Shown here: piece after piece, positions 1 to 63,841 of the stretch | Position numbering within the stretch: the stretch's first letter is position 1 | Layout: each line of letters starts with the position of its first letter | Assembly (NCBI GenBank): GCA_020057185.1 | Contig: JAGVGK010000005.1 | Span: 1 to 63,841, forward strand | From: Minisyncoccota bacterium | Lineage (GTDB): Bacteria; Patescibacteriota; Minisyncoccia; Phycocordibacterales; JACOZG01 | Reading direction: 5' to 3' | DNA length: 63,841 bases | Program-made: the position numbers and the translations under genes | Notes under the pieces: generated by a model | The model's input: the letters and a program-made list of their open reading frames with translations, nothing else | Database searches by the model: none | What the model was told of the DNA's origin: nothing

Positions 1-125
1 CCCGACTTTACGTCGGGGCTACAAGCTATCACAACCACACCAAACAAGCGCGACGAGAATGAGCGCGAGTGAAGATGGAAAACGCGTACCACAACCTTCC
101 CTAACATTCGGAGGGCGTCTTTCAT
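1..125 (-). CDS. Possible 5' part of a hypothetical protein running off the window edge (MKDALRMLGKVVVRVFHLHS...)
   Basis: ATG at 125..123, open to position 1; below the ORF-track cutoff. Contains a TAGCTTG-type unit and a CCCGAC/GTCGGG hairpin at 1..30. Confidence 0.2.
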   Translation of the reverse strand, partial: MKDALRMLGKVVVRVFHLHSRSFSSRLFGVVVIACSPDVKS

Positions 126-206
126 CAGGTATTTAATTACTCAAATTATATCATTTTTGGTACTTAAAACTTAGCGGAAGAGCAAGATAAGTGGGGATAA
201 GATTAC

Positions 207-2573
207 CTATTGATTTAACCCGTGGCACTTTTTATATTTTTTGCCGGAACCGCAGGGGCAGGGGTCATTGCGCCCGACTTTTTTGATATTGCCGGCTGAT
301 GATGGCGCGACTAGATTAATTATTGGATTACGCAAGGTCGAACCTTGCGTTGCTAGCTGCTTCACTGCCGTGGCCACATCGTCCGCCATGGTCGCTTCCA
401 TTTGTTTGAAAAGTTGCAATCCCTCTCGTTTATATTCCACCAACGGATCGCGCTGACCATAAGCACGCAAGCGGACACTCTGCTTGAGATAATCCATCGC
501 TTCGAGATGATCCACCCACAGTCGATCAATCGCTTGGAGTGTAATTTGCCGATCCGGACTATCGCTAAAAAGAATGGCCTGCCGGCGACCGTACATAATC
601 ACCCGCTGATAATTCAAAACCGTATCATATTCGAGCAACTGCCGACGGGAGTCGAAGTTGAAACCTTCGATCTTGGCTTGCGCACTTTCAATCGCGCGCG
701 CCACCAAACGATTCTCAATCGGCTGATCATCCGGCACCCCGAGCCGGCGCATCATGGATTTAACTTTATCAGAGACAAACACTCGCGCCAAACTATCATC
801 GAAGGAAATAAAAAATTGCGTCGTGCCCGGATCGCCCTGCCGGCCGGACCGACCCCGAAGTTGATTATCAATCCGACGCGCCTCATGACGCTCGGTGCCT
901 AAAACAAAAAGTCCACCGAGACGGCGCACTTCGTCGAGCTCGGTTTCTGTCGCCTTCGCTCCGCCCAACTTGATGTCTACGCCACGACCAGCCAAGTTCG
1001 TGGCAATCACCACGCTCCCCTTCCGCCCCGCTTCAGCAATGATGGCGCCTTCTTCTTCATGATTCTTGGCGTTCAAGAGACGATGGGGCACACCTTCACG
1101 TGTGAGATAAGCCGAGACCAATTCGTTTTTATCAATCGACACGGTGCCGACGAGAACGGGCTGACCCAATTGATGAAGTTCCTTCAATCGTCGCGCCACG
1201 GCCACAAATTTCCCCGCTTCGGTTTGGAAGACTAAATCTGTGAGATCAGTTCGTTGGCTTGGACGATTAGTCGGCACCGCCACCACCTCGAGACCATAGA
1301 CTTTTCGAAACTCCTCGGCGGAAGTTAAGGCCGTGCCGGTCATACCCGCGAGCTTCCCGTAAAGCTTGAAATAATTTTGAAGTGTCACGCTGGCGTAAGT
1401 TCGAGATTCGTCTTTCGTCGCGACACCCTCCTTCGCTTCAATCGCTTGATGTAAACCATCAGACCACCGGCGACCGGGCTGAAGCCGACCGGTGAATTCG
1501 TCCACGATAATCACTTCGCCACCTTTAACCACATAATCATGATCGCGGTGGAAAAGCGCTTTGGCGCGCAACGCCGTCTCGAGGTGGTGAACATATTTAA
1601 TTCCTAAATCAGTATAAAGATTATCCACTTTCAATGATTTTTCGGTGCGGGCAATTCCTTCTTCTGTCACGCTAATTGTCTTCAATTTCTCATCGACCGT
1701 ATAATCCGTCACTGGTTCGTAATTATTAACGAGTTTAGCGAAAATTTGGTACAAACTATCCGAAGCGGCGACCGGCGCCGAAATAATAAGCGGGGTGCGC
1801 GCTTCGTCAATCAAGACCGAATCCACTTCATCCACGATGGCAAAGTGATGTTTGGGCCTGGCGGGCAGAATAATTTGCGAGACTTGGTCAGTTTGATAAG
1901 CTAGATTGTCACGAAGATAATCAAAACCGAATTCGTTGTTCGTGCCATAAGTGATGTCGGCTTCATAGGCTTCGCGCCGAGTGCACGGTTTTAGAAATTC
2001 ATGAAAAACTTGATAACCGCCACTCTGATCGCGCGCGGGATCAACTTCGCTGTGTGCCGAATCATAACGATAAGCCGTCTCGTGATTGATCACGCCGACC
2101 GATAAACCGAGCGCATCATAAATTTGTCCCATCCACACCGCATCCCGGCGCGCCAAGTAATCATTAACAGTGACCACATGCACCCCGCGCGCCGATAGAG
2201 CATTGAGATAAGCCGTGAGCGTTGTGACTAAAGTTTTCCCTTCACCCGTTTTCATCTCGGCAATTTTCCCTTGGTGCAAAATTATTCCGCCGAGCAATTG
2301 AACATCGAAATGTCTCTGCTTGAGCGTCCGCTTGGCGGACTCGCGCACCAGCGCGAAAGCGTGAGGCAATAAATCGTCGAGGGTCTCGCCCGCCTTGCCG
2401 TCGGGCAGGTCCGTCTCTAAACGAGCCCGTAATTTAGCCGTTTCCGCCTTAAGTTCCAAGTCAGAGAGACTGGCAAAACGGGGTTCTAATTCATTGATCT
2501 TAATCACTGTTGGTTCAAGTGATTTCAAGTAGCGGTCATTCCCCGTCCCGAAAATTTTTCCAATAAGTGACAT
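207..2573 (-). CDS. secA: Preprotein translocase ATPase SecA
   Basis: Motor motifs MKTGEGKTLV, DEVDSVLIDEARTPLIIS and TNLAGRGVDIKLGG; C-terminal zinc finger CPCGSGKKYKKCHG. ATG at 2573 (MSLIGKIFG) preferred over the GTG at 2591. Confidence 0.97.
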   Translation of the reverse strand: MSLIGKIFGTGNDRYLKSLEPTVIKINELEPRFASLSDLELKAETAKLRARLETDLPDGKAGETLDDLLPHAFALVRESAKRTLKQRHFDVQLLGGIILHQGKIAEMKTGEGKTLVTTLTAYLNALSARGVHVVTVNDYLARRDAVWMGQIYDALGLSVGVINHETAYRYDSAHSEVDPARDQSGGYQVFHEFLKPCTRREAYEADITYGTNNEFGFDYLRDNLAYQTDQVSQIILPARPKHHFAIVDEVDSVLIDEARTPLIISAPVAASDSLYQIFAKLVNNYEPVTDYTVDEKLKTISVTEEGIARTEKSLKVDNLYTDLGIKYVHHLETALRAKALFHRDHDYVVKGGEVIIVDEFTGRLQPGRRWSDGLHQAIEAKEGVATKDESRTYASVTLQNYFKLYGKLAGMTGTALTSAEEFRKVYGLEVVAVPTNRPSQRTDLTDLVFQTEAGKFVAVARRLKELHQLGQPVLVGTVSIDKNELVSAYLTREGVPHRLLNAKNHEEEGAIIAEAGRKGSVVIATNLAGRGVDIKLGGAKATETELDEVRRLGGLFVLGTERHEARRIDNQLRGRSGRQGDPGTTQFFISFDDSLARVFVSDKVKSMMRRLGVPDDQPIENRLVARAIESAQAKIEGFNFDSRRQLLEYDTVLNYQRVIMYGRRQAILFSDSPDRQITLQAIDRLWVDHLEAMDYLKQSVRLRAYGQRDPLVEYKREGLQLFKQMEATMADDVATAVKQLATQGSTLRNPIINLVAPSSAGNIKKVGRNDPCPCGSGKKYKKCHGLNQ

Positions 2574-2581
2574 AAGGTAAA

Positions 2582-2590
2582 ATCTTAGCA
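2582..2590 (-). promoter_or_regulatory. Extended -10 element TGCTAAGAT, 8 nt upstream of the secA ATG (near-leaderless)
   Basis: Reverse complement of atcttagca. Lies directly after the T-run of the upstream terminator; no Shine-Dalgarno sequence present. Confidence 0.45.
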
Positions 2591-2591
2591 C

Positions 2592-2632
2592 AAAAAAACA
2601 GAATCCCCCAGTCGGGGGATTCTGTTTTTTTT
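2592..2632. terminator. Bidirectional intrinsic terminator (11-bp stem, A7/T8 flanks)
   Basis: aaaaaaa-CAGAATCCCCC-agtc-GGGGGATTCTG-tttttttt. Starts at the stop codon of the 20-codon ORF. Confidence 0.85.
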
Positions 2633-2693
2633 ATCGGCGTTTCTTGGTTGCCTTTTTCTTTCCCTTCTTTGCTACTTTCTTTTTCTTAGCCAT
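2631..2693 (-). CDS. 20-aa lysine-rich peptide MAKKKKVAKKGKKKATKKRR (small basic protein or leader peptide)
   Basis: ATG 2693..2691, TAA 2633..2631. Own sigma70-like promoter upstream and a strong terminator immediately downstream. Below the track cutoff. Confidence 0.4.
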   Translation of the reverse strand: MAKKKKVAKKGKKKATKKRR

Positions 2694-2775
2694 TTTATTT
2701 TTGTTTAAAAAATTATTGGTAACAAGCTAGGCTAGAGCAACCGACCGTAACTTATTTGCTCTCGCTGACTTCTTT

Positions 2776-2804
2776 ATTATCGCGCGAAAAAACTTTCCCG
2801 ACAA
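2776..2804 (-). promoter_or_regulatory. Sigma70-like promoter TTGTCG-17-GATAAT
   Basis: Read on the minus strand, about 75 nt upstream of the 20-codon ORF. Confidence 0.4.
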
Positions 2805-2833
2805 TCTTTTTTTACAAAAAAATGTGGATAACT

Positions 2834-3001
2834 TTATTTGTGAAGTGTCGGCGTGCGAAAACCAATCAACGCAATCACGATCGTGCCGACAAGTGTGATG
2901 AGTAAAATATAATTAACATTAAGATTGTGATTCTTAATCACGATGTAAGTCGTGGAGATCCAAACAATGATTAGCGACAGCGCCGTCCACGGGTATTTCA
3001 T
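2834..3001 (-). CDS. Small two-TM membrane protein (55 aa, MKYPWTALSLIIVWIS...)
   Basis: ATG 3001, TAA 2836..2834. Two hydrophobic helices. Paralogue of 5830..5985 (shared M[KR]YxWT..WIS...GFR pattern). Confidence 0.55.
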   Translation of the reverse strand: MKYPWTALSLIIVWISTTYIVIKNHNLNVNYILLITLVGTIVIALIGFRTPTLHK

Positions 3002-3004
3002 AGA

Positions 3005-3658
3005 TCAAATAAATTTTACACTACCTAAAATTCTTTTAAACATGGGCTGTAAATCACTTGAGAAGTGTTTAATATCAAAAGAGTTTGAAGCCAACCTGAA
3101 ACGATAGAGATATTGATCTTTGATGATGCAGGCCGCTTGATAAATATTGCCGTCTATATAATCACTGCCCACATTACCAGGTTTATGTAAAACGGGAAAC
3201 AAATTCCATGAACCAGCGTTTGTCTCATAAACAACGGGCTGATAATCAAGACATGAAAATTTTGCTTCTGTACTACCGTTAGTTATCGCGCTGACAAACA
3301 AACAAAAAGGGGTACAAGCCTTTCTTCCTTCTTCTTGGTCGGCATCAAAATAAACATAAAGACTTGTGAATGAAGAAAAATTTGATACCACCAAATTATT
3401 TGGATACTTAAACTCAAGCCCATATTTTTCATTCCGATAAGTTTTCCAATCAGAAGTATCATCTAGAGCTGTGGTTGTGGGCCAAACCCATAAACCTAAA
3501 CCAATCGCTAGAAGAATTAAAATGGCGGCAACGAAATAGCGATTCCGCGCTGACTTTACTTTGGGCGTGTCGACACCCGCTTCGCCAAATCGAGGCGAGT
3601 CGGTGGACAAACTCGGTGTTGACATGGGTTCTTGTGACTGGGACATTTGGTCGTTCAT
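3005..3658 (-). CDS. Membrane-anchored hypothetical protein
   Basis: Polar N-terminus, one TM helix (YFVAAILILLAIGLGLWVW), then an extracytoplasmic domain starting YRNEKYGLEFKYP, similar to the start of 58660..59214. Confidence 0.6.
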   Translation of the reverse strand: MNDQMSQSQEPMSTPSLSTDSPRFGEAGVDTPKVKSARNRYFVAAILILLAIGLGLWVWPTTTALDDTSDWKTYRNEKYGLEFKYPNNLVVSNFSSFTSLYVYFDADQEEGRKACTPFCLFVSAITNGSTEAKFSCLDYQPVVYETNAGSWNLFPVLHKPGNVGSDYIDGNIYQAACIIKDQYLYRFRLASNSFDIKHFSSDLQPMFKRILGSVKFI

Positions 3659-3676
3659 GGTTTTATTAAATCACGA

Positions 3677-4051
3677 TCATCCTAATGATAAAACCTCGAC
3701 AAATTTCTTAATTTTCTTGGCTAAAGTTTTATCATTGGTCACCAATATCGCTTGTTTTGAAATCGCAGTCGCAGCGATAATCGAATCCGCCAGAGAAAGA
3801 TCCGTATTTCTTTTTAATTTAATGGCGACTGAAGCAACATTACCAAGCAAACTTACCTCGCCAAATAAGTCAATAAATTTTTCTGCCTCATACAAATCAT
3901 TTCCCTTAAGTTCTGGAAAGCACAAAGTTTCTATTTTACTGATAGTTGAGATCGCTAAATATTCTGATTCGAGATGATTTTTGATCCACTCCTTGATGGA
4001 AGCATCCCCGCTCAAGTGGCCGATTAAGATATTCGAATCAAGAATATACAT
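3677..4051 (-). CDS. vapC: PIN-domain toxin, VapC-like
   Basis: 124 aa. Acidic PIN residues in the usual contexts: ILDSN, SKIETL, LADSIIAA, VTND. Confidence 0.8.
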   Translation of the reverse strand: MYILDSNILIGHLSGDASIKEWIKNHLESEYLAISTISKIETLCFPELKGNDLYEAEKFIDLFGEVSLLGNVASVAIKLKRNTDLSLADSIIAATAISKQAILVTNDKTLAKKIKKFVEVLSLG

Positions 4052-4057
4052 AAAATC

Positions 4058-4264
4058 TTACTTGTACTGTCTTTCCATTCTTTTCTCCCACTCTTTTCTG
4101 GTCTTTCTTTGATAAGCAACGGGCGATATTTTGGTTTTTCCATTCCCCTTTATTAGCCCGTAACTTCTCTCTAGCACACTAAGTTCAGGCTTTGCCCAAC
4201 CCAGTAATTGCTCAAGGTTTTTGTCATAATCTATCTCCGTCTTTAATTGTGTGTTTTTTAACAT
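4058..4264 (-). CDS. Putative cognate antitoxin (VapB position)
   Basis: 68-aa ORF ending 6 nt before vapC. The call rests on position and size only. Confidence 0.5.
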   Translation of the reverse strand: MLKNTQLKTEIDYDKNLEQLLGWAKPELSVLERSYGLIKGNGKTKISPVAYQRKTRKEWEKRMERQYK

Positions 4265-4276
4265 ATCGTCATCATA

Positions 4277-5833
4277 TCACGCTTTTAAAAGCTGTCGAAT
4301 TTCTTCGTAGTCCTCGGCGTAGGCGGAGATGATGTTGATTAAACGCTCTTTCGCCACGCCGAGTTGCTCTTTTTCGGCGTCTTTAACTTCGAGTAATTGT
4401 TCGAAACTGAAATGCGCTGTCGAATCCGTGGCCTCTTCCAATTTAACTTCTTGAGTTTGGGCCATAATTAATTCTTCCGCCACACCCAACGGATAACTGG
4501 CAAAAAAAGAATTAAGCGCCCGAATAATATCAAACCCGGGCGCAAGTTTGACTGCCACCATATCGGCAATCACCAGAGTTCGGAAAAAAATCACCACTTC
4601 GCGCGGTAAATAAATTTGGTAATCACGTGTTTTGAGTAAAATTTTTGAAAAAACCAGCGAAGAAGTTAAGTGCTGATAATTAGGTAAAGTTTTCTCTTCA
4701 TACCACGGCGTGAGAATCCCTTCCAAATCAAGTTGTAAATTATCGAGCATAATCTCTTCCAATTTATCAACCACTTTGGCATACCGTTTATAAGTGTCTG
4801 GTTCTTTCAGTTTAAATAAATCAACTTCATCGGCCATCGCCGTCTTCGCAAAATGGAGAAAGTGCTTACTCGAAAAAGCCAGATCGCGCCGAGCGATGCC
4901 GTAAATAATCCGCAAGAGATCCAACCGCGTCTTCCCCACCTGACCGATAATTCCGAAATCGAAATAACCCAACCGATTATTTGAAGCGAAAAAGAGATTC
5001 GCCGGATGCGGATCAGCATGGAAAAAACCATCAATGAAATACTGGCGCATAATGTCAAAAACGAAATAATACGCTAGCTCTTCGGTGTGGATAGAATGGT
5101 TGGTGAGAAGTTCGTCGCGGTATTTCGGATTTTTTTCCAATTCTTTAAGCACCGTTTCCACTGAAAAGACTTCCGCCATATCTTCACTGACTAACACTCG
5201 CTCAGTGGACCACTCGGCGTAAGCTCGCGGGATAATCGTCCGCGGATGACTTTCGCTATGACGCGCGAGAATTTGCGAATTGGTTAACTCCTCGCGGAAA
5301 TCGAGTTCGCGCCGACTCCAAGCGATAAATTCTTTGACCACATCTTGAATTTGGAAAGTATTAAATAAACGGAAAAAACTAAGGAGTCGGCCGAGAACGC
5401 GCGCCAACAAAAAATCAGTCTCGAAAACTTGACGGATTGCCGGCCGTTGAATTTTGACCACAACGGGAGTGCCGTCGGACAACCGCGCGCGGTAAACTTG
5501 AGAGATCGACGCCGAGGCAATTGGTTTGGATTCGAATTTTTGAAAAACGGCTTCCGGCGGTTGGCCGATTTCGTCAATAAAAACTTGGCGCATCGCCGAG
5601 TACGGCGACACCCTGATTCGCGACAAGAGATTAAGCAACTCATTCGCGTACCGAGGTGGAATGAGATCGTGACGAAGCGAAAGAATTTGTCCGAGTTTGA
5701 CGAACGCCCCACCCGCTTGCTCGAAGAAAAGTCGCAGGCGGACTTCCGGCGTTACTTCCCGTTTTAATAACAACCGGATACTAATCCGACCAATGTCCCA
5801 AAATCTGGTTAAAAAATCTAGCCCGCTCATCAT
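4277..5833 (-). CDS. ubiB: ABC1/UbiB-family atypical protein kinase
   Basis: Motifs PIASASISQVYRA, VVVKIQRP, HADPHPANLF, FDFGIIG. Confidence 0.9.
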   Translation of the reverse strand: MMSGLDFLTRFWDIGRISIRLLLKREVTPEVRLRLFFEQAGGAFVKLGQILSLRHDLIPPRYANELLNLLSRIRVSPYSAMRQVFIDEIGQPPEAVFQKFESKPIASASISQVYRARLSDGTPVVVKIQRPAIRQVFETDFLLARVLGRLLSFFRLFNTFQIQDVVKEFIAWSRRELDFREELTNSQILARHSESHPRTIIPRAYAEWSTERVLVSEDMAEVFSVETVLKELEKNPKYRDELLTNHSIHTEELAYYFVFDIMRQYFIDGFFHADPHPANLFFASNNRLGYFDFGIIGQVGKTRLDLLRIIYGIARRDLAFSSKHFLHFAKTAMADEVDLFKLKEPDTYKRYAKVVDKLEEIMLDNLQLDLEGILTPWYEEKTLPNYQHLTSSLVFSKILLKTRDYQIYLPREVVIFFRTLVIADMVAVKLAPGFDIIRALNSFFASYPLGVAEELIMAQTQEVKLEEATDSTAHFSFEQLLEVKDAEKEQLGVAKERLINIISAYAEDYEEIRQLLKA

Positions 5834-5985
5834 TTCGAGCGGAAACCGATATAGGCCAGAATAACCGTAATCGCCATAACGAAGAAAAAGAAAATTTCGG
5901 GATCGGTGAGACGATTCGAAACCATTAGAATCGAAGCCGAGATCCAGATAAATAAAATAGCAACGGAAGTCCAGGTGTAACGCAT
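5830..5985 (-). CDS. Small two-TM membrane protein (51 aa, MRYTWTSVAILFIWIS...)
   Basis: ATG at 5985. Stop overlaps the ubiB start (ATGA). Paralogue of 2834..3001. Confidence 0.55.
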   Translation of the reverse strand: MRYTWTSVAILFIWISASILMVSNRLTDPEIFFFFVMAITVILAYIGFRSK

Positions 5986-6019
5986 AATATATTTAGGTTC
6001 ACAAATATCCCGACCCAAC

Positions 6020-6230
6020 TGTGGCCAGCGGGTGCGAGCTCCAAAAACTAAATGTCTTTATGTGAGTGCGACCGCCGGCCACAACTAGGCCCGAAAGATC
6101 ACAGTTTTAGTATACCAAATATCAGTCGGCACGCAAATCCCCCGTCGCCGAAGCTAAGGGGGGCTTGCGCAAGACATCTAACTTATCAGAGCTCGTTCTC
6201 TCCGCCGAAGGCGGAAAGAAAAGCACTCAC
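6020..6230 (-). ncRNA. Candidate structured RNA, or a long structured 5' leader of the small-TM/ubiB operon
   Basis: GC-rich island in otherwise AT-rich spacers. Stems are perfect on the minus strand if G-U pairs are allowed but carry A-C mismatches on the plus strand (GUGGCCGGCGG/CCGCUGGCCAC; CUUUCCGCC-UUC-GGCGGAGAG). A cUUCGg tetraloop is enclosed by CCCCC/GGGGG. Long-range complementarity GUGAGUGC/GCACUCAC. No known family recognised. Confidence 0.35.
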
Positions 6231-6236
6231 CTTCTG

Positions 6237-6265
6237 ATGCTAGCAAATCGCCTCTTAAAAGTCAA
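6237..6265 (-). promoter_or_regulatory. Sigma70-like promoter TTGACT-17-TAGCAT driving the structured RNA/leader
   Basis: Reverse complement of agtcaa (6260..6265) and atgcta (6237..6242), with a 17-nt spacer. Confidence 0.4.
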
Positions 6266-6294
6266 GCCCAAAGTGGATAACTACTCCTACTTAA

Positions 6295-6303
6295 TGCTAA
6301 AAT
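6295..6303 (+). promoter_or_regulatory. Extended -10 TGCTAAAAT, 6 nt upstream of the ATG at 6310 (leaderless mRNA predicted)
   Basis: tgctaaaat-attccg-ATG; no Shine-Dalgarno sequence. Confidence 0.5.
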
Positions 6304-6309
6304 ATTCCG

Positions 6310-6939
6310 ATGCGCGCTTACGCTTACATTGACGCTTCAAACTTATTTTACGGCGGTAAAAAATCTCTCGGTTGGAGTGTTGATTTTGAAAAACTTTACA
6401 AATATCTTCAGCACCGGTTTGAGGTATCTCGGATCTATTATTTTGGCGGTGTGGAAATTCATAAATTTCCTTTTGACTATCTAGCTAATGATACCGTTTC
6501 TTTAAAAGATTTGGAAAAATATCTTGTCGAGTATGTTGAGAAAAATAAAAACAATTTGACCAGTGCTAAACTCGCACTTCTTGATCGTCATCTGAAACAA
6601 GTACACTTCTACCAAAAACTCGAGAAATTTGGCTTCCAACTCGTGCTGAAGCCAGTGAAAATGTATGGGGACGAAGAAGGTAATCAAAAACGCAAAGCAA
6701 ATTGCGATGTGGAGATGGCCTTCTATCTTATGCGAGATAAAAATGAGTTTGAGCGCGTTGTGGTACTTTCTGGCGATGGAGATTTTTTACCCGTATTAAA
6801 ACATCTTCGTGAAGTCGGTAAAAAAGAAGTTCTAGTCCTCGCCCGTGGACCGAGAACCGCCAAAGAAATCAAGCAATTTGCCGGAGACAAATTTATGGAT
6901 TTCACTAACAATCTGCGAGATCGTCTTGAGAGAATTTAG
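6310..6939 (+). CDS. NYN/LabA-like (DUF88) PIN-fold nuclease domain protein
   Basis: Motifs YAYIDASNLFYG, CDVEMAFYL, VVLSGDGDFLPV. Paralogue of 60482..61042. Confidence 0.8.
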   Translation: MRAYAYIDASNLFYGGKKSLGWSVDFEKLYKYLQHRFEVSRIYYFGGVEIHKFPFDYLANDTVSLKDLEKYLVEYVEKNKNNLTSAKLALLDRHLKQVHFYQKLEKFGFQLVLKPVKMYGDEEGNQKRKANCDVEMAFYLMRDKNEFERVVVLSGDGDFLPVLKHLREVGKKEVLVLARGPRTAKEIKQFAGDKFMDFTNNLRDRLERI

Positions 6940-6944
6940 ACATT

Positions 6945-6983
6945 TTAAAAAACAGCGAACGGCACCCATTTAGGATGCCGTTC
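6945..6983 (-). terminator. Intrinsic terminator for the O-antigen-ligase-like gene, between convergent genes
   Basis: GAACGGCA-11 nt-TGCCGTTC, followed on the minus strand by gcTGTTTTTT. Confidence 0.7.
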
Positions 6984-7047
6984 AAGTCTGATACTACTAG
7001 TATATCCAAGCCAAACTTCTTGTCAACACTTTTAAGGTAGTGGATAA

Positions 7048-9129
7048 CTACTTGATGATCCCCTGTTTTCTCAAATTAGACATGAAATCTGATAGGGGCT
7101 GTTTAAATTCCGGGTGAGCGACTACAGCCTTCTGCCATAACACCAACAGGGCATTAGACTGATTAATCGTTCCATAGGCTTGAACTAATCTTTCGTCTAA
7201 AAGAGAGACCGGATCGTCTTTCGCGCCGGCGCTTAGAAGCTCCGCGGCGAGTGGTAATTTATTATCATAGATTGCGCCAAGCGCATAAATTTTCCTAGCT
7301 TCGGCAAAAGTGGGTTCGAGCTCGTAGGCCTCACGGAAAAGTGCCAGCGCGTCAGCATACTTCTTTTGATTAATATAAAAACCACCGAGCTCAAAGAGAA
7401 TGGCTTGTTTATGGGGCGACAAACGGCGAGCTTCGATAAGTTCTTTTTCGGCTTCGGCTAACAAACCAATCCGAGAGAAGAAGGAACCGGCGAAGAGACG
7501 ATAGCGCGCGTTCTCGGGTTCGCGTTTGATCGTTTCCAAAATCTGATCGTGAGCCAGAATCAGAATTCCGTTGCGTGTTTCAGCCGGCACGGACTGATCT
7601 TGCCCCACATTAAGCGCCGAGTTAATCAGATGTTCGCTGGCTTCGGTCGAGGCAAAAGTCTGGTAAGCGAAGACTTGTTTGAAACTTTCCAGTTGCTTAT
7701 CCGGATATTTCTGCCAATTTAATGCTTCGATCAGCGTGCGACTAGCTAACCACGGTTTGATGTTAATCCAGTACATGGTCGGCACAAACAAAATAACGAT
7801 GATTAGGGGCGGTAAAAAAGCGGGCACTTTATTTTTGATTAATTTTAAATTACTGGCTGGTAAGAAATTCAGGTTTTTCCCAGTCGAAACAAAGTGCAGA
7901 TAGCCGAGCATCGCCAAGAAAAGCAAATAACTAATTAGATTATCGAAAACAAAAATATTATGAATAAAATAAGCAACCAAAAGCCCAGAAAATAACGCCC
8001 GCTCGATAACAGTAAAACTATTTTTCTTCCACCAGAGATAATAAAAAGCGATGACAAAAAGCGAGAGATAGGCCAAAAGACCTAGCGCGCCCGCGCTGAT
8101 TAACCAGTCGAAGATGACATTGTGCGAACGGTCGAACCACTGTTCTTGGCTGTACATCGCCGGATCATAGTACTTGTTGAAAACCAAAATATAATTCTCC
8201 GGTCCCCAACCGAGAAGCGGCCGTTCTTTGAACCCCTGCCAGCTCATATTCCAGATCATCAATCGCGATTTAGTGGTCTGCTCGGTGAGCGAGATTGAAG
8301 CAAAGCGTTCCAAGACCGGGCTAGACTTAACGAAAGCGCTATCTTTATTTAACCAAAAAACCCCCCCGAGAATCACGGCGCCAAGCAAAACGCCCAACGA
8401 GATTTTTCGCGCCCAGCGATGTGACCGACCAAAAATCGCGATCAAAATGGCGGTGACAATTAAACCACCCACGAGACCGAGCAAAGTACCTCGCGTCCCG
8501 GTGCGATAAAGCACAATCAATTGAAATAAAATAAGCGGTAAATAAATATAAGCAATCGGATTTTGTCGGTAATGCTTGAGCCACAGCCAAGCCGTTAAGA
8601 AAATATGCACCAACATATATACCGCCAGATAAGTCGGATTGCCAAAAGTGCCGTCAATCCGACTCCCGCCCTTGGTCAAAGCCATAATCCCAGCAATGAC
8701 GCTGATCACGATCGAAAGATTCAAAAAATAAAACCAGAGCTTCTCTTTTTTCAAAACCGAAATCAGAACTACAAAATAAGCACCGAGATGAAGAAAATTC
8801 ACCAAACCTTCCATTCGCTCGAAATTACTCCAGAAACTGCGATAAGGATTCGCCCCCCAAGCCGTCGCGAGAGAAATCACTAGAAGGAGCGCCCCCATCG
8901 CGATCAAGATCCATGACTTTTTAGCTTGCCCGCCGATCAGGCGGGGGCGATAATTAGGATCGCGAAGTGCGAGAATAATCCAGAGTGCGAGAATAATCTC
9001 CGTCAACACCCGAAAAAAGAACCCCTTGCCGGTGATAAACGGAAAAAATAGCGAGGTGGAGACAAGAAGGGGGGTGAGGGTCAATAATAATAACCCCGCG
9101 ATAATCCCCCACCGCAAATAATTATTCAT
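7048..9129 (-). CDS. O-antigen ligase/polymerase-like (Wzy_C) membrane protein with C-terminal TPR repeats
   Basis: 693 aa with at least 10 TM helices. Loop YRTGTRGTLLGLVGG. C-terminal TPR-like repeats (…ADALALFREAYELEP…). Confidence 0.75.
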   Translation of the reverse strand: MNNYLRWGIIAGLLLLTLTPLLVSTSLFFPFITGKGFFFRVLTEIILALWIILALRDPNYRPRLIGGQAKKSWILIAMGALLLVISLATAWGANPYRSFWSNFERMEGLVNFLHLGAYFVVLISVLKKEKLWFYFLNLSIVISVIAGIMALTKGGSRIDGTFGNPTYLAVYMLVHIFLTAWLWLKHYRQNPIAYIYLPLILFQLIVLYRTGTRGTLLGLVGGLIVTAILIAIFGRSHRWARKISLGVLLGAVILGGVFWLNKDSAFVKSSPVLERFASISLTEQTTKSRLMIWNMSWQGFKERPLLGWGPENYILVFNKYYDPAMYSQEQWFDRSHNVIFDWLISAGALGLLAYLSLFVIAFYYLWWKKNSFTVIERALFSGLLVAYFIHNIFVFDNLISYLLFLAMLGYLHFVSTGKNLNFLPASNLKLIKNKVPAFLPPLIIVILFVPTMYWINIKPWLASRTLIEALNWQKYPDKQLESFKQVFAYQTFASTEASEHLINSALNVGQDQSVPAETRNGILILAHDQILETIKREPENARYRLFAGSFFSRIGLLAEAEKELIEARRLSPHKQAILFELGGFYINQKKYADALALFREAYELEPTFAEARKIYALGAIYDNKLPLAAELLSAGAKDDPVSLLDERLVQAYGTINQSNALLVLWQKAVVAHPEFKQPLSDFMSNLRKQGIIK

Positions 9130-9136
9130 GACCGAT

Positions 9137-9145
9137 ACTATAGCA
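9137..9145 (-). promoter_or_regulatory. Extended -10 TGCTATAGT, 7 nt upstream of the ATG at 9129
   Basis: Reverse complement of actatagca; no Shine-Dalgarno sequence. Confidence 0.45.
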
Positions 9146-9196
9146 ATTAAACCTATTTTAAGCTAGTATTTTAAGTATAAATATTTTTTCTTCAGA

Positions 9197-9991
9197 TTAA
9201 GAAAAGTCCTTTTTAGAAAATAAAAAATTTTGGGGATAAGTCACTAAAATATAATAAAGTATCACCATAAGTGAAACTAAGGAGTGGGCGACATAGATTA
9301 CGAAGGCTAATTGAGCAAAGAAAGAAAAAAGAATAATAATAATTAAATACAACGCCCAAACCCAATCATACATCATAAAAATAAAATAATGAGACAACCG
9401 TTTAATTAAACCCTGGGCTGGGATTAAAACTGGCTGATCATAAAGATCCTGAAGTAAATCGTCGTGATGCTCTAATTTAATTTTGTGTTTGATGTGATGC
9501 CTCAACTTACCAAGCATGTTTGTTAAAGAAGCAAAAACAGAGAGAACAACTGCGAAAATAATAATTGTGGAAAATCCAGTAGCCGTTGCAAAAAAATAAC
9601 CAATAGAGAGATAGAGGGCAAAAGGATACAAAAAGTGGAAAAAACGATCGTAATAAATACCAGTTTGAGTAAAATAAGATTTGTATCGAGCAACTTCGCC
9701 GTCTACTCTATCACCGATTGCTACTAATTGTAGAAAAAATAATTGAATAATAATTAAATAAAAACTAGAAATTATATCGTAAAAAATATTAGATATAATT
9801 AATCCAAGCAAAATTATAATCAAGAAAACAGAAATCTGATTGGGACGGACATTAGGAAACAAAACAACTATTAAGTACGACAATCGAGCTGAAACATAAC
9901 GAGTAAGGGCATAAATTTTATCACCGTTAATGCGACCTTGTTTGGTCACATGGACCTGCTGTCGAAAATTAGAAAAATTAATCATAACCAT
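9197..9991 (-). CDS. CDP-alcohol phosphatidyltransferase-family membrane protein (variant motif)
   Basis: DGEVARYKSYFTQTGIYYDRFFH matches DG(x2)AR(x8)G(x3)D(x3)[D->H]. Multi-TM. ATG at 9991 overlaps the upstream stop (TAATG). Confidence 0.6.
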   Translation of the reverse strand: MVMINFSNFRQQVHVTKQGRINGDKIYALTRYVSARLSYLIVVLFPNVRPNQISVFLIIILLGLIISNIFYDIISSFYLIIIQLFFLQLVAIGDRVDGEVARYKSYFTQTGIYYDRFFHFLYPFALYLSIGYFFATATGFSTIIIFAVVLSVFASLTNMLGKLRHHIKHKIKLEHHDDLLQDLYDQPVLIPAQGLIKRLSHYFIFMMYDWVWALYLIIIILFSFFAQLAFVIYVAHSLVSLMVILYYILVTYPQNFLFSKKDFS

Positions 9992-10662
9992 TATTTCTGT
10001 TTTAATACACTCCAAAATTCACCCCAATTAATCTGGTAAGATTCGATTTCCCAACCAGACTCTTTAGTCTCTTTTTCTACATCTTCTAAGGTATACTCAA
10101 GATAATGGGTATCATCCAACTTGTATGGGTAACCATTATCCCGTTTATAAACGGCTACCCATTCACGGGTGATCATAGGCACACGAAGTAAAAGGGTGTC
10201 ACCGAAGAAACCAATTTTTTTAAGTAAGTTAATTCTATCTTCAATGTGCTCAAGAACATTGGACAAAATCAATTTATCAAAATGATTATTGAAGTGATAA
10301 ACGGTAGCGTCACCCACAATAAATTCGAGATTATCTTTTTGGTAATGCTTCTTGGCATAATCAATATTTTGGTCAGAGATATCTATTCCAACTACTTTCT
10401 TCGCTTTCTTGGCCACATCGCAGGCTAACAATCCCCCGCCACAACCAATGTCTAAGATCGTGTCGCCCGGATTGATTCTTGCAGTAAAATAATCGTGATA
10501 TTTGGTGATCTTATGTTTGGGATTAATTCCCCCATTCAAATTGGTAGCATATTCAGTAATTTTTTTATAACTATAATTATGAAGTTTAATGAAAAATCCC
10601 AACAATCGCCTTGTAAACTTAGGCTGATTTTTGATATAACTTTTAATTTTATTTTTAATCAT
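9991..10662 (-). CDS. Class I SAM-dependent methyltransferase
   Basis: ILDIGCGGGLLA and LILSNVLEHI. Confidence 0.85.
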   Translation of the reverse strand: MIKNKIKSYIKNQPKFTRRLLGFFIKLHNYSYKKITEYATNLNGGINPKHKITKYHDYFTARINPGDTILDIGCGGGLLACDVAKKAKKVVGIDISDQNIDYAKKHYQKDNLEFIVGDATVYHFNNHFDKLILSNVLEHIEDRINLLKKIGFFGDTLLLRVPMITREWVAVYKRDNGYPYKLDDTHYLEYTLEDVEKETKESGWEIESYQINWGEFWSVLKQK

Positions 10663-11348
10663 TATAAAAATTTTATAGCATCGGGTCCTTCATTAAAAAG
10701 CAAATCGAGAACAGTTAGCCCTGGAATAAAAGGTGGAAAAAGTTGCCGATATTCTCGCGGATGAAAATTTTGAAACGAGAGTTCTACGCTAGCTTTTTCA
10801 AATTTATCTCGCTCAATATATTTTTTACCTGACGGACCAGATAAAAATTTTGTAGTCCCAACATTTTTGATTATATCTAAAATCGCATCCGTAGAACGTA
10901 ATTCTGAATTAACCTCAAAATCCGATGCCCGATAAAATTTAGCCTTCAAATTTAAAATCTTTGATATGTATTCTATAATCCTGATATTTAAATCAGCAAG
11001 AGTGACGATTATAGAAATATTAGCGTAAAGATTATTAAAAAAGGGCGAATAATCTTTCCAGTAGGGCGCCCTTTGATAGTAAACTTCAAGCGATCGCCAA
11101 TGCTTCTTAGCCCAACGAGTATCATTTGGTAAACTAACATCTTTTAATCTCTTAAACAACTCTGTGTGACCAATAGGAACTGTTAAATAAGTCTGACCGC
11201 CATTGGGTATCTTTATCTTATTACGATTATGAAACCCATCGCGTGAATAAAAGGCTGTATCATAGAAGATAAAAATATCTGATACAACTATTTTGTTAAA
11301 ATAGCCTAACCATGGTAAGTAATCTGGCTGGTGCATGGATACAAACAT
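10662..11348 (-). CDS. WbqC-like family protein
   Basis: N-terminus MHQPDYLPWLGYFNKI is characteristic of the WbqC family. Confidence 0.8.
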   Translation of the reverse strand: MFVSMHQPDYLPWLGYFNKIVVSDIFIFYDTAFYSRDGFHNRNKIKIPNGGQTYLTVPIGHTELFKRLKDVSLPNDTRWAKKHWRSLEVYYQRAPYWKDYSPFFNNLYANISIIVTLADLNIRIIEYISKILNLKAKFYRASDFEVNSELRSTDAILDIIKNVGTTKFLSGPSGKKYIERDKFEKASVELSFQNFHPREYRQLFPPFIPGLTVLDLLFNEGPDAIKFL

Positions 11349-11354
11349 CGAAGT

Positions 11355-11996
11355 CTACTGAGAAATTAATCTAATAACATCAAAAGATTCAGCATATCTT
11401 TCTTTAATCTCAACTCCGCGGGTAATCGCCCAACTTTTAATATATTCAACTGAGAAATAGGGTCGTCCTTCTCCTTGACTTTTATAACAACTAACAGCTT
11501 TTATCTTTCTATCGAGATTTTTCTGTGATAAAACACTATAAAAATCAGCTGTTTTATTCAAGCGATTCCAATCATAACCGTAAGACAAAAGATTGCATTC
11601 TTTAAAAGCCCTGAAGCTCTCTTGGGCCACAGTCACATGGTCTTGATGCATATCGTCAAGTGACATAGTAAAAACAACATCGGGATTGATTTTCCGCCGA
11701 TAATTCCAGAGAGTATCGAGGATCGGCTGACGATAACTCGGGAAAACTCGATTTTCATACTTTTCCATAAAAATGTTCTGTTTTTTGAGTCCCAAAATTT
11801 TAGCACTCTGATAAACTTCTTGACGAATATCATCGGCTGTAAATTTACTTGCCGTACCCTTAAGATTGAAGGAAAGAATGAGTTGGTAAACATCCTTGCC
11901 CGCTTCGAGTAATTTGTTTACTGTGCCCCCGCAACCAAGCTCCATGTCGTCAGCATGGGCACAAACAATTAAGATTTTCTTGGCTTTAGTAAACAT
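11355..11996 (-). CDS. PIG-L/LmbE-family N-acetyl-sugar deacetylase
   Basis: ILIVCAHADDMELGCGGT and HQDH. ATG at 11996 preferred over the GTG at 12020. Confidence 0.85.
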   Translation of the reverse strand: MFTKAKKILIVCAHADDMELGCGGTVNKLLEAGKDVYQLILSFNLKGTASKFTADDIRQEVYQSAKILGLKKQNIFMEKYENRVFPSYRQPILDTLWNYRRKINPDVVFTMSLDDMHQDHVTVAQESFRAFKECNLLSYGYDWNRLNKTADFYSVLSQKNLDRKIKAVSCYKSQGEGRPYFSVEYIKSWAITRGVEIKERYAESFDVIRLISQ

Positions 11997-12016
11997 ACGC
12001 GATGACTCTAATACAA

Positions 12017-13138
12017 TCACACTTTCGACATATTCACAAGTTTGATAATTTCTTTGACAAATATTTCTGGCTTATGTTTTGTTCGAGCCAATTCTAGACT
12101 ATACTTACCGAATTCTACAATTTTAGTTTTGTCACACAACAAGATTTCTAATTTATTTCTTAAGTCAGTCTCATTTTTGTCTTCAAAAACAAAACCGTTC
12201 TTTCCAGTTTCGATATAGCATCGTGTGCCATTGGCGCTGCTTGAAATCACCGCTAGACCCCTACTCATTGCCCCCAAGGGAGAGGCCGCCGCGGGTTCAT
12301 CCGAAGAAGCTAGAACAAAAATATCGTGGTTTAAGTATTCTTTTAAGACCTGCTTAAATAATAAATCGTAACGGAGACTAACTTTTAGACTAAGATTTTT
12401 TTGTTTAATATAATCTTCCACTTCCTTCACATAAGATTCATCTGCTCGTTCGCCAATAATAGTCAAATGAACAGAATATTGTTTCACTAATTCTTTAAAA
12501 ACTCGCAAGAGGAGTAAATGATTTTTGCGCCTGACGAACTTCCCAACTGTTAATATCTTGATTGTTCCATTAAAAAAATAAATTCTTTCTTCATTGATTG
12601 TTTCAGTCACGAACGGCACATAATGGAGATTCCTGTTTTCGTTCCCAAACCCAGCCTGATCACCTAGGAGTGGGGTTAAAACCGGTGCCCCGAAAACTAA
12701 CCCAACCAGAGAAACTGACCAGCTTTTTCTCTTTTGGCGGTATTTATCAATCTGAAGAGTAAACACTATCTTCGCTCCAATTATTTTGGCAAAAACAGCC
12801 CCAATCAGGGAATAAACGCTCTCAATATTTTTTATCACCACTATTTCTGGTTTGAAACGCATCATTTCTACAAATAATTTGATGAGTGGTGGAAAACTGT
12901 ACTTTAGTTCAAAATTATTTTTCAAATAGATTCTTAACTGGCGATTAAAAATTTTATTGAGCAGAATAAACAAGAGTGAATAACCAAGGGTTATCGGTTT
13001 AACAACATCATCATAATCTCCTTCTAGTTTACCGCGATAAAGAGTGAGGACTTTAACTTTATGCCCCGCGTCAACCAATCCCTTAATGGGGAAAAAAAGA
13101 TTACTGTGGAAACTGGGGGCAAGAAAAATTAATTTCAT
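12017..13138 (-). CDS. GT-B fold glycosyltransferase (GT4-like)
   Basis: 373 aa. Layout typical of group-1 glycosyltransferases, with a degenerate E-x7-E region. Confidence 0.65.
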   Translation of the reverse strand: MKLIFLAPSFHSNLFFPIKGLVDAGHKVKVLTLYRGKLEGDYDDVVKPITLGYSLLFILLNKIFNRQLRIYLKNNFELKYSFPPLIKLFVEMMRFKPEIVVIKNIESVYSLIGAVFAKIIGAKIVFTLQIDKYRQKRKSWSVSLVGLVFGAPVLTPLLGDQAGFGNENRNLHYVPFVTETINEERIYFFNGTIKILTVGKFVRRKNHLLLLRVFKELVKQYSVHLTIIGERADESYVKEVEDYIKQKNLSLKVSLRYDLLFKQVLKEYLNHDIFVLASSDEPAAASPLGAMSRGLAVISSSANGTRCYIETGKNGFVFEDKNETDLRNKLEILLCDKTKIVEFGKYSLELARTKHKPEIFVKEIIKLVNMSKV

Positions 13139-14307
13139 AATTTATTGGGCTTTAGGGCTTCGACGATCTTCTTCATAATTTGGTTTAAAGAAAAATGAAC
13201 TTCAATTCTTTGTCGCGAGGCCAAGCTCATTCTATACCATCGTTCAGGATCATTTTTAAATAACATTAATTTTTCTGCAATGGCTTGGGCGTTTTTGATT
13301 GGGACAAAGAAGCCGGTCTCTTCTTCTCTGACCACATCAGTTGCCCCACCCACCGGCGTAGTGATGATCGGCAATCCAAAGGATCCTGCTTCCAAAACAA
13401 CATTTGGGAAACCCTCCGCGGTAGAAGACATAACGAAAATGTGGGCCCGGCGGTATTCTTCCTGAAGCGATTCTGTGTTGAGCCGGCCTAAAAACTTCAC
13501 TTGATCGCAGAGGTTAAGTTCCGCAACCTGCTTCTCATACATTGTTCTCAAGGTGCCGTCACCAGCAAAAATTAGCCTAAACTCATTCTGTTTATCTTTG
13601 GGTAAAAGGCTAATTGCTTCAATAATATACTCGAAAGCCCGTTCATAATAATTCATTGAAGCCACGGCCAAGACAAGCCATTCTGGTTGATCCTTTTTGA
13701 TTAAATTCCTCATTGCAACCTTTTTTTGATCGTCAATTATTGGAATACCATTTCCGATTATCACGATTTTTCTCTTATTCCAGGGCTGATATTGAACGAC
13801 GAGATGCTCCATCTCTTGACTTAAGACAATAATTTGGTTAGTGAAAAAATTGAGAATAATATCGGCCAATTTAAATTTCCAATCTTTTACTTTTACTTGA
13901 CCATGCTGATTTGTCACCGCGCTTGATTCTCTGATCACGATCTTCACCTTAGGTCGAATTACCTTGATTAATCTAGCGAGAATTTTGGGCAACTCGAGAG
14001 TCGCGTAAATTGTTTGGATTTTGTTTTGGTCTACAAATTTAATAAGTTTTTTGATAGCTTGATAATCCAATAAATTGCGCGAGTTTAAAAACAGCCTATC
14101 TACCAATGGCACTATTAATTCGCTAGAAAGATTATCTGAAGAAAAATCTGGAAAAAGTGTGGCAAAGAAAACTCGATGCCCGACCGTTGATAAAAAATTA
14201 GCCTGCCTGACAAACACCCCCTCGGCCCCGGCCCGAGCGAGATTATTGATAATAAACAAAACTCTAATTGGTTGGAAACTATTTTTAGATTGGTTTTCGG
14301 CAGACAT
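13135..14307 (-). CDS. Glycosyltransferase family 4
   Basis: SSTAEGFPNVVLEAGSFGLPIITTPVGG (E-x7-E). Confidence 0.85.
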   Translation of the reverse strand: MSAENQSKNSFQPIRVLFIINNLARAGAEGVFVRQANFLSTVGHRVFFATLFPDFSSDNLSSELIVPLVDRLFLNSRNLLDYQAIKKLIKFVDQNKIQTIYATLELPKILARLIKVIRPKVKIVIRESSAVTNQHGQVKVKDWKFKLADIILNFFTNQIIVLSQEMEHLVVQYQPWNKRKIVIIGNGIPIIDDQKKVAMRNLIKKDQPEWLVLAVASMNYYERAFEYIIEAISLLPKDKQNEFRLIFAGDGTLRTMYEKQVAELNLCDQVKFLGRLNTESLQEEYRRAHIFVMSSTAEGFPNVVLEAGSFGLPIITTPVGGATDVVREEETGFFVPIKNAQAIAEKLMLFKNDPERWYRMSLASRQRIEVHFSLNQIMKKIVEALKPNKL

Positions 14308-14980
14308 ACATTGGCCAACGTACAAAAAGACCCACAATTATTTTTGGTAATCGTGGATAATAATAAGAGTTAACTAATACTTCGACCAACTGAAAACCGA
14401 CCTCATTCAATAATTTTTCTTCAGCCCAAATATTGTTATGGGAAACATAGAGATCTCCATTGGGATGATGCTCCACTCTCACATGGTAACCCAACCGCCA
14501 ATGAGGGAGTTGCTCGATGAATCTTTTGGTCGCTTGCCAACTTCTAGGCCAAGCCAAACTATTATGCCCTGAGTAGGCAAAAATACCCTCCGGTTTAAGC
14601 ACGCGGTAAGCTTCACTTATTATTTCCTGCCGGCGGTTACTATAATCAATCCCTTGATTGGAGAAAAACACAAAATCGAAATTATCGTCAGGAAAAGATA
14701 ATTCAGCGGCATTCATCACCCGGAGATCAAGCTCGGGGTAAAGTGTCTTCCCTTGTTCGATAAAAGGCATGGACACATCAACCCCAATCACCCTTGAACA
14801 TTTTGTCGCTAAATACTTGGTACTTCGGCCAGTGCCACAACCTAGGTCAAGCACTCGAAACTCTGGCTTAAGATATTGTTCAAACAAAAATTTTTCGTAG
14901 GGCCAAAGATAATCTTTGGAATAGATTTTGACGGCCTCCGGTGTGGAGTAAGTATTTTTATTAATCTTTTCAAATTCCAT
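14285..14980 (-). CDS. Class I SAM-dependent methyltransferase
   Basis: VLDLGCGTGRST. Confidence 0.85.
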   Translation of the reverse strand: MEFEKINKNTYSTPEAVKIYSKDYLWPYEKFLFEQYLKPEFRVLDLGCGTGRSTKYLATKCSRVIGVDVSMPFIEQGKTLYPELDLRVMNAAELSFPDDNFDFVFFSNQGIDYSNRRQEIISEAYRVLKPEGIFAYSGHNSLAWPRSWQATKRFIEQLPHWRLGYHVRVEHHPNGDLYVSHNNIWAEEKLLNEVGFQLVEVLVNSYYYPRLPKIIVGLFVRWPMYVCRKPI

Positions 14981-16037
14981 GGTAAAAATCTTTTATTGAA
15001 TAAACGATCTTTTTAATTTGGGAGTCAGTAAGATTGGGGTAGATCGGTAAGGAAACACCTTGATCAAGCCACTGATCAGTCATTGGGAATGACCCAGTAG
15101 AATGAAGAACGCGGTGCAACCCGCCAACCACCCCGTAACCACAAATGATCCCTTGTTTTTTTAAAAACTGGCGGAGCTCATTAGACTTTTTTGTTTTAAC
15201 TACATAACGATAGAAAATGTGTTTTTTACTCTTCGGCACTTGGGGTAAAATTAGGGGTAAATTTTCTAACTCTTGAGTGTATTTTCTCGCTAAAACTTTT
15301 CGCTGACGGATAAAATTTTTTAATTTTTTTAATTGCGACAAAGCTAGCGCTGCGGATAAATCATTCATCTTATAATTATAACGAATTTTGTCGTCTAGTT
15401 TTTTATCATATTCTCGCCGATCTTCTAATTCATCCCGATAATCCTGATTGGAAGTCGTCACTATTCCGCCCTCACCACCAGTAATCATTTTGGTGGCGTA
15501 AACCGAGAAAGTGGCCAATTCTCCAAAACTACCAGCCGGCCGTCCGCTTAATTTTGATCCTGGTGACATCGCACAGTCTTCAATCACTGGTATTCCGTTA
15601 GCCACTTTCAAAATTTCCTCCATATCAGCCATAAGTCCAAACATGTGAGGCACAATAATTGCTTTAGTCTTAGAAGTAATTGCTTGGGTCAAAGAAGCAA
15701 CATTCATATTCCCATCACTTTCATTTACATCAACTGGCACCGGAATGGCTCCGGTATAGCGAATCACATGAGCTAACCCAACACAAACATACGAGGAAAC
15801 GACAACTTCATCGCCTGCCCCCACCCCAAGAGCTAACAAGGCGAGATGGAGGGCTGAGGTGCCAGAATTAACCCCAATTCCAAACTTCTGGTTCGATAAT
15901 TTAACAACTGTCTTTTCCAGATCTCTTACAGCTGACCCATTACTTAACCATCCACTTTTTATAACTCGAGTTACGGCTTTGATATCTTGGAAATCAGTAC
16001 TAGGTCGAAAATGTGGTATGTTTTTTTTGTCTGACAT
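14970..16037 (-). CDS. DegT/DnrJ/EryC1/StrS-family PLP sugar aminotransferase
   Basis: GDEVVVSSY and FSVYATKMITGGEGG. Confidence 0.9.
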   Translation of the reverse strand: MSDKKNIPHFRPSTDFQDIKAVTRVIKSGWLSNGSAVRDLEKTVVKLSNQKFGIGVNSGTSALHLALLALGVGAGDEVVVSSYVCVGLAHVIRYTGAIPVPVDVNESDGNMNVASLTQAITSKTKAIIVPHMFGLMADMEEILKVANGIPVIEDCAMSPGSKLSGRPAGSFGELATFSVYATKMITGGEGGIVTTSNQDYRDELEDRREYDKKLDDKIRYNYKMNDLSAALALSQLKKLKNFIRQRKVLARKYTQELENLPLILPQVPKSKKHIFYRYVVKTKKSNELRQFLKKQGIICGYGVVGGLHRVLHSTGSFPMTDQWLDQGVSLPIYPNLTDSQIKKIVYSIKDFYHGI

Positions 16038-16042
16038 AAAAA

Positions 16043-17725
16043 TTATTTCGCTTTAGAAATATCGAGGATGAGATAATCGGAATTATCGTAAACCACTTCT
16101 CCGACGGACATACCGCCTGCCCAATATAAATCCGAGATTTTACCTCGCGGTATTAACATATGGGTAGATTTAAGTTTTTGGGCAAAAATTACAATATCGC
16201 GAAAATCTGTCGCTGACCCAACTACCCTATCATATTCCTGCCGCTCTTCATACCAACGCTTGCTGTTGCTAAAACCGGAAGTAACCCACAAATTACCCTC
16301 CTTATTAGTCAAATTAGTGTTAAGGTGGCTCAAAATCTTGAAAATAAAATCACGTTGATCTCCTGAAAAAACAAAAAAATTAGTCCCAGTGTGTGGCAAA
16401 TTAACCCGTGACCATAAAGCAACCTCCTTTAAGTTGAAATAAGATAAAACTTGGTCTCCAGAAACAATTGGTGCCAAGTTATACTTTAAACGAATATTTT
16501 CTGGAATTGTCATTCTGGCTATATTTCTGATCAACGGGGCAGAAAAACGTATTGGTAATAAAACAATAACAATAACAAAGAAAAAGGCTAACAATTTTTT
16601 TCTTTTATTTTCCACCAAAAATACGATGAAAGCCACCGATTGAAATAAAAGAGCAGCCCCGACAATGCGCATTGATCTTAAGTGTTCGAGAAAGATTGGG
16701 GAACCACCACTTTTGATATTTATTCCATTCAAAAATTCAATAATAATGATAAAAAGAATAGCAACCAAAAAAAATAAAAACGTGATAATACTAATTTTCG
16801 TAAACAGTCCATTTGGATCATCTTGCTTCTTAAGGACAAAATAAAGAGACGCCACAAGCGTAATTAACAACGGCAACCCATCCCAAATGTCCCTTTTGAT
16901 TTCTCCAAATTCGATTGTTTTAATAAAACCACTACCCCGAAATTTGTTTTGAACTATTTCTGACTGCATCTCTTTTTCTGAAACAGAAAGATTATTCTCG
17001 TCCAACATTTTTGTATTTGGATTTAACAAATGATTTAAGAAAAATGGAGCTGAAATAATAAAGTAGACGATTATAAAAAATAGCAACGGTTTAATTAATT
17101 TAAAACGATAGAAAACTAGAGCGACAATAATACAAAAGAAAATTCCTATCGTGCCAACAGGTGGATATAAATAAACAAGCAACCCCGCCAGAGTAGCCAA
17201 CAGTAAGTTAATAAATGGTTTTTTTATTCCCTTGATTGTCCAATAATAAATAAACAAAACATAAAAAGGTAAAACAAGAATACTCCCCCGAAAACCACTA
17301 ATATCTAAAAAGCCGATACTTGTTGAAAAGATAAAGCGCGGAATTAAGATAACAATACCAGCTAAAGCTGCTCCCCACCAGTTGCCAAAAAATTTTCTAG
17401 CAATTAACCCAGTGATGATATAAGTGCAGATTATTATTACTAAAGACATAACATGATAGCCTCCAAGGCTGTGTTCTAGCCCCGGATTTAAAAAATAAAA
17501 CAAAGGAAATGCGATGTACAATTCTGATTGATTATACGATGGTGGAACATTTTCCCAATAATTAAACCGCGATTGCAATTCGAGAAACTGATATCCCCAA
17601 ACATCGCTACTTAAAGAATTGGTTTGGAGCGGTATATTGATACGCAAATAAAAAGCCAAAAAGATAAATAAAATACTCCAGAAAAACAAACGGGAATTTA
17701 AAAAATATTTAAATTGTTGAATCAT
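16043..17725 (-). CDS. Polytopic membrane protein, GT-C/ArnT-like glycosyltransferase candidate
   Basis: About 13 TM helices followed by a C-terminal soluble domain of about 120 aa. ATG at 17725 removes the overlap with the upstream gene. Confidence 0.45.
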   Translation of the reverse strand: MIQQFKYFLNSRLFFWSILFIFLAFYLRINIPLQTNSLSSDVWGYQFLELQSRFNYWENVPPSYNQSELYIAFPLFYFLNPGLEHSLGGYHVMSLVIIICTYIITGLIARKFFGNWWGAALAGIVILIPRFIFSTSIGFLDISGFRGSILVLPFYVLFIYYWTIKGIKKPFINLLLATLAGLLVYLYPPVGTIGIFFCIIVALVFYRFKLIKPLLFFIIVYFIISAPFFLNHLLNPNTKMLDENNLSVSEKEMQSEIVQNKFRGSGFIKTIEFGEIKRDIWDGLPLLITLVASLYFVLKKQDDPNGLFTKISIITFLFFLVAILFIIIIEFLNGINIKSGGSPIFLEHLRSMRIVGAALLFQSVAFIVFLVENKRKKLLAFFFVIVIVLLPIRFSAPLIRNIARMTIPENIRLKYNLAPIVSGDQVLSYFNLKEVALWSRVNLPHTGTNFFVFSGDQRDFIFKILSHLNTNLTNKEGNLWVTSGFSNSKRWYEERQEYDRVVGSATDFRDIVIFAQKLKSTHMLIPRGKISDLYWAGGMSVGEVVYDNSDYLILDISKAK

Positions 17726-17735
17726 ATTAATGAAA

Positions 17736-18605
17736 TTATTTCTTATAAGTAATAAAATAGAGACCATGGGCATTATCAGGCGCCATCGGATGCCTGCCGA
17801 TTAAATAATCTAAAAGAGTTAAGGGGGCGAGAATAAAAATAAAAGCCACTTGCCATAATTGGTATAATTGCCGACTACCAAAAGACAAAACTAGCGATAG
17901 CCAACGACCCAAAATAGAAACCAAAGCCGTGGTTGGCCCCCAAGCCGAGCCACTTTCTTTTATTTGAAAACCATTCAGCAATTCCTTCATACCGAATTCG
18001 GTCCATCGGAAATAATCCCCGGGTGAAGCATGGTAACCAAGCATAAATGGAGTTACTACATACAAGAGACCTTCTGACTTAAGAACTCGACGTATTTCCG
18101 TTACCGCTTCCTGGGGATAAATTAGATGCTCTAAAACTGACTCGCAAATAACTGCATCGACCGAATTATCCTTAAAAGGAAGATCGTAAACATCGCCAAC
18201 GATTTGAGTCCCGATAAATTGGTCATAGTCAAGATTTATAACATCTTTACCAACCTTTTTAACCCCAGAACCAATATTTAAGATTATAGATTGACCAGGT
18301 AGAGAAGAGATGACTTCCTTCGCCGATCTGCCAATGAAGGTGGCCGATAAATGATAGAGAATGTTAAAAAAAATAGGGTTTGTTTTTACCCAAGCCTTAA
18401 GACGCAAGGTGGTATAATCATGTTCTGCCTTACTTAGAACCTGACTTGAGAGTCTGTCCCCCAACTCTGCCTTGCGGAAAAAGATTGAATTGTTTTTTGT
18501 TGGATATTTTTTTTGGCATTTAGCACACATAATGATTTCATTTGTCACACTCAAATTACCATGACAAATTACGCACCGTAGGACTGATATAAACTTTACT
18601 GACAT
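17736..18605 (-). CDS. Methyltransferase (type 11) with N-terminal zinc ribbon
   Basis: CVICHG..CAKCQKKY, ILNIGSG and VICESVLEHL. Confidence 0.8.
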   Translation of the reverse strand: MSVKFISVLRCVICHGNLSVTNEIIMCAKCQKKYPTKNNSIFFRKAELGDRLSSQVLSKAEHDYTTLRLKAWVKTNPIFFNILYHLSATFIGRSAKEVISSLPGQSIILNIGSGVKKVGKDVINLDYDQFIGTQIVGDVYDLPFKDNSVDAVICESVLEHLIYPQEAVTEIRRVLKSEGLLYVVTPFMLGYHASPGDYFRWTEFGMKELLNGFQIKESGSAWGPTTALVSILGRWLSLVLSFGSRQLYQLWQVAFIFILAPLTLLDYLIGRHPMAPDNAHGLYFITYKK

Positions 18606-18619
18606 TCTATAAATTTAAA

Positions 18620-19354
18620 TCACTTGACCCACTTAGCAAAATCTTGTAAAAATTGATCCACGACTTCATCGGTTTTAAAGTGCGAAGCCATAACAGAAAA
18701 AAATTTTGGAGGGACAGTGACAATGTGAGCTCCGGCTATGCCCGCGTCGATTATATCCTTAACTCCTCGAATTGAACCGACAATTATTTCTGCTTTGAGC
18801 TTTTGTCGATCGATTATTTCTCTCGTTTTTTTGACAACAATAGCGGGGTCAAAATCTTCCTCACTAAGAATTCCGTCTCTTATTGACTGCTCATATTGCT
18901 TCTTAAATTTGTTATCATTTTTACCATCTCTAATTCTTCCCCAAAACAAACTGACAAATTTTGCTCCAGCTTGGGCTGCTAAAATTGCCTGACCGACAGT
19001 CATACAAGCTGTACAGTTAACAGAAACTCCTTCTTCTGATAACCGGTGGATTATCTCCAACTCATCCCAACCAATCTGGACTTTAACACTAAGCGAAGGT
19101 AACTTAAAAATTTTCTTGAATCTTCGTGCTTGACATAAAATTTTTTTACTATCCTGAGAAAATACTTCGACACTCAGATGGGCCTTGCTGTTGTATCGTC
19201 TGATTAAGCTCACTATTTTTGAGATATGCTTTTCAAACTCAACTTTTGGTTCTTTGGCTAATAGGGATGGGTTAGTTGTTACCCCTCGTACGATACCACG
19301 TTTAAACGCTTTTTCTATATCCTCCAAATTAGCACTATCAATAAATAATTTCAT
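18620..19354 (-). CDS. Short transaldolase / fructose-6-phosphate-aldolase family enzyme
   Basis: MKLFIDSANLEDI, GVTTNPSL and LSVKVQIG. Confidence 0.85.
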   Translation of the reverse strand: MKLFIDSANLEDIEKAFKRGIVRGVTTNPSLLAKEPKVEFEKHISKIVSLIRRYNSKAHLSVEVFSQDSKKILCQARRFKKIFKLPSLSVKVQIGWDELEIIHRLSEEGVSVNCTACMTVGQAILAAQAGAKFVSLFWGRIRDGKNDNKFKKQYEQSIRDGILSEEDFDPAIVVKKTREIIDRQKLKAEIIVGSIRGVKDIIDAGIAGAHIVTVPPKFFSVMASHFKTDEVVDQFLQDFAKWVK

Positions 19355-19995
19355 TTTGAATGTTTTTTCTTTTTAGATAACTTAGTCTGACTAATTAAAT
19401 CTTTTAGGCGAAAAACTATCAAGTGATGCAAAACCACGTGGAAGGATTCCACGTGGGGTGTACTTTCTGCCGGTACTACCACGCAAGTTTGAACTAAATT
19501 TTTCATTGGGCCACCGTCAAAACCAGAGAATCCAATGGTTGAACCCCCTATATCTTTAGCGAACTGGAGACCGCGCAACAAGTTCTGCGACCAAGCACCG
19601 ACCTTATCTTTGCCCGAACCGCCATGAACACTGATGCCAATGACCACACTTTTAGGCATCCAGTAATTTCTTAATTGGGTGATAAAAAGATTTTCCCATC
19701 CCCAATCGTTAGTCGTAGCGCTAACCAGGGGAATATTATCAACCAAGGCGATCGCCTTAATTCCATGATGCATAGGATCATCATTCACTGTCTTGGCTAA
19801 ATCGCTCGCAAAATGTGTCGCGGTTGAAGCAGAGCCACCATTACCCATTAAAAACACCCATCTATGGTTTTTCCAAGCATCAAACAAGATATCAACAATC
19901 TTTGTAATCTGAGTCTCTTGCTCCTTCAATTTTTCTGCAATAAGTTTAGACTCATCAAAATAAGAGTGGACATACGAACGGTTAATCTTTAACAT
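19351..19995 (-). CDS. gmhA: SIS-domain sedoheptulose-7-phosphate isomerase
   Basis: GNGGSASTATHFASDL; about 200 aa. Confidence 0.85.
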   Translation of the reverse strand: MLKINRSYVHSYFDESKLIAEKLKEQETQITKIVDILFDAWKNHRWVFLMGNGGSASTATHFASDLAKTVNDDPMHHGIKAIALVDNIPLVSATTNDWGWENLFITQLRNYWMPKSVVIGISVHGGSGKDKVGAWSQNLLRGLQFAKDIGGSTIGFSGFDGGPMKNLVQTCVVVPAESTPHVESFHVVLHHLIVFRLKDLISQTKLSKKKKHSK

Positions 19996-20053
19996 ATTCT
20001 ATTGATTTTACTACCTCCACAAGAATAAAGCAATCTCTATCTCTCTTCATCAC

Positions 20054-21052
20054 CTATAAACTAAGAACCCTGTGTCTAGCCCCCAATGGATCTAAATTGA
20101 AAAACATTTCTTTCATTCTCGAAGTTTTTAAGACTTGTCGAACATTATTTTTCACTTTTTTTGATCCACAGTAAAACATAAAGTACCCGCCACCACCGGC
20201 ACCCATTATTTTTCCACCGAGTGCGCCGGCTCTTTTTGCTTTCTCATAAATCTCATCAAAAATAGGATTGGATATTTGTCCCGAAATTTCCCTTTTTATT
20301 CTCCAGTGATCATCGAGCAATGTTCCAAAAGATTCTAGGTCACCAGTTTTAAAAGATTCATATATTTCTAAACCAATAGATTTTGTTTTATGTTTGAGCT
20401 CTAACGCCTTTTTATTATCCTGGGCTACAAGGATTTTTGAACTATCTCGCTTTACTCCAGTATAAAAAAATAATGTATTGTCAAAAAATTTTTTACTAAT
20501 TTCTTCTTCTATCTTCGGTTTTGTTATTTTGATGTTTCCATCTTTACTAATATTCAAAGCAGTAAATCCCCCCATGGAACAAAGATAGGGGTCTTGAGGA
20601 CCATCTGGTAATCCTAATTTTCTGGTGATAGAAAAAGATTTTTCCGCTGCGATCTTATTACTAATTTTTTTGCCGGCGAAAACACTTAGCCCTTTTAGCA
20701 AAGCAACGACACAGGCTCCAGAAGAACCGAGACCAGTGCCAGCCGGAGTATCTGCCTTGAATGAGATTGCCACTGAATTATTGATACCGAGGGCTAAAAG
20801 AGCTTCTCTTGCTAATTCATGTTCAACTTTTTTAGGATGATCGACTGTCTCGAATTGACGATAATGGACATGGATTAAGTTATCCGATTTGGTGCTTTTA
20901 ATTAAGATGTCCATGTAAAGATTAATGGTGACACCAAACACAAAACCTCCGTATTTCCTGTAATACGAAGGAAGATCTGTTGACCCTCCACCGAGAGAAA
21001 TTCTGAAAGGAACACGGACCAAAATTATAGGCGAGTTCATATCTATATCCAA
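20054..21052 (-). CDS. hddA: GHMP-family D-glycero-alpha-D-manno-heptose-7-phosphate kinase
   Basis: RISLGGGSTDLP and PAGTGLGSSGACVVAL. Context with gmhA and gmhB supports the call. Confidence 0.75.
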   Translation of the reverse strand: MDIDMNSPIILVRVPFRISLGGGSTDLPSYYRKYGGFVFGVTINLYMDILIKSTKSDNLIHVHYRQFETVDHPKKVEHELAREALLALGINNSVAISFKADTPAGTGLGSSGACVVALLKGLSVFAGKKISNKIAAEKSFSITRKLGLPDGPQDPYLCSMGGFTALNISKDGNIKITKPKIEEEISKKFFDNTLFFYTGVKRDSSKILVAQDNKKALELKHKTKSIGLEIYESFKTGDLESFGTLLDDHWRIKREISGQISNPIFDEIYEKAKRAGALGGKIMGAGGGGYFMFYCGSKKVKNNVRQVLKTSRMKEMFFNLDPLGARHRVLSL

Positions 21053-21103
21053 TTAAACATAGCAAAATAAGTAATAAATGTCTAAGTTAATTCGATGTCA
21101 ACG

Positions 21104-21661
21104 TCAACTGGATTTCCTAGTCGAAAAAACAATTTCTTCCGCCTCAAAGATAGATTTTATGTTAAAATCGGCTTTCGAGCATTCATCCTCAGTTTTTTTT
21201 TGAATAAAAATTGTTTTGCAACCAACATTTTTCCCCACTTGAATATCAGTTAGGCTATCACCAATAAAAAAAGATTCCCTTAGGTTGATTTTCCATTTCT
21301 TTACTGCATCTAAGATCATACCTGGTTTGGGTTTACGACATAGACATTTTCGATTACGTCCATGCGGGCAAACATAAATATCGTCAACTGGCATTTTTTT
21401 AAGAAATCTAGTTATTTTTTTGTGTTCAATAATATTTAGCAATTTATATTCCAAATCAGGTTGATTGGTAATTATTATGCGCAAAAAACCTTTCTGTCCC
21501 AGACGATCAAGAAAGGGAACGATTCCCGCCTTGATCCTTAACTCAGAAAATTTCCAAGGAGCTGTAAAACGAACTTTTTTACCAGCTATCTGGCAATTTT
21601 CTCCTCGGTAAACAAGGTTGTTTATTGTGCCATCTCGATCGAAAAATACTGCCTTATTCAT
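21104..21661 (-). CDS. gmhB: HAD-IIIA D,D-heptose-1,7-bisphosphate phosphatase
   Basis: FFDRDGTIN, ITNQP, CPHGRNRKCLCRKPKPGM and IGDSLTD. Confidence 0.85.
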   Translation of the reverse strand: MNKAVFFDRDGTINNLVYRGENCQIAGKKVRFTAPWKFSELRIKAGIVPFLDRLGQKGFLRIIITNQPDLEYKLLNIIEHKKITRFLKKMPVDDIYVCPHGRNRKCLCRKPKPGMILDAVKKWKINLRESFFIGDSLTDIQVGKNVGCKTIFIQKKTEDECSKADFNIKSIFEAEEIVFSTRKSS

Positions 21662-23639
21662 TTTTTATTCTTTTTAAAATATCTTTACCGGTAGTAACAC
21701 TTGTAATTACCTTCCCACCGAGCACCGAATAACAACCAAACCCATGATAAGTCACTTCGCTAGGGCGGGAATCATTTTTCTTGGAAGATTTGCCAACTGG
21801 TAAAATCGAGTACATTGATTTAACATATTCAGCTCTATCTAAAATAGGAAACCATTTTTTGCATCTATCTCTCATTTTTCCCCAAAGAGAACACTTCGGT
21901 AGTTTTTTCATAATGATTTTATTTCCCCTTTGTCCATTGCCTATTGCCCTAATAGACAAGGGAACATCGCCGAATGTAAACAATTCATTCTCGCCAGTGG
22001 TTACAATAGTCGCAAATGGCCCATCAACAATCGTTGCTGAAAATGGTGATTGTTTAGGAATACGAATCAAAATAACTTCCTTAAACCTGAGCTCAATATC
22101 TTTTTTAGCAAAGCCAAGCCAATTAGGTAATAAATTATAATTGGAATAGGTGCAATTAATTACGTAATCGAAGCTTCCATTTTTTTTCATACAACCGTTC
22201 GTAAAATATAATTTCTTTTGGCCATCAGGCATTAATTCAGAATTGGTTACTGAGGAGTTTAATTTTAAAACTATCTTTTTCTTTTTTAATTTTTTTGTAA
22301 TGATGTCAAATAAAGTTTTGTAATTATATATTCCCTCTTTTACTCTAAAACAACCGTCAATACTATTTCCATTGATTATCTTACTATCTGGCACAACATC
22401 TTCACATGGAAGATCAAAATTTGAGCAAAATTTGATGAAATCTTTTTTGGAAGTTAGAGAGTTTTTCTTTGCAACACAATAATAGCTTTTAAAATCATGT
22501 TTTACTGCCTTTCCGTACCACTCTTCAAAATCCTTTGTGGCGTTAACAATTTCTTGGACCGTTTCTGGACTGCGCGGGTAATGATAGCCCGAATGATGCC
22601 GATATTGATTCAACCGGGTAGCTTCTAACAATAGGTTTTTATTTTTTTCAAAAAGAGTCACTTCAAAATTATCACTTAGGGCTATAGCTGCAGTAACTCC
22701 AAAAATGCCTCCACCGATTACTGCCACCCTGTCTTTATCACGATTCGAACTTTTGGTCACCAAATTTGTGGTGCTAACAACTCTTTCTCCCACGACCCCA
22801 TCTGGATATGGAATATCACTATTATTAATTAGCCTTAAAAAAGTCTCGAGTTCGGATTTCAATGGTTCCTTAGCCAACAGGCAAACAATTTTTCTGTTAG
22901 TTTTTACCCCCTTCAGAATAATTATCCCTGTCTGAAAATCTATCGTGAGACATTCATCCTTGAAATTAAATTTTAATAATCTTTCTTTAATTTTATCCAA
23001 CCAGCCCACATTAAAATTGGCATCAATATTATTTGAATATCTTATACTTGTTTTTATAAAACTCTTTCCTCTGCTCGACCAAACCTTACACACCCTTGAG
23101 TTGAAAAAATAATCCATCATATCCCACCAGTGTAATTCTTCAAATGCCGGCTTCTCTCCGCGCCAAGTGTTTATTGGGCTTACAAATGATCCTTCTACGC
23201 TTATCGGTAACGGTCTTTTTTTGAGTATTTTTTTAATAGCCTCAACCGCTGGATGGAATCTAAAAATGTGTCCAACCATTAATTTGTTGTTCGTCTTCTT
23301 TGCTAATTCAATTAATTTTCTCGCTTGTTTACTATTTTCTACGAGCGGTTTTTCTACAAAAACATTGCAAAATTTAATACACCGGCTTACAAGTTCGAAA
23401 TGGGTACTGCTTGGTGTAACAACAATGACAGCATCTGCCATTTTTAACAAACTAGTCAATACACTAGTAAAAACAGGAAAAATTATTTTGGAAGACAATT
23501 CGCGCGCGCTCTTTTCTTTATCCACAATTACAGCAATAAATTCAATCACACCCCTAGCGTGGAAATCCGAGAGAATTCTTAGATGATTCTTACCAAATCT
23601 TCCAGCCCCGATGAGAATAATTTTGGGGGGTTGAGTCAT
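21654..23639 (-). CDS. Fusion protein: Gfo/Idh/MocA-type NAD(P) oxidoreductase + FAD-dependent oxidoreductase
   Basis: First dinucleotide fold KIILIGAGRFGKNH. Second fold RVAVIGGGIFGVTAAIAL at about residue 305. Confidence 0.65.
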   Translation of the reverse strand: MTQPPKIILIGAGRFGKNHLRILSDFHARGVIEFIAVIVDKEKSARELSSKIIFPVFTSVLTSLLKMADAVIVVTPSSTHFELVSRCIKFCNVFVEKPLVENSKQARKLIELAKKTNNKLMVGHIFRFHPAVEAIKKILKKRPLPISVEGSFVSPINTWRGEKPAFEELHWWDMMDYFFNSRVCKVWSSRGKSFIKTSIRYSNNIDANFNVGWLDKIKERLLKFNFKDECLTIDFQTGIIILKGVKTNRKIVCLLAKEPLKSELETFLRLINNSDIPYPDGVVGERVVSTTNLVTKSSNRDKDRVAVIGGGIFGVTAAIALSDNFEVTLFEKNKNLLLEATRLNQYRHHSGYHYPRSPETVQEIVNATKDFEEWYGKAVKHDFKSYYCVAKKNSLTSKKDFIKFCSNFDLPCEDVVPDSKIINGNSIDGCFRVKEGIYNYKTLFDIITKKLKKKKIVLKLNSSVTNSELMPDGQKKLYFTNGCMKKNGSFDYVINCTYSNYNLLPNWLGFAKKDIELRFKEVILIRIPKQSPFSATIVDGPFATIVTTGENELFTFGDVPLSIRAIGNGQRGNKIIMKKLPKCSLWGKMRDRCKKWFPILDRAEYVKSMYSILPVGKSSKKNDSRPSEVTYHGFGCYSVLGGKVITSVTTGKDILKRIKNE

Positions 23640-23640
23640 T

Positions 23641-24573
23641 TTATTTGTTTTGTATTATTTCTTTTATCATATAAGGAGAAGACTGTTTTAGATCATAGTG
23701 TAAACGAAGCAACATTTCAGCCAGAAATCCAATCATGAAAAGTAACACGGCTAAAATAGTAAATAATGTACCAACAATCGGCAATGGTGTCTCTGTAAAA
23801 TTTAATACCCCCGCCAGCCTCAAAGCAATAGCAATAATAAAAGAAATTGCTGCCATTATCCCAGAAATTAACCCTAGCCCGCCAAAAAAACGGAGGGGAC
23901 GAGCAAAATAACGAACGAAAAATACGATCCCCAACAAATCAAAAATACCTCTAACCATATTCATTATTCTAATTTTAGAAACCCCAATTTCTCTAGGATA
24001 ATGAGGAACTGGCACTTCAGTAATTTTTGCTCCCCGTTGTTTGGCCACTGCTGGAAGAAAAACCTGTGCTTCACCCCATAAACGAAAATCTTTTATAAAA
24101 CTAGTTCGATATACCTTAAGACCGCAACCAAAATCATGTATATCTAAATTGAGTAATTTACGAGCAATAAAATTTGCTAATTTAGAAAAAATTTTTCTAG
24201 TCCAATGATCTTTTCTTATTTGTCTCCACCCGACAACAACATCGTAACCTTGATTGATCTTGTTTAATAACAAAAGAATGTCCTCAGGATCGTTCTGAAG
24301 GTCAGCATCAATAAGTACAACGATATCGCCGTTTGCATGGCTAATTCCTACATCTAATGCTGCAGTTTGGCCATAATTGCGCTGTAGAGTAATTAAATTT
24401 AAAGGAGTAATTGCTCTGCCAATTTCTTCCGTTTTATCTTGAGAACCATCATTGACAAAAATAATTTCAAATGGCAGATTAACACGATCCATTGCTTTGA
24501 TAATACGAGAATGTAGGTTTTTTAGGAGCTTCTCTTCGTTAAAAATTGGTACAACGACTGATATTTTGTTCAT
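23641..24573 (-). CDS. GT2 polyprenyl-phosphate glycosyltransferase (GtrB/ArnC/DPM1-like)
   Basis: VVVPIFNEE, VNDGSQD and DADLQNDPED, plus two C-terminal TM helices. Confidence 0.88.
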   Translation of the reverse strand: MNKISVVVPIFNEEKLLKNLHSRIIKAMDRVNLPFEIIFVNDGSQDKTEEIGRAITPLNLITLQRNYGQTAALDVGISHANGDIVVLIDADLQNDPEDILLLLNKINQGYDVVVGWRQIRKDHWTRKIFSKLANFIARKLLNLDIHDFGCGLKVYRTSFIKDFRLWGEAQVFLPAVAKQRGAKITEVPVPHYPREIGVSKIRIMNMVRGIFDLLGIVFFVRYFARPLRFFGGLGLISGIMAAISFIIAIALRLAGVLNFTETPLPIVGTLFTILAVLLFMIGFLAEMLLRLHYDLKQSSPYMIKEIIQNK

Positions 24574-24589
24574 ATTGATCTAAATATAC

Positions 24590-24635
24590 AGAAAATAAAA
24601 GAAAAAGAAAGGACGAGGTTTATCACCACGTCCTT
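24590..24635 (-). terminator. Intrinsic terminator after the radical-SAM gene
   Basis: AAGGACG-13 nt-CGTCCTT, followed on the minus strand by a long T-rich run. Confidence 0.7.
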
Positions 24636-24655
24636 GTTTTGATATTCTCCTATAA

Positions 24656-26182
24656 TTATCTATCTTGCCAACGAGCTCCAATACTTGCTTTTAAACGCAT
24701 TGCTACATGTTGAGGTGTATTTATCTCTCGCCATGCTAAATCACGCAACTCAACAATACGTTCAGCTGGAACAACGGTATTCCTCATTACTGCGTTTTTC
24801 CAGTTAAAACTATCGGGATCAAAATTTCGATCGAGGTTCCCTCCAGCAACCGCGATCTCAAACAAACTACTACCCGGGAAAGGAATTGGGATAAAAAACG
24901 TGCAGTACTCAGCCCCCGCTTCAACGAGTCTTTTCGCCAGCAAAATACTTTGTCTCATTTCAACTTCTGTTTCGTCCGGAAAACCAATCATCATATTGAT
25001 CGGGCAAATTATTCCAGCTCGTCTAGCTAAGCGCACTAATTCAACGACATCTAGAGTTTCCAGATTAAGTTTAGCTGTCGCGTACTTGTCCAAAATGCGC
25101 TGAGAACCAGACTCAACAGGGAAAACGATTTGGGCAAAACCTGACTCGGCCAACAATTCAAGATACTCCCTATCAATCACCAATCGGCTGTTCTCTCGCT
25201 TCAGAAAATGAACCAGGTTTACCCCATTGACATCAGCTATGCTTAGGCCACGACCAACCACTGAGCTGAAAATTTGACGAACTCGTTCTTTTTTTGCCAA
25301 AAGACTGTCGTCCTCAAAAAAGAGTTTTCCTACCCCAAGTTCTTTCAGCCGATCGATCTCTTCAATCACTCTTTCAACTGATTTGAGCCGAAGTGAACCA
25401 ATATCTCCAACTTCTTCGACCATACTTTTTTCCCTTGAGATGTGGCAAAAAGAGCACCGAAAGGGACATCCACGAGACGTCATGATCGGGGCATAACGTT
25501 TTTGTTGGTCAGATGAAACACCGTGGGGTGAGGAAATTTGGTCATAATGTCGAAATGGTAACTTCTTCCAAGCGGGGAAGGGCAGATCATCCAAATTAAC
25601 AGTTATGTCCCCTGGCCTTGCCGGCCTCCTCACGATCTGTCCGGTCGCCTCTTGAAACGCGATTCCGTGTAAATGTCTGGGGTCTTCATTGCCCCGCCAA
25701 GTTTGAGCAATCATGGGAATGATCCGTTCTCCCTCTGTCAGACAAATTTGATCGACATTGCCTTCAGCAAAAAACCTGTTGAGCAAATTACGAGCGTTAA
25801 CACCTCCAGCCACTACCAAGATACCGGGGTCAACCGACTTAACAATGGAAGCAACTTCAAGCGCCATCCTCGTTTGGGGAGTAAAATTTGAATTAATCCC
25901 AACTAATCCATAGTCTCCCTTCGATACCACTTCGGCAATCCGATCCGGAGACATTCCAATTCTCGTAAGACCGTTAGATAACCTCACACTCCGGTAAAAT
26001 GTCTCCTCTAAAGAATCATCTACCGTCCCCACGGAAGCGTCAAGAACATCAACAGAAAACCCTGCCAGTTCCAATGCCCCGGCCAAATACAGTGGTCCAA
26101 GGGACCCATCTGGTCGTGGGGTTTCAATTTCCATGAGTTGATTCGGTGGGTAAATTAGCAATACACGATTTCGATTTAGCAT
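24656..26182 (-). CDS. B12-binding-domain radical SAM enzyme
   Basis: SRGCPFRCSFCHIS (CxxxCxxC) after an N-terminal cobalamin-binding-like domain. Strong Shine-Dalgarno GGGAGG 7 nt upstream of the start. Confidence 0.88.
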   Translation of the reverse strand: MLNRNRVLLIYPPNQLMEIETPRPDGSLGPLYLAGALELAGFSVDVLDASVGTVDDSLEETFYRSVRLSNGLTRIGMSPDRIAEVVSKGDYGLVGINSNFTPQTRMALEVASIVKSVDPGILVVAGGVNARNLLNRFFAEGNVDQICLTEGERIIPMIAQTWRGNEDPRHLHGIAFQEATGQIVRRPARPGDITVNLDDLPFPAWKKLPFRHYDQISSPHGVSSDQQKRYAPIMTSRGCPFRCSFCHISREKSMVEEVGDIGSLRLKSVERVIEEIDRLKELGVGKLFFEDDSLLAKKERVRQIFSSVVGRGLSIADVNGVNLVHFLKRENSRLVIDREYLELLAESGFAQIVFPVESGSQRILDKYATAKLNLETLDVVELVRLARRAGIICPINMMIGFPDETEVEMRQSILLAKRLVEAGAEYCTFFIPIPFPGSSLFEIAVAGGNLDRNFDPDSFNWKNAVMRNTVVPAERIVELRDLAWREINTPQHVAMRLKASIGARWQDR

Positions 26183-26236
26183 CGAGATTCCTCCCTTTCA
26201 AAGAACTAATTTCTGTTCACAAGCTCTTTTATTAGA

Positions 26237-26911
26237 TTACTTTCTATTATTAAACTTGTCAATATCGTAGACTGTTGAAAAGGAAAGATTATCAACCCCT
26301 GGAATTAAATATACATCATTAGTGTGAATAAACTCAGACATCATATCAGTAAGATATATTTCCTTTGCATGACAAACAACAATTTGATAATTAAAAATAT
26401 CAGAGCTAGCTAAAATTAAACCACCAGCCACTAAATTAGAAGTTGGCATTTTCGGTTTTTCAGTAATTGAAGAAATTCTTCCCGCTTTATCTAAAGTTAT
26501 CACTGCTGAATTTTGAGGATAATCGAAATGACGACAAAGCCAACTAAATTCATGGACCAAGCAATGTTCAACATCTTGTTTGGTTAAAAGCTCATCACCA
26601 TAGACAATAAAAAAACGCTCGTGATCAGAAAAGTATTTCTTAGCCAACAATAAGGCCGGTCCTGTCCCGTTTAATGTTTCTTGCCTCTCGAATTTAAAAG
26701 ACATTCCATAATATTTTTTGTTGAGGAAATCTATGATTTGATCACCGCGATAGCCAACTACGACTATTATCTCATCAACGAAATCTATTAAGGATTCAAC
26801 AATATGCTCCAAGAAACTTCGTCCCGAAATTTTTACCAACGGTTTAGGAATTTTATCCGTTAATGGTCTCATCCTACTCCCCCTGCCTGCGGCTAAAATA
26901 ACTGCTTTCAT
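26237..26911 (-). CDS. Sugar-1-phosphate nucleotidyltransferase (HddC-like heptose-1-P guanylyltransferase candidate)
   Basis: MKAVILAAGRGSRMRPLTDKIPKPL; 224 aa. Specificity is inferred from context. Confidence 0.75.
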   Translation of the reverse strand: MKAVILAAGRGSRMRPLTDKIPKPLVKISGRSFLEHIVESLIDFVDEIIVVVGYRGDQIIDFLNKKYYGMSFKFERQETLNGTGPALLLAKKYFSDHERFFIVYGDELLTKQDVEHCLVHEFSWLCRHFDYPQNSAVITLDKAGRISSITEKPKMPTSNLVAGGLILASSDIFNYQIVVCHAKEIYLTDMMSEFIHTNDVYLIPGVDNLSFSTVYDIDKFNNRK

Positions 26912-27322
26912 TTATTGATTCCGATGGTTAAAAACAAAAATTTTACTAAAGAAAAAACTAACCATCGACATTCCACCGGCCACCAAGGTTACAGATAATA
27001 GGTAGTGCATCCCTAAAACTGATGTCAAAAAATAGATAAAGAAAAAACCTATTGGAGACGATGCCAGATAGAACGACATATTTTTGATATACGACCCCCA
27101 GAGGTTAGGAAGATTACCATGAGAAAAAGTGATTGAGCGATTAAACAAGAAAAATGTTGTCCAACTTACGATCGCCCCAATTATGGCAGAAAATAAATAC
27201 CACAATCCCAAAATATTAACTAGGATAAATGTAACGAAAATATTTACAAGAAATGAGATCACACCGCCTAAAATGAAAGCTGTCACTTGTTTTCGCATCG
27301 ATAAATTATTTAGAAATCCCAT
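26912..27322 (-). CDS. GtrA-family small membrane protein
   Basis: 136 aa with 4 TM helices. Adjacent to the nucleotidyltransferase and near the GT2. Confidence 0.7.
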   Translation of the reverse strand: MGFLNNLSMRKQVTAFILGGVISFLVNIFVTFILVNILGLWYLFSAIIGAIVSWTTFFLFNRSITFSHGNLPNLWGSYIKNMSFYLASSPIGFFFIYFLTSVLGMHYLLSVTLVAGGMSMVSFFFSKIFVFNHRNQ

Positions 27323-28416
27323 TTTTGTAAAACTGAAAAAATCCGTTCGGTGACTTGATCATCCCATAATGGAATCCGTCGGGGTTGAAAATTTGTATCG
27401 TTCAAATGAGCCATAATTTCGCTTGGAACGGCCTGTTCAACCGAGAATAATTTATTGGACCCCAACTCTAAAGTAATTGGTCGTTCAGTATTGTCACGCA
27501 GTGTAGCACAAGGTATTCCCAAATGAGAAGTTTCCTCTTGAATCCCCCCTGAATCAGTAAGTACGCCTAAACTAAATTTAATTAATTGTATAAAATCGAA
27601 ATAACCCAAGGGGTCAATCACCTGAAAAGGAACAAGTAATTTACCTAAACCGTAACTGATAATTTGTTTTTTTGTCCCAGGGTGTAGTGGTAAAACTATT
27701 TTTTTATTTTTACTTAATTCAACCAACAAGCATAAGATTTTTTTTATCTGGACTAAACTATCGGTATTCTCCTGCCTGTGGATAGTTGTTAAAATATATT
27801 CCTTGGGTTTCAAATTTAATCTGTTAAGAATATCCGAAGCATCAATTTTGTCTTTAAAAATTTCCAAAGATTCAATCATAATATTACCCACCAAATGAAT
27901 TTTTTTATCTTTTACTCCTTCTCGATGTAAGTTCTCGACCCCCGACGGTTCGGAAACAAAAAGTAAATTGGACAAATGGTCAATGATCGCTCGATTTATC
28001 TCTTCTGGCATCCGGCGATCATGGCTACGCAATCCGGCCTCAATATGAACAAGGGGGAGTCGTCGTTTAACACTTGCTAGCGCCCCTGCTAAAGTAGAAT
28101 TAACATCGCCAAAAATCACTACCCCATCAAATTTATGTTGTTTAAAAACATCTTTTAAGGAATCAAACATTAAACCGATTTTTTCCGTGTGTTTTTCTCC
28201 TTTCATTTCCAAAATAATCTCTGGCCTAGGAATACCCAACTCATCAAAAAAAACTTTCGACATCTGCTGGTCAAAATGCTGACCCGTGTGAACCCCCGTA
28301 AATTTAAACTGTGGATAATTTCGGGCTCGACGAAAAAAAGGGGCGGCTTTAATGAAATTAGGTCGAGCGCCAACAATGACTGCAAAATTGGGTACAGATT
28401 TTTTCAAAAAAAACAT
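27310..28416 (-). CDS. wecB: UDP-N-acetylglucosamine 2-epimerase (non-hydrolysing)
   Basis: VHTGQHFD, GDVNSTLAGALA, HIEAGLRS, HRQEN and DSGGIQEE. Confidence 0.9.
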   Translation of the reverse strand: MFFLKKSVPNFAVIVGARPNFIKAAPFFRRARNYPQFKFTGVHTGQHFDQQMSKVFFDELGIPRPEIILEMKGEKHTEKIGLMFDSLKDVFKQHKFDGVVIFGDVNSTLAGALASVKRRLPLVHIEAGLRSHDRRMPEEINRAIIDHLSNLLFVSEPSGVENLHREGVKDKKIHLVGNIMIESLEIFKDKIDASDILNRLNLKPKEYILTTIHRQENTDSLVQIKKILCLLVELSKNKKIVLPLHPGTKKQIISYGLGKLLVPFQVIDPLGYFDFIQLIKFSLGVLTDSGGIQEETSHLGIPCATLRDNTERPITLELGSNKLFSVEQAVPSEIMAHLNDTNFQPRRIPLWDDQVTERIFSVLQKWDF

Positions 28417-28421
28417 AGGGA

Positions 28422-29378
28422 TTAATTAATTCGATAATATTCCTTCATCCATTGGATAGTCCGCTTAATTCCCTCATTCAAGTCAACAGTCTGCTTTAAA
28501 TTGAGCTGTTTCGCCGCTCGAGAAGCATCTACCTTTTTATTTTTAGTGGTTAAAATTTCTGACTCTTGATAGTGAAGTAAAGATTTTTTTGCCCCACTGT
28601 GCTTAAGAACCAAATCAGCTAGAAGTTCAATGTCGTGCTCTTCACCGCCAGCAATATTATAAATTTCCCCCGATTTAAAATCGTCTACAATATTTGCCAA
28701 GGCATTGGCAGTATCTTCAAGATAAGTAGAAGTCCGAGTATGGCCACGATAAATAACTATCGGTATGCCAAAAAGCAAATGGTAACAAAATTTACAATTT
28801 ACACTCCGATATGGATGATACCACTCACCCGGTCCGTAAGTATTGAAGAGTCTAACTATAACTGTTTCGGTCCCATGTTTTATTTTTGAATTCCGGATTT
28901 GTTGTTCATTAACCCATTTAGACAAAGCGTAATCATTCAACTGTTTGACCTCATATTTATCCATTACATCTTCAGACATAACCTGATCAAAATCGCCATA
29001 AACTTCAGAGGAAGAAAAGTGGATTAATTTAAAACCCAATTTCTCTTGCAAGCGAATAATGTTTTTCGTTCCGATTGCATTGGAACGCCAAACTTGTTCA
29101 TAAAAATCTTCACCATTCCAGCGACCAAACTCAGCAGCACAGTGGTAAACAAAATCAAATGGGCTGGCTTTTTGGAAAACTCTCTCCAGCTGTCTAAAAT
29201 CCGCTACATCACAGCGAGAATAGTAAAACTTACCTTTAGACATAGGGTGTTCCCAACCAACTTCGCCCAAATCGTGAGAAAGATCTAACCCAAAAACATT
29301 ATGTCCCCGCTCACCAAGAACCTTAGTGAGCCAAGACCCCACCACCCCCTTACTACCAGTAATCAGTATGCGTGACAT
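28422..29378 (-). CDS. NAD-dependent sugar epimerase/dehydratase (extended SDR)
   Basis: ILITGSKGVVGSW and YALSK. Confidence 0.85.
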   Translation of the reverse strand: MSRILITGSKGVVGSWLTKVLGERGHNVFGLDLSHDLGEVGWEHPMSKGKFYYSRCDVADFRQLERVFQKASPFDFVYHCAAEFGRWNGEDFYEQVWRSNAIGTKNIIRLQEKLGFKLIHFSSSEVYGDFDQVMSEDVMDKYEVKQLNDYALSKWVNEQQIRNSKIKHGTETVIVRLFNTYGPGEWYHPYRSVNCKFCYHLLFGIPIVIYRGHTRTSTYLEDTANALANIVDDFKSGEIYNIAGGEEHDIELLADLVLKHSGAKKSLLHYQESEILTTKNKKVDASRAAKQLNLKQTVDLNEGIKRTIQWMKEYYRIN

Positions 29379-29387
29379 ATCCCCATC

Positions 29388-29396
29388 ATCATATCA
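29388..29396 (-). promoter_or_regulatory. Extended -10 TGATATGAT, 9 nt upstream of the ATG at 29378
   Basis: Lies just downstream of the terminator at 29417..29443. Confidence 0.35.
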
Positions 29397-29416
29397 TTAA
29401 AATAAATTTTTTCAAG

Positions 29417-29443
29417 AAAAAAAGCCCGGCGAGAACGCCGAGC
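29417..29443 (-). terminator. Intrinsic terminator
   Basis: On the minus strand: GCTCGGCG-TTCT-CGCCGGGC followed by TTTTTTT. Confidence 0.75.
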
Positions 29444-29473
29444 TTGAATATGTGATTTTCGCAACCTGATTCT

Positions 29474-30190
29474 TCAATCGGAACCGGGGAAATCCCAATT
29501 TGGGGTTTCAACGATTTCCTTTCGGTTTTTAAAATAAAAGAATACTTCCTGAAATGTAGCGGCAAATCCCCGGCGAATGTGATCCTCAATTTTGAGAGCA
29601 TCGGTCATTGCCGACTCAAAACAGGTCGCCATCTTGACTCCTTGACTACCAAGTATGGGCGCCCACCAGTTTGTCGCTTTCGGGAGAAGCATTCGGTAAT
29701 CGATCCAGTATCTCACTTCCTTCATTGCAGCCACGAGATATGGGAACATTCTTCCGCCGTGATAAGCGACGGAGACACTTCCGACGTTCTCGAATCGATG
29801 CTCTTCGGCCTTTCTTACAATGGCCAATGCTTCTTCTTTGGAGTTGGTGATCGGATCCATAACAATCAGATCACCTCGACTGGCGCCATGTGATACTAAC
29901 TCTTGGACAAGGGCATCCGAACCAATCCAAGCCGATTGTGGGGTTGAACCACTAGTCGCTCGTCCATCCCCGCCAACTACCCAAATAGGACATTGATACC
30001 GACGACCCATTCCAACTGCATGATCAAACAAACTACCTTCTTGGTACATTCCTTGAGATAGACCGTGAACCGCCACGGCATCAAGTTTATCTGGTTCATC
30101 ACTCATACAAGCAAAAGTAATGGCTATTTGTGCCACCGAGACGGACTTCTCTACCAATGCTAATGTAAACGGATCGACTGATCGCCCCAT
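29474..30190 (-). CDS. Hypothetical protein, DUF218/YdcF-like candidate
   Basis: IWVVGGDG...SGS and ITNSKEEALAI resemble the YdcF pattern. Visibly higher GC than neighbouring genes. Has its own terminator. Confidence 0.4.
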   Translation of the reverse strand: MGRSVDPFTLALVEKSVSVAQIAITFACMSDEPDKLDAVAVHGLSQGMYQEGSLFDHAVGMGRRYQCPIWVVGGDGRATSGSTPQSAWIGSDALVQELVSHGASRGDLIVMDPITNSKEEALAIVRKAEEHRFENVGSVSVAYHGGRMFPYLVAAMKEVRYWIDYRMLLPKATNWWAPILGSQGVKMATCFESAMTDALKIEDHIRRGFAATFQEVFFYFKNRKEIVETPNWDFPGSD

Positions 30191-30294
30191 CACAACACCA
30201 TCCTTTCAATCAAAGAACTCCTCTTGAATCAGTTTCGCTAGCCAATTTAATCCTAACACACTGTACCTAAAATCACAATCCCACTTCCAAAATT

Positions 30295-31032
30295 TCAAGA
30301 CCTTTCGATAACCGAGACGCCACGCTGTTGAACCACCCGAGAAGCACACTTATTTGCGAATTTGATAGCATCTTCAATATTATTAGTTTCAGCATATTTT
30401 ACTAAAAGGGCAGCAAAAAAACTGTCACCAGCGCCAGATAAATCTTTAACCTCTACCTTATCCACTGGATACGATTTCCCCTGAAAAGTTGCCCCAAGAT
30501 CGCCTTTAGTACAGATTATTTTATTAACTAGGGAATTGGGTATTGATGATTTTGAACGCTCGTATTCATAATTGTTTATCTTAATAAACTTGGCTTTTTC
30601 GGCCCAATGACCGAGAACTTTTTTAGTATCCACAAAAACATTGCTGTGATTTTTACATAAATAAGCGATATCATCTTCTGTCAAAAATCCTTTATTGTAA
30701 TCGGAGACAGCAATGATATCGTACATCAGTGGAATTTTTTGAATCACCACTCGCGGAATATGATGATCCGTATCTACGCGCATAAAAGCGTGATTACTAC
30801 CTCGATGCATGTAACGAGTTTTAGTGACTAGTTTCCAACCATCATTGGTCACAATATCACAGGCCTTATAGATATTTTTTACATTGCGTTCCACATTCTT
30901 GGCCATTCCTGGATTTTCTATCTGCTCGATCACGCTCAATACTGGAATCGGCAAATCGGGGGCTAAACGATCGGCATTACAATAAACAAAAATATCTTTA
31001 CAGCTTTCACCAACAATAAGTATTTTTTTCAT
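30295..31032 (-). CDS. PfkB-family sugar kinase, HldA/RfaE-domain-I-like
   Basis: N-terminus ILIVGESCKDIFVY..RLAPDLPIPVL resembles heptose-7-P kinases. GAGDSF signature present. Short, at 245 aa. Confidence 0.65.
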   Translation of the reverse strand: MKKILIVGESCKDIFVYCNADRLAPDLPIPVLSVIEQIENPGMAKNVERNVKNIYKACDIVTNDGWKLVTKTRYMHRGSNHAFMRVDTDHHIPRVVIQKIPLMYDIIAVSDYNKGFLTEDDIAYLCKNHSNVFVDTKKVLGHWAEKAKFIKINNYEYERSKSSIPNSLVNKIICTKGDLGATFQGKSYPVDKVEVKDLSGAGDSFFAALLVKYAETNNIEDAIKFANKCASRVVQQRGVSVIERS

Positions 31033-32084
31033 AATGTTACGGTGGGTGCCATGTGTAGTTCTTCAAATGTAAGTTTGGTATCAATTTTAGGTTTGTTAAG
31101 AATATTGAGTATGGCGTTAGCGACATTTACCTTAGTTGGATACCAAAACTCGCTTAGCGCCGACGAAGTTGGACACGGTACATCAGGACACGCCAGTGAT
31201 TGTGGCGTGACCATAAACTCTACACCCCCCTGTACCGCTTTGGCGATAACCTCGGAACCAACAGAAAAAGCCGAGCTAGTTGTGTCAACTGTAAGCAATC
31301 GTCTAGTCTTTTTAAGCGAGGCGGAGATAGTCTTGTGGTCAATAGGATTGAGTGATACCAAATCGATAAGTTCGACCCTTGTTGTATCTCCTATGAGTTC
31401 CAGAGCTTGACGAGCAGCAAACAACGCATCACCATAACTTACTACAGTTATATCACTCCCTTTTTTAATAATACGCGCCTTATTGAGAGACACCTCGTAT
31501 AATTCTTCTGGCACCTGTTCTTTAACACCGTACAGCCAGCGTGGCTCAAGCATAACTACCGGATCATCCGCACGCACAGCAGCGATAAGAAGTCCTTTGG
31601 CAGTATAAGGCGATGACGGGATAACTACGCGCAATCCCATCACACCACCGAACATCCCATAAAAGGCCTGCGAGTGTTGTGGACCATTTCCCCACTGTCG
31701 CCCCACTACAATACGCAAAGTAACAGGGGCTGAACCACCATTACCACCAAACATATATCGCCATTTAGCTGCCTGGGTAAACATCTGATCGGATGCCAAA
31801 AGGGAGAACTCCACCCGGTCATGAAAAACTATCGGTCGCAACCCACCAATAGAAGCACCTACCGCTAGACCCGTAAGGGCCGCTTCACTTGTGGGCATAT
31901 CGAGCACACGATTGGGATATATTTGTGCAAGACTACCCACACCACCAGTACCTTGCGGAACACCGAGTCCCAGTACTAACACGCGTGGATCGCTTACCAA
32001 CAGTTGTTCTGTCGCTTCTTTAAGCGCGTCAGCATATTTAATAGGTTCGCGTACATTTGTTCGTCCGTTTTTAGTTGTAGACAT
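31029..32084 (-). CDS. TPP-dependent dehydrogenase E1 component, beta subunit
   Basis: LDMPTSEAALTGLAVGASIGGLRPIV. ATG at 32084 preferred. Confidence 0.85.
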   Translation of the reverse strand: MSTTKNGRTNVREPIKYADALKEATEQLLVSDPRVLVLGLGVPQGTGGVGSLAQIYPNRVLDMPTSEAALTGLAVGASIGGLRPIVFHDRVEFSLLASDQMFTQAAKWRYMFGGNGGSAPVTLRIVVGRQWGNGPQHSQAFYGMFGGVMGLRVVIPSSPYTAKGLLIAAVRADDPVVMLEPRWLYGVKEQVPEELYEVSLNKARIIKKGSDITVVSYGDALFAARQALELIGDTTRVELIDLVSLNPIDHKTISASLKKTRRLLTVDTTSSAFSVGSEVIAKAVQGGVEFMVTPQSLACPDVPCPTSSALSEFWYPTKVNVANAILNILNKPKIDTKLTFEELHMAPTVTL

Positions 32085-33042
32085 TTGTGTAAAGTTCTTC
32101 TTTAGACGGGTATGGTTGCTCAAGCGCCCAAGCAATATCAGTACATATTTTCTGGCGTAAGTTTTCTTCCTCTTTTGCTAGTTTTTTTTCCAAAACGCCA
32201 CTCATCACAATTTTTATTTTTAATTTTTTAAGCGGATCTTTCTTGAGTCGCTCTTCTAACACATCCCCCGTGCGATGCTTTTCTTCCATAAGTGGGGTCG
32301 AGTGCGCCATATGACGATACACTAAACATTCAAGCACTGCCGGCCCTCCTCCTTTACGAATCGATCCTACAAGTTTGACTGTCTTAGTATATACATCCTC
32401 ATAATCATTGCCATCTGCATGCTCATACTTCACCCCCAACCCGGTCGCAATTTTTTCGAGATTGTAGCCTTGAGATCGACGATTCTTAATGGGCGAGTTG
32501 ATAGACCACTGATTATTTTCTAACACAAAAAGAATTGGGACCTTACGGAGCGCGGCAAGATTGTATGTCTCGTATACAACACCTTCTTCTGAGGCACCAT
32601 CGCCATAAAACACCGCTACAACACCTGGTTTGCCTAAATACTTTTGCGCAAAAGCAACCCCGGTAGCGATAGGCACTGCGCTTCCAAGTAATGGTGAGGA
32701 TCCAGTAAAATTAACCGAGCGATCTACTTGGTGCATTGAACCACCCTTGCCGTGAGCTGAACCAGTGACACGACCAAAAAGTTCGGCCGCTAACATACGG
32801 AAACTCCCCCCTTTAGCTAAGTAATGCCCGTGTGAACGGTGCGTACCCATCACTTGGTCATCAACCTTTAAGGCATCGCACACTCCAGTAGCTACTGCTT
32901 CTTGCCCTATATAAAAATGAACCATGCTAAAAACTTTTTTATTCAAATAATGCTTGACTAACTCCTCCTGAGCCACACGAAGGCGCAACATGTGGCTATA
33001 GGCTTTGTGAAAATCGATCATATCTTTTTTTAAATAAGCCAT
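32071..33042 (-). CDS. TPP-dependent dehydrogenase E1 component, alpha subunit
   Basis: TPP motif GDGASEEGVVYETYNLAALRKVPILFVLENNQW; also GKGGSMH. Confidence 0.88.
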   Translation of the reverse strand: MAYLKKDMIDFHKAYSHMLRLRVAQEELVKHYLNKKVFSMVHFYIGQEAVATGVCDALKVDDQVMGTHRSHGHYLAKGGSFRMLAAELFGRVTGSAHGKGGSMHQVDRSVNFTGSSPLLGSAVPIATGVAFAQKYLGKPGVVAVFYGDGASEEGVVYETYNLAALRKVPILFVLENNQWSINSPIKNRRSQGYNLEKIATGLGVKYEHADGNDYEDVYTKTVKLVGSIRKGGGPAVLECLVYRHMAHSTPLMEEKHRTGDVLEERLKKDPLKKLKIKIVMSGVLEKKLAKEEENLRQKICTDIAWALEQPYPSKEELYTNVYN

Positions 33043-33048
33043 GTTAGT

Positions 33049-34080
33049 TTACATCACAATTAAGATGCGACTTGCTTGTCCAGCACGTACTTGTTCAATA
33101 GCATTATTAATATCATTGAGTTTGACATGTTTGGTAATAATCCCATCGGTTTTTAGCATTCCAGCCTTGGCAAGTCGAACATAACGGGGAATATCTTTAC
33201 TTGGAACAAACCTGCCCCCTTGGGTAGCACGGACACTTTTCCCCTCACCACCAAAAAGGTGATTGGCATTCAAGAGTTCTATTGTTTGCCCTGGTTGAGG
33301 TTGCCCAACCATTACATATCGACCAATCCCCGAGAGAAGCGGTATAGTTGACTCAATCGCCTGTTTAGCGCCAGAACACTCAATAATAACATCGACATCT
33401 TTAAGACCGACTGTTCCAATCATTTTTGAAATATCTTCCTTCGCTGTGTTAATAAAAAGGTTAGCGCCCATCGACAGTGCCAACTCCTTCTTGGGGTCGT
33501 GAATGTCGACCGAGATAATGGGATAAGCGCCAGCAAGTTGGGCCGCTTTTATAAGATTTATGCCAAGACCTCCCGCCCCCACGATCATTACACTTTCACC
33601 AAATTTAACATGCGCTTCCTCATTAATAGTACCAAGCGCGGTTGAAAGACTACAGCCCAAGAGTGCGCATAACTCCTCGGGGGTATCTAACGGAACAGAT
33701 GTCAGGCGATTTTCGGAACAAATAGAATACTCACTAAAGGTTGTAACTTTACCACTTTTAATCCGCTTGCCCTTATACTCGTACTCGGGAAAATCAGACT
33801 CTATTCCCTGACCCTGTCGCCAATGCATCACCACCTTGTCACCTTTTTTAACACGAGTGACGCCAACACCCACATCCTCCACAAAACCACACCCTTCGTG
33901 CCCCATCAAATGGGGCACGAACTTGGCATTCCCTTTGTTCCCAGCAATTTCCTGCAATTGGGCGCCACAAATACCACTGACTAATATCCTGACCAAGACC
34001 TGACCGAATTGAAGCGGGGTTAATTTTACCTCTCCAATAACCAGCGGCATGTTAATTTTTTCGAGAACAGCAGCTTTCAT
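33049..34080 (-). CDS. Zinc-type medium-chain alcohol dehydrogenase
   Basis: GHEGCGFVEDVG and VGAGGLG. Confidence 0.88.
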   Translation of the reverse strand: MKAAVLEKINMPLVIGEVKLTPLQFGQVLVRILVSGICGAQLQEIAGNKGNAKFVPHLMGHEGCGFVEDVGVGVTRVKKGDKVVMHWRQGQGIESDFPEYEYKGKRIKSGKVTTFSEYSICSENRLTSVPLDTPEELCALLGCSLSTALGTINEEAHVKFGESVMIVGAGGLGINLIKAAQLAGAYPIISVDIHDPKKELALSMGANLFINTAKEDISKMIGTVGLKDVDVIIECSGAKQAIESTIPLLSGIGRYVMVGQPQPGQTIELLNANHLFGGEGKSVRATQGGRFVPSKDIPRYVRLAKAGMLKTDGIITKHVKLNDINNAIEQVRAGQASRILIVM

Positions 34081-34150
34081 AATACTATTTTAATTTTAAT
34101 ATAGATTGATAATAACACAAAATCCATTATACTAGTAAATAATAATTTAT

Positions 34151-34963
34151 ATGTCGAGTATCATCCTACTTTTACCTTTCGGATTAGGCGACCACATTAT
34201 CTGTCACAGTATTGTTCGCGAACACTGTGTTAAATACGAACGGGTGACAATTTTTGCCGAACCACGCAACATAGAAACAGTGAAATTTATGTATCGTGAC
34301 TTAAAAAACCTAATAATTATCGCGGGGAATAAAAGCTTTGCCAAAAATTTTATTTTATCGCATCTTGCTATCAACGCTCCCGCGACAGTTACCCCTAGGT
34401 ATGAATATCTAAAAATCATCGGGTTCCAATATTTTAATCCCCACTCTGGTGTGTTGTTTGAACAACAAGAATATCAACTGGCTGGATTAGATTTGGAAAA
34501 AAAATGGAGTGGTTTTAAGATTGATAGGGATTTAATTAGGGAACAACAACTCCTCAAAAAATCTGGCATAAGGGGAGAATACGTTTTTTTGCATGAAGAC
34601 CGTTCTAGAAATTATATTATTAACAGAAACCTAATTAGCAAAAAGTTTAATTTTTTTGTTCCCAAGCCGCAAATGACTGATAATATGTTTGATTACTGTA
34701 CCATTATAGAAAAGGCTAAGGAAATTCATGTGATAGATTCTTCTTTTATGTTTTTAATTGATGTATTAAATTACAACAATCCAGAACAAAAATTATATAT
34801 CCATCGTTATGCTAGACCAAACATTGAATGGAAATTACCTATTCTTAAGAAAAATTGGCAAATTATAGATATGGGGTACAGCAAACTAAGTCAGTACCTG
34901 CGCAACAGCATTTTCTCAGCCAAACAAACTATCCACAGGGTTTGGAATGTATGTTCATGTTAG
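34151..34963 (+). CDS. Hypothetical protein, weakly GT9 (heptosyltransferase)-like
   Basis: LPFGLGDHII and IHVIDSSFMFL loosely resemble the GT9 GDxx and DSGxxHLA regions. Confidence 0.35.
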   Translation: MSSIILLLPFGLGDHIICHSIVREHCVKYERVTIFAEPRNIETVKFMYRDLKNLIIIAGNKSFAKNFILSHLAINAPATVTPRYEYLKIIGFQYFNPHSGVLFEQQEYQLAGLDLEKKWSGFKIDRDLIREQQLLKKSGIRGEYVFLHEDRSRNYIINRNLISKKFNFFVPKPQMTDNMFDYCTIIEKAKEIHVIDSSFMFLIDVLNYNNPEQKLYIHRYARPNIEWKLPILKKNWQIIDMGYSKLSQYLRNSIFSAKQTIHRVWNVCSC

Positions 34964-36261
34964 AGAAAATAAAGCTAAAAATATTCGGGGCTCTCCGTTG
35001 GAGTGAGAAGCACACTCAAACAGATATGGTTTACCTGGCTAAGGGAGGATTTTGGCTAATTATAAGCCAGGTTATCTCTTCTTTGGCTTCCCTCGTTCTT
35101 GTAATTGCCTTCGCCAATCTCATTTCCGCCGAGTTATATGGTAATTATAGATACATTATATCGATCATCGGGATGTTGTCTGCTGCCACTTTTCCCGGAA
35201 TAAACTCAATGGCAATTAAAAGCGTGGCTAATGGAGATGAAGATACCTTTTGGAAACTACTGAAAAAAAGGGGTGTTTGGTCTCTGGCTAGCACCGGGGC
35301 TAGTTTGCTTTTATCTCTCTACTATCAAATCAACGGCAACACCAACTTATCAACAATCCTTGTTATTGTTGCTATCGCCATACCACTTTCTTCAGTGGTC
35401 GGCATGTATTCGGCTTTTTTGAACGGGAAGAAAGATTTCCGGAGACTGGCCCAATGGTCAACTTTAGCAAGGTTAGTAGTGACTGCTTCTTTTATCATCA
35501 TTCTCCCCTTCGTTGATAGTTTATTTGCTCTGTTTCTTTTGTATTTCATACCAGAAATGTTGGTGGAGAGTTTCTTTTTGATAATTTTATATCGACGAAA
35601 AACAAGCAAAATTCCGGCAGAAAGAAGCAACATTAAAAAATTAACTAAGTTTGGTTTTCATCTAAGTTTAATGGAGGTTTTAAAAACAATTGCCGGTCAG
35701 GCAGACAAGATCCTTATTTTTCATTATTTGGGAGCGGCAGAATTGGCTATTTACACCATCGCAACTACCGCCCCCAGTCAAATAAAAAGCGTGCTACAAA
35801 ACATCAGCACTCTTGCCTGGCCGAAGTTCAGCAGCGCCAAAGAAGAAAACATAAGAACGACTTTACCAGCCAAACTATTTAAGTTAGAGCTAATTATTAT
35901 TGGATTAGTAGCTATTTATTGGATAGCGGCCCCCTTCTTGTTTCCGATTTTCTTTCCTAAATACGCCAGTGCAGTATTTATTTCCCAAATTTACTCATTA
36001 TCTCTATTATTTTTCCCTAGAACATTTTTCTCCACCGCAATGACTGCCCAACTTAAACAGAAAGAGATGTACGCCATTCGGATATTTGCCCCAATCATTA
36101 GAATTACGGTTTTTGCCATTGCCCTTCCATTTTGGGGCTTATGGGGCGCAATTATTGGATCGATAATCAGTAGTATATTAACAGCTGTCATTTATCAATT
36201 TTTCTTTAAGAGAGCTTTTCCCCGATCAATCAAAAATATTGCTCCATGCCATCCAAAATAA
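34951..36261 (+). CDS. wzx: Wzx-type (MOP superfamily) oligosaccharide flippase
   Basis: About 12-14 TM helices; size and topology are typical. ATG at 34951 or 34957 overlaps the end of the previous gene. Confidence 0.75.
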   Translation: MFMLEKIKLKIFGALRWSEKHTQTDMVYLAKGGFWLIISQVISSLASLVLVIAFANLISAELYGNYRYIISIIGMLSAATFPGINSMAIKSVANGDEDTFWKLLKKRGVWSLASTGASLLLSLYYQINGNTNLSTILVIVAIAIPLSSVVGMYSAFLNGKKDFRRLAQWSTLARLVVTASFIIILPFVDSLFALFLLYFIPEMLVESFFLIILYRRKTSKIPAERSNIKKLTKFGFHLSLMEVLKTIAGQADKILIFHYLGAAELAIYTIATTAPSQIKSVLQNISTLAWPKFSSAKEENIRTTLPAKLFKLELIIIGLVAIYWIAAPFLFPIFFPKYASAVFISQIYSLSLLFFPRTFFSTAMTAQLKQKEMYAIRIFAPIIRITVFAIALPFWGLWGAIIGSIISSILTAVIYQFFFKRAFPRSIKNIAPCHPK

Positions 36262-36899
36262 CCCTCAAAAGTGGCTTTGATTTGCGGATGTTCAGCAAGA
36301 AACTCTTTCCACGCCCTTCTTTCGCCCTTTTGATCATCAGATTCAAAACAATTCCAGTCGTCAAATAAAATCCTTGTTCCTGTTTGTAAATAAGGAAACA
36401 TAAAATCTAAAACATCTTTGGTCGACTCATATAAATCACAGTCGATTAATACCACTTTGGCCTTGCCTAAAGGTAAAGTCTCGAGTTTTGATTTATTTTT
36501 TAGCGACTCATCAAAAAAACCTTTGATTAAATAAACATTTTTACCTAAACATCCCTTGCTCCGCAAATTCTCTTGCACCTGCTCCAAAGAACAACAATAT
36601 TGCCCCTGCTTAAACCTCCAACCGGCATCAATCCCCTTAATTTCAGGTAAACCCTCAAATGAATCGAAACCAAAAAAATTTTGTCGGCCAATACTTCTTT
36701 TCCCTAGTTTGATAGCACGATAAAAAGAATAGCCCTCAAATAAACCAAACTCGTAGTAATCACCAACCAGATTTCTCGTTTGTCCAAAAGCGTTTTTTAA
36801 ACCTCGGGTTGTATCGGGCGTGGGGGTATAAAAAGAATGCCAACCAAATTTCTTTTTTAAATGATAATACTTACGAACAAGTCGGTCGGATAATTTCAT
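36195..36899 (-). CDS. TylF/MycF-family O-methyltransferase
   Basis: FDSFEGLP and DCDLYEST. ATG at 36899 forms an ATGA overlap with the upstream gene. Confidence 0.8.
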   Translation of the reverse strand: MKLSDRLVRKYYHLKKKFGWHSFYTPTPDTTRGLKNAFGQTRNLVGDYYEFGLFEGYSFYRAIKLGKRSIGRQNFFGFDSFEGLPEIKGIDAGWRFKQGQYCCSLEQVQENLRSKGCLGKNVYLIKGFFDESLKNKSKLETLPLGKAKVVLIDCDLYESTKDVLDFMFPYLQTGTRILFDDWNCFESDDQKGERRAWKEFLAEHPQIKATFEGYFGWHGAIFLIDRGKALLKKN

Positions 36900-37993
36900 A
36901 TTTTTTCTAAATTTTGATTTATTTTTTGACCGAGCACATCCCAATGCAAATTTTGTCTCACAAAACCAATTGCTCGTTGGCCCATTTCATAACGTTCAAT
37001 CGAAGTTAAACGATACAAACCGACAAGAGCGATTTCTAAATCTTCCATTATGTTATCGGCCTCTACTACAGTAATACAATTCGCACCCCCAAACAACTCG
37101 TCGATCGGACCAACTCTGGTAGTGACGACCGGCACTCCGGTGGCTAAATATTCCGGCAGTTTGGAGGGGTAGGAGTATTCAGTCATCTCGACGCTGGGTC
37201 GAGCAATTACCAAAACACTTGACCGACTAATCATAACTGGAACATCATTGTGCGAAACCTTAAAATGTAAATCTGTAATATCGGTTAGTCCAAGTTCTTC
37301 TAGAGTATTTTCAATTTCGCCACGGCCACTACTCATAATTAAATTTAATCTGAAAGGAAAAGTCCCCTTCTGTTTAATCCGGCTAGCTACGATCAACAAA
37401 TTTTGAATACCTTGGTATGCTTTAGAATTTCCAGTATAACCAATGGTAAAAATGCTTGGCGGTAAATACTTCCCATCATAAAACTCATTGTCAGTGACAC
37501 CACCGTAAACCACAACGCACTTTTTCAACTTGGAGCCATAATATGTTCCCAGTTTTGTTGAAACAACAAAAACCAGATCATACCAACGAATTAAAAAATT
37601 AATTTTCTGTTGCAACAACCAACTCTTAAACTTCCCCATCTGACCTTGATAATACATTTCCGCAGTAACAAGGCCGTGCAAATCAATGGCAATAGCAACT
37701 CCCGTAAACATTTTGAGCCAAAAAGGTAAATCAATGTCCACATCAGTCGCGGTCATAATAATATCTGGCTGATATTTCTTAATTACTAACTTAAAATACT
37801 TTACCTTTTGCCAAAGACTTCCCGCAGAGGGATAGGGAACAAATCTTTCAACAAAATTGGTGTCAATCTCTAAGGCGGAAACAATTACTCTGTGTTCCTT
37901 TTGGATTTGTTTAATAAAATTATAAATTCGGATCGGCGTGCCTCTCTTGGAATCTCGTAAAGATCCACTAGTTATGAAAAGAATGGTTTTCAT
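36896..37993 (-). CDS. Glycosyltransferase family 4
   Basis: YPSKLPEYLATGVPVVTTRVG. Confidence 0.8.
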   Translation of the reverse strand: MKTILFITSGSLRDSKRGTPIRIYNFIKQIQKEHRVIVSALEIDTNFVERFVPYPSAGSLWQKVKYFKLVIKKYQPDIIMTATDVDIDLPFWLKMFTGVAIAIDLHGLVTAEMYYQGQMGKFKSWLLQQKINFLIRWYDLVFVVSTKLGTYYGSKLKKCVVVYGGVTDNEFYDGKYLPPSIFTIGYTGNSKAYQGIQNLLIVASRIKQKGTFPFRLNLIMSSGRGEIENTLEELGLTDITDLHFKVSHNDVPVMISRSSVLVIARPSVEMTEYSYPSKLPEYLATGVPVVTTRVGPIDELFGGANCITVVEADNIMEDLEIALVGLYRLTSIERYEMGQRAIGFVRQNLHWDVLGQKINQNLEKI

Positions 37994-38639
37994 TTTTTTC
38001 GGCCTTAAAAGTTATCAAAAACCCACCCAATCCAGGCAAAAGACGAACCAACCAATACCACTTTGGTTGAACAATGGCCCCAATGATTACATTTTTAAAA
38101 TATTTAGATAATAATGCTTTGATCATTTGACAAGAAAACTGATTTATATGCGTCGGTTCCCCGAGGGGTGTGTTTTGGGGTTGAGCGAGAAAAAGACGAA
38201 AACGATTTTTAAGATTAAACGCGTTGGGGACAGAACCAACAAATAATCCTCCTGATTTGAGAACGAACAAAATTTTTTCCATCACCCGACCTGGAAAATA
38301 GAGATGTTCAATTACTTCAGTTGCAACCACGATGTCGAATTCTCCTTCATGACCCAAGTGCCAATCACCATTTAGATCATGCCATTCTGTCTTCATTCCA
38401 AGTGGGCATCGCTTAAGAGCGGCCGAATCAACATCGAAACCGACCACTTCATTGCCAGCCATTATTAAATAACGAGCAATGCGTCCGTCGCGACATCCAA
38501 GATCAAGAATTTTTTTACTCGTTCCGGCCCAATTAACAAACAATTTGCCCCGTTCTTCTTCAAACGAACTTGAGCCTCCACCCTCAGCATCTTTAGTCGT
38601 ATGCCGAGTACTATATATTTTATCTAGAACTTCTTTCAT
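37968..38639 (-). CDS. Class I SAM-dependent methyltransferase
   Basis: ILDLGCRDGRIA and VVATEVIEHL. Confidence 0.85.
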   Translation of the reverse strand: MKEVLDKIYSTRHTTKDAEGGGSSSFEEERGKLFVNWAGTSKKILDLGCRDGRIARYLIMAGNEVVGFDVDSAALKRCPLGMKTEWHDLNGDWHLGHEGEFDIVVATEVIEHLYFPGRVMEKILFVLKSGGLFVGSVPNAFNLKNRFRLFLAQPQNTPLGEPTHINQFSCQMIKALLSKYFKNVIIGAIVQPKWYWLVRLLPGLGGFLITFKAEKNENHSFHN

Positions 38640-38673
38640 AAATAATTATAATAAAACTTTTTGATAAATTAAA

Positions 38674-39819
38674 CTAGAGCAAATCGTTTAACACGATCGG
38701 ATTATTAATTTTCTCCGCAACATACATTCTTGCTCGTTTGATCATTTCTTCTTTCTCTCGGCTTTCTGAAACACAAAAAAATATTTTACTTTTAAAATCT
38801 TCCGCCCCACCCAGCTCTTCCCAGAGTCGACCTCTTTCACCATCACGACCAATTGTTTCAATAATACCAGAAACTCGACTCCCAAGAACAGGCAAGCCTA
38901 AATACATCGCTTCCCAAAAAACGATTCCCAGAGCTTCAGCTTTTGATAAAAGAACAAAAACATTAGCATCCCGATAATAGTTCCAGATGTTTTCACGATC
39001 GATCCATCCTTCAAAAAAAACTCTATTCTCAATTTTTAATTCTCTAACTTTCTCTTGTAGAGACATTAGAAGATTTCCTTGACCTAAAATTATCAAGATG
39101 AACTTATCATCAAGGGACGAGAAAAGTTCCAAAAGTTTGAGCAGATTTTTTTCTGGCTCTAGACGAGCAATGGTCAAAATTATTTTAGCCGTTGAATTCA
39201 AACCCAATCTTTTTTTTATCTTACCAATCGAACTTTTTACTAAAAAATTTTGATCACGACTGATTGTATCAGTATAAAAAATAAAAATCTTGTTATCAGG
39301 AACTCCTAAATATCTTAAATATTTTTTCATTGTCTCATTGATAGTTAAAAAACTGTCAGGAACCCACCAAAAAAATCTTTCAACCAAAAAAGAATACCCC
39401 GATTTTACTTTTCCAAATTTTCTGGTTCTTGAATACACTCGTGGTTGGTTAGTTAAAACCATCACAATTTTTCCACCGAAAAAGAGGCGGGCTAAACATA
39501 AGGCTGGTAGAAAACCAAAATCGTAGGTCAACCAAACATCAGGCCTAAGTTTTAATTTAAAGACTGCCCAAGAAACTGAAAATAAGGCCATGAAATCAAG
39601 TAAGGGTCTAAAAATATCCAACTTGGTCTTTAAATGCCATGTAGAAAAATTTTTTACTGACATTCTATAGCTAACTCGTGCAAAAGATAGATAAAAAAAA
39701 CTGTTTCCCCCGATCCCGAGATGATCTCGCCTAATTTTATCTTCAAACTCAATGGGAGCAGTTCTAAAAATATCTCGCCAATCACAATTAACTACAAAAA
39801 CTTTGGCTGTGGGTTTCAT
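38674..39819 (-). CDS. Glycosyltransferase family 4
   Basis: SKAEALGIVFWEAMYLGLPVLGS. Confidence 0.8.
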   Translation of the reverse strand: MKPTAKVFVVNCDWRDIFRTAPIEFEDKIRRDHLGIGGNSFFYLSFARVSYRMSVKNFSTWHLKTKLDIFRPLLDFMALFSVSWAVFKLKLRPDVWLTYDFGFLPALCLARLFFGGKIVMVLTNQPRVYSRTRKFGKVKSGYSFLVERFFWWVPDSFLTINETMKKYLRYLGVPDNKIFIFYTDTISRDQNFLVKSSIGKIKKRLGLNSTAKIILTIARLEPEKNLLKLLELFSSLDDKFILIILGQGNLLMSLQEKVRELKIENRVFFEGWIDRENIWNYYRDANVFVLLSKAEALGIVFWEAMYLGLPVLGSRVSGIIETIGRDGERGRLWEELGGAEDFKSKIFFCVSESREKEEMIKRARMYVAEKINNPIVLNDLL

Positions 39820-39821
39820 TT

Positions 39822-40820
39822 TTATAAAAAATATTTATACAAACTATTAGCTAAATTGACTAAACTATGTTTTTGCGCGAAACCTAAAAGATTTAGACGG
39901 AGATCGTTTTTTTGTACATCATCCATATTCAATAAATTTTTAATTTCCCCCTTCACCGCGATTTCTCTAGCGGGTTGACTTTCAGACCAAATAACTAGAG
40001 CCCCACAAGCCATCGCTTCCAATATCGTTTTATCCATACTGCCAGTCGGAGTTAGATTAACATAAATTTCGTGGGAGCGATAGATATCGAGTGTCTCTGA
40101 ATGCCGTACAGCGGGGCATAAGGACAAGCGACCAGAGCGCGTCAGTGGTTCAGCTAATCGATGTAATTCTCGCTCATAGAGAATATCTGTCTCGAAAATT
40201 GGTGAACCAACGATTGTAGCGGTGAAATCAATTTTCTGTTTCTGCAATTCCAATAACGCGTTTATCAGAATATCTAATCGTTTGATTGGTGAGATGCGAC
40301 CGAGCGCTAAAATCGATCGCGGAATCTTTTTCACGTTTGGATCTGGTCGAAAAAAATCCGTATCAATCCCCACCGGCATTATTTTCGTTTTCTTAAATCG
40401 CGCGGTGAAAGATTGCGGCGAAGTACAAAATACTTTATTAGAAACAAGAATGGCAATTCTCGTGAGAAATCCTCCGAATGCATGATTCCGCCATAAGTAT
40501 ATTTTCTTACCCCACAATTTCCAAAATTTCCACCCAAGCAGAACATACTCCTGATTCATGTGAACAAACACGGCGTCATAGTTTTTTCGTTCTTGCCAGA
40601 TGTATTTATAGAAACGCCACACATACTTGACCTTTGATTGGCCAGATTCCTTGCCTAAAGATAAAACCCCAACATTAGGTGGTAAATTATACTTCCCCTT
40701 CTCCAAACAAATTACGATTATCTTCTCGCAATGTTTAGCGAATTCTTCAATCCAGCGACAGAAAAAACCGAGGATTGGATCATTTCGGTCAACTTTTTGA
40801 GTGATAATTAAAAGTTTCAT
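39822..40820 (-). CDS. Glycosyltransferase family 4-like
   Basis: TGSMDKTILEAMACGALVI. Its ATG overlaps the abiEii stop (ATGA). Confidence 0.75.
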   Translation of the reverse strand: MKLLIITQKVDRNDPILGFFCRWIEEFAKHCEKIIVICLEKGKYNLPPNVGVLSLGKESGQSKVKYVWRFYKYIWQERKNYDAVFVHMNQEYVLLGWKFWKLWGKKIYLWRNHAFGGFLTRIAILVSNKVFCTSPQSFTARFKKTKIMPVGIDTDFFRPDPNVKKIPRSILALGRISPIKRLDILINALLELQKQKIDFTATIVGSPIFETDILYERELHRLAEPLTRSGRLSLCPAVRHSETLDIYRSHEIYVNLTPTGSMDKTILEAMACGALVIWSESQPAREIAVKGEIKNLLNMDDVQKNDLRLNLLGFAQKHSLVNLANSLYKYFL

Positions 40821-41560
40821 TGCTCCAATCTCCTTATCTCGTCTTTTATTAATCCAAGGACTTCTCTTTTTAATATTTTGCGTATGGCAACAAATTTATC
40901 ATAAGGCAAAAGTGAATTGAGATCCTCGGAAATGATTTTTTCCGTTACTTTTTCATCTACAAAATCGATAAGGTTAGAAAGAAATTCTTTCGTTCCCTTT
41001 CCGGTTTTTTGTTTTATAACACTGGCATCATACTCAAAACCGTTTAGAAAAAAATAGTGGACATCGTAGATATCCCGGCCGGCAATAGTTCCAGTTTTTT
41101 TAAACCTATCCATCACGGCAATAAGTTTGTGAGCAAACATCGTTTCTTTGGTTTGGCAAATCAAAATACGATCTATTTCCAAAAATCTCACCGGCGCGTA
41201 TTTGCTCGTAGAAAAGAGCGGGAAAGAAGCGTCTATTTTCAAAATTTTCCTTTCTGAACCGATAGCATCATATTTTAAAAAATATTGAATCCCGTTTTTA
41301 CTTTTATCTTTTATGAAAAGATTTAACTTCACAAACAGACGCTCAAGCGCTTGACATGTTTTTCCAATGTCTTTTTCGGCGCCAGCATAATCAAAATCTA
41401 AATCAACTGAAAACCGATTCAACCAACCAAGCATTGAGGCGCAGGTTCCACCTTTAAAAAATAAAACACTGGTGAGATACTGATTATCAGCAATCGCTTC
41501 AAGAATTCGATAAAGCCACGCCTTATGAATAGCCTCTTTTCTGTTTGGTACGATCATCAT
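40817..41560 (-). CDS. abiEii: Nucleotidyltransferase AbiEii/AbiGii-family toxin (DUF1814)
   Basis: FFKGGTCASML..NRFSVDLDFDY. Confidence 0.85.
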   Translation of the reverse strand: MMIVPNRKEAIHKAWLYRILEAIADNQYLTSVLFFKGGTCASMLGWLNRFSVDLDFDYAGAEKDIGKTCQALERLFVKLNLFIKDKSKNGIQYFLKYDAIGSERKILKIDASFPLFSTSKYAPVRFLEIDRILICQTKETMFAHKLIAVMDRFKKTGTIAGRDIYDVHYFFLNGFEYDASVIKQKTGKGTKEFLSNLIDFVDEKVTEKIISEDLNSLLPYDKFVAIRKILKREVLGLIKDEIRRLEQ

Positions 41561-41566
41561 TTTTTT

Positions 41567-42160
41567 TTAGGATTTGATACCCTTTATAATATATCCCACC
41601 GCATCGGCAATTTCCCTGACTTTGCCCCACTGAATTAAAGTTGAATCTCCAGCATCAAAATATTTTCGCGGATTAAAATAAAGCATATCGGCGACCGCGC
41701 GGGGGATAGAAGCGATACGAACACCATCTTTTATCTCTATCCCCGCATCGTTAAAAAGAAACTCCTCACGCATCTTTCTTGATCGATATTGTATACCGGC
41801 GATAGAAAAATGCCTGGAAAATTGACTGACGAGGGTAACCGCCAGCGGCGACTGATTCAAAATACCTTTTTGATAAAGCACCGACTCACAAGAGACATAG
41901 GCTGGTGAATGGATAGCTTTGACACCCAAAAGAAAAGGATTTATTTCACTCGCTTTCTTAACTGCATACAACCCCTTGTAGACGCGGTGAATAAGCCCGT
42001 CTGCCACATATCTTGAAAGCGTCTTATACAAAGTATTTTCATTGGGAATCTCCCACAAATTCGCCACATCGCTGGCATGAAAAACTATCTCACCGAGAGT
42101 AGCAATAGAAGCCAGGCGCTCACCCCCCGATCCCCTAATGTCTTTATATTTTATACTCAT
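41567..42160 (-). CDS. abiEi: AbiEi-family antitoxin / transcriptional regulator
   Basis: N-terminal wHTH-like LYKTLSRYVADGLIHRVYKGLYAV. Ends 6 nt upstream of abiEii. Confidence 0.75.
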   Translation of the reverse strand: MSIKYKDIRGSGGERLASIATLGEIVFHASDVANLWEIPNENTLYKTLSRYVADGLIHRVYKGLYAVKKASEINPFLLGVKAIHSPAYVSCESVLYQKGILNQSPLAVTLVSQFSRHFSIAGIQYRSRKMREEFLFNDAGIEIKDGVRIASIPRAVADMLYFNPRKYFDAGDSTLIQWGKVREIADAVGYIIKGIKS

Positions 42161-42206
42161 GTCGTTAATTTAACCTGTACTTGTATGTACATGGTATTGT
42201 AACATA

Positions 42207-43202
42207 TCATTGTAATAATTCAATAACACCCTTGGCAACATTGGCAAAATCTTGCCCGATTATTCGCACCCCAACTTCTCTCGCCACACCGACATCGGTC
42301 GAAACAATTTTACAACCTGCCGCTTGGGTTTCGACTAAAGTCATGCCATAACCCTCATACAGTGAAGTGACAAGAAACAGATCGCAAGTTTTATAATAAG
42401 AATACAGTGTTTCTTGATTGACCCAATTTTCAAAAATAATACTAGCTTCTAGCTTATAGCTTATAGCTTTTAGCTTCAAAATTTTTTCTTCTGGTCCGGA
42501 GCCAACAATTATCAACCCTATTCTCCTATTCGCGCGAATTAGAGAAGACACTGCTTCGATTGCCAAATCAATATTTTTTTCTTTAGTTAAACGCGAAGCC
42601 ATTAAAATTATTTTATCAAATTGCTGATATTTTTTATGCAAGTCTACCGTGATTGGTGTATTTTTAATTTTCTCTATGTCTACAAAAATCGGCCGTATTT
42701 CAATTTCAGCTTTTATCCGCCAGCTGGCGGATTTTAGAAAATCAGCAATTCGTTGGCTAACAACACGAATTTTGTCGGCTTTAGGTAATAAGAATTTGGC
42801 GAGCAGAAACCGAATTTTATTCTTGAACGATTCCTGCCAAAAATACGGACTGCCAATATCGGTATGGATTTGAAGTTCAAGTTGGGCTAATTCCCGACGC
42901 GAGATTAACCAACCTGTTAATCCTGATTCGAATGGATCTTGGCAAGTAACCAAATCAATTTTTAGTTTAAGTTTCTTAACTAATTTTACCGCATCAAAAA
43001 TGTAAAATAATTTTAATCTGGAATTAGTGGGATAAATCCAAAGTTTAGGTGAAATTTGAGCAGAGACAAGACCGAGAGATTTTTGGGCAAATACTATTAT
43101 ATGTGTCTCGTCAACCAAGTTTGCATAGCCAATTATCCGCTCGCGTACCGCGCTCGCGGGTTGAAACAAATTTCGATCCGAGCCGATACTTAAAATTTTC
43201 AT
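42207..43202 (-). CDS. Glycosyltransferase family 4 (carries a heptamer-array insert)
   Basis: SLYEGYGMTLVETQAAGCKIVSTDVG. Confidence 0.85.
   Translation of the reverse strand: MKILSIGSDRNLFQPASAVRERIIGYANLVDETHIIVFAQKSLGLVSAQISPKLWIYPTNSRLKLFYIFDAVKLVKKLKLKIDLVTCQDPFESGLTGWLISRRELAQLELQIHTDIGSPYFWQESFKNKIRFLLAKFLLPKADKIRVVSQRIADFLKSASWRIKAEIEIRPIFVDIEKIKNTPITVDLHKKYQQFDKIILMASRLTKEKNIDLAIEAVSSLIRANRRIGLIIVGSGPEEKILKLKAISYKLEASIIFENWVNQETLYSYYKTCDLFLVTSLYEGYGMTLVETQAAGCKIVSTDVGVAREVGVRIIGQDFANVAKGVIELLQ
42443..42477. repeat. Five tandem heptamers: tagcttc tagctta tagctta tagcttt tagcttc, in-frame in the GT4 gene
   Basis: Read directly. Encodes LKLKAISYKLEA on the minus strand. Confidence 0.95.
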
Positions 43203-44176
43203 ATCTTAATGACTAAATCTAAAAATTCCCGCGCTAGCTCTGACCAAGAATGTTCAAAATTAAAATTAGTGATTTTTTTAATTTGTGTCTCATAATTATT
43301 TTTATCACTTAACCACAACAATTTTCCTTCAACATCGGCCAGATTAAGCGGGTTAATGTATATGCCAATTTCACCCAAACGATCTTGTATACCATTTTCT
43401 TCGGTCAAAATAAAAGGCTTATTACAACGAATCGCGTCCAAAACAATGTTCGGACTGATTTCGGACACCGACGGGACAATGAGACCATAACAACTTCTGA
43501 TTTTTTCTGTTAATTTCTCCGGCGACCATTGACCAATTTCAAAAACAAAATTTAAAGGTTTGAGAATATCAAAATTTTTCAATTTTAAATTGCGTCCAGC
43601 TGATATAAAAACTTTTTGTTCTGGCTCGTTGGAAACTTCTTTTCTACCATAATAATTTTCGATAATTTTTGTTTTGGATAAATCTAAATTATATGGTTTC
43701 GCCCAAATTTGCCTCTGCCAATCAGTGCTAAAAACTATTAAACTAGACTGTTTCAAAATCCAACGAGTTAGTTTGAAAATAAGACGCTCTTTGAAATTGA
43801 AATTCGGAATTTCAGTTTGATAGAAATTGCGTAATAAAACAAGTTTACCGGTTCGTTCAACATAGTTTTCCCACAAGAAATCCCCGCCGGTGCGAATAAT
43901 CGTTTTTTTGCCCAATAGTCGACCAGCCATAACAGATGGCAAACCGACACTGAAAGTGTCGAGAGTTAAACACCAATCAGCCCAATGCAAAGTGGGGAAG
44001 ATTTTAAAAAAATAAAAGATATGTCGTAAACCACTCGGCCAGTGTTTAACATCCGAAAATTTAATCACTCGAACCTCATGGCCAAGTTTCTGAAATTCTC
44101 GTTCCAAATTAAATGCGTACTGCGCCGGACCACCAATGTCCGGTGGATAAATACCAGTGGCGATTAGGATTTTCAT
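43199..44176 (-). CDS. GT-B fold glycosyltransferase
   Basis: MKILIATGIYPPDIGGPAQY N-terminus and a degenerate E-x7-E region. Confidence 0.7.
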   Translation of the reverse strand: MKILIATGIYPPDIGGPAQYAFNLEREFQKLGHEVRVIKFSDVKHWPSGLRHIFYFFKIFPTLHWADWCLTLDTFSVGLPSVMAGRLLGKKTIIRTGGDFLWENYVERTGKLVLLRNFYQTEIPNFNFKERLIFKLTRWILKQSSLIVFSTDWQRQIWAKPYNLDLSKTKIIENYYGRKEVSNEPEQKVFISAGRNLKLKNFDILKPLNFVFEIGQWSPEKLTEKIRSCYGLIVPSVSEISPNIVLDAIRCNKPFILTEENGIQDRLGEIGIYINPLNLADVEGKLLWLSDKNNYETQIKKITNFNFEHSWSELAREFLDLVIKI

Positions 44177-45264
44177 AGTGATAGAAGACTTCTCATTTGT
44201 TTAGCAATAATTTCCCAATTGTACTTATTCAGAACCATTTGACGAGCTTCGTTAATAACTTGCTTCACCTTGTCGTGATTGGTCGGATCCAAAATATATT
44301 GCACTTTCTCGGCGACACTTTTGGGATTGTCCGCTTCACAGAACCAGCCCGTGACACCGTCGGTTAGAAAGTCCGGGATCCCCCCTACTGGCGTACCAAC
44401 CACCGGCACGCCCGCCGCCATCGCTTCGAGAAACGAATTACCGAGTCCTTCAGACCGTGAGGGTCGCACAAACACATCGGCTTGAGCGAGATAATTTGAT
44501 ACTTCATTTGGTGGGACATGACCGAGAAATTCAATCCGAGCTTGTAGCTTGTAGCTTGCCTGCCCGACGGCAAGGCGGGTAGCTTGTAGCTTTAAATTTT
44601 TCTCTTCAATCCCACCACCGAGAATCTGAAGTCTTATATTATCCGGCAAAAAACGCATCGCTTCAATTAAAATATCTACGCCATTTTTCTTCACCAATCG
44701 CCCCGTGTGAATAATTACCAGGTTAGCTTTTAGCTTGTAGCTTTTAGCTTGTAGCTTAAATTTATCCAAATCTACCCCATTAGGAATTACCGTAATCGGA
44801 CAGCGTGCCCCCATCGTTCGCGCCCACGCGCCGAGATAATTAGAAATAACTTGGATGTGATCGGCCACTTTAAAAACCCTAAAAATTCTCGGTAAAAGTA
44901 ATCTCAAACGATACGCCCAGCTATTTAGATCATCCCCTTCTTGCAAAGTTAAAAGAAACGGCACAGTTAGAAAACGACGCTTGAAAAGCGCGCCGGCCAT
45001 CCCCGCCTGATTGGCCATAATCGCCCAAATTGCGTCGTAGGGCTTAATTTTATGTCTTCTTGAGGCTTCTCGGTAAGCCCAGAACGGATAAGAATATTTA
45101 GACCAAAAATTTCTAATGTCGGCGTGGATAATTTCAAACTGAAATTCCGGCAATCCTGCCTTGTCGGCAGACAGGCGATCGGTAATCTCTTTCACCGCCA
45201 CTTCGGCTCCGCCGACAAAGGGGAAATAAGCAAGAGAAAAAATTAAGATTCGAGGCGTCGACAT
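44173..45264 (-). CDS. Glycosyltransferase family 4 (carries three repeat-element inserts)
   Basis: SRSEGLGNSFLEAMAAGVPVVGTPVGG. Confidence 0.85.
   Translation of the reverse strand: MSTPRILIFSLAYFPFVGGAEVAVKEITDRLSADKAGLPEFQFEIIHADIRNFWSKYSYPFWAYREASRRHKIKPYDAIWAIMANQAGMAGALFKRRFLTVPFLLTLQEGDDLNSWAYRLRLLLPRIFRVFKVADHIQVISNYLGAWARTMGARCPITVIPNGVDLDKFKLQAKSYKLKANLVIIHTGRLVKKNGVDILIEAMRFLPDNIRLQILGGGIEEKNLKLQATRLAVGQASYKLQARIEFLGHVPPNEVSNYLAQADVFVRPSRSEGLGNSFLEAMAAGVPVVGTPVGGIPDFLTDGVTGWFCEADNPKSVAEKVQYILDPTNHDKVKQVINEARQMVLNKYNWEIIAKQMRSLLSL
44538..44593. repeat. Composite element: 3 heptamer units + a 21-nt palindromic insert + 2 heptamer units
   Basis: gagcttg tagcttg tagcttg [cctgcccgacggcaaggcggg] tagcttg tagcttt. 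Encodes LKLQATRLAVGQASYKLQA. Confidence 0.9.
44724..44758. repeat. Five tandem heptamers: tagcttt tagcttg tagcttt tagcttg tagctta
   Basis: Read directly. Encodes KLQAKSYKLKA. Confidence 0.95.
45155..45176. repeat. 22-nt imperfect palindrome cctgccttgtcggcagacaggc, identical to 53504..53525
   Basis: Exact 22/22 match read by eye. Encodes LSADKAG in the same frame at both sites. Confidence 0.95.
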
Positions 45265-46190
45265 AAATCTTTATACCAATCAACTTGCGCCTTCAACCCT
45301 TCGGCCAATTTAGTGCGGGGATTATAACCGAGTCGTTGGCGAGCTTTATTAATATTAGCGCCTGTTTCTAGTTGATCTCCAGACCGACGAGGCACAATGA
45401 TAATTTTGGCGGGTTTATTTAGTAAAGTTTCAACAATTTTGATTCCCTCACCAGTGGTGCTCAATTGATCCGTACCAATATTAAAAATTTCGCCAGTCAC
45501 TTCTTCAAGTTTATCCAGGGCAAGAATACACCCATCCACAATATCGCCGATATAACTATAACTGCGGATATGGCGATTACTGCCTTCATGGAGGGGGAAC
45601 GACTGATCAGCCAAAATGTTTTTAATTAATTTGTGATAAAGTTTCTCCGGTCGCTCGCGCGGACCATAGACAGAGAAAAGACGCAGAACTACGACCGGCA
45701 AACCATGCTCGCGGTGATAAGCCATCGCCAGTTGTTCACCGGCCAATTTAGTCACGCCATAATAAGAAGTCGGACGCGGTTCGGTCATTTCCACCCCGTT
45801 GGCATAAGCGCCATAAACCGAAGAGGTGGAAATGTGAATAAAACCTTTAAGTTTTTTATTCCGCCGAGCTACTTCGAGTAAACGATGAGTAGCTACAATA
45901 TTATTGCGCAAATAATCTTCAAATGGCGTTTCCGCCGAAATTCCAGGCTGGGCGGCAAAATGATAAATAACATCAACCGCTCCCGCCGAGTCGAGGGGAT
46001 CATCAACCAGATCATGAAGCAATGTCTCGACCCCGCGTTGACGTAAGTCCTCGACATTTAATTCCTTGATTGAACGATCATAGTAATCAGTTAAACAATC
46101 TAACCCAATTACCTCATGACCCAATTCCGCCAACCGTTCTGCAACATGAGAACCAACCGCCCCCGCCGCGCCCGTGACTAATATTTTCAT
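45243..46190 (-). CDS. NAD-dependent nucleotide-sugar epimerase (extended SDR)
   Basis: ILVTGAAGAVGSH and YGVTK. Confidence 0.85.
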   Translation of the reverse strand: MKILVTGAAGAVGSHVAERLAELGHEVIGLDCLTDYYDRSIKELNVEDLRQRGVETLLHDLVDDPLDSAGAVDVIYHFAAQPGISAETPFEDYLRNNIVATHRLLEVARRNKKLKGFIHISTSSVYGAYANGVEMTEPRPTSYYGVTKLAGEQLAMAYHREHGLPVVVLRLFSVYGPRERPEKLYHKLIKNILADQSFPLHEGSNRHIRSYSYIGDIVDGCILALDKLEEVTGEIFNIGTDQLSTTGEGIKIVETLLNKPAKIIIVPRRSGDQLETGANINKARQRLGYNPRTKLAEGLKAQVDWYKDLCRRLES

Positions 46191-46199
46191 AAAATGTTT

Positions 46200-47105
46200 C
46201 TAAATTTTTACAAAATTTTCCACTTTTGTCAAACTGCCCTTTTTCTTTATCTCTTCTATATATTCCGCCACGTCGCGCTTCGCGCGCCAACCAAGCGCCG
46301 TCATTTTCGATTGATCAATTTTAGATCGTTGTCGGTCGCCACGGCGGGCCGGCAACATTTCAATCTTTCCGCCAAACATTTCGGCAAGTTCTAAAATCGA
46401 ATATTCTTTTTCTGCCCCGATGGAATAACCATCGCCCTGACCTTTTTCGCCAACAAGAATAATTCCTTCAACAGTATCGTCAACATGGGTGAACGCCCGC
46501 TTTTGCGTCCCGGGTGTGACAACAGTCAGTGGTTGATGGTCCAAAAATTTCTGCGTTAAAATGCCGACCACCGTCGCGTATCGCCCTTCACGAATTTCTC
46601 TTCCGCCATAAACATTGTAAAAATAAGTAATCGCATAATCCAGCCCGAACCACTCACCGTAGTTGTTAACTAATTCAGTATTAGTTGATTTGAAATAAGC
46701 ATAGGGAGTTTCATTTTTCGCATCTTTAGTAGCATCATCAAACTCACCGAACTTAGTACTCGAACTAGCATAAATTAAACGAATTTTATTCTGGCGGCAA
46801 AACTCAAGTACCTTAAAAGTGCCTTCGATGTTCAACCGCCAAACTAAATCAAGATCATCAAAACTCGTCAGCACCCGCGAATATTCACCAAGATGATAAA
46901 CAATATCTGGTTTTTGTTTAATGAGAGCGTCAATATCTTTGGTCTCACCTTTGATATATTCCGCTCCCGCGATATGATTTTTAACATTCCCCGTAAAATA
47001 ATTATCGAGCGAAAAAACTTGATGGTCGGGATTAACGACTAACTTTTCAATCAAGTGTGAGCCGATAAATCCCGCGCCACCAGTGACTAAAATTACTTTT
47101 TTCAT
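46200..47105 (-). CDS. NAD-dependent epimerase/dehydratase (UXS-like SDR)
   Basis: ILVTGGAGFIGSH and YAYFK. Confidence 0.85.
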   Translation of the reverse strand: MKKVILVTGGAGFIGSHLIEKLVVNPDHQVFSLDNYFTGNVKNHIAGAEYIKGETKDIDALIKQKPDIVYHLGEYSRVLTSFDDLDLVWRLNIEGTFKVLEFCRQNKIRLIYASSSTKFGEFDDATKDAKNETPYAYFKSTNTELVNNYGEWFGLDYAITYFYNVYGGREIREGRYATVVGILTQKFLDHQPLTVVTPGTQKRAFTHVDDTVEGIILVGEKGQGDGYSIGAEKEYSILELAEMFGGKIEMLPARRGDRQRSKIDQSKMTALGWRAKRDVAEYIEEIKKKGSLTKVENFVKI

Positions 47106-48790
47106 TTAAGCATTTTCTCTAATATCTCGCGGGGCACTTCCCCGCCAGAAGTGGGTTGGGTAGACGGCGTTGATTGATGAGATGAAGAAGGTGAAGAAAC
47201 TGGCGGAGTTTTAGTCATAATCTTCTCCAGCGACCGACGAAGGTCTTCTTTGGACTTCAGTTTGTCGCTCTCGCTCACCACTCGCCGACCACTACTGCCC
47301 GGCGTGGGACGAAGCGCGGCGAGCGAAACCGCTAAACGCGGTGGCCCGTCCGAACGAACCGTCCGGGCAGGCGGTGGAAGTGTCGGTTGATTTTTATTAT
47401 TTATTTCTTCAACCGGTTTTTCTCCCGCCAACGGTTTGGACACCACAAACTTTACGCCCCCGCTCGCCACCCCAGCCTCACTATGCCATTTAGCAATCGC
47501 CTCCTCCACCTTGAGACGCGGTTCGGCGTAAGTTCGGCGTGAGTGTTCGATAATTTCGTCGCGATGAGAATCTTGAAGCAACGGGAACGGTGGCAGAGTG
47601 ACCGCCGAGAACGGCGGTGAACCAATGCCATCAATCATCAGCGTGAGATAAAGTTGGTAACGACCAAGATTAACGATGTCTTCTTTGGTAAAAGTCGGGA
47701 AAAATATTTTTTCCAACACTTCGGCATCGAAAGGCCCGACGCGAAAAGTGATGACACTGCCAACATTGCCGAAAACAGCGGCGCGCACTTCTTCAGCCAT
47801 CTGTTCGATATATTGATGCGCAATGGTCAGCGAGAGTTTGTACTTCCGTGATTCGGATAAGATGTTGGCAAAAGATTCGTTAGCAAAAGATTGGAATTCG
47901 TCGACGAAAAAGTAAAAGGGAGGCAAAGTCCGAAGCGCGACACCGGAGAGATTGGCGCGCGACATCGCCGTCAGATAAAGTTTGGTAATCAACATCGAGC
48001 CGATGAGATTGGCATTCCCCTCGCCCATTCGCCCTTTCGACAAATTGATAATCAAAATTTTCTTCTCGTCCATAATTTGCCGGAAATTAACCGACGAGCG
48101 TGGTTGACCAACGATATTCCGAATCAGCGGATTGGAAGTGAATTGTCCGACCTTGTTTTGAATCGCCGGCACGGCTTCAAGCGCCATCCGTTCGGTATAC
48201 TTAGCAAACTCGTCCACCCAAAATGATTTGACGCCCGGATCGGTAATGTTCTCCACCACCTTCTGGCGATAAGTTTTGTCCGAAAGCATTCGGTTAACAC
48301 CAAGTAAAGTTGCGCCCGGATATTCGAGCAAGGCGAGTAAAGTATTTTGTAAAATATATTCCATTCGCGCCGACCAGGCATCCACCCAAATTTTCTTGAA
48401 CGCGCTCATTAGCCCGCTCGACACGAGATAGCGTTGATCCTTACCGACATCTTCCAGCACATTGAACGAGATCGGATGTTCCAGATCGAACGGCGCGAAA
48501 TAAACCACATCCTTGATTCGTTCGGGCGGAACATAGTCGAGCAATTTATCAGCGGTCGAACCGTGCGGATCCATGAAGGCGATACCGTGACCGTTCTGCA
48601 TATCTTGGATCGCCATATTCTCGAGAATCGTGGACTTGCCCATGCCCGTCTTCCCAATCACATAGACGTGCCGACTACGATCTTCGTCCTTAATTCCAAA
48701 CCGCGTCTTCTTCGCGCGGAAATCCGTCTCGGCAAAATAAATTACTCCGGGTTTCGTCTCGTCAGACATAGTGGTTATATTATACACCAA
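47102..48790 (-). CDS. P-loop ATPase of the VirD4/TraG/TraD coupling-protein-like type, with a Pro/Ser-rich C-terminal tail
   Basis: Walker A VIGKTGMGKST and Walker B FYFFVDEFQSF. Low-complexity C-terminal tail of about 120 aa. Confidence 0.55.
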   Translation of the reverse strand: MVYNITTMSDETKPGVIYFAETDFRAKKTRFGIKDEDRSRHVYVIGKTGMGKSTILENMAIQDMQNGHGIAFMDPHGSTADKLLDYVPPERIKDVVYFAPFDLEHPISFNVLEDVGKDQRYLVSSGLMSAFKKIWVDAWSARMEYILQNTLLALLEYPGATLLGVNRMLSDKTYRQKVVENITDPGVKSFWVDEFAKYTERMALEAVPAIQNKVGQFTSNPLIRNIVGQPRSSVNFRQIMDEKKILIINLSKGRMGEGNANLIGSMLITKLYLTAMSRANLSGVALRTLPPFYFFVDEFQSFANESFANILSESRKYKLSLTIAHQYIEQMAEEVRAAVFGNVGSVITFRVGPFDAEVLEKIFFPTFTKEDIVNLGRYQLYLTLMIDGIGSPPFSAVTLPPFPLLQDSHRDEIIEHSRRTYAEPRLKVEEAIAKWHSEAGVASGGVKFVVSKPLAGEKPVEEINNKNQPTLPPPARTVRSDGPPRLAVSLAALRPTPGSSGRRVVSESDKLKSKEDLRRSLEKIMTKTPPVSSPSSSHQSTPSTQPTSGGEVPREILEKMLK

Positions 48791-50014
48791 TCATTTATCT
48801 TGTAAGGCCTCCCGCGTATAATTGTTAGAGGGAGACCACAACATCCAACTGGTCAAACCGGAATCGTAGGTCGCTTGGATTTGGGCGCGGACCATGGGGG
48901 CGGTGTAAGTGGCGCCGAGATTGAAATCTTGAAGCCACGGGCGGAGTTTACCTCGACGCTGGCTAGGCTTGTCCAACACCGAGTGTTGGACAGTAGGTGT
49001 CGTTGAGGCGGCGGTTGTCGAAGCCAAGGCCGTTAAACGCTGAACCGCGTTCGTCATCGCATTCTTCACCACTTCGTAGGGATGAACGGCGGGCTTGGAA
49101 AAATTGAGATAACCAGAAGCGAAGTGTGATGGATAAACCATCGGCGCGATGTAATCGAAATAAGGCGCGGCATCTATCAACACTTGACCGATACCTAGAT
49201 CATCATTACTCGTCGTTACAAGGCCGAAAAGATCCGCCGAGATTGGCACTTCGAGCGGGGCGAGCTCTTGCGAGAGATAAACATAAAAACGCTTGAGTAC
49301 TTGAGTGCGCTTTTCTTTAGTTGCGTCGAAATATTGATAACTAATATCCTTCATATTGCCGTCGGAGGGAAAGCGAATGTAGTCAAAATTAATTTCATCG
49401 AAGCCAACGGCGTAGGCTTCTTTAGCAATTTTTATCACATAATCCCAAACCGATGGCGCCCCCGCTTCCAACCAACTAATCCCCTTCCGATCCTTCCACA
49501 CTTGGTTATCAGACTTGCGATGCACTGCCAATTCGGGATGCCGACTGACAAAATAAGCGTCCTGAAAAACGGAGATTCGGCCAATGACATAAATATTTTT
49601 CTGGTGTAAATCCCCAATCAAACTTTTAATATTCTTAATCCGTTCTTCCACTGCGCCGGTTTTAATCAAATCTGGATCCGTCACCGCGAATGCAATTCGA
49701 CCGGTGTAATCTTTAACATCAATCACGACGGCGTTGAGTTCGGTTTCGTCAATCAGTTTAATTAATCTGTCACGAATCCGCGGTGTGCCAGCCACCCAAC
49801 TAGTCATATAAATTGCCTTGACTGGTTCCGGCGTGGATAAGTGAGTAACCACTGGCTCAACCGGAATTGGCGTCGCTGGCGTCTCGGAACTCGTCGTCAC
49901 TTGATTAACCGCGGCATATTGAAGAGGCGCATCAAACAGCGGACGAATAAAAAAAACATAAACGCTTCCCATCACTAAAACCGCCAACAAAAGAGAAGCG
50001 ACATTACGAACCAT
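48791..50014 (-). CDS. Membrane-anchored putative glycoside hydrolase (DUF4015/GHL-type TIM barrel)
   Basis: N-terminal TM helix; NAVVIDVKDYTG and GFDEINFDYIRFPSDG. Confidence 0.65.
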   Translation of the reverse strand: MVRNVASLLLAVLVMGSVYVFFIRPLFDAPLQYAAVNQVTTSSETPATPIPVEPVVTHLSTPEPVKAIYMTSWVAGTPRIRDRLIKLIDETELNAVVIDVKDYTGRIAFAVTDPDLIKTGAVEERIKNIKSLIGDLHQKNIYVIGRISVFQDAYFVSRHPELAVHRKSDNQVWKDRKGISWLEAGAPSVWDYVIKIAKEAYAVGFDEINFDYIRFPSDGNMKDISYQYFDATKEKRTQVLKRFYVYLSQELAPLEVPISADLFGLVTTSNDDLGIGQVLIDAAPYFDYIAPMVYPSHFASGYLNFSKPAVHPYEVVKNAMTNAVQRLTALASTTAASTTPTVQHSVLDKPSQRRGKLRPWLQDFNLGATYTAPMVRAQIQATYDSGLTSWMLWSPSNNYTREALQDK

Positions 50015-50180
50015 GGGGCTGACCGAAATTGCTACTCGCCAAAGCGAAAATAATAATCAAGAAACCGAGAATTACAAAAATAACCGTCTTGACCAACGCG
50101 GGGAAGCCGAGTAAGGCCACTAAAATAATTAGAAATCCGAGCAGAGCATTATTCGCATTAGCGGAGGTTGAGGAACGCAT
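50004..50180 (-). CDS. Small two-TM membrane protein (58 aa)
   Basis: MRSSTSANANNALLGFLIILVALLGFPALVKTVIFVILGFLIIIFALASS... Overlaps the murC 3' end by 23 nt and the next gene's start by 11 nt. Below the track cutoff. Confidence 0.45.
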   Translation of the reverse strand: MRSSTSANANNALLGFLIILVALLGFPALVKTVIFVILGFLIIIFALASSNFGQPHGS

Positions 50181-51393
50181 GATTTAATGATACATCACCC
50201 GCGCCAAGATTCAAAATTAGATCGTGACGATCGACCTTGGCTAAACGCTTTTCCACTGCGAGGAAGTTCGGCACATAAACCGCCCGCGGGATCACGGTGG
50301 CCAAAATACGGCTAGAAATAGTTTTATCTTTGGGCTCGCGCGCGGCATAAATTGGCAAAATTAAAATTTCGTCGGCGTCGCCGAAACTCTCAGTAAATTC
50401 TTTAAATAAAAGTTTGGTGCGACTGTAGAGATGCGGTTGGAAAATAACAATGATCCGCCGACGCGGAAACTCTTCGCGCGCGGTGGCAAGCGTCGCCTTA
50501 ATTTCCGTCGGGTGATGCGCGTAGTCATCATAAATTAAAGCGCCCTTTTTAGTTTTACCCTTGTACTCAAACCGGCGCCAGGTCCCGCGAAACGAAGCGA
50601 GGGCTCGGCGCGCCAAACTTTCAGATATGCCAACCGTTTTCGCCACCGCGATCGCGGCTTGAGCATTGCGCTGATTGTGTTGACCCGGGACCAGAAGTTT
50701 AATCGGGAGTTTAATTTGGTGATACTCTTTTTCCGTGATTACTTTCCCGCTCCTCGGTACTTTACTCGCCAACTCGGCGAAGGCACTTTGGATATCCGCC
50801 AGATCGTGATAATAGTCGAGATGATCGGTGTCAATGTTGGTGATAACCAAAATCTGGGGCGACAAGTTCAAAAATGATCGGCGATATTCACACGCCTCCA
50901 CCACCAACGGCCCTTTTCCCGCGATAAAATTAGAACGATGTTTATCCGATCGTCGAAGTAAACTCCCGACAATCACCATCGGATCGCGTCGCGCGGTGAG
51001 GAGAATTTCCGCCACCATCGCGGTCGTCGTGGTCTTACCGTGCGTGCCGGCAATGGCGATGGTAAAAACCTGATGTGATAATTCACCCAACGCCTCCGGA
51101 TAACTCAAAACTTTTATTCCCAATTTACGCGCACGAGTGAGTTCGGGATGATTGGCCGGAATGGCAATGGTGTAAATTACTAAATTAATATCGGCAGTAA
51201 TATTCCCCGCTTTTTGTTTCAGAAAAATCTTAACTCCTAATTTCTCCAACTCCGTCGTAATTAGCGATGCCGTCCGATCCGAACCAGACACTTCATACCC
51301 ATCATTCAAATACTTCCGCGCCAACGCCGAGACGCCAATCCCGCCAATGCCGATAAAATAAACTTTTTGTTGACTGGACAAATTAATCGCCAT
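50158..51393 (-). CDS. murC: UDP-N-acetylmuramate--L-alanine ligase
   Basis: VYFIGIGGIGVSALA, GTHGKTTTTAM and DDYAHHPTE. Confidence 0.92.
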   Translation of the reverse strand: MAINLSSQQKVYFIGIGGIGVSALARKYLNDGYEVSGSDRTASLITTELEKLGVKIFLKQKAGNITADINLVIYTIAIPANHPELTRARKLGIKVLSYPEALGELSHQVFTIAIAGTHGKTTTTAMVAEILLTARRDPMVIVGSLLRRSDKHRSNFIAGKGPLVVEACEYRRSFLNLSPQILVITNIDTDHLDYYHDLADIQSAFAELASKVPRSGKVITEKEYHQIKLPIKLLVPGQHNQRNAQAAIAVAKTVGISESLARRALASFRGTWRRFEYKGKTKKGALIYDDYAHHPTEIKATLATAREEFPRRRIIVIFQPHLYSRTKLLFKEFTESFGDADEILILPIYAAREPKDKTISSRILATVIPRAVYVPNFLAVEKRLAKVDRHDLILNLGAGDVSLNHAFLNLR

Positions 51394-51456
51394 AGAGTAG
51401 AAATAGGATAGCATTGATCTGGTCTTTAACTCAAGACAAAAAAAAGGAGATAAGTG

Positions 51457-52263
51457 ATGCCTGGATCTTGGTCAGCTTTTTATAAGCGTTTTGATGGCAA
51501 GGTGGAGATTCACTGTTTTGGCAAGCAAGCTGGCGATCTCAATGAAAATGAGATCTCTACTATTGCCCGCCAATTAGAAGTAAACATCGTTCTGTGCCCG
51601 GAAACTTACACTTTCAACGCCGAGGTCTGCGAACCGACCGAGCTTAGCCAACGAAAAAAAATTGGCGGGATCAAGATCTGCCGCGGGTGTCTGGCAGATG
51701 GCGTCGTTATCCCGCTCGGTCAAGCAGCCTGCCTACGGACTGCTGATTGTCCAACGATTGTGGCAAGACACGATTTTACTGGCGAGGTCATCGCCGCTCA
51801 TGCCGGCAGGGATTCATTGATTATCAATCAAGGTCGTTGGCGCGAGAATGGTGGACATAAACGATCACACGAAAGTGTGGTTGAAAAAATTTTCGAACGG
51901 CTAACAATGGTGGAAAGACGAATCAGTGATATTGAAGTTTTCAGTTGTGGTGGCGTGGGAGCGATTAACTTTCGGCATCCCAGTAACGACGAGAGACAAG
52001 GAGTAAATAATCATCTGCGTAGCCACTACATCGCCATGAGATATGGCAATGACTGTCTGCTTGGTGATGATTTAAGCCGACTAGAGACCGGGGCACTAGA
52101 CTTACATCGTCTGATTCGAAACCAGTGTTTAAAACTGCGTATTCCGGACGACAACATCCATTGTGATCAGGTAGATACCGCCAGAGATCGAGCAGAGTGG
52201 TTCAGCCGTCGTGGCGGCGATCCAGTCGGCCACAACACAATTTTAGTCATTCGTCGCACCTAA
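51457..52263 (+). CDS. YfiH/PgeF (DUF152, laccase-domain)-like protein, divergent
   Basis: ADGVVIP..LRTADCPTIV..AAHAGRDS and C-terminal CD...WFSRRG. Shine-Dalgarno AAGGAGA 6 nt upstream of the start. Confidence 0.5.
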   Translation: MPGSWSAFYKRFDGKVEIHCFGKQAGDLNENEISTIARQLEVNIVLCPETYTFNAEVCEPTELSQRKKIGGIKICRGCLADGVVIPLGQAACLRTADCPTIVARHDFTGEVIAAHAGRDSLIINQGRWRENGGHKRSHESVVEKIFERLTMVERRISDIEVFSCGGVGAINFRHPSNDERQGVNNHLRSHYIAMRYGNDCLLGDDLSRLETGALDLHRLIRNQCLKLRIPDDNIHCDQVDTARDRAEWFSRRGGDPVGHNTILVIRRT

Positions 52264-52270
52264 ACCAATT

Positions 52271-52308
52271 CCCCGCCTACATCTGCAAAGTTGTGGCGGG
52301 GATTTTTA
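52271..52308 (+). terminator. Intrinsic terminator between convergent genes
   Basis: CCCCGCC-17 nt-GGCGGGG followed by ATTTTTATT. Confidence 0.7.
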
Positions 52309-53622
52309 TTCCAATTTTTTCACCAGCTTTACAAACTGGGCACCACGGTCGTATTCATTTTTAAATCCGCCAGGTGGCGGACCAAAAGACGCAAACCCCG
52401 GACTTAAAAGTAAAATATCGCCAGTCTTAGCTATTGTTACCCCTAATTCAACCGCCTCTTTTAAATCCTCAACTTCTCTATACTTTAAATTTTTCATTTT
52501 GAGTTTTAAGTTCTTCGTCCCCGTTCCAGGCAATAAAATAATTTCTTTACAATATTTAGGTAAAGTTTTAATTAAAATATCTAACGGCAAATTTTTATCC
52601 GCGCCACCCATGATTAGAATAATATCTTTCTTTTCCCCGCCCAATGCTTCCAACGCCACCTTCAAAGCATCGGGAGTGGTGGAAGTGGTGTCGTTATAAA
52701 TCTTAATCCCCCGCCAAGTGCGGATGGGTTCCAAACGCCCAGCGACTCCAGTGAAATTCTCCACGGTCTGCTTAATCAGTTTTTCCGGAATCTCTAAAAT
52801 TCTAGCGACCGCGACCGCACAAGCCGCATTGATCCGGTTGTGCTCACCCAAGATTTTTAGCTTCCAACTTTTAGGCAACTCTTCAACCTTCTCTCCCCGC
52901 ACTAGATGATCTTCTGGCTTCTGATACTTAAAAATATTTTCTTTATCAGATAAATACTTTTTCATATCACCGTGGTAATAATTAAAGTGATCAGCCATAA
53001 AGTTAGTAAACACCGCAATATCTGGGCTGATTTTTAAATCGCCGAAACCTTGCAACTGCCACGAATCAAGTTCTAAGACCACCCAATCGCCCAATTTAAC
53101 TTTCGGCAACAACGCGAGTGTCGAAACACCCAAAATATTTCCGCCCAGCCACACCTTCCCAACCTGTTTTAAAATTTCATAAATCAAGCTCGTCACTGTC
53201 GTTTTGCCTCTTGTGCCGGTCACACCAATTATTTTCGCGCCCAATGATTGAGCAAATTTTACGAACAACGCCGTGCTCATCATCACCGGAATTTTATTTT
53301 TCTTAGCTTCGGCGATATAAGGCGAATCAAGTGGCACACCCGCAGCTTTGATAATCAAATCGCGGTGCTGAAAATCTTGAAGTCGGTGTTTACCCAGAAC
53401 ATAAGTAATAGCTTTTAGGTTATAGCTTCTAGCTTTTAGCTTCTTTAGCGAAGGAGACAAATCTTTGGCTGATTTCAAATCAGTCACAATAAGTTCAGCA
53501 CCACCTGCCTTGTCGGCAGACAGGCACTCCGCTAAAAACTTGGTATCCCCCACCCCGCGACCGAGAAGCCCGAGCCCCATCAGTGTAATTTTCTTCCCTC
53601 GAAAATAATCTCGATAATCCAT
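52306..53622 (-). CDS. murD: UDP-N-acetylmuramoylalanine--D-glutamate ligase (carries two repeat-element inserts)
   Basis: ITLMGLGLLGRG and GVTGTRGKTTVT; Mur ligase layout. Confidence 0.9.
   Translation of the reverse strand: MDYRDYFRGKKITLMGLGLLGRGVGDTKFLAECLSADKAGGAELIVTDLKSAKDLSPSLKKLKARSYNLKAITYVLGKHRLQDFQHRDLIIKAAGVPLDSPYIAEAKKNKIPVMMSTALFVKFAQSLGAKIIGVTGTRGKTTVTSLIYEILKQVGKVWLGGNILGVSTLALLPKVKLGDWVVLELDSWQLQGFGDLKISPDIAVFTNFMADHFNYYHGDMKKYLSDKENIFKYQKPEDHLVRGEKVEELPKSWKLKILGEHNRINAACAVAVARILEIPEKLIKQTVENFTGVAGRLEPIRTWRGIKIYNDTTSTTPDALKVALEALGGEKKDIILIMGGADKNLPLDILIKTLPKYCKEIILLPGTGTKNLKLKMKNLKYREVEDLKEAVELGVTIAKTGDILLLSPGFASFGPPPGGFKNEYDRGAQFVKLVKKLE
53409..53443. repeat. Five tandem heptamers: tagcttt taggtta tagcttc tagcttt tagcttc, in-frame in murD
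   Basis: Read directly. Encodes KLKARSYNLKA. Confidence 0.95.
53504..53525. repeat. 22-nt palindrome cctgccttgtcggcagacaggc in murD, identical to 45155..45176
   Basis: Encodes LSADKAG between AEC and GAELIVTD of the MurD Rossmann region. Confidence 0.95.
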
Positions 53623-53645
53623 ATCACTAATCTAACCACGATCGG

Positions 53646-53680
53646 AAACAAAACAAAAGCCCGTCAACAAAATGACGGGC
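53646..53680 (-). terminator. Intrinsic terminator
   Basis: GCCCGTCA-6 nt-TGACGGGC followed on the minus strand by TTTTGTTTTGTTT. Confidence 0.75.
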
Positions 53681-53709
53681 AAAATATGTTTTTACGGTGG
53701 CGACAACAA

Positions 53710-53970
53710 TCAGGTGGTGCTAATCGTAAGAACTGGAATCTGATCATAAACGGCTAGACCAGGCTTTCGGGCAATCCTGCTGAGTGATTCTCTCAATCGA
53801 ACAGCATTGACAACGCCATCCTCGACCGAGTCAATTATTGCTGCCATCACTAGCCGGGTTAACCTAAAATTAGATGGCAAGACACTATCACTAGAGAAAC
53901 AGTCTAACTCCACACTACCGGGCAAAATCTCACTGATAATTGCCACCGCACTTTTACTCTTACTTTTCAT
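53710..53970 (-). CDS. Orphan 86-aa hypothetical protein
   Basis: GGAGG Shine-Dalgarno 5 nt upstream of the ATG at 53970, and its own terminator. No recognisable family. Confidence 0.45.
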   Translation of the reverse strand: MKSKSKSAVAIISEILPGSVELDCFSSDSVLPSNFRLTRLVMAAIIDSVEDGVVNAVRLRESLSRIARKPGLAVYDQIPVLTISTT

Positions 53971-54048
53971 CTTGGCCTCCATTCCATTACCTAAACCCGT
54001 AAAGACCTAACACCACCAACGCGATGGCATTCTCCAACGACCATAGCA

Positions 54049-55788
54049 TTAATCCACTATTTTTTCAATATCCACAATTTCTTTGCGAACATAATTCTCC
54101 ACATCGTTGAGGCTTTGTTTCAAACTCTCGGCAATCGCCGATTCCTCTTTCGTCAGCACGCGATTGGCCTTCGCCTTCTCGAGCAACGCCAATTGGTCGC
54201 GGGATTTCTCGCGCAAGAAATCGAAACTCTTATGCAACGCCTCAGTCGCTTCACGCGACTCTCGGCGCACCGCTTGTTTGATTCGTCGCAAGCGATAATA
54301 ACTCCACAAAATAATAAAGATCAGGAAAATAATCAAGACGAGAATTGGGACAATTAGCGAGAGCCAACGGAGAAGATTATTTGCCCATTGCCACAACGCC
54401 GGCAGATAAAGTGTGAGCACCACGGCTTCGGACGGCGCACTCTCGGCACCGCGATTATCTTTAACCATCGCCGTGGCGGTATAAACTCCCGCCGGCCACT
54501 TCTCATCCGATGAAATCACAAACTTCCCAGCTTGATCAGCCCGAGACTCGCGCGTCGTCTCACTGCCATCGGGATGTTTGAAACTAACTGTCACTAATCC
54601 GCCAGCTAACGCTTCACCGCGCAAAGTAATTATTTCACCCGTGGCAATCTCGCGCGGATAGTCAAGAATTTTGGGCGCCGGCAGTGGCGCGATTGAGAAA
54701 TTAACCGAACCCGCTAATTCATTTCCCGCCCGATCATAAACCTTAACGAGCAGGGTGTGCTCGCCCGACTTCATCACCGGTGTGATAAACCGATGATCGG
54801 CGTTATCTGGCCAGATAATTGCCGGCGCGCCATCCACCGAGATTTCATAGCGGTCAAGACCAGAGCCTTGATCCGTCGCGGTGATGGTGAAAGCGACCAC
54901 CGGATCCGTCGCATCCAATCGCTCGATTGGAATAATCTGGAGATCCGTCGGCGGAACCGTATCAATATTGAAACCAAAATGAGTAATATCGCCCCAACCG
55001 CCGGCATTTCGCAAACGGAGATGGAAATACCAAGCTCCATCCTTCACCGCTTTTTTATAACTATAAGTTGAAAAACGCCCGTCGCTCGCCGTGCCCGGGT
55101 TGGTTGACGGCGAGTGATCGGCGAGAATATTAACGCCGGTAATATCCGAAGCTAATTCCCATTCGAAAATCGGATCCGAATTGTTGTACCACAACGCAGG
55201 ATCGGGATGCGTGGTGGAAGTCACTTGTGGCGCGCCGGGCGCGCCGATCACCGTCGTCGCCGTCGTCGCTTCTTTGGCTGGCGATTCTAGTTTAACCGGC
55301 ACAATTCCGTAGTTGGCGTTAGCGAGTCCACTCAAGATATTAGTCCCTTGTCCGTCATTAGCGAGAACCGATCCTTCGCTGAAAGTGAGCTTCGCCGAAC
55401 CAATAATTTTGGGTTGGAAAGTAATGCTCAATACTTTTTTCCCTGTACCAGAAAAACCTGGGTTGGGAACCACCCCTTCAAATTTAATTTGCCCCGTCGC
55501 GTTGGAATAACTTGGTTCACTCACCCAATAAGTGATGACTGAATTATTTTTACTCAAACTAACCACTTCCAAACGATCGGTTGGAAAAGTAACCAGCCCA
55601 GACAAAGCGTTCGCTGTTTTGTCCGAACTCGTAACCACCACCGTCGTCGTGAAAGGCACGCCCACTGTATAAGTGCCGGTCGCGGGCGTGAGCGAGAGTG
55701 TCGCGCCGAGAACCGGTGTCGCTAGACCTAAGAAGAGGACGACCGCGACGATCGAGATAATTTTCGAATAATAAATCTTGCGCCCCAT
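54049..55788 (-). CDS. Cohesin-domain cell-surface protein with Ig-like repeats, C-terminal TM helix and coiled-coil tail
   Basis: Signal peptide. Cohesin-like block LSLTPATGTYTVGVPF...LTFSEGSVLANDGQGTNIL. TM helix LSLIVPILVLIIFLIFIILW. Confidence 0.7.
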   Translation of the reverse strand: MGRKIYYSKIISIVAVVLFLGLATPVLGATLSLTPATGTYTVGVPFTTTVVVTSSDKTANALSGLVTFPTDRLEVVSLSKNNSVITYWVSEPSYSNATGQIKFEGVVPNPGFSGTGKKVLSITFQPKIIGSAKLTFSEGSVLANDGQGTNILSGLANANYGIVPVKLESPAKEATTATTVIGAPGAPQVTSTTHPDPALWYNNSDPIFEWELASDITGVNILADHSPSTNPGTASDGRFSTYSYKKAVKDGAWYFHLRLRNAGGWGDITHFGFNIDTVPPTDLQIIPIERLDATDPVVAFTITATDQGSGLDRYEISVDGAPAIIWPDNADHRFITPVMKSGEHTLLVKVYDRAGNELAGSVNFSIAPLPAPKILDYPREIATGEIITLRGEALAGGLVTVSFKHPDGSETTRESRADQAGKFVISSDEKWPAGVYTATAMVKDNRGAESAPSEAVVLTLYLPALWQWANNLLRWLSLIVPILVLIIFLIFIILWSYYRLRRIKQAVRRESREATEALHKSFDFLREKSRDQLALLEKAKANRVLTKEESAIAESLKQSLNDVENYVRKEIVDIEKIVD

Positions 55789-56480
55789 AAAATAAATACT
55801 CCTACTATTATAGCGCCAATTAGATAATAAAGGGGATCAAGGGGTGGGGAAAAAGCCCTAACCACTCGTTCGTTGCCAACCAGATCAACCGCCTTCACTT
55901 CAATCCGTTGGTCGAGCTTCTGATTGATGATTAAATATGGGCTTTCGTTTTTTTGCCAAATGCAACTGGCAAACTTGGAATCACCTGCTTTTTTTTCGCA
56001 CACTTCATAATGGCTAATTCCTGATTGTTTATCTTGCGCACTGAAAACTAAAAACTTCTGACCATTGAAAAGAGTTGGATCACTGCTAATCAGCGGTGTG
56101 AATTCTTCCGGCGGAATTCGATCAGTGATTATTTGATCGGCGATCGGCGTGACCGTCACATAAAATTTAGCCGTAACCATTGTCCCTTGACCATCATTGG
56201 CTAAAACTTTCAATTTCGAGAAATCAAATTTTGGCACCGGCACGGATTCGGGTAAAATTAAACTAATCAACTCGATTGGTTGACCTTGATAACCGCCGGG
56301 AATAATCCCCGCGAGCGAGAGATGGCCGGCTTCCAGACTCGGTGCTTCCATCCAAAATTTAACCACCGAATTGGCACTGGCGATTGAGATCACTTCGACC
56401 CCTTGAGGAATTATAATTTCCCCACCAATAGCGTTGATTGATTGAGGTCCTGGATCAATGGAAATTATAATGTTTTGCAT
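55728..56480 (-). CDS. Cohesin-like protein lacking a signal peptide, with a C-terminal TM helix (possibly a truncated paralogue)
   Basis: IGGEIIIPQGVEV...KLKVLANDGQGTMV aligns with the cohesin block of 54049..55788. An in-frame stop lies 4 codons upstream of the ATG. Confidence 0.55.
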   Translation of the reverse strand: MQNIIISIDPGPQSINAIGGEIIIPQGVEVISIASANSVVKFWMEAPSLEAGHLSLAGIIPGGYQGQPIELISLILPESVPVPKFDFSKLKVLANDGQGTMVTAKFYVTVTPIADQIITDRIPPEEFTPLISSDPTLFNGQKFLVFSAQDKQSGISHYEVCEKKAGDSKFASCIWQKNESPYLIINQKLDQRIEVKAVDLVGNERVVRAFSPPLDPLYYLIGAIIVGVFILWGARFIIRKLSRSSRSSSS

Positions 56481-56504
56481 TTTACGTTTTTAGTTTTAAG
56501 TTTT

Positions 56505-57839
56505 CTACCCCGTCCAATAATAGGCCATAATACTGAAGTCGACCAAATCAACCTTGCCGTCGCCACTCAAAATCGCTTTTTCTCGCGGAATAAAGTCGGC
56601 AGTCAATGGTCGGTGATACCAATAAGCGGCAATCGAAAAATCAATCAGATTAACGCGACAATCACTGTTGAGATCACCGCGCAACGGGCAACCTTGGTTT
56701 GGTTCAGCCAAAACTGTCGTGGTGCCAACGCGAAAATTGACCACCGCGCCAAATGGACTAATCTCGTTCAGCACCGTGGATTTCGATTTCGTGGTGTGAT
56801 CGCCCTTCTCAATCAGCGTGGTGTCGAAATTATAAAGATAGAGACCGCCGACACCGGCTAAGGTTCTGACAAAAATTTCTTGATTGGAATTGACCGCAAT
56901 CGTCACCGTGCTACTGCCGACCGTCTGACCGAAAATCGCAATGTTATCGCCGTGCGCCACTTCCCGTTTATCCACATCGATCGTCGGTGACAAGAAGATC
57001 CCACTGATATTCGTCATCGCGCCCTTGGTTAGGTAAACCGGAAAAGTGAAAAGCGTCGACCGACGACCTTGATTATCTTCACCATAAACCGCGAAGAGAT
57101 ATTCTCCCGCGGATAAACCAGTCAGCGCGACGGCAAATTTCGCATCCGGACCGGCAATCGTGGTAATCGCAATTTGTCCATCTTTGAGAATTGTCACTTT
57201 GCTTAAAGGATAACCGTAGCCCGAGAGATTAACGCCAGTCGCCGTCACGGTTTCTCCTCCTCCACCACCACCCCCTCCTCCGCCACCACCACCCGAAGAT
57301 ACTGGCGTTGCCGACACTTCGCTCGAAGTGGCAATGGTATTGCTCAACGCATCTTCCGGCCGAATCACAAAATAATACGGCGTACCATTAGTCAAACTAC
57401 TGCGCGTCGTAGAAGTGACATTGCCTAAACTGGTATAACTATATGGCCCGCCGGCGACCGTGGCTTGACCAACATTGTATCCGCCCACCGTCCAACCGAG
57501 CGACGCCGTCACCGCCGACCATGAGAGCGCCACCGATCCGTCGCCGGCGGTCGCCGAGACCACCGGCGTCGCGACGACTGGAAAAAAGAGCCAGGCGCTT
57601 TGCAGACCGAAACCGATCGCCGTGCTGGTACCTAAACCCATCTCGCCGAGCGAGCCGAAAAGTTGGAAATCAGTGGAAGTCGAAAACTGCGCCGGCGCCA
57701 ACACCGGATCAAGGACGCGAAAACTTGATGAAGTGTATTCATCAGCTTGCGCCAAAGAAACAATGCCAAGCACTGCCACTAAATAAAACAGAGCCAGAAA
57801 CTTTTTATTGGAGTTTGTTATCGGTTTTATACTTCTCAA
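56505..57839 (-). CDS. Secreted FN3/Ig-like protein with a poly-Gly linker and C-terminal dockerin
   Basis: Signal peptide, a G13 run, and two dockerin repeats: GDLNSDCRVNLIDFSIAAYW and SGDGKVDLVDFSIMAYYW. Confidence 0.75.
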   Translation of the reverse strand: MRSIKPITNSNKKFLALFYLVAVLGIVSLAQADEYTSSSFRVLDPVLAPAQFSTSTDFQLFGSLGEMGLGTSTAIGFGLQSAWLFFPVVATPVVSATAGDGSVALSWSAVTASLGWTVGGYNVGQATVAGGPYSYTSLGNVTSTTRSSLTNGTPYYFVIRPEDALSNTIATSSEVSATPVSSGGGGGGGGGGGGGETVTATGVNLSGYGYPLSKVTILKDGQIAITTIAGPDAKFAVALTGLSAGEYLFAVYGEDNQGRRSTLFTFPVYLTKGAMTNISGIFLSPTIDVDKREVAHGDNIAIFGQTVGSSTVTIAVNSNQEIFVRTLAGVGGLYLYNFDTTLIEKGDHTTKSKSTVLNEISPFGAVVNFRVGTTTVLAEPNQGCPLRGDLNSDCRVNLIDFSIAAYWYHRPLTADFIPREKAILSGDGKVDLVDFSIMAYYWTG

Positions 57840-58257
57840 TGCCCTTAACCACTTGCGAATCGGCCTTTAGACTTTCAATGAAAAGAATTTGGTCACGATT
57901 AATTTCCATCCGATCAGCCGGCCCATGTAATTCCGAACCGAGCTTAATTAAACTAACATTCGGATTGGGTTGACTGGGCTGAAGTGGCTGACTGACTTGA
58001 AGATAGAAAATGTCGGTCAAAATAGCATAATTGTCATTTCGTTCCGCCAATTTACCGAAATAAACTTGATTGTTGGTGAGAAAAACCGCTTGGTAATCCG
58101 CCGACGCACTAGTAAACAAACTTGCGCCTTTCTGACCACCAAACAATTTCCAACCGAGAACCACCGCGATCACAATCAAGATGATAACAATCCAAAAAGA
58201 AATAGCAGACTTTTTTCGGGGCGCTAACTCTTCAAAATTATTCGTAGCTTTTTCCAT
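57805..58257 (-). CDS. Membrane-anchored hypothetical protein
   Basis: One N-terminal TM helix (ISFWIVIILIVIAVVLGW). Confidence 0.55.
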   Translation of the reverse strand: MEKATNNFEELAPRKKSAISFWIVIILIVIAVVLGWKLFGGQKGASLFTSASADYQAVFLTNNQVYFGKLAERNDNYAILTDIFYLQVSQPLQPSQPNPNVSLIKLGSELHGPADRMEINRDQILFIESLKADSQVVKGIEKYKTDNKLQ

Positions 58258-58266
58258 ATATATTAA

Positions 58267-58647
58267 TTAATTATTATTAGTAATCGGGGCAATCTCAATA
58301 ATCTTGTCTTGAACCGGATCATAGAGAATCGCTTTCTGGGCTTGATTATACACTAAAACCTTATCCCCCGCTTTAGCATTAGCGAAAAAGGGTTGATCCT
58401 TCAATTTCTCCGGATCGGCGACGGTCGCCAGCGTCGGCTCTTCATCAGTTGGCAAGACGACCAACCGACCGACTTTGGCGACCACCTCCTTCAATTCGCT
58501 CGCCGCCACCGACGCCAGCTCCGCTTGGGGATTGGCTTTGATCCGACCGACTTCGGTGTAGAAATAACCCGCGGTCACCAAACTTGCCGCGGTCACAATT
58601 ATAAGAATTAAATTAACTGGTCGATTCATATGCGGTGAGTATAGCAA
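58267..58647 (-). CDS. Membrane-anchored hypothetical protein
   Basis: One N-terminal TM helix. The start may be the internal MNRPV. Confidence 0.55.
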   Translation of the reverse strand: MLYSPHMNRPVNLILIIVTAASLVTAGYFYTEVGRIKANPQAELASVAASELKEVVAKVGRLVVLPTDEEPTLATVADPEKLKDQPFFANAKAGDKVLVYNQAQKAILYDPVQDKIIEIAPITNNN

Positions 58648-58659
58648 ACTATCTTATTT

Positions 58660-59214
58660 CTAATCAAACTGCCAAGTGGATAAGATTTGCGCCAGCCAAG
58701 TATCGAGCGAAGCATAAGTCGTTATTTCATAAAGAAAACTATTTTTAATGAACCAGACTTCCCGTGTCTCATTCTTCACGACATCTTGACTATAAAACAT
58801 TGTCGCGCGCTGACCGCCGATAATAATATCCGTCGGCTCTCTCATCACGCCCGACGGCACATCCTTCTTGAACTGTTGCGAAGTAATTTGACTCTCGGTG
58901 TACGGCACGATAAAAATTTGGAAACCATTCTTTCCCGTCGCATCTTCAAAGGTAATTGTCGAGGCGCTACTGCCGTCATCATATTCTCTCACTAATAAAT
59001 CTTGTGGATAGGTGAGGGAAAAACGAAACAACAGATTTTTATACAAGCGAGTGGTGTCGGACACCGGCGCGGTCGGTGGAATCATCACAATTACCGAATT
59101 GTCGACCGCCGGCGGAGAAGTTTTTCTTGCAGGGAACAAAAAATAGCCGAGTAAACCCAATATAATCACTCCGCCGATTATCCACACTTTATGTTCTTGA
59201 CACCATTTACTCAT
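58660..59214 (-). CDS. Membrane-anchored hypothetical protein
   Basis: N-terminal TM helix. The domain starting YKNLLFRFSLTYPQDL resembles that of 3005..3658. Confidence 0.55.
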   Translation of the reverse strand: MSKWCQEHKVWIIGGVIILGLLGYFLFPARKTSPPAVDNSVIVMIPPTAPVSDTTRLYKNLLFRFSLTYPQDLLVREYDDGSSASTITFEDATGKNGFQIFIVPYTESQITSQQFKKDVPSGVMREPTDIIIGGQRATMFYSQDVVKNETREVWFIKNSFLYEITTYASLDTWLAQILSTWQFD

Positions 59215-59365
59215 ATGCTAGATTGTAATCACTTATTGCCGTTAGGCACCCGAGGACCCCGCAAGGGGTCCGTTTGGTGTAAAAATTCAATCTCTGTTTT
59301 AAGTTTGTGCCACTTTTCGAAATCTCGTTGCATACAGGTTTATTATTAAAAACCTTAATAGTTAA

Positions 59366-60448
59366 TTACTGTAACCTCGTCCCCCCGCGGAGGCGAACTC
59401 CACCGCGGAGACGCACGGCTCGGGCATTAGCCGTGACCGAGGGGATATAAGTGATGACAATCACCCCTTGCTTGCCCACTCCTTCAAGAAGTTTTGTCGC
59501 CCCCCCAGCGCCACCACCACCGCCGCCATAACTACCGCCAGCGCCGCCGCCTTTGCCGGCGCTACCACCCCCGCCACCGCCACCAGAACCGGCGAGGGCG
59601 CCAAATTCAATTGCCGTCCATTCAATCGTCCCAGCGCCGCCGGCGGCGCCGGCAAGGGAAGTGCCACCCCCACCACCGCCACCCAAAGTTCCAGCTGACT
59701 CCGCCGCGCCACCACCTTGCCCATTGAAATTATTCCCGCCCGCGCCACCGCTAAGACCATGAAATCCAGATGTCCCACCACCGCCACCACCGCCACCACC
59801 ACCTTCGACACCGCCGGGTTCAGTCGTCGCATTTCCCCCATTGCCACCGGTACCATAAAGACCGCCCGCGCCACCACCACCGCCACTACCATTGGTATCG
59901 CTAACAGTATCTATATTTCCACCCGTCCCGCCATTAAAACAACCACTGCAACTGGCCGGTATTCCAGCCGAGACCAACCCGCCGGCGCCATTAGCCGGAT
60001 CGGATATTAAACCACCACTGCCTCCTTGAGCACAAACCGACATTGTGGAAGCGCACACAAAAGAAGAACCTGAAGTTCGGTTAAACCAGGTATCACCGCC
60101 TTTTTTACCATTACTTCCGCTAGCAACAACCACTGTGGTAGAACCAACTTGATAGGTCACTGATCCCCCAGCTGTCAACCCTGTGAGATTGAAGATAACC
60201 GCATATGCCCCGCCGCCGCCACCGCCACCACCATTAATGTCGCCACCGGTGGTACCGCTATCACCGCCACCGCCACCGGCGCCAATCGCTTCGATGGTGT
60301 TAACCGCCGACCAATCGCTGACCACCGTCCAAGTGCCGGGATCGCCGGAGGTGAGAAAAATTCGCTTAAACGCATTGGCGGGATGGGGGAAGGCGAGCAG
60401 AGCAAATAAAACGAGACAGATACTTTTCCACAGTTTGGGGGTTGACAT
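59366..60448 (-). CDS. Secreted glycine-rich protein
   Basis: Signal peptide (MSTPKLWKSICLVLFALLAFPHPANA), many GGGGGG runs, and C-terminal VRLRGGVRLRGGTRLQ. Confidence 0.7.
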   Translation of the reverse strand: MSTPKLWKSICLVLFALLAFPHPANAFKRIFLTSGDPGTWTVVSDWSAVNTIEAIGAGGGGGDSGTTGGDINGGGGGGGGAYAVIFNLTGLTAGGSVTYQVGSTTVVVASGSNGKKGGDTWFNRTSGSSFVCASTMSVCAQGGSGGLISDPANGAGGLVSAGIPASCSGCFNGGTGGNIDTVSDTNGSGGGGGAGGLYGTGGNGGNATTEPGGVEGGGGGGGGGGTSGFHGLSGGAGGNNFNGQGGGAAESAGTLGGGGGGGTSLAGAAGGAGTIEWTAIEFGALAGSGGGGGGGSAGKGGGAGGSYGGGGGGAGGATKLLEGVGKQGVIVITYIPSVTANARAVRLRGGVRLRGGTRLQ

Positions 60449-60481
60449 GGTTTGGTGGTTTGCTATCATATAAATAATTCA

Positions 60482-61042
60482 CTACGAAAAAGACCCTGAC
60501 AGAGTTCCGTCTCTGTTGGGGGCTTTTTCTTTTCGGATTTCTAAAATAAGTTTCTGGTCAGAAATATAGGAAATTGACACACCGGTTCTTTTCAAGAGGA
60601 TTGAACATTTTTCGGGTCTAGCTGGAGAAAGAAGCGTTATGATCTTTTCTTTTGACTGAAGAAATTTTACCAACCCGGCATAATCCCCATCACTTGAAAC
60701 AATAATAGTTTTTTCGTACTTGTTTTCGTAAGTATCACACGCAACTTGCAAAACTAAATCCGCATCACAATTTCCTTTCGGTTTTCCATCTTTATCGTAA
60801 ATAACTTCTTTATAAACCAAAATGAACCCTGATTCCTGTAAGTATTTGTATAGATCTTTGAAGCCAGGAATCAAACCAATAAAGATATATGCTTTGGAAA
60901 CTTTATATTTTTCTCCCAGCCAGACACGGAAACGAGCATAGTCCAATTTCCAGCCAAGGCTAGAGACACCTTTATGCAGATTAGCTCCATCGATATAAGC
61001 GTAATTATTTTTGTTTAATGATTGGTTCATTGTCGTGTCCAT
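60482..61042 (-). CDS. NYN/LabA-like PIN-fold nuclease domain protein
   Basis: YAYIDGANLHKG, CDADLVLQV and IVSSDGDYAGLV. Its ATG overlaps the ATPase stop (TAATG). Confidence 0.8.
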   Translation of the reverse strand: MDTTMNQSLNKNNYAYIDGANLHKGVSSLGWKLDYARFRVWLGEKYKVSKAYIFIGLIPGFKDLYKYLQESGFILVYKEVIYDKDGKPKGNCDADLVLQVACDTYENKYEKTIIVSSDGDYAGLVKFLQSKEKIITLLSPARPEKCSILLKRTGVSISYISDQKLILEIRKEKAPNRDGTLSGSFS

Positions 61043-62187
61043 TATTTCGAATTCAGCAAAAAATCTAAATAATTATCTCTATCTATTACCTTAAAAGTGG
61101 TTTTTTGATAAGTTTTATTCCAATTTTTTGGTTGGTTAATCTTCCCCCCACTTCCCCACTTAAACTCAAAACCATGTAATATGCCATTCCTTTCCTCCGC
61201 CCAATCAACTTCTTCCCCTTCCCAAGTTCGCCAAAAATAATTATTAGTGAACATCTCCTTGTATTTTTGTGTTTTTAGTCTTTCCATCGCCAAAAAATTT
61301 TCCCAAAGCTGACCAGTATCATTACGCAAATCTAAACTATTAAATTGAGAAATAACGGCGTTACGAATACCGAGATCATAAAAATAATATTTTCGCTTAC
61401 TTCTTACGGTCTTTCTTAAATTCATAAAATAAGGTCGCAGACTAAAAATTACAAAGGTTTTCTCCAATAAATCTAAGTACCGATCGACCGTCTTCACATC
61501 AATTAATAATTGAGTCGCCAATTCATTTAGCGATACCTCATTGCCGACCTGAAAAGCCAACAGTTTTAGCAAATCTACTATAGTTTGGGGACTTTTTACT
61601 TGTTCGAGACTTAAAAGATCTTTAAGCAAATAAGATTGACTCAATTCTTCCAAAGTTTTCCGCTTTAACTTTTTAGTTTTTGCTGTAATCACAGTCGGGT
61701 AACCGCCAAAAATCAAAAACTCCTCAAGCTTATTCTTTAAATCAAACCGACTATATTCCTTCGCTAGCTCCAATTGAGACAAGGGGTATAAATTTAATAT
61801 CCATTTCCTACCCACCAGCGGTTCTCCCACTTGTCCAGATAAATCAAAAGAAGAGGACCCCGTGGCGATAATTTTAATTCCCGGAAATTGATCAACAATA
61901 ATTTTTAAACCGAGACCAACATTGGGAATATATTGGGCTTCGTCAATAACGATAAGTTCATAGTCACTTACATAATCTTTAATTAAATCAAAATTTCTGG
62001 AAGACAAAACCTTTTGAATATCGAGGTTCTCACCCGTATCCAGTCGATAATGCATTTTGGTTTTTTTAAGGAATTGATCAACCAAAGTAGTTTTGCCTAC
62101 CCGACGAGGTCCATAAATAACCAAGACTTTATTGGCTTCAAGATATTTTTCTAATTCTTGGTAATATCGCTTAAAAAGCATGATCAT
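61042..62187 (-). CDS. AAA+ ATPase of the COG1373 type (AAA_14 + DUF4143)
   Basis: Walker A GPRRVGKTT, Walker B LIVIDEAQY, and C-terminal YFYDLGIRN region. Confidence 0.8.
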   Translation of the reverse strand: MIMLFKRYYQELEKYLEANKVLVIYGPRRVGKTTLVDQFLKKTKMHYRLDTGENLDIQKVLSSRNFDLIKDYVSDYELIVIDEAQYIPNVGLGLKIIVDQFPGIKIIATGSSSFDLSGQVGEPLVGRKWILNLYPLSQLELAKEYSRFDLKNKLEEFLIFGGYPTVITAKTKKLKRKTLEELSQSYLLKDLLSLEQVKSPQTIVDLLKLLAFQVGNEVSLNELATQLLIDVKTVDRYLDLLEKTFVIFSLRPYFMNLRKTVRSKRKYYFYDLGIRNAVISQFNSLDLRNDTGQLWENFLAMERLKTQKYKEMFTNNYFWRTWEGEEVDWAEERNGILHGFEFKWGSGGKINQPKNWNKTYQKTTFKVIDRDNYLDFLLNSK

Positions 62188-62216
62188 ATATTATTAAATA
62201 CTAAATCCGTTGTCAA
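62188..62216 (-). promoter_or_regulatory. Near-consensus promoter TTGACA-17-TAATAT abutting the ATPase start codons (leaderless predicted)
   Basis: Reverse complement of tgtcaa (62211..62216) and atatta (62188..62193). ATGs at 62187 and 62181. Confidence 0.55.
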
Positions 62217-62247
62217 ATTTTGAGGAGTTTGACTCCTCAAAATTTGA
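62213..62247. terminator. Perfect 16-bp inverted repeat with a 3-nt loop (terminator of the tail-fibre-like gene and/or operator)
   Basis: TCAAATTTTGAGGAGT-ttg-ACTCCTCAAAATTTGA. Begins 6 nt after the stop at 62253 and overlaps the -35 box. Confidence 0.6.
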
Positions 62248-62252
62248 TGATT

Positions 62253-63841
62253 TCAAGGAGTGGGTGCGGGAGCAATTTCAATGGTAGGTTCAGGCGCTGG
62301 AATCGGCTCGGGGATAGGAACCACTTCCGGTGTCGAAGTTGCCTCGGATTCAGGTTCGGGGGTTGGAATTATTTCTTCGGGAGTGGAAGTGGCTTCAGGT
62401 TCCGGTTCAGGAACAGGTTCTGGCAAGGGTTCAGGCGTAACCTCTGGCGGAGATTCTGGAGCAGGTGGTGGTGGCGACGGTACCAGTTGTCCGTTCTTCA
62501 TCTGCAATAGCGTGCGAATATCCTCTTTGGTCAAACATTGATCGTCCACGCAAATCTTCTCCTTGGCGCGGAAAGTGTTGGCAAATAAATCACCGATTCC
62601 ATTAGTGACATCCGCGAACCAACCGGTCACCCGCGTAAATAGATTGCCGAAAAATCCTTGAGCGAATAACTCTGAATCGGAGGTAGTCGTCGCGGTGGTG
62701 GAAGCCACGGCATCGAGACGCAAACTCAATTCTTGTGTGGCTTTGGTGAGCACCGCTGTTAAATGTTCATAGCGGACGGTATCGGGTTGACCCAGTGAAT
62801 CAATCGTCACTAACCGCGGATCAATTTGTTGCACTTCCTCGGCAATGAAACCAACCCGTTCGCCATTCCAATTTGGGTTAGTTACAAAACCACCAAGATA
62901 TTCCGGTGTGTAGGAATAAGAAACGGGGCGAAGCGCCATAATTTCGGCCAAGCCACCACTGGCGACAATGGCTGGAGTATTTTGAAGTTTTGAAGTTTCC
63001 AATAATCCATCAGGTAAGGTGTCGAGAGTTACTACATTTTGTTTGAACCGAATTGAAGAAGCAGCGCTACAAGTGTTGGCAGTACGAAGAGTCACTTCTT
63101 TAAGATTGGAGAGACAAAGACTATCGCCGGGTGTGCTGGTCGCCGTCAACCCGTCGAAGCCGACCGTGCCAGTAACGGAAAGAGTTCGCCATGGGGTCGT
63201 TGAACCAAAACCGGTATTGACGGCAAAATTAATTTTATCCCCGGCGGTGCCGAAAGTTAAAGTATTCGTGCCTTGTCCGTGAATAGTCGCGGATTCTTCA
63301 AAAACGAGATTAGTGGTCGTCCCCACGGCGCCGATAATAACATCCGAAAGACCATAGCCACCCCCGACGATCACTTGCTCGGCGCCATTAGTCGTATCAA
63401 TTCTAAAAAGTGTGCTACTCGCCCCGCCACCAGTGGTCGTGGCAATAGTCCAAGCGAAGGGACTGTTGGTTTTAATCGTGGTCGTGGCAATCGCTTGGGC
63501 GAAATCCAAACGCCCGCCGGTGATAGCCAACATGCCCGTCGTCGTGGCGTTGGTACTCGTCGCGTTCACCATCACTAAGTTGGTGATCGTTGAAGAAGCG
63601 CTACTAATCAGGATGCCATCACTTGTTGTCAGGGGGGTCAAATAGATACCAGCATCAGTCCAGTTGGAACTACCACCAGTTGGCCAAGTGGTACGACAAG
63701 TGTCACCAGTTAAACAAAGAGTGGTAACGGCAAAATTAGTACTCGTGGCATTCGTCGTCGTACTGTTAATCATCGTCAAGTTGGTGATGGTCGAGGTCGC
63801 GTTGTTGACGAGGACTCCCCCGCTTAATGTGGACAAACCAC
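62253..63841 (-). CDS. Tail-fibre-like surface protein with a peptidase-S74 intramolecular chaperone domain and a C-terminal Pro/Glu-rich tail (5'-truncated by the window edge)
   Basis: SSIRFKQNV, IMALRPVSYSY, RVGFIAEEVQQIDPRLV and VRYEHLTAVLTKATQEL. The frame stays open to position 63841. Confidence 0.8.
   Translation of the reverse strand, partial: GLSTLSGGVLVNNATSTITNLTMINSTTTNATSTNFAVTTLCLTGDTCRTTWPTGGSSNWTDAGIYLTPLTTSDGILISSASSTITNLVMVNATSTNATTTGMLAITGGRLDFAQAIATTTIKTNSPFAWTIATTTGGGASSTLFRIDTTNGAEQVIVGGGYGLSDVIIGAVGTTTNLVFEESATIHGQGTNTLTFGTAGDKINFAVNTGFGSTTPWRTLSVTGTVGFDGLTATSTPGDSLCLSNLKEVTLRTANTCSAASSIRFKQNVVTLDTLPDGLLETSKLQNTPAIVASGGLAEIMALRPVSYSYTPEYLGGFVTNPNWNGERVGFIAEEVQQIDPRLVTIDSLGQPDTVRYEHLTAVLTKATQELSLRLDAVASTTATTTSDSELFAQGFFGNLFTRVTGWFADVTNGIGDLFANTFRAKEKICVDDQCLTKEDIRTLLQMKNGQLVPSPPPPAPESPPEVTPEPLPEPVPEPEPEATSTPEEIIPTPEPESEATSTPEVVPIPEPIPAPEPTIEIAPAPTP

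Follow-up and report, generated by a model that had tools for sequence, protein, structure and literature searches.

A 21-nt hairpin insert within a heptamer array of a Patescibacteria glycosyltransferase gene: a probable mobile element that favours tandem heptamers

The window, by which we mean the whole 63,841-nt stretch of DNA analysed here, includes a surface-polysaccharide gene cluster in which one glycosyltransferase gene carries a tandem heptamer array interrupted by a short hairpin. The encoded protein has Glycos_transf_1 and Glyco_transf_4 domains, and its orthologs are found in Candidatus Vogelbacteria and Patescibacteria. In an AlphaFold2 model of the protein (mean pLDDT 90.5) the insert sites fall in lower-confidence coil (blocks 31–40, 171–180 and 231–240). 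The gene and its repeats are:

44173..45264, minus strand: host gene, an intact GT4 family glycosyltransferase of 363 aa (Pfam PF00534, 7e-37, and PF13439)
44538-44593: composite of split heptamer array and hairpin, unit type TAGCTTN, three plus two units around a 21-mer
44538..44558, minus strand: three heptamer units (GAGCTTG, TAGCTTG and TAGCTTG in plus-strand letters), in frame within ORF 44173..45264
44559..44579, plus strand: 21-nt hairpin micro-element, type B, CCTGCCCGACGGCAAGGCGGG, with an exact second copy elsewhere in the window
44580..44593, minus strand: two heptamer units (TAGCTTG and TAGCTTT in plus-strand letters), the 5' part of the array in translation (KLQA)
44723..44757, minus strand: unbroken five-unit array, KLQAKSYKLKA, the empty counterpart of a filled array in the L001 ortholog
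45155..45175, minus strand: type A hairpin copy, CCTGTCTGCCGACAAGGCAGG on the coding strand, LSADKAG, listed in the first-pass annotation as a 22-mer at 45155

On the coding strand the units are of the CAAGCTA type, and those at 44538..44558 form the 3' part of the split array in translation (ASYKLQA). The 21-mer between the two parts is in forward orientation on the plus strand, hence antisense to the host gene, and the base before it (position -1) is G, a purine. Translation continues in frame through the composite as KLQA-TRLAVGQ-ASYKLQA (segment KNLKLQATRLAVGQASYKLQARIEF), and the first-pass annotation had correctly read the insert as TRLAVGQ. It had also described the units as TAGCTTG throughout and the insert as palindromic. 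The layout of three plus two units is as it described, and so is the total of five, which is the same in three other arrays of the window, but the first unit is GAGCTTG and the last TAGCTTT. The insert is an imperfect hairpin rather than a true palindrome, with a 5' CCTG tail, a CCCG.C/G.CGGG stem and one internal mismatch. That the array has been split by the insert is supported in two ways: excision of exactly 21 nt at 44559-44579 restores a perfect array in frame (four AAGCTAC units followed by AAGCT), and the ortholog in L256 has an uninterrupted, empty array at the 44538-44593 site.

Further arrays and hairpin copies are found in other genes of the window:

2389..2409, minus strand: type B hairpin copy, LPDGKAG, in SecA (ORF 207..2591)
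42442..42476, minus strand: five-unit heptamer array, KLKAISYKLEA, in a second GT4 gene (ORF 42207..43202)
~53410..53443, minus strand: five-unit heptamer array, KLKARSYNLKA, in MurD (ORF 52306..53622)
53504..53524, minus strand: type A hairpin copy, LSADKAG, in MurD (ORF 52306..53622)

Four copies of the hairpin family are therefore present in the window (two in the host glycosyltransferase, one in SecA and one in MurD), all intragenic and three of them outside arrays. The 21-mer of 44559 recurs exactly at 2389-2409 on the opposite strand, where 0.00 copies are expected, and the 22-mer of 45155 recurs exactly at 53504-53525. The degenerate pattern CCTGYCYGMCGRCAAGGCRGG has four exact matches and one weak match in the window, compared with 0.01 expected from shuffles. 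The 21-mer and the reverse complement of the 22-mer are identical at 16/21 positions without gaps and share this one pattern, which bears out the earlier proposal that the 21-mer is a diverged relative in the opposite orientation. Each of the three other window copies, in SecA, MurD and the host gene, adds exactly 7 residues. At the SecA copy exactly 7 residues are missing in E. coli and other solved SecA structures, and the insert is absent from most of the 120 CPR SecA N-termini compared; the SecA N-terminus homologs obtained are all at most 65% identical, so the age of this insertion cannot be dated from them. Of 30 aligned glycosyltransferase orthologs, 29 lack the 7 aa contributed by the 45155 copy, for which L257 has a clean empty site. 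A cyanobacterial origin or HIP1 context was considered and rejected, as GCGATCGC occurs only 3 times in the window, without enrichment.

For the purposes of this analysis we defined a family member as 21 nt with at least 16/21 positions identical to the canonical form CCTGCCTGCCGGCAAGGCAGG, which comprises a 4-nt CCTG tail, a 6-bp stem and a 5-nt loop, GGCAA. The canonical form is intermediate between the two types, with 2 differences from type A and 3 from type B. The copy at 44559 differs from it by T7C, C9A and A19G, matches the degenerate pattern exactly and qualifies as a member. Comparison of the sequences with the fold puts T7C and A19G on opposite sides of one stem pair, a compensatory change, and C9A gives the one internal stem mismatch. 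The DNA fold of the hairpin has an energy of -6.8 kcal/mol (z = -2.1) and that of the type B copy at 44559 has -4.8 kcal/mol; with the tail and fold present and the stem retained by the compensatory change, this copy meets the definition of a stem-loop. One member of the family sits in the loop of another copy.

Scanning a genome collection revealed at least 117 genome stretches that contain the element, and 77 of those listed carry one identical 21-mer, the canonical form, for which we estimate fewer than one chance occurrence in the whole collection. The hosts belong to at least eight phyla, including Patescibacteria, Bacteroidota (isolates among them), Ignavibacteria, Gammaproteobacteria, Planctomycetota, Omnitrophota, Spirochaetes and Nitrospirae, and the canonical form is identical across at least eight phyla. 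Exact type B copies were found in three further Patescibacteria genomes (L019, L063 and L067), and cultured Flavobacteriia with the element include Arenibacter, Maribacter and Autumnicola. Carriage by phages and by plasmids was considered and rejected: IMG/VR gave only 14 matches, and 7.3 Gb of PLSDB plasmids gave no complete copy and only partial chance matches. There was no Rfam family match in the window or in 18 element-bearing loci. Literature searches for the element's sequence on either strand and for the heptapeptides that it encodes found no relevant paper, and a search on in-frame palindromic repeats of CPR bacteria found nothing specific. A tRNA origin was suggested by the copy in L007, which follows a truncated tRNA 5' fragment, yet the adjoining tRNA-Thr is intact and separate, and this origin was rejected.

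Filled and empty sites can be compared directly in the host gene. Aligning the window gene with its 75% identical L001 ortholog leaves reciprocal gaps of exactly 21 nt, one in each sequence. They lie in different arrays of the gene but at one and the same unit boundary, and the array that is empty in the window holds this insert in L001. In L002 a near-exact copy lies in an array of like kind with the hairpin reversed relative to both heptamers and gene, and this opposite orientation implies an independent event. The element thus behaves as an exact 21-nt indel with a purine at position -1 and no target duplication. Among the matches listed the purine is found in 105/117 copies, and positions -2 to -12 are near uniform; no general flanking duplication was detected among the at least 117 listed copies. 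At the SecA copy a GAGAC repeat is present on both sides, but it is out of register and was rejected as a target-site duplication. The element has no stop codon in any of the six frames and its length is exactly seven codons, which allows it to survive inside essential genes and be translated. Among the matches listed 53/118 copies (45%) lie within long ORFs, and in-frame copies are found in LeuRS, IleRS, TrmD and glycosyltransferase genes. The sense-oriented coding copies among these matches mostly use one frame, LPAGKAG (22 of 25), a bias that points to selection on the peptide rather than on an RNA signal.

The arrays behave differently from the hairpin with respect to gene length. In the window, L001, L255 and L256 all are of about five units and in frame, and no length variants were found there. 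Across element-bearing loci there is an excess of period 7 over periods 5, 6, 8 and 9, and array sizes cluster around 4–5 units. Genes with a coding array show no net difference in length from orthologs without one, and so the arrays do not look like simple insertions; the MurD array stretch has no gap against PDB MurD 3lk7. The nesting had earlier been taken to imply sequential insertion events, which is sustained for the 21-mer but, given the unchanged gene length, has not been shown for the array.

To quantify nesting in other genomes, a copy was counted as lying in an array when the lag-7 identity of its joined flanks was at least 0.7. By this measure 9/115 copies (7.8%, matches listed) lie in phase within heptamer arrays, compared with 0.02% of control positions, and among lags 3 to 12 none besides lag 7 was enriched. 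The heptamer units of these copies differ among genomes and in other phyla are of unrelated sequence. In approximately 170 kb of related CPR DNA 3/12 copies lie in AAGCTAN arrays, which make up about 0.3% of that DNA, against an expectation of about 0.035 copies. The earlier suggestion that the hairpin prefers heptamer arrays as a target had called for further nested examples, and these were found both in related CPR DNA and in other phyla; the nesting therefore reflects target preference. The element also favours the loops of flanking inverted repeats, defined by a perfect flanking stem of at least 6 bp, with 11/115 copies (9.6%, matches listed) so placed against 1.2% of controls. When the array is read in the orientation of the hairpin itself, most array-nested copies follow unit three of five, and the layout of three plus two recurs with different heptamer units. 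Entry into just any exposed loop would not be expected to give this placement. Approximately 90% of the copies among the matches listed are not in arrays, none of 120+ AAGCTAN arrays from metagenomes carries the element, and 733 kb of metagenome contigs rich in such arrays hold no copy. Targeting of a hairpin apex was rejected as the cause of array nesting, as the host heptamers GACTTTG, GATTTCG and AAGGTCA have no palindromic core.

We consider it likely that 44559-44579 is a discrete insert that is mobile and prefers arrays as its targets. A hairpin copy would have entered a pre-existing five-unit heptamer array inside the glycosyltransferase gene, presumably moved by an enzyme acting in trans from a gene at another genomic location. 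We infer that insertion would be into transiently single-stranded or structured DNA, such as slipped tandem-repeat loops and hairpin tips, and this could explain the nesting. Our preferred enzyme, an HUH or Y1-type single-strand transposase in the style of IS200/IS605 or REP-RAYT, is only a tentative choice, and no gene of this type came to light. When 1,879 ORFs from 117 loci, without complete genomes, were clustered all against all, there was no linked mobilising gene but only common families, with propeller regulators, ABC transporters, BNR/T9SS proteins, EF-Tu-like GTPases and aminoacyl-tRNA synthetases as the recurrent neighbours. Short-homology gene conversion may in addition copy a filled array whole to other arrays of the genome, although this too is inferred. 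Insertion leaves the unchanged length of genes with coding arrays and the third-unit placement unaccounted for. A speculative and rather improbable proposal is that the hairpin and the five-unit arrays both come from one undescribed DNA-writing process active across phyla. Patches of about 35 nt would be overwritten by five heptamer copies without change in length, and the hairpin would be set after the third unit in its own orientation, regardless of heptamer sequence or gene direction. The agent might be a polymerase or reverse transcriptase that repeats its template, or a recombinase able to gauge its distance along the array; if this were true, machinery in CPR bacteria, Bacteroidota, Ignavibacteria and others would edit essential genes in frame.

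Among the alternatives to insertion of a discrete hairpin, the one we take most seriously, while still leaning against it, is that the 56-nt composite of three units, hairpin and two units spreads as a block, the heptamers acting as homology arms for short-homology recombination or gene conversion. The copy at 44538-44593 would then not be a separate insertion of the 21-mer, a view that is compatible with our main explanation for the first nested copy. The composites at hot spot 3 of the window and hot spot 2 of L001 are identical at 55/56 nt and consist of pure AAGCTAC units, whereas the reciprocal empty arrays have diverged (AAGCTAA/AAGCTAC mixtures and a CACCTAG unit). Block copying accounts for this identity of the filled arrays no less well than two insertions do. 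The insert occupies the same unit boundary in the window and L001, and as all arrays of the lineage have five units, end-to-end alignment would keep the three-plus-two position. Block copying of the same composite cannot, however, yield the L002 arrangement, in which the hairpin is reversed relative to the heptamer units; the array-nested copies in other phyla with unrelated heptamers require de novo entry into arrays, and of the four copies in the window only one lies in an array. It is a good deal harder to believe that the hairpin itself builds the arrays, through insertion and excision cycles that each leave a 7-bp target duplication, with empty arrays as excision scars. Such cycles would account for the same heptamer on both flanks and the restoration of phase on excision, for the clustering at 4–5 units and the period-7 excess in element-bearing loci, and for the reappearance of the three-plus-two architecture with different units. 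However, non-array copies have no 7-bp or other flanking duplication, the 733 kb of array-rich metagenome contigs show that arrays exist without any copy of the element, and stepwise duplication would lengthen genes while coding arrays show no net gain.

We give still less credence to the composite being a selected cis-acting signal, whether an mRNA hairpin affecting translation pausing or stability, a protein-binding site or a repeat for phase variation of surface glycans. Its location in glycosyltransferase genes of a surface-polysaccharide cluster would suit such a role, as would the frameshift that a slip of one heptamer unit would cause (7 not being a multiple of 3) and the conservation of the hairpin sequence across phyla. 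Hairpins and arrays are nevertheless also found in SecA, MurD, aminoacyl-tRNA synthetases and TrmD, where on/off switching is implausible, and the arrays seen in this lineage (window, L001, L255 and L256) all have about five units in frame, so that among these loci the variation in unit number expected of a phase-variable repeat is not seen. Most orthologs are without the insert, there is no Rfam match, and the reading-frame bias favours selection on the peptide over an RNA signal. Finally, the segment is short and G+C-rich, and the non-canonical matches in the high-GC genomes L004, L016, L026, L090, L108 and L111 are probably due to chance. That the 44559 segment itself resembles the other copies by chance, or arose locally by slippage or hairpin formation unrelated to them, can be discounted almost completely, being refuted by the exact second 21-nt copy in the window, the exact copies in the Patescibacteria L019, L063 and L067, and the near-exact copies in like arrays of L001 and L002.

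The closest known things to this hairpin are Elhai's small dispersed repeats (SDRs), REPs and the Rickettsia palindromic elements. The SDRs of Nostoc punctiforme and its relatives, attributed to Elhai et al. 2008 (cited in PMC5861425), are reportedly 21–27 nt, dispersed and near-palindromic, with no evident coding capacity; they are said to fall into eight families described only in heterocyst-forming cyanobacteria, to be often nested in other repeats, tandem heptamers included, and to have been recognised as mobile from filled and empty orthologous sites. The present element is similar in its 21-nt size, dispersal, near-palindromic form, absence of evident coding capacity and filled and empty sites, and meets the same test of mobility, but its family is identical across at least eight non-cyanobacterial phyla. 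We know of no description of SDRs residing in frame in essential genes, with the LPAGKAG frame bias or at the three-plus-two position.

REPs and REPINs are short imperfect palindromes of about 20–40 nt mobilised by RAYT (Y1, HUH) transposases (PMC3116915; PMC3733652), and REPs carry a GTAG or CGTC tetranucleotide tag (PMC3733652). The hairpin likewise is a short, high-copy imperfect palindrome with a conserved 5' tetranucleotide, no target duplication and presumed single-strand movement; its tag, however, is CCTG, which does not meet the GTAG/CGTC requirement. REPs are extragenic, whereas all window copies and 45% of the listed copies are intragenic or in long ORFs, respectively. REPs also replicate as inverted doublets located beside a RAYT gene, while here doublets were seen only in two IMG/VR contigs (L247 and L252) and no RAYT gene was seen beside element copies in the 117 loci, which include no complete genomes. 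Rickettsia palindromic elements, attributed to Ogata et al. 2000 and mentioned in PMC1779305, are said to be about 100–150 bp, confined to Rickettsia and located in frame in genes, essential ones included, where they are reportedly translated as extra peptide segments in permissive surface regions. In-frame palindromic insertion into protein-coding genes, including essential ones, with the added peptide translated and placed in permissive surface regions, is shared by our element, which at 21 nt and crossing phyla differs in length and host range. To our knowledge no preference of the Rickettsia elements for tandem heptamers has been described.

Short tandemly repeated repetitive (STRR) heptamers of filamentous cyanobacteria have no known function (PMC2670836), and judging from the title of Vioque 1997, as cited in PMC2858038, they can lie within an RNase P RNA gene. 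The arrays described here are likewise short, tandem and of 7 bp and may sit inside functional genes, but they belong to a CPR bacterium and to protein-coding genes, with a fixed five units, one reading register and no net length change. IS200/IS605 elements move by "peel and paste" with hairpin-defined ends, insert into single-stranded DNA without target duplication, and need two different hairpin ends and a specific 4–5 nt target. The present element is also hairpin-defined, without target duplication and inferred to enter single-stranded DNA, but it consists of one hairpin, and in place of a specific target it shows no more than a preference for a purine at -1. MITEs have terminal inverted repeats and a target-site duplication and derive from a parent IS; the hairpin does not qualify, having no flanking duplication, a length of 21 nt (MITEs are usually >50 bp) and no parent element that we could see.

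At 21 nt the element is among the smallest insertion units reported. Its near-identity over at least eight phyla and its translation inside SecA, MurD and aminoacyl-tRNA synthetases are unusual, as are its measurable bias towards structured DNA, both heptamer arrays and hairpin loops, and its reproducible position in five-unit arrays. Inserts of 7 residues can mislead the alignment of orthologs, models of protein families and the use of phylogenomic markers in CPR genomes, and the same inserts offer convenient markers of recent change in the genomes of uncultured lineages. The presence of the element in cultured Flavobacteriia makes the movement of very small non-coding repeats testable in the laboratory.

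The entire composite at 44538-44593 is contained in a minus-strand ORF for a glycosyltransferase (GT) whose nearest homologs are found in Candidatus Vogelbacteria and other Patescibacteria (CPR). The window holds the following heptamer arrays and copies of the 21-nt hairpin (the 21-mer):

44538-44593, plus strand as read from the window: split array, GAGCTTG TAGCTTG TAGCTTG, CCTGCCCGACGGCAAGGCGGG, TAGCTTG TAGCTTT
44173-45264, minus strand: host ORF, 363 aa, family 4 glycosyltransferase (Pfam PF00534, 7e-37; PF13439)
44723-44757, minus strand: heptamer array in the same GT as the composite
42442-42476, minus strand: heptamer array in a second GT
~53410-53443, minus strand: heptamer array in MurD
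2389-2409, strand opposite to the composite's: exact copy of the 21-mer (type B) in SecA, read as LPDGKAG
45155-45175, in the GT: second variant (type A), CCTGTCTGCCGACAAGGCAGG, read as LSADKAG
53504-53524, in MurD: type A, exact match to the 45155-45175 copy, read as LSADKAG

The coding strand of the composite, AAG CTA CAA GCT A/CC CGC CTT GCC GTC GGG CAG G/CA AGC TAC AAG CTA CAA GCT (insert between slashes), translates as K L Q A T R L A V G Q A S Y K L Q A. The first-pass annotation had described here a five-unit array split by a palindrome that still reads through, and the window sequence and ORF translation bear out its coordinates, unit total (3+2 = 5) and peptide. The 21-nt insert is real, but its DNA fold is a hairpin with imperfect pairing and not a true palindrome, and while there are five units the first and last are each one base off. 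The three other arrays also have five units each, lie on one strand and share the register K-L-x-A-x-S-Y-K-L-x-A. In a shuffled window the expected number of matches to the 21-mer, the 22-mer and the degenerate pattern is 0.00-0.01. As modelled by AlphaFold2 (mean pLDDT 90.5), the GT has the three affected segments in coil or at helix ends, with locally lower confidence, so that they are predicted to be structurally permissive places.

On sequence comparison the 21-mer is an insertion, for which filled and empty sites both exist. Excision of exactly 21 nt from the composite leaves AAGCTAC x4 + AAGCT, a perfect in-frame array, and that very uninterrupted array occupies the composite's site in one ortholog (P0022, contig L256). 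A second ortholog, 75% identical (P0002, contig L001), has an empty five-unit array at this site and carries the hairpin, with a single-nucleotide difference, at the corresponding unit boundary of the gene's other array, which is empty in the window; alignments of the two at both arrays give a clean 21-nt gap. The hairpin of a more distant ortholog (P0045, L002) is reversed relative to both heptamers and gene (KLKAKSY-LPDDKAG-KLKA) and therefore represents an independent event. The remaining window copies also add exactly 7 residues, that of SecA when compared with E. coli and other solved SecA structures and with most of 120 CPR SecA N-termini, and that at the GT N-terminus (45155-45175) when compared with 29/30 aligned orthologs, with a clean empty site in L257.

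Short inserts are also present at the SecA insertion point, after RARLE, in about 8 of 120 other CPR SecA proteins (P0121-P0240), examples being LSADGAGG and several (S/N)PP.G.G forms; either insertions land here repeatedly or the point is exceptionally tolerant of them. The GT orthologs (alignment A1; P0007, P0024, P0037, P0045 and others) contain further recurrent small in-frame modules at permissive sites, namely DPQWQGESLPF(G/S)KD, HLDTRCPSSPEALGHLVSKC, which judging from the peptide is palindromic as DNA, and PQWDTPRGVP. These modules suggest that CPR genes contain a broader range of mini-inserts.

A search with a degenerate pattern through a 596-Gb collection, using one genome per species, gave at least 117 stretches, and among the matches listed 77/117 contain one identical 21-mer, CCTGCCTGCCGGCAAGGCAGG, whose chance expectation in the collection we estimate at <1. 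Hosts among the matches listed include many Patescibacteria lineages, Bacteroidota (with the cultured Arenibacter, Maribacter and Autumnicola), Ignavibacteria, uncultured Gammaproteobacteria, Planctomycetota, Omnitrophota, Spirochaetes and Nitrospirae; a small number of variants, each found once in a high-GC genome, probably match by chance. Type A of the window has identical copies in Bacteroidota, and type B is found only in Patescibacteria (L019, L063, L067) among the matches listed. The DNA fold of the canonical form has a stem CCTGCC/GGCAGG with a 5' CCTG tail and a GGCAA loop (-6.8 kcal/mol), and T7C and A19G of type B are the two sides of one stem pair, therefore a compensatory change. 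A purine immediately precedes the element in 105/117 copies among the matches listed; in these 117 there is no strong bias at any other flanking position and no target duplication. IMG/VR contains few copies of the element (14 hits), PLSDB plasmids contain no complete copy and Rfam has no matching family, and neither its DNA string nor the encoded peptides were found in the searchable literature.

Two IMG/VR contigs (L247 632-673, L252 2003-2044) have the 21-mer followed directly by its reverse complement, a head-to-head doublet. At L007 932-1000 a copy lies directly after a truncated tRNA 5' fragment (GCCGACGTAGCTCAGTGGTAGA) and upstream of an intact tRNA-Thr.

Judged from the reading frames, the element is translated and has been sieved by selection. 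45% of copies are in long ORFs, compared with 77% of random positions, and the hosts include LeuRS (two copies in a single gene), IleRS, TrmD and GT genes. The unambiguous coding copies are 25 sense and 12 antisense. Read from sequence, the 21-mer contains no stop codon in any of the six frames, and 22/25 sense coding copies use the frame reading LPAGKAG, a bias that strongly suggests that the inserted peptide is under selection.

Nesting in heptamer arrays extends to other genomes, which supports the first-pass suggestion that arrays are a preferred target of the hairpin. When the element was excised and the flanks joined, lag-7 identity reached at least 0.7 in 9/115 copies, compared with 0.02% of control positions in the same loci, with no enrichment at the other lags from 3 to 12 in these 115 copies. 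Host heptamers vary by genome (GAAATTG, AAATTCG, GATTTCG, GACTTTG, GAAAGTG, GAAATTA, AAGGTCA and others), so that what the element associates with is the heptamer period, whatever the sequence of the unit. Across ~170 kb of DNA from the window's relatives, AAGCTAN arrays make up ~0.3% of bases and hold 3/12 copies, where ~0.035 are expected. The element also favours the loops of inverted repeats that were already present: 11/115 copies are flanked by a perfect stem of 6 bp or more, against 1.2% of controls, and one of these copies lies within the loop of another. Such an arrangement, a copy in another copy's loop, is seen in L056 and L114. Copies in Bacteroidota and Omnitrophota frequently interrupt or adjoin other small repeated elements (L014, L072, L077, L058, L051; L069, L046, L104, L025), such as CTTCGACAAG/CTCAGGGTGAC and GTCATTGCGAG...GAAGCAATC.

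Arrays also occur without the hairpin: in over 120 metagenome contigs that have AAGCTAN arrays, 733 kb in all, not one copy of the element is present. Stretches L004-L120 (855 kb) have ~57 period-7 tandem arrays of at least 4 units, against 4-9 for periods 5, 6, 8 and 9, and their copy numbers cluster at ~4-5.5. Coding five-unit arrays leave overall length unchanged when compared with orthologs that lack an array or with solved homologs, although 35 nt is not a multiple of three, and one array-less ortholog (L257) has a faint 7-nt periodicity at the same GT site; arrays may therefore arise or decay in situ. At 44723-44757 the window, like some orthologs, has a forward AAGCTAN array where several other orthologs (L255 10001-11113, L256 10001-11131, L257 3736-4788) have a degenerate reverse array (TAGCTTN-like, peptide FQLLGSSFQ).

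When arrays are read in the direction of the hairpin, the insertion point comes after unit three of five in the window, L001, L002, L011, L029, L032 and L044, 7 of ~12 clear array-nested copies, independently of heptamer sequence and host gene direction; other layouts are 2+2, 2+3, 3+3, 3+4 and 1+8. The filled arrays of the window and L001 consist of pure units and are identical at 55/56 nt while the reciprocal empty arrays have diverged, which favours block copying for at least one of the two.

The observation at 44538-44593 is confirmed and the first-pass interpretation supported, with a mechanism that is inferred. The element would be mobilised in trans and enter transiently single-stranded or structured DNA, and short-homology conversion may, within a genome, carry filled arrays over to other arrays as well, because the indel is exactly 21 nt, without duplication and with a purine at -1, the hairpin is conserved with a compensatory change, arrays and loops are preferred and in-frame insertion is tolerated. 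Our preferred enzyme candidate, held with low confidence, is a single-strand transposase of the HUH/Y1 class, similar to those of IS200/IS605 or REP-RAYT; no gene of this type was seen among the neighbouring genes of any copy, and the absence of any specific target tetranucleotide speaks against IS200/IS605 transposition of the classical kind.

The small dispersed repeats of Nostoc (Elhai et al. 2008) are reportedly restricted to cyanobacteria, unlike the 21-mer, which occurs in at least eight non-cyanobacterial phyla. Rickettsia palindromic elements, with 100-150 bp and a range known to cover a single genus, are set apart by both length and range. REP/REPIN sequences, which adjoin a RAYT gene (PMC3116915, PMC3733652), differ in being extragenic and in carrying another 5' tag, and cyanobacterial STRR heptamers (PMC2670836) are the nearest parallel to the arrays but not to the hairpin. 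Since the 21-mer lacks defining features of REP, RPE, MITE and IS200/IS605, we class it as a very small mobile palindromic repeat of a new variety, outside the named families. The composite opens onto a broader phenomenon that is apparently undescribed and is experimentally testable.

Elsewhere in the window, at 8918-8945, a lone TAGCTTG unit immediately precedes a hairpin, CCCGCC-GATCA-GGCGGG, within a membrane-protein ORF (7048-9129, minus strand), read as PRLIGGQAKK; it has 3 mismatches against the degenerate pattern and may be related to the 21-mer, as a decayed copy or a variant. Dense CCACCACC / CCGCCA-type repeats at 57250-60290, where there is no ORF call, would give Gly-rich segments if the minus strand were translated. 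An AbiEii-type toxin gene and its partner lie at 40817-42160 within the glycosyltransferase cluster and are syntenic in L001 and L257.

Follow-up and report, generated by a model that had tools for sequence, protein, structure and literature searches.

The murD gene of this Minisyncoccota bacterium probably holds two independent passenger insertions, both translated, which survived through landing in permissive surface loops of the enzyme. The gene (UDP-N-acetylmuramoyl-L-alanine--D-glutamate ligase; 52306-53622, minus strand) lies in a window of 63,841 nucleotides, the term used here for the whole stretch of DNA analysed, and a single frame of 438 amino acids spans both elements, in agreement with the original prediction of an intact ORF. 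A genome-wide Mur-ligase search of the host genome (G000; 783 kb, Vogelbacteria-like) found murD once, the only other match being murC at 50158-51414 (28% identical to murD); a second, intact copy beside a disrupted murD in related strains had been named as what would tell against the original prediction, and this genome contains no second copy. The product has the three-domain architecture of Mur ligases, confirmed by the AF2 fold and by Pfam for the central ATP-binding and C-terminal domains (Mur_ligase_M, 5.4e-20; Mur_ligase_C, 1.5e-10), and a profile built from the MurD family matches solved MurDs (6e-77 to 1e-50) well above MurE and MurC. All 53 invariant columns of an alignment of 120 homologues are retained, including G133-T-G-T-x-G-K-T142, E184, D211-H212 and N310-D311. 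The practical effect of the inserts is to drop the N-terminal domain match (MurD-like_N, residues 11-114, 22.6 bits) under its 27-bit Pfam cut-off; in that alignment 104 murD residues face 86 profile positions, and approximately 7 of the extra residues are lineage-wide and unconnected to either repeat.

Both repeat-element types lie in murD where they had been placed, and both are far beyond chance (0 expected). The first is a 21-nt GC-rich hairpin mini-element (CCTGTCTGCCGACAAGGCAGG in the sense strand) at 53504-53524 on the minus strand, delimited by codon-level comparison with congeners. It had been described as a 22-nt palindrome; the 22-mer CCTGCCTTGTCGGCAGACAGGC is indeed present at 53504-53525 and recurs exactly at 45155-45176 (0 matches expected), but the inserted unit is 21 nt long, occupying 53504-53524 or, given a 1-nt boundary ambiguity, 53505-53525. 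The insertion point lies within the Cys33 codon, between nucleotides 2 and 3, without a target-site duplication: where the congener G005 reads GAA TGT followed directly by GGA GCC, the window reads GAG TG[21 nt]T GGT GCT. The reading frame of the hairpin encodes L34-S-A-D-K-A-G40, a gain of 7 residues. The congeners G005 and G003 have no insert at this site, their flanks being collinear with the orthologues, and 117 of the 120 MurD homologues likewise have none. A further copy of the 21-mer, in a glycosyltransferase (GT) gene, is common to G000 and the congener G004, while the murD copy is not, and the murD hairpin is by these comparisons a recent arrival that postdates the split from the sequenced congeners. 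The murD of G004 contains a 39-nt palindrome at the same site, which was rejected as a repeat family of its own, being a singleton across six congeners.

The same nucleotide position of murD carries the same element in a 55%-identical orthologue seen on 17 contigs. This same-position hit may mean real target specificity, beyond the filter that permissive loops would impose.

Comparison with MurD from sibling genomes, which had been suggested as a check, gave an exact 21-nt gain and collinear flanks on both sides of each element, and thus no sign of a chimera. That the 22-nt repeat common to murD and the glycosyltransferase gene led to a wrong join or a spurious insertion in the assembly has a very small probability. 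Such an artefact would fit a protein recorded, in a database search, on a single contig only; however, both flanks of the hairpin are collinear murD sequence with exactly 21 nt gained in frame, and a wrong join through a repeat in the same orientation at a distance of 8.3 kb would be expected to remove or double the stretch between the copies, not to lengthen murD by 21 nt. The occupied site of the 55%-identical MurD and the recovery of the GT-gene copy in two independent assemblies also argue against it. Two scans of JGI metagenomes with a variable-gap pattern found neither empty nor occupied alleles of the hairpin junction.

The second element is a patch of five heptamers (AAGCTAA, AAGCTAG, AAGCTAT, AACCTAA and AAGCTAT) at 53408-53442 (to 53444) on the minus strand, as delimited by TRF (period 7, 5.1 copies) and by parsing of the units, three of five being perfect. 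The consensus is TAGCTTN on the plus strand, or AAGCTAN in the sense of murD, and the pattern matches 10 times in the window against 0 expected. The patch encodes K61-L-K-A-R-S-Y-N-L-K-A71 with a net gain of 4 residues (A64-R-S-Y67) in the alpha2-beta3 loop, where the orthologue alignment sets a modal loop of 5 amino acids (KKFKN) against KARSYNLKA in this MurD. Loops of the KARSYNLKA type also occur in G005, in P0002 and, decayed at the DNA level, in G003, and the patch is by this comparison older than the hairpin and common to congeners. The two elements in murD are independent events of different age; the joint arrival implied by the original prediction is contradicted by a patch that congeners share and a hairpin that is specific to this genome. 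The patch is itself unoccupied by a hairpin, and the murD hairpin lies outside any array. Together the elements add 7 + 4 = 11 residues to the modal MurD of the lineage, rather than the approximately 19 that had been proposed.

Heptamer arrays invite the suggestion of a phase-variation contingency locus, in which slipped-strand gain or loss of 7-nt units would switch murD on and off, and a tandem array of units whose length is not divisible by three, placed in a coding region, would suit that role. The likelihood of this is close to nil, however: the units are imperfect, with a variable 7th base and two further mismatches, the arrays at six loci all consist of five units, differences between orthologues amount to whole codons and leave the frame intact, and murD is a single-copy gene of the core cell-wall pathway. 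Phase variation and the assembly chimera were both rejected on the anatomy of the elements. Within genes the arrays are always sense-oriented; the antisense strand would give an in-frame TAG.

The tolerance of two insertions had been thought unusual for a normally compact, essential Mur ligase, and this does not hold among its relatives. When internal inserts of at least 4 residues are counted, 53% of the 120 closest MurDs have two or more and 25% have three or more, and this MurD ranks 34 of 120 by extra residues; inserts are routine in the MurD of this lineage. Three independent changes were inferred at the hairpin site (site 1) across MurD lineages, and at least 20 in the loop of the heptamer patch (loop 2) across the homologues.

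The proposed comparison of structures with and without the inserts gave the same fold for both, a natural relative, P0004, serving as the insert-free form. The AF2 model of the insert-bearing MurD has a pLDDT of 93.5, its best fold matches are solved MurDs, and E. coli MurD (4uag) superposes on it with a TM of 0.82. In the model of P0004 the secondary-structure elements follow one another in the same order, and loops of 3 and 7 residues stand where this MurD has the inserts in loops 36-42 and 64-71 (local pLDDT dips to 79 and 68, respectively). The lengthened loops connect alpha1 to beta2 (hairpin) and alpha2 to beta3 (patch), and in the models both lie at the N-terminal ends of beta2 and beta3, an edge of the Rossmann sheet that is opposite to the one binding UDP. 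At site 1 every solved MurD makes a tight helix-x-Gly-strand turn, and the residues that contact UDP in the E. coli enzyme (D35-T36-R37) correspond in the alignment to T47-D48-L49-K50, at the far end of beta2. The GLGxxG motif and the UDP-contact segments T-D-L-K and AAGVP are retained. Since the fold, the UDP-contact segments and the invariant catalytic residues are all preserved, the insert-bearing MurD is expected, on the strength of the model, to function normally. The dips in pLDDT at the inserts could also signal local destabilisation.

The hairpin belongs to a family with 25 copies in G000 (a reversed-pattern control gave 0), 25, 21 and 3-9 copies within the genus, 0-6 copies elsewhere in the order, and a near-invariant sequence in public loci from many phyla. 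The element has the ends CCTG...CAGG/CGGG, and stem positions 1-6/16-21 form Watson-Crick or wobble pairs in almost every one of 29 genomic copies. Most copies in G000 are singletons inside long ORFs, in both orientations relative to the gene and in all six frames; one example in the window (2389-2409, minus strand; CCTGCCCGACGGCAAGGCGGG) is translated DLPDGKAG within an 807-aa ORF. The 21-mer is stop-free in six frames, which together with its length means that the family never breaks a reading frame. The frame giving LP(A/D)GKAG accounts for 34 of the 65 copies in long ORFs, a bias that would be the expected product of selection on the translated peptide.

This use of frames bears on whether the elements are read by the ribosome at all. 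A GC-rich, hairpin-forming, mobile element inside coding sequence could be cut from the mRNA or bypassed, like the 'byp' elements of yeast mitochondria or the gap in T4 gene 60, but we give this little credence here. A stop-free length of exactly 21 nt and a strong frame bias in long ORFs are expected only if the ribosome reads the element, and the pair of take-off and landing codons is absent from the flanks of the hairpin. That the added residues confer an adaptive new property on MurD, such as a partner-binding or regulatory loop, is also very improbable. The bias to LP(A/D)GKAG and LSADKAG and the independent hits in the same loop of three MurD lineages are what such a loop would predict. 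Against it, other genes read this DNA as unrelated peptides (PALPSGRP, TRLAVGQA, PARRQGG), the peptide is a short, Gly/Ala-rich, low-confidence loop on the modelled face opposite the active site, and purifying selection against frames less suited to a loop explains the frame bias just as well.

The copies elsewhere in the window indicate how the hairpins and arrays behave over time. Three identical 21-mers are present in the genome, in murD, on contig C27 and at 45155-45175 (minus strand) within a GT4 glycosyltransferase gene (44173-45264), where the element is translated RLSADKAG. The GT-gene copy is found orthologously in G004 and is identical at 21/21 positions in the two species, while the genes are 79% identical in nucleotides and only 3.3% of the 21-nt windows in the gene pair are conserved 21/21, a pattern more suggestive of constraint or homogenisation than of free decay. 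This GT4 gene also contains a five-unit array at 44537-44592 (minus strand, by unit parse) that is split 2+3 by a hairpin in + orientation (44559-44579, translated TRLAVGQA). In the G004 orthologue the equivalent array is unsplit and its other array is split instead: the hairpin-free five-unit array at 44723-44757 of the window (minus strand, KLQAKSYKLKA) corresponds to one that holds a hairpin insertion (TRLDVGQA) in G004. Such reciprocal occupancy shows mobility on the timescale of species and a preference for arrays. A further hairpin-free five-unit array (KLKAISYKLEAS; 42442-42476, minus strand, likewise identified by TRF and unit parse) lies in a second glycosyltransferase gene (42207-43202). 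Among 117 public hairpins, approximately 10 interrupt heptamer arrays, whose sequences vary, and 105 have a purine at position -1.

The conservation of the element also raises the question of selection at the RNA or DNA level, where the inserts might serve as a translational pause for N-domain folding, in mRNA stability, or as a binding or uptake/recombination signal. We regard this as improbable, though several observations agree with it. The murD hairpin with its flanks is predicted to fold in the sense strand of the mRNA (-17.6 kcal/mol, z -2.2), the outer six stem pairs are kept in nearly all of the genomic copies, the GT-gene copy is invariant between two species and the family is nearly so in many phyla. 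On the other hand, the copies occur in either orientation and all frames at only approximately 25 per 783 kb, none of the close relatives has the murD hairpin, and their murD presumably functions without it, and the patch is decaying in G003 and has no predicted RNA structure (z +0.4). In addition, prediction at both murD sites found no intrinsic terminator or promoter. The original prediction had left a choice between elements that are neutral or beneficial to the protein and elements that act at the RNA/DNA level; of these, neutrality at the protein level is favoured, with an identity at the nucleic-acid level, as the same 21-mer occupies six frames elsewhere.

The best reading is that the elements are passenger DNA, translated and tolerated, and of the same kind as small dispersed repeats or REPs. 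From the frames and the loop positions we infer both translation and neutrality, and the inserts would be selfish DNA or a by-product, neutral or mildly deleterious, rather than adaptations of MurD. The five-unit AAGCTAN patch came first, extending the alpha2-beta3 loop by 4 residues, after which a dispersed 21-nt hairpin entered the Cys33 codon and added LSADKAG to the tight alpha1-beta2 turn. Heptamer patches are the preferred landing pads of the hairpin, the one in murD being still empty. It is also possible, though doubtful, that patch and hairpin are two halves of one transposase-unlinked, cross-phylum insertion system, in which a landing pad of fixed size, five units long, receives a mobile hairpin with site specificity; its DNA recognition would be precise enough to hit the same murD nucleotide (after the TG of Cys33) independently in lineages only 55% identical. 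Such a system, if real, would keep supplying the core enzymes of streamlined genomes with loop extensions of 7 residues.

Under the passenger reading, murD is a normal single-copy gene with small loop extensions, and annotation pipelines should not call it disrupted. Despite extreme genome reduction, Patescibacteria would tolerate and go on acquiring mini-insertions in core enzymes. The gene amounts to a natural experiment: its insertions are dated, a sister without inserts exists, one tight turn was hit three times independently and a landing pad 60 nt from the hairpin is still empty. It is therefore convenient for measuring the fitness or enzymatic cost of the elements and for tracing the activity that moves 21-nt hairpins.

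A literature search for such elements in CPR/Patescibacteria returned nothing relevant, and comparison is with systems known from other bacteria. REP/REPIN sequences, which are associated with RAYT tyrosine transposases, are short GC-rich hairpins with frequent G-T stem pairs (PMC3733652; Bertels & Rainey 2011, PMC3116915), and some of them occupy genes, including essential ones, without shifting the frame (Di Nocera et al. 2013, PMC3733652). The 21-mer resembles them in being a short, GC-rich hairpin found in frame inside genes, but it has neither the GTAG nor the CGTC tetranucleotide that the REP definition includes at one hairpin end (PMC3733652), and its copies are mostly intragenic singletons, whereas REPs are predominantly extragenic and often inverted doublets. 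G000 encodes 7 RAYT-like Y1/HUH proteins (49 bits against an NCBIfam cut-off of 80), four of which are bracketed by their own hairpins. The 21-mer was not found beside any of these 7 genes, which have other hairpins or none, and none of the 117 public loci has a RAYT-like gene within 8 kb of the 21-mer, in a search whose positive control worked. Hairpin count and Y1 gene count are correlated across 41 relatives (rho 0.64, without phylogenetic correction); flanking being absent despite this correlation, RAYT linkage of the 21-mer was demoted to a weak hypothesis. Our best guess at the insertion route, a weak one, would be that an HUH/Y1 (RAYT-like) enzyme, supplied in trans, inserts a single strand under the direction of the hairpin.

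The palindromic elements of Rickettsia are also described as lying in frame within genes (Ogata et al. 2000, as summarised in PMC3733652). The likeness extends to in-frame palindromes in the genes of a reduced genome, essential ones included, that are translated and tolerated at the protein surface. The Rickettsia elements are reportedly of ~100-150 nt and add tens of residues; they differ in being roughly five times longer, restricted to Rickettsia and without an association with heptamer arrays. Cyanobacterial STRRs, into which SDRs insert, resemble the patches in their tandem 7-nt units, but the arrays here are of constant five-unit size, imperfect, sense-oriented and in frame across species, unlike hypervariable slippage or contingency loci.

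By analogy, the closest known kind of element would be the small dispersed repeats (SDR4-6) of Nostoc punctiforme and its relatives. These are said to be hairpin-forming sequences of 21-27 nt with tens to thousands of dispersed copies, precisely present or absent at orthologous sites and located in genes without breaking them, and reportedly they often lie within heptamers repeated in tandem or at one set position of another short motif. To our knowledge, neither a linked transposase nor a mechanism has been described for the Nostoc repeats. The family in this study differs in its hosts, which are Patescibacteria (Vogelbacteria-like) and many other phyla rather than cyanobacteria, and in its far fewer copies (25 per genome), and it is likened to SDR1-8 by features rather than by sequence. 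SDR5 inserts between nucleotides 3 and 4 of HIP1, according to the account in PMC4390886. The features held in common are that the murD element is 21 nt long, dispersed and hairpin-forming, that it is precisely present or absent without target duplication (murD in G000 versus G005 and G003; the GT gene in G000 versus G004), and that members of its family are embedded in heptamer arrays, at 44537-44592, in the G004 orthologue and in those public copies that lie within arrays.

The two short repeat elements inside murD are, for this lineage, an ordinary case of tolerated mini-insertions. The gene is a 438-aa ORF at 52306-53622 (minus strand) on contig C31 of a 782,866-bp genome (46 contigs, 99% complete). 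Its product has the domains Mur_ligase_M and Mur_ligase_C and matches MurD-like_N below threshold, at 22.6 bits for a cut-off of 27 bits (residues 11-114 over profile positions 2-87). A MurD query against this genome matched the protein itself and a 28%-identical murC (50158-51414) and nothing else; the insert-bearing gene is therefore its sole murD. The protein keeps 53/53 of the alignment columns that do not vary among 120 homologues, including the P-loop G133-T-G-T-x-G-K-T142, and the close homologues with names belong to Candidatus Vogelbacteria and other Paceibacteria/Parcubacteria. One MurD homologue from a JGI metagenome (P0108, 564 aa) has a SET-domain (PF00856) extension at its N-terminus. 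A terminator-like hairpin of eight pairs with a T-run lies at 53659-53680 (minus strand), with the murD start codon approximately 35 nt downstream, and presumably ends the upstream 90-aa ORF at 53710-53982; in that case murD would depend on read-through or on a promoter of its own.

As the original prediction held, murD contains both a 22-nt palindrome, CCTGCCTTGTCGGCAGACAGGC at 53504-53525 (one further exact copy at 45155-45176; expected matches 0), and a period-7 array, placed by Tandem Repeats Finder at 53408/9-53444. Compared codon by codon with congeners, the gene has gained exactly 21 nt with no target duplication: where the codons of congener G005 read GCC GAA TGT GGA GCC GAA, the window reads GCG GAG TG, then the inserted unit CCTGTCTGCCGACAAGGCAGG (53504-53524, minus strand), then T GGT GCT GAA. 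The unit thus enters the Cys33 codon between bases 2 and 3, with a boundary ambiguity of 1 nt, and adds residues L34-S-A-D-K-A-G40. The FLAEx-G-A turn is uninterrupted in 117 of the 120 homologues, and a MurD tree built without the insert columns suggests that the three exceptions (the window murD and homologues P0005 and P0071) arose by three independent changes. P0005, from congener G004, carries an unrelated 39-nt nested palindrome, VAPARTERGSARS, encoding 13 aa in the same alpha1-beta2 turn (L002; G004:C26:90060-90098), a singleton among six congeners. P0071 (L021:1501-2955), a 55%-identical Parcubacteria GW2011-type MurD present on 17 contigs, has a degenerate copy of the 21-mer, CTTGTCCGCCGATGAGGCGGA, translated LSADEAD; it too follows the TG of this Cys codon and appears to have hit that nucleotide position independently. 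It is very unlikely that the inserts are an assembly artefact, because the flanks are collinear, the gain is exactly 21 nt and the same phenomenon occurs in independent assemblies; neither junction allele had a match in JGI metagenomes.

The heptamer pattern AGCTTNTAGCTTNTAGCTT has 10 matches in the window versus 0 expected. On the sense strand, the murD array (AAGCTAA, AAGCTAG, AAGCTAT, AACCTAA and AAGCTAT, 53442 down to 53408) encodes K61-LKARSYNLKA71, so that the alpha2-beta3 loop, which has five residues or fewer in 93 of 120 homologues (modal KKFKN and KKYKN), has nine in the window (KARSYNLKA), a net gain of four (A64-R-S-Y67). Sibling MurDs lack the hairpin, and the long loop form is present in G005 (KAKSYKLKT) and P0002 (KTKSYKLEA) and decayed in G003 (SPKNYHLKA), so the patch is older than the hairpin and a clade-level feature whose length changes are codon-sized. 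G004 and P0004 have a five-residue loop (TKLQA/TKLKA).

The original prediction considered two inserts in MurD unusual; its view that they are tolerated stands, but their presence proved routine in the lineage. When internal insertions of at least four residues relative to the majority columns were mapped on the 120-sequence alignment, 53% of sequences had two or more and 25% three or more, and about ten loops stood out as hot spots (those following residues 33, 63-71, 124, 152-156, 195, 218-219, 246, 329-333 and 377). The window MurD, with three inserts totaling 15 aa (the widespread PPGG among them), holds rank 34 among the 120. The alpha2-beta3 loop exceeds its modal five residues in 27/120 homologues, with at least 20 inferred changes. 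In P0011, the insert PARRQGG after alignment residue 333 is frame 0 of CCTGCCCGACGGCAAGGCGGG, and the hairpin family therefore occurs in another MurD loop, another frame and another lineage; the MurD inserts LNLPDGQ and TRLPDG look like further hairpin translations. In congeners, the P-loop helix is also followed, beyond the position of residue 154 of the window MurD, by an insert rich in Cys and Gln (HYCQCQGLPLT and similar; L002, L003, L009, P0006 and P0011); it is absent from the window MurD and may be another short repeat-derived insert. A second hairpin family, YCCCGAC-N(3-9)-GTCGGGR, has 16 copies in the genome (contigs C2, C3, C6, C22, C29, C30, C34, C40 and C42) versus none for a reversed control; tandem doublets are frequent, one C22 copy adjoins the 21-nt hairpin, and a doublet is translated within the alpha2-beta3 loop of the MurD of the relative G024 (L013).

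Structural modeling with and without the inserts showed the same element order, with only the loops lengthened. The AlphaFold2 model of the window MurD (120 homologues; pLDDT 93.5, pTM 0.93) has an N-domain of E11-15, H22-35, loop 36-42, E43-48, H56-63, loop 64-71 and E72-76, in which pLDDT falls solely at the insert blocks, to 79 in one and 68 in the other. P0004, a relative naturally free of the inserts and 78% identical in the alignment, has loops of three and seven residues with block pLDDT of 93-98 (model pLDDT 93.7, pTM 0.93). The top fold matches of the window model are solved MurDs (4uag, TM 0.82), and a profile alignment with those of S. agalactiae, A. baumannii, P. aeruginosa, E. coli and T. 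maritima shows in all of them that site 1 is a tight helix-x-Gly-strand turn and site 2 a loop of 2-5 residues. E. coli D35-T36-R37, the UDP contacts, align to T47-D48-L49-K50 at the C-terminal end of beta2, while the model puts both inserts at the N-termini of strands beta2 and beta3. In Rossmann-type folds these strand ends form the sheet edge opposite the ligand-binding edge, which is thus where the inserts would lie.

Using the degenerate pattern CCYGYCYGMCGRCRAGGCRGG with one mismatch allowed, 25 copies of the hairpin were found in this genome, 21 in G004, 3-9 in the remaining congeners and 0-6 per genome in 35 further genomes of the order, while the reversed pattern gave 0 in every genome. 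Copies in this genome are mostly within long ORFs, in both orientations and several frames, with translations including LPDGKAG/LSADKAG, PALPSGRP and TRLAVGQA; the 21-mer is stop-free in all six frames. Of its stem pairs, the outer six are Watson-Crick or wobble in almost all of 29 genomic copies. When one genome of each prokaryotic species was scanned, at least 117 loci were found, and those listed span Patescibacteria, Bacteroidota (including cultured Arenibacter, Maribacter and Hyunsoonleella), Ignavibacteria, Planctomycetota, Omnitrophota, Gammaproteobacteria, Spirochaetia and others. Among the matches listed, 105/117 have a purine at position -1, 65/118 copies lie within ORFs of 100 aa or more, the xLP(A/D)GKAGx frame is used by 34 of these 65 (approximately 11 expected under even frame use), and about 10 sit exactly between heptamer-array units as diverse as GAAATTG, GATTTCG and GACTTTG.

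Six five-unit arrays occur in the genome: four in the window (one split), one on C19 and one on C41. The five located in ORFs are all in sense orientation; on the antisense strand, TAG would fall in frame. In the neighboring GT4 glycosyltransferase gene at 44173-45264 (minus strand), which is 77% identical in amino acids and 79% in nucleotides to its G004 orthologue (L148, G004:C26:82600-84400), occupancy is reciprocal and makes the tie between the two element types plain: array 1 is split by the hairpin in G004 only and array 2 in the window only, and each split lies at an equivalent point of its array and adds seven residues. The arrays act as landing pads and the hairpin is what moves; the murD array is a pad without an occupant, its hairpin having landed at a non-array site 60 nt upstream. 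The murD case is useful for its dated events, natural insert-free control, repeated hits on one nucleotide position and empty landing pad close by.

The N-terminal RLSADKAG hairpin of the glycosyltransferase gene is common to both genomes and 21/21 identical, a level that 3.3% of 21-nt windows reach between these two genes, which are 79% identical. This weakly suggests a selected RNA- or DNA-level role, as does the predicted RNA fold of the murD hairpin with its flanks (-17.6 kcal/mol, z -2.2; no terminator-like site predicted there), but the hairpin is missing from all close murD orthologues and element orientations are mixed, which both speak against such a role. Phase variation, protein-level adaptation and non-translation of the inserts are each contradicted by the data.

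The arrival of the 21-mer has four demonstrated features: the target is not duplicated, position -1 is a purine, heptamer arrays are preferred and gain happens on a species timescale. A hairpin-directed, single-strand reaction of the HUH/Y1 type would fit all four. This genome has genes for one IS200-type TnpA and for seven RAYT-like paralogues of approximately 230 aa, whose best NCBIfam match is REP-associated tyrosine transposase (41-49 bits against an 80-bit cut-off). Outside the window, four of the seven genes (C22:13765-14493, C35:3315-4052, C28:12175-12906 and C1:26819-27576) are bracketed by their own hairpins; TGTCAAGGCACCGCCTTGACA, for example, stands on either side of the C22 gene. 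The arrangement is REPtron/TIRYT-like, and the hairpin differs from one paralogue to the next. These hairpins are 17-23 nt long and paralogue-specific, and some of the genes are also invaded by them. Across 41 relatives, 21-mer and Y1 gene counts correlate (Spearman 0.64; 0.53 outside the genus, kinship ignored in both). The 21-mer is beside none of the seven genes, and a RAYT-like ORF was found in 0/117 of the 8-kb loci carrying it (among the matches listed; the positive control worked), so that movement by a RAYT acting in trans would be at most our best guess.

In-frame palindromes in essential genes are established for REP/RAYT elements, including intragenic members (PMC3733652), and for Rickettsia palindromic elements. 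The 21-mer lacks what defines REPs, namely the GTAG/CGTC tag, a RAYT gene at its side and arrangement as extragenic doublets. Nostocaceae have small dispersed repeats, which Elhai reportedly described in 2008 (cited in PMC4390886); these are 21-27 nt long, hairpin-forming and mobile, and sit within heptamer repeats or occupy a fixed HIP1 position. The 21-mer shares every behavioral feature of these repeats that could be tested, and they are the closest known kind, judged by behavior.

Follow-up and report, generated by a model that had tools for sequence, protein, structure and literature searches.

The window, a 63,841-nt stretch of DNA from a Minisyncoccota bacterium (GCA_020057185.1, JAGVGK010000005.1:1-63841), probably carries a composite of two independent accessory modules: a gene for a LabA-like NYN nuclease, which would be controlled by a convergent antisense RNA, and a self-contained ATPase gene. 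An initial annotation had read both genes as one translationally coupled cassette, a candidate two-gene defence or toxin module. The elements it described, namely the ATPase, the NYN gene, their overlap, the promoter, the palindrome and the flanking genes, were all found where it had placed them. The features discussed below are:

60424-60432, + strand: 9-mer TTTTCCACA, resembling a DnaA box (TTATCCACA) by sequence match, just upstream of the antisense promoter
60442-60469, + strand: predicted antisense promoter, TTGACA at 60442-60447, 16 nt, extended -10 element TGcTATCAT (hexamer 60464-60469); score 11/12 with the TG
60476-60533, + strand: predicted convergent antisense small RNA, ~58 nt, from promoter and terminator geometry; no ATG
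60486-60529, + strand: 18-bp hairpin with UUCCGU loop and a U-tract to 60533, terminator-like and complementary to the 3' end of the NYN mRNA
60482-61042, - strand: LabA-like NYN (PIN-fold) nuclease, 186 aa, alternative start at 61030 (Pfam NYN, PDB 2qip)
61031-61056, - strand: joint unique to the window, ~25 nt, encoding the additional ATPase C-terminal NSK, TAATG and the additional NYN N-terminal MDTT
61042-62187, - strand: AAA_14 + DUF4143 ATPase, 381 aa, PADLOC type PDC-S01 (COG1373) (Pfam, PADLOC, homologue alignment)
62188-62216, - strand: sigma-70-type promoter of the ATPase gene, TTGACA at 62216-62211, 17 nt, TAATAT at 62193-62188; score 10/12
62213-62247, no strand: candidate operator, a perfect inverted repeat with 16-bp arms (62247-62232 and 62228-62213) and a 3-nt loop; the -35 box shares bases with the right arm

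The NYN domain assignment was confirmed by Pfam (4.4e-11, 43.9 bits against a cut-off of 24.2) and by a match to the LabA-like structure in PDB entry 2qip (7.9e-9). The aspartates D18, D93, D95, D118 and D120 do not vary among 26 sequences and correspond in the alignment to the D, DxD and DGD motifs of 2qip, so that the catalytic residues, whose conservation had been proposed as a check, are all in place; N21 and S117 are invariant as well. The protein shares the fold signature and all conserved aspartates of the LabA-like NYN proteins (NYN.COG1432; PDB 2qip). Among PADLOC models it is matched by 'NYN' and, weakly, by HEC-09 (residues 92-169, 2.9e-6). It differs from both groups in belonging to a compact (175-186 aa), CPR-restricted family without OST-HTH or HTH fusion, whereas HEC-09 carries an HTH at its N-terminus and gave no protection against any phage in the tests (bioRxiv 10.1101/2024.01.29.577857). 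Homologues numbered 3770 (~3800 clusters), and the named ones among the best 120 are all CPR. Orthologues at the 83 sampled loci are 60-92% identical, an unusually high conservation for LabA-like NYN proteins, and every one comes with a convergent antisense RNA element. As of 2017, none of the LabA-like NYN proteins had been studied for nuclease function (PMC5499597). For this family without established function, the strictly linked predicted antisense RNA, with its clear covariation in more than 80 genomes, offers a first handle.

The element at the NYN 3' end combines a sigma-70 promoter, convergent to the gene, with a hairpin that covaries, and it is conserved at every NYN locus (n = 83), that of a distant paralogue included. 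The promoter was found in 78 of 81 aligned loci, with the extended TG in 51 of these 78. Across the 81 loci every -35 box has the same TTG and the following A and C are near-invariant, which gives near-invariant TTGAC and TGnTAtaaT motifs; the spacer measures 16-17 nt, and 12-14 nt separate the -10 box from the hairpin in 69/78 loci. Additionally, 37 of the 78 loci contain a 9-mer resembling a DnaA box (at most one mismatch, either orientation, usually 2-10 nt away from the -35 box), compared with 0.9 expected from shuffles.

The hairpin in the window has an energy of -25.8 kcal/mol (z = -4.6), and a terminator scan is positive on the + strand. In the alignment 94.2% of cells are paired and 8 pairs show compensatory changes; double changes number 140, against 40.9 +/- 5 in shuffles, with 0 of 500 shuffles as high. 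The pairing is oriented: 124 G.U cells fall on the antisense strand versus 13 on the NYN strand, and the hairpin pairs better on the antisense strand in 67 of 81 sequences and on the sense strand in none. While the last 15 NYN codons sit within the hairpin here, the NYN stop varies in position between loci: in 14 the hairpin comes after it, in 48 contains it and in 18 precedes it. Hence, the conservation of the hairpin is not a protein-coding constraint. The hairpin could double as the terminator of the NYN gene itself.

A covariance model of the element scores 110 bits at this position, with no second significant match in the window, and also recognises sequences outside its build set (L165, L170, L021 and a ~43%-identical paralogue in L038). 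In 728 kb each NYN gene came with exactly one element, and no element lay elsewhere. An Rfam scan of 60300-62400 returned chance-level matches only (best E 0.48 or worse, far below gathering), and the element itself matched only 'sar', at 17.2 bits against a gathering threshold of 43 (E = 4.4). These comparisons point to an antisense RNA gene that is a constant partner of NYN and apparently undescribed. To our knowledge, few regulatory RNAs have been described in bacteria of the candidate phyla radiation (CPR), and this gene would add one.

In the mechanism that we favour, the NYN module (61033-60421) would be a CPR-specific gene for a LabA-like ribonuclease with no fixed promoter. No conserved 5' element or promoter of the NYN gene was found among the loci; at other loci the gene either is coupled to unrelated genes upstream or starts from a leaderless promoter of its own, and in the window transcription would reach it from the ATPase promoter. 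The geometry of promoter and terminator leads us to infer that the ~58-nt antisense RNA is transcribed from the conserved extended -10 promoter to the hairpin, which covers the final ~45 nt of the NYN frame. The RNA would anneal to the NYN mRNA at its 3' end, and the long duplex so formed would lead to decay of the mRNA. Such decay would keep the nuclease low, as in type I toxin-antitoxin systems with a 3' overlap.

Convergent, 3'-overlapping antisense RNAs are known from the type I pairs txpA/RatA and bsrG/SR4 of Bacillus subtilis. The NYN locus resembles them, at the level of sequence, in its convergent genes, in the bidirectional terminator-like hairpin and in an RNA fully complementary to the mRNA 3' end; a convergent small-RNA gene with its own predicted promoter and terminator, overlapping the NYN 3' end, is present in 81-83 loci. 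Both are also small, sporadic and horizontally mobile modules in which decayed protein genes retain the RNA gene. The classical type I toxin, however, is a small hydrophobic membrane peptide, whereas the window encodes a 186-aa soluble NYN nuclease; moreover, the predicted RNA promoter often has a DnaA-box-like site and the module is confined to CPR. Nuclease toxins are known to us only from atypical type I pairs, such as SymE/SymR and RalR/RalA. The type III system ToxIN likewise combines an endoribonuclease with a small non-coding RNA, but its antitoxin ToxI is a toxin-processed tandem repeat array located upstream on the same strand, while the RNA in the window is predicted to be a single convergent antisense transcript. 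Tentatively, the NYN gene and its RNA may be a new CPR-wide, horizontally mobile toxin-antitoxin-like or abortive-infection module, in which the antisense RNA would restrain the ribonuclease. The DnaA-box-like site would tie the RNA promoter to the replication initiator, and a disturbance of replication or transcription would then release the nuclease; the same tentative proposal has the abundant PDC-S01 ATPases separately control their own leaderless mRNA through an operator of three half-sites.

A different view of the same data, which we regard as unlikely, is that NYN serves CPR cells as an ordinary RNase, for instance in the processing or turnover of RNA, and that the 3' element combines a bidirectional terminator with a regulatory antisense promoter. 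The immediate neighbours of NYN are mostly housekeeping genes (MreB, YchF, Mur ligase, DnaB, ATP synthase) and the gene is single-copy in the window; both observations fit a regulated cellular RNase as well as a toxin. The alignment, with 74% mean column identity, indicates very strong purifying selection, the G+C content of NYN partly tracks that of the host (r = 0.66), and gene context has tied LabA-like NYN proteins to RNA processing (PMC5499597). A cellular role is harder to reconcile with similarities that do not follow taxonomy (pairs of the same lineage are 58-78% identical, those of different lineages 54-76%), with the different slot that NYN takes in the otherwise syntenic block of a close relative, and with a distribution that, at ~3800 clusters, looks sporadic rather than universal in CPR. 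Furthermore, the NYN genes of two loci have in-frame stops, and the decayed copy in L165 keeps its RNA element. With its unrelated neighbours, differing slot and disregard of taxonomy, the NYN unit behaves as mobile: 367 neighbours of NYN fell into 333 clusters. Carriage of NYN by phages was considered and set aside, as an IMG/VR scan gave only 1 confirmed match.

Mobility would also suit a 3' element that acts as DNA, a site for recombination or insertion, or one related to replication, that moves or maintains the NYN cassette. The DnaA-box-like 9-mer, found in both orientations as is typical of a protein-binding DNA site, lies beside an AT-rich stretch and the hairpin; the NYN genes have no conserved 5' region or promoter; and the hairpin may act at the DNA level, since G.T wobble pairs are tolerated in folded single-stranded DNA too. 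The near-invariant positions nevertheless describe a sigma-70 promoter exactly (TTGAC, 16-17 nt, TGnTAnnnT), at a constrained distance from the hairpin, and a U-tract follows the hairpin on the antisense strand. No orphan copy of the element, without NYN, was present in the 1.29 Mb searched, and neither terminal repeats nor target-site duplications were seen by eye. We therefore consider a DNA site very unlikely and retain the antisense RNA as the preferred reading of the element.

The comparison of loci likewise separates the NYN gene from the ATPase gene: at this level they are two independent modules side by side and not a conserved two-gene system. The initial annotation had named adjacency in other genomes as the test of its two-gene module, and the module did not withstand it. 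The ATPase-then-NYN arrangement occurs in 0 of 83 NYN-orthologue loci, tblastn of the ATPase gave no upstream-adjacent copy in 80 NYN loci, and an adjacent NYN was found in 0 of 62 informative ATPase loci (those of 80 with at least 300 nt of downstream sequence). A NYN gene is present at all in 1 of the 80 ATPase loci, 1.3 kb off. The closest NYN relatives (92%, 86% and 84%) have other upstream genes, while the ATPase relative at 83% is followed by a signal-peptide gene and the one at 73% by 213 nt of non-coding DNA, neither with a NYN. Among 125 immediate NYN neighbours, no Pfam or PADLOC family recurred in more than 3 loci. Generally, the downstream neighbours of the ATPase genes vary among relatives, which at the level of gene content describes a single gene without obligate partner.

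Nucleotide homology divides the locus accordingly into two blocks, 62247-61057 for the ATPase and 61033-60421 for NYN. The ATPase block stops at 61057-61060 in five relatives, and the NYN block opens at 61033/61030 in L001 and L081; between them lies the joint that is unique to the window. The TAA stop of the ATPase (61044-61042) does overlap an ATG (61042-61040), as TAATG at 61040..61044, but this overlap falls within the unique joint. It is possibly not a functional junction, because the likely NYN start is the second ATG at 61030 and homology to other NYN loci opens at 61033/61030.

PDC-S01-type ATPases do occur within 4 kb of NYN, in either order, in 7 of 82 NYN-sampled loci (~8%), and an ATPase relative of 77% identity (L165) has the decayed NYN 1.4 kb downstream. 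Because of this co-localisation, the two genes may have a loose functional link. The density near NYN is not significantly higher than the general ~1 per 100 kb (p = 0.14), and the nearby ATPases vary in order and distance and belong to different subfamilies (28-50% identity). A superficial likeness exists to HEC-03, an experimentally validated pair in which an NTPase gene precedes that of a PIN-fold nuclease (bioRxiv 10.1101/2024.01.29.577857), but the HEC-03 models match neither protein, the adjacency in the window is not conserved, and the window ATPase already has a nuclease domain. Thus, although the genes are presumably co-transcribed here, since their codons overlap and no terminator lies between them, a genuine two-gene system, in which the ATPase would sense infection or DNA and activate a co-translated NYN effector, at least as a lineage-specific innovation, is highly improbable with adjacency confined to the window, an overlap lying in a joint without homology to either block, and an ATPase type that is catalogued as a single-gene candidate. 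The pair is consequently a false lead as a defence system, and it does not belong in defence catalogues because its support is one juxtaposition.

Taken on its own, the ATPase belongs over its full length to PDC-S01, a single-gene defence candidate. It matches the PADLOC profile (PDLC04789) with E = 3.3e-144, residues 3-377 aligning with profile positions 1-373 of 375; further PADLOC matches of the protein were weak. The previous assignment to AAA_14 and DUF4143 was borne out by the profile search (3.1e-27, 95.6 bits, and 2.8e-37, 128.4 bits; both exceed the cut-offs), and the suggested link of COG1373-type ATPases to defence agrees with the listing of the family as a defence candidate. At the sequence level the protein consists of a P-loop NTPase, a winged helix (wHTH) and a C-terminal PD-(D/E)xK nuclease domain. 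The Walker motifs GPRRVGKTT and VIDEAQ, the latter within LIVIDEAQY, contain the residues G26, G31, K32, T33, D82 and E83, invariant in 24 homologues, and D328, E341 and K343 of the predicted PD-(D/E)xK motif (EVDW...FEFKW) are invariant in the homologues too. A profile search with the ATPase gave no PDB relative among solved structures. DUF4143 has been placed among the PD-(D/E)XK families (PMC3424549), and PDC-S01 has been described as an ATPase fused to PD-(D/E)xK, the fourth most common defence candidate over all prokaryotes and unvalidated (PMC12988326); its single tested representative gave no protection against T4, T5 and T7 (bioRxiv 10.1101/2024.09.26.614923). The window ATPase agrees with PDC-S01 in its full-length match, Walker A/B motifs, winged helix, PD-(D/E)xK domain, single-gene organisation and variable neighbours, and no structural difference was seen.

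Upstream of the ATPase gene, the promoter and the palindrome appear from comparative data to be a genuine conserved cis-element, plausibly with an operator. Promoter matches in the AT-rich stretch of the window are singly not above chance (3, versus 5.0 +/- 2.5 in shuffles), and the significance of this promoter comes from its conservation among homologues: a promoter of this type is present in 49 of 74 homologue upstream regions compared with 5.6 in shuffles. In 35 of these 49 the -10 box ends exactly 6 nt ahead of the ATG, which implies a leaderless mRNA. In the window the -10 box abuts the ATG at 62187, while the true start is likely the second ATG, at 62181, where the homologue N-termini align and with which the NCBI protein (379 aa) agrees; the predicted +1 of the mRNA is the A of this ATG. 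The TTGACA-17-TAATAT promoter that had been ascribed to the whole cassette is present, conserved and adjacent to the 62187 ATG, but it belongs to the ATPase gene, with its start probably at 62181.

The palindrome, when folded as RNA, has an energy of -23.2 kcal/mol (z = -6.1). The same palindrome is found upstream of the ATPase homologues of 76% and 73% identity with compensatory base changes, and a 10-nt inverted repeat is present in 51 of 76 distinct homologue upstream regions against 3.45 in shuffles; arms of 8 nt were too loose (25.6/74 in shuffles) and the count was redone with 10-nt arms. This conservation supports the earlier suggestion that the palindrome is an operator. A main role as terminator of the S74 gene was ruled out, as a U-tract is absent, the terminator scan is silent and the palindrome travels with the ATPase elsewhere. 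The homologue upstream regions share repeated half-sites around TTGACA, to which the winged helix of the ATPase may bind and thereby repress its own promoter. The ATPase module (62247-61042) would accordingly be a self-contained PDC-S01/COG1373 gene with a palindromic operator over the -35 box and a leaderless mRNA. Its product would work without a partner, sensing DNA and acting as a nuclease in an NTP-dependent manner, and the gene would be a candidate for defence or a selfish one. No description of this architecture for PDC-S01 was found in the searched literature. The operator and the leaderless promoter, both conserved, provide a testable regulatory model for a family that ranks among the most abundant defence candidates without validation; a construct with an added 5' leader or without the operator may misexpress the gene, which could bear on how negative phage assays are read.

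The surroundings of the two modules are chromosomal. One flank encodes a protein with a Peptidase_S74 domain (Pfam 3.8e-7), the other a Gly-rich protein for which a Pfam search gave no match. The initial annotation had called these surface genes phage-like; they are instead chromosomal CPR surface-protein genes beside MurC/MurD, with Ig-domain surface proteins nearby, and the block is syntenic with a Vogelbacteria contig. The locus is therefore not a prophage, and this context was ruled out. In L001 the S74 and Gly-rich genes are directly coupled and are followed by NYN and a 184-aa gene, with the ATPase absent; at the equivalent slot of the window (59215-59365) no NYN remnant was seen. In the window both modules would have been inserted head to tail, exactly between these two surface-protein genes. 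Base composition as proof of recent transfer was set aside, the anomaly being moderate (~5th percentile of windows for the cassette, with another part of the window lower still). The low G+C of both genes, 0.34-0.37 compared with 0.42 for the window, could reflect a joint arrival.

The initial annotation had described the locus accurately: its open reading frames, motifs, TAATG overlap, promoter, inverted repeat and flanking genes are all present.

61042-62187, minus strand: ATPase, 381 aa, with GPRRVGKTT and LIVIDEAQY; Pfam AAA_14 3.1e-27, DUF4143 2.8e-37
60482-61042, minus strand: NYN nuclease, 186 aa; Pfam NYN 4.4e-11
61044-61040, minus strand: TAATG, the TAA stop of the ATPase sharing bases with the NYN ATG
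62216-62211 (TTGACA) and 62193-62188 (TAATAT), minus strand: ATPase promoter with a 17-nt spacer, adjoining the ATG at 62187
62247-62213: inverted repeat, perfect 16-bp arms, 3-nt loop

The interpretation attached to these features is upheld for the domains, the catalytic residues and the idea of an operator, and fails for the proposed two-gene defence or toxin module. We consider it probable that the locus contains two independent modules, the ATPase alone and NYN with an antisense RNA, co-transcribed here by an accident of insertion. The ATPase would act on its own; NYN would be controlled by a convergent antisense RNA pairing with its mRNA at the 3' end. Such a 3'-overlap geometry is that of the Bacillus type I toxin-antitoxin pairs, whose protein is a membrane peptide where NYN is a predicted ribonuclease. 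The interest of the locus lies in the antisense-RNA partner and the cis-architecture of PDC-S01, a PADLOC single-gene defence candidate, and not in the pairing first proposed.

The pair is flanked by a Peptidase_S74-domain protein and a Gly-rich protein (Pfam search), with Ig-domain proteins and MurC/MurD-type ligases further out, and the block shares its synteny with L001, a contig from Vogelbacteria. The setting is the chromosome of a candidate-phyla-radiation (CPR) bacterium; a prophage is ruled out by the Ig-domain and MurC/MurD-type neighbours and the synteny. Amid cell-wall genes, a 562-aa protein (47102-48790, minus strand) weakly matches the type IV secretion coupling proteins T4SS-DNA_transf, TrwB and TraG-D_C.

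NYN carries a LabA-like NYN domain (PDB 2qip match, 7.9e-9), a group of NYN proteins of unknown function (PMC5499597). Residues D18, N21, D93, D95, S117, D118 and D120 are invariant in the homologue alignment, among them the five catalytic Asp residues. Among 3770 homologues the best 120 are 67-92% identical, and those with a named source all come from CPR genome bins. We compared 80 genomic loci with orthologues and three further contigs with the closest proteins. All loci share a 3' end of NYN that is conserved in nucleotide sequence, unlike the 5' side. The antisense strand there has the consensus TTGAC(A/T), 16-17 nt, TGnTAtaaT, ~7 nt, followed by a hairpin of ACUACGAAAAAGACCC, inner stem, loop UUCCGU, inner-stem complement and GGGGGCUUUUUCUUUU. 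In the window, the predicted element comprises:

60424-60432, plus strand: 9-mer TTTTCCACA
60442-60447, plus strand: antisense promoter -35 box
60464-60469, plus strand: antisense promoter -10 box
60476, plus strand: predicted +1 of the antisense RNA
60486-60529, plus strand: hairpin, -25.8 kcal/mol, z = -4.6
60533, plus strand: end of the U-tract

The promoter is found in 78 of 81 loci (with an extended TG in 51 of the 78), and -10 box and hairpin are 12-14 nt apart in 69 of these 78. Within the 18-bp hairpin 94.2% of cells are paired, against only 44-73% in slid controls, with compensatory changes at 8 pairs; double-change cells number 140 versus 40.9 +/- 5 after shuffling, and none of 500 shuffles gave as many. 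G.U cells (124 on the antisense strand versus 13 on the NYN strand), the better-paired strand (antisense in 67/81 sequences, sense in 0/81) and the mean folding energy (-21.9 versus -18.4 kcal/mol) all point to the antisense strand. The position of the NYN stop codon relative to the hairpin varies (ahead of it in 14 loci, within it in 48, beyond it in 18), so the conserved 'EKAPxxDxT' tail does not reflect a constraint on the protein. In 728 kb of NYN loci, a covariance model detects one and only one element for each NYN gene and none elsewhere; in the window it has a single match (110 bits). It also matches sequences outside its building set, in L165 (83.7 bits, beside a deleted NYN), the viral contig L170, L021 and L038 (66.7 bits, at a ~43%-identical NYN paralogue). 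The element has no Rfam match, and no published description was found in the literature; the strict linkage of NYN and antisense RNA appears to be new.

Within the two-module reading, NYN and its RNA may, tentatively, form a toxin-antitoxin or abortive infection system, since the distribution of NYN is sporadic and taxonomy-independent (same-lineage pairs 58-78%, different-lineage pairs 54-76% identical), its slot differs within a syntenic block, and decayed copies retain the RNA element. The NYN candidate HEC-09 gave no protection (bioRxiv 10.1101/2024.01.29.577857). That NYN is a regulated housekeeping RNase, with which an antisense RNA would be compatible, seems unlikely given the same sporadic distribution. 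It is improbable that the conserved element is a recombination or replication site acting at the DNA level. A DnaA-box-like 9-mer (consensus TTATCCACA, at most 1 mismatch) lies upstream of the antisense promoter in 37 of 78 loci versus 0.9 shuffled, in either orientation and mostly 2-10 nt from the -35 box.

Several NYN copies are decayed or duplicated. L165 (2832-3301) has a 124-aa remnant that has wholly lost its catalytic middle (D93, D95, D118 and D120 absent) and retains a high-scoring element; a RhuM/Fic gene separates it from a 77% ATPase relative. In L024 (~5112) and L074 (~6186), in-frame TAA and TAG stops interrupt well-conserved NYN frames beside an intact element, and these copies may be pseudogenes. 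In L021 (811-1129) the NYN-adjacent hairpin is partly deleted, and a second, complete element (78 bits) follows ~100 nt further downstream. Each of the tandem, ~43% identical paralogues of L038 (4968-5638 and 5986-6612) comes with a separate hairpin, a convergent promoter and a TGTGG-type 9-mer; hence the RNA linkage predates the set of close orthologues.

No 5' element is conserved across the NYN loci compared; NYN is either tightly coupled to the upstream gene or has a local promoter near its start codon. In L015, L032, L035, L048, L056, L057, L071 and L100, where an intergenic region of its own precedes NYN, the start codon has a TATAAT-like box 6-8 nt upstream and lacks a Shine-Dalgarno sequence, a geometry also seen in the ATPase family. 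These CPR genomes may commonly use leaderless mRNAs. In the window, a weak promoter-like site within the ATPase 3' end (61041-61069, minus strand; TTTAGA-17 nt-AATAAT, 9/12) ends 10 nt upstream of a NYN ATG at 61030; no evidence was found for its conservation, and it could give NYN some ATPase-independent transcription.

The ATPase gives a full-length match to PDC-S01 (E = 3.3e-144) and is a new member of this candidate family, described as an ATPase fused to a PD-(D/E)XK nuclease and reported as the fourth commonest defence candidate in all prokaryotes, still unvalidated (PMC12988326). For one representative, tested in E. coli, no protection from T4, T5 or T7 was seen (bioRxiv 10.1101/2024.09.26.614923). 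The Walker residues and a C-terminal D328...E341-x-K343 motif are invariant in 24 homologues, and DUF4143/COG1373 is listed among PD-(D/E)XK families (PMC3424549); together, motif and published descriptions predict that the ATPase has its own, built-in nuclease domain.

By sequence comparison, palindrome and promoter (62247-62188) are assigned to the ATPase gene. The operator role suggested for the repeat gains support, as a 10-nt inverted repeat occurs in 51 of 76 distinct upstream regions versus 3.45 in shuffles, and in the 76% and 73% relatives the palindrome recurs with its two arms changed in a compensatory way (AAGGAGT/ACTCCTT, ATGGAGT/CTCCAT). Its arms vary widely among loci (mean identity 0.38); a third, direct left-arm copy, typically between the -35 and -10 boxes, is present in 27 of 76 (0.25 in shuffles). 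A -35/-10 pair lies near the ATG in 49 of 74 upstream regions (5.6 in shuffles), with exactly 6 nt from -10 box to ATG in 35 of the 49. This geometry would place both start codon and transcription start of the window gene at the second ATG (62181), with which the NCBI 379-aa protein and homologue N-termini agree. We infer a leaderless ATPase mRNA and autoregulation by the protein's own winged helix (weak HTH_11 match in Pfam, residues 208-246). The predicted operator and leaderless architecture of PDC-S01 genes appears to be new.

Among 80 metagenomic loci whose ATPase homologues are 51-62% identical (62 with at least 300 nt of downstream sequence), a single one has an NYN, at 1.3 kb. Closer relatives are followed by an overlapping signal-peptide gene (L164, 83%), a RhuM/Fic gene and, 1.4 kb downstream, an NYN with an internal deletion (L165, 77%), 213 nt of non-coding DNA (L172, 73%) or a membrane protein (L166, 68%). 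Conversely, tblastn with the ATPase found the window's arrangement in none of the NYN loci; seven have ATPase-family genes 0.2-3.4 kb away, mostly downstream and only 28-50% identical. Enrichment within 1.5 kb is not significant (4 near versus 3 far, p = 0.14), the overall density of the family being ~1 per 100 kb. The genes upstream of the 92%, 86% and 84% NYN relatives are unrelated, 367 neighbouring ORFs fall into 333 clusters, and no Pfam or PADLOC family recurs more than three times among 125 immediate neighbours, which are mostly housekeeping genes (MreB, YchF, Mur ligase, DnaB, ATP synthase, transketolase).

Nucleotide homology separates the two blocks. Five ATPase relatives align with the window from 62247/62261 to 61057/61060, and NYN relatives from 61033/61030 to 60421; the ~25 nt between are homologous to neither and encode the ATPase's additional C-terminal 'NSK', the TAATG and NYN's additional 'MDTT'. 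The two frames thus overlap only because the blocks came to lie side by side. A true ATPase-NYN system, to which the validated two-gene ATPase + PIN system HEC-03 (bioRxiv 10.1101/2024.01.29.577857) is unrelated, is very improbable.

Consistent with two modules joined by insertion, L001 has the order S74, Gly-rich, NYN, 184-aa gene, without an ATPase and with the S74 and Gly-rich genes directly coupled, while the window composite sits precisely at the S74/Gly-rich junction; the slot that NYN takes within this block thus differs between two relatives. Whichever gene lies downstream takes its start codon and its first ~9 codons ('MS..K(L/M/V)WKS') from the outer end of the NYN element, with the sequence ATGTCAA...TGTGGAAAAGT in the subfamily of the window, L001 and L002:

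Window, 60421-60448, minus strand: start of the Gly-rich gene
L001, 5114-5145: start of the 184-aa protein gene
L002, 589-620: start of an unrelated protein gene

In L001 the Gly-rich protein begins differently, with an N-terminus of its own (MKIIKLL...). Insertion of the NYN element thus appears to swap the n-region of a signal peptide while leaving the gene itself intact.

ATPase-family copies can themselves cluster, as L167 (6001-9686) has at least two tandem AAA_14 + DUF4143 genes beside a giant gene (more than 2600 aa), followed by a third ORF of comparable length (381 aa).
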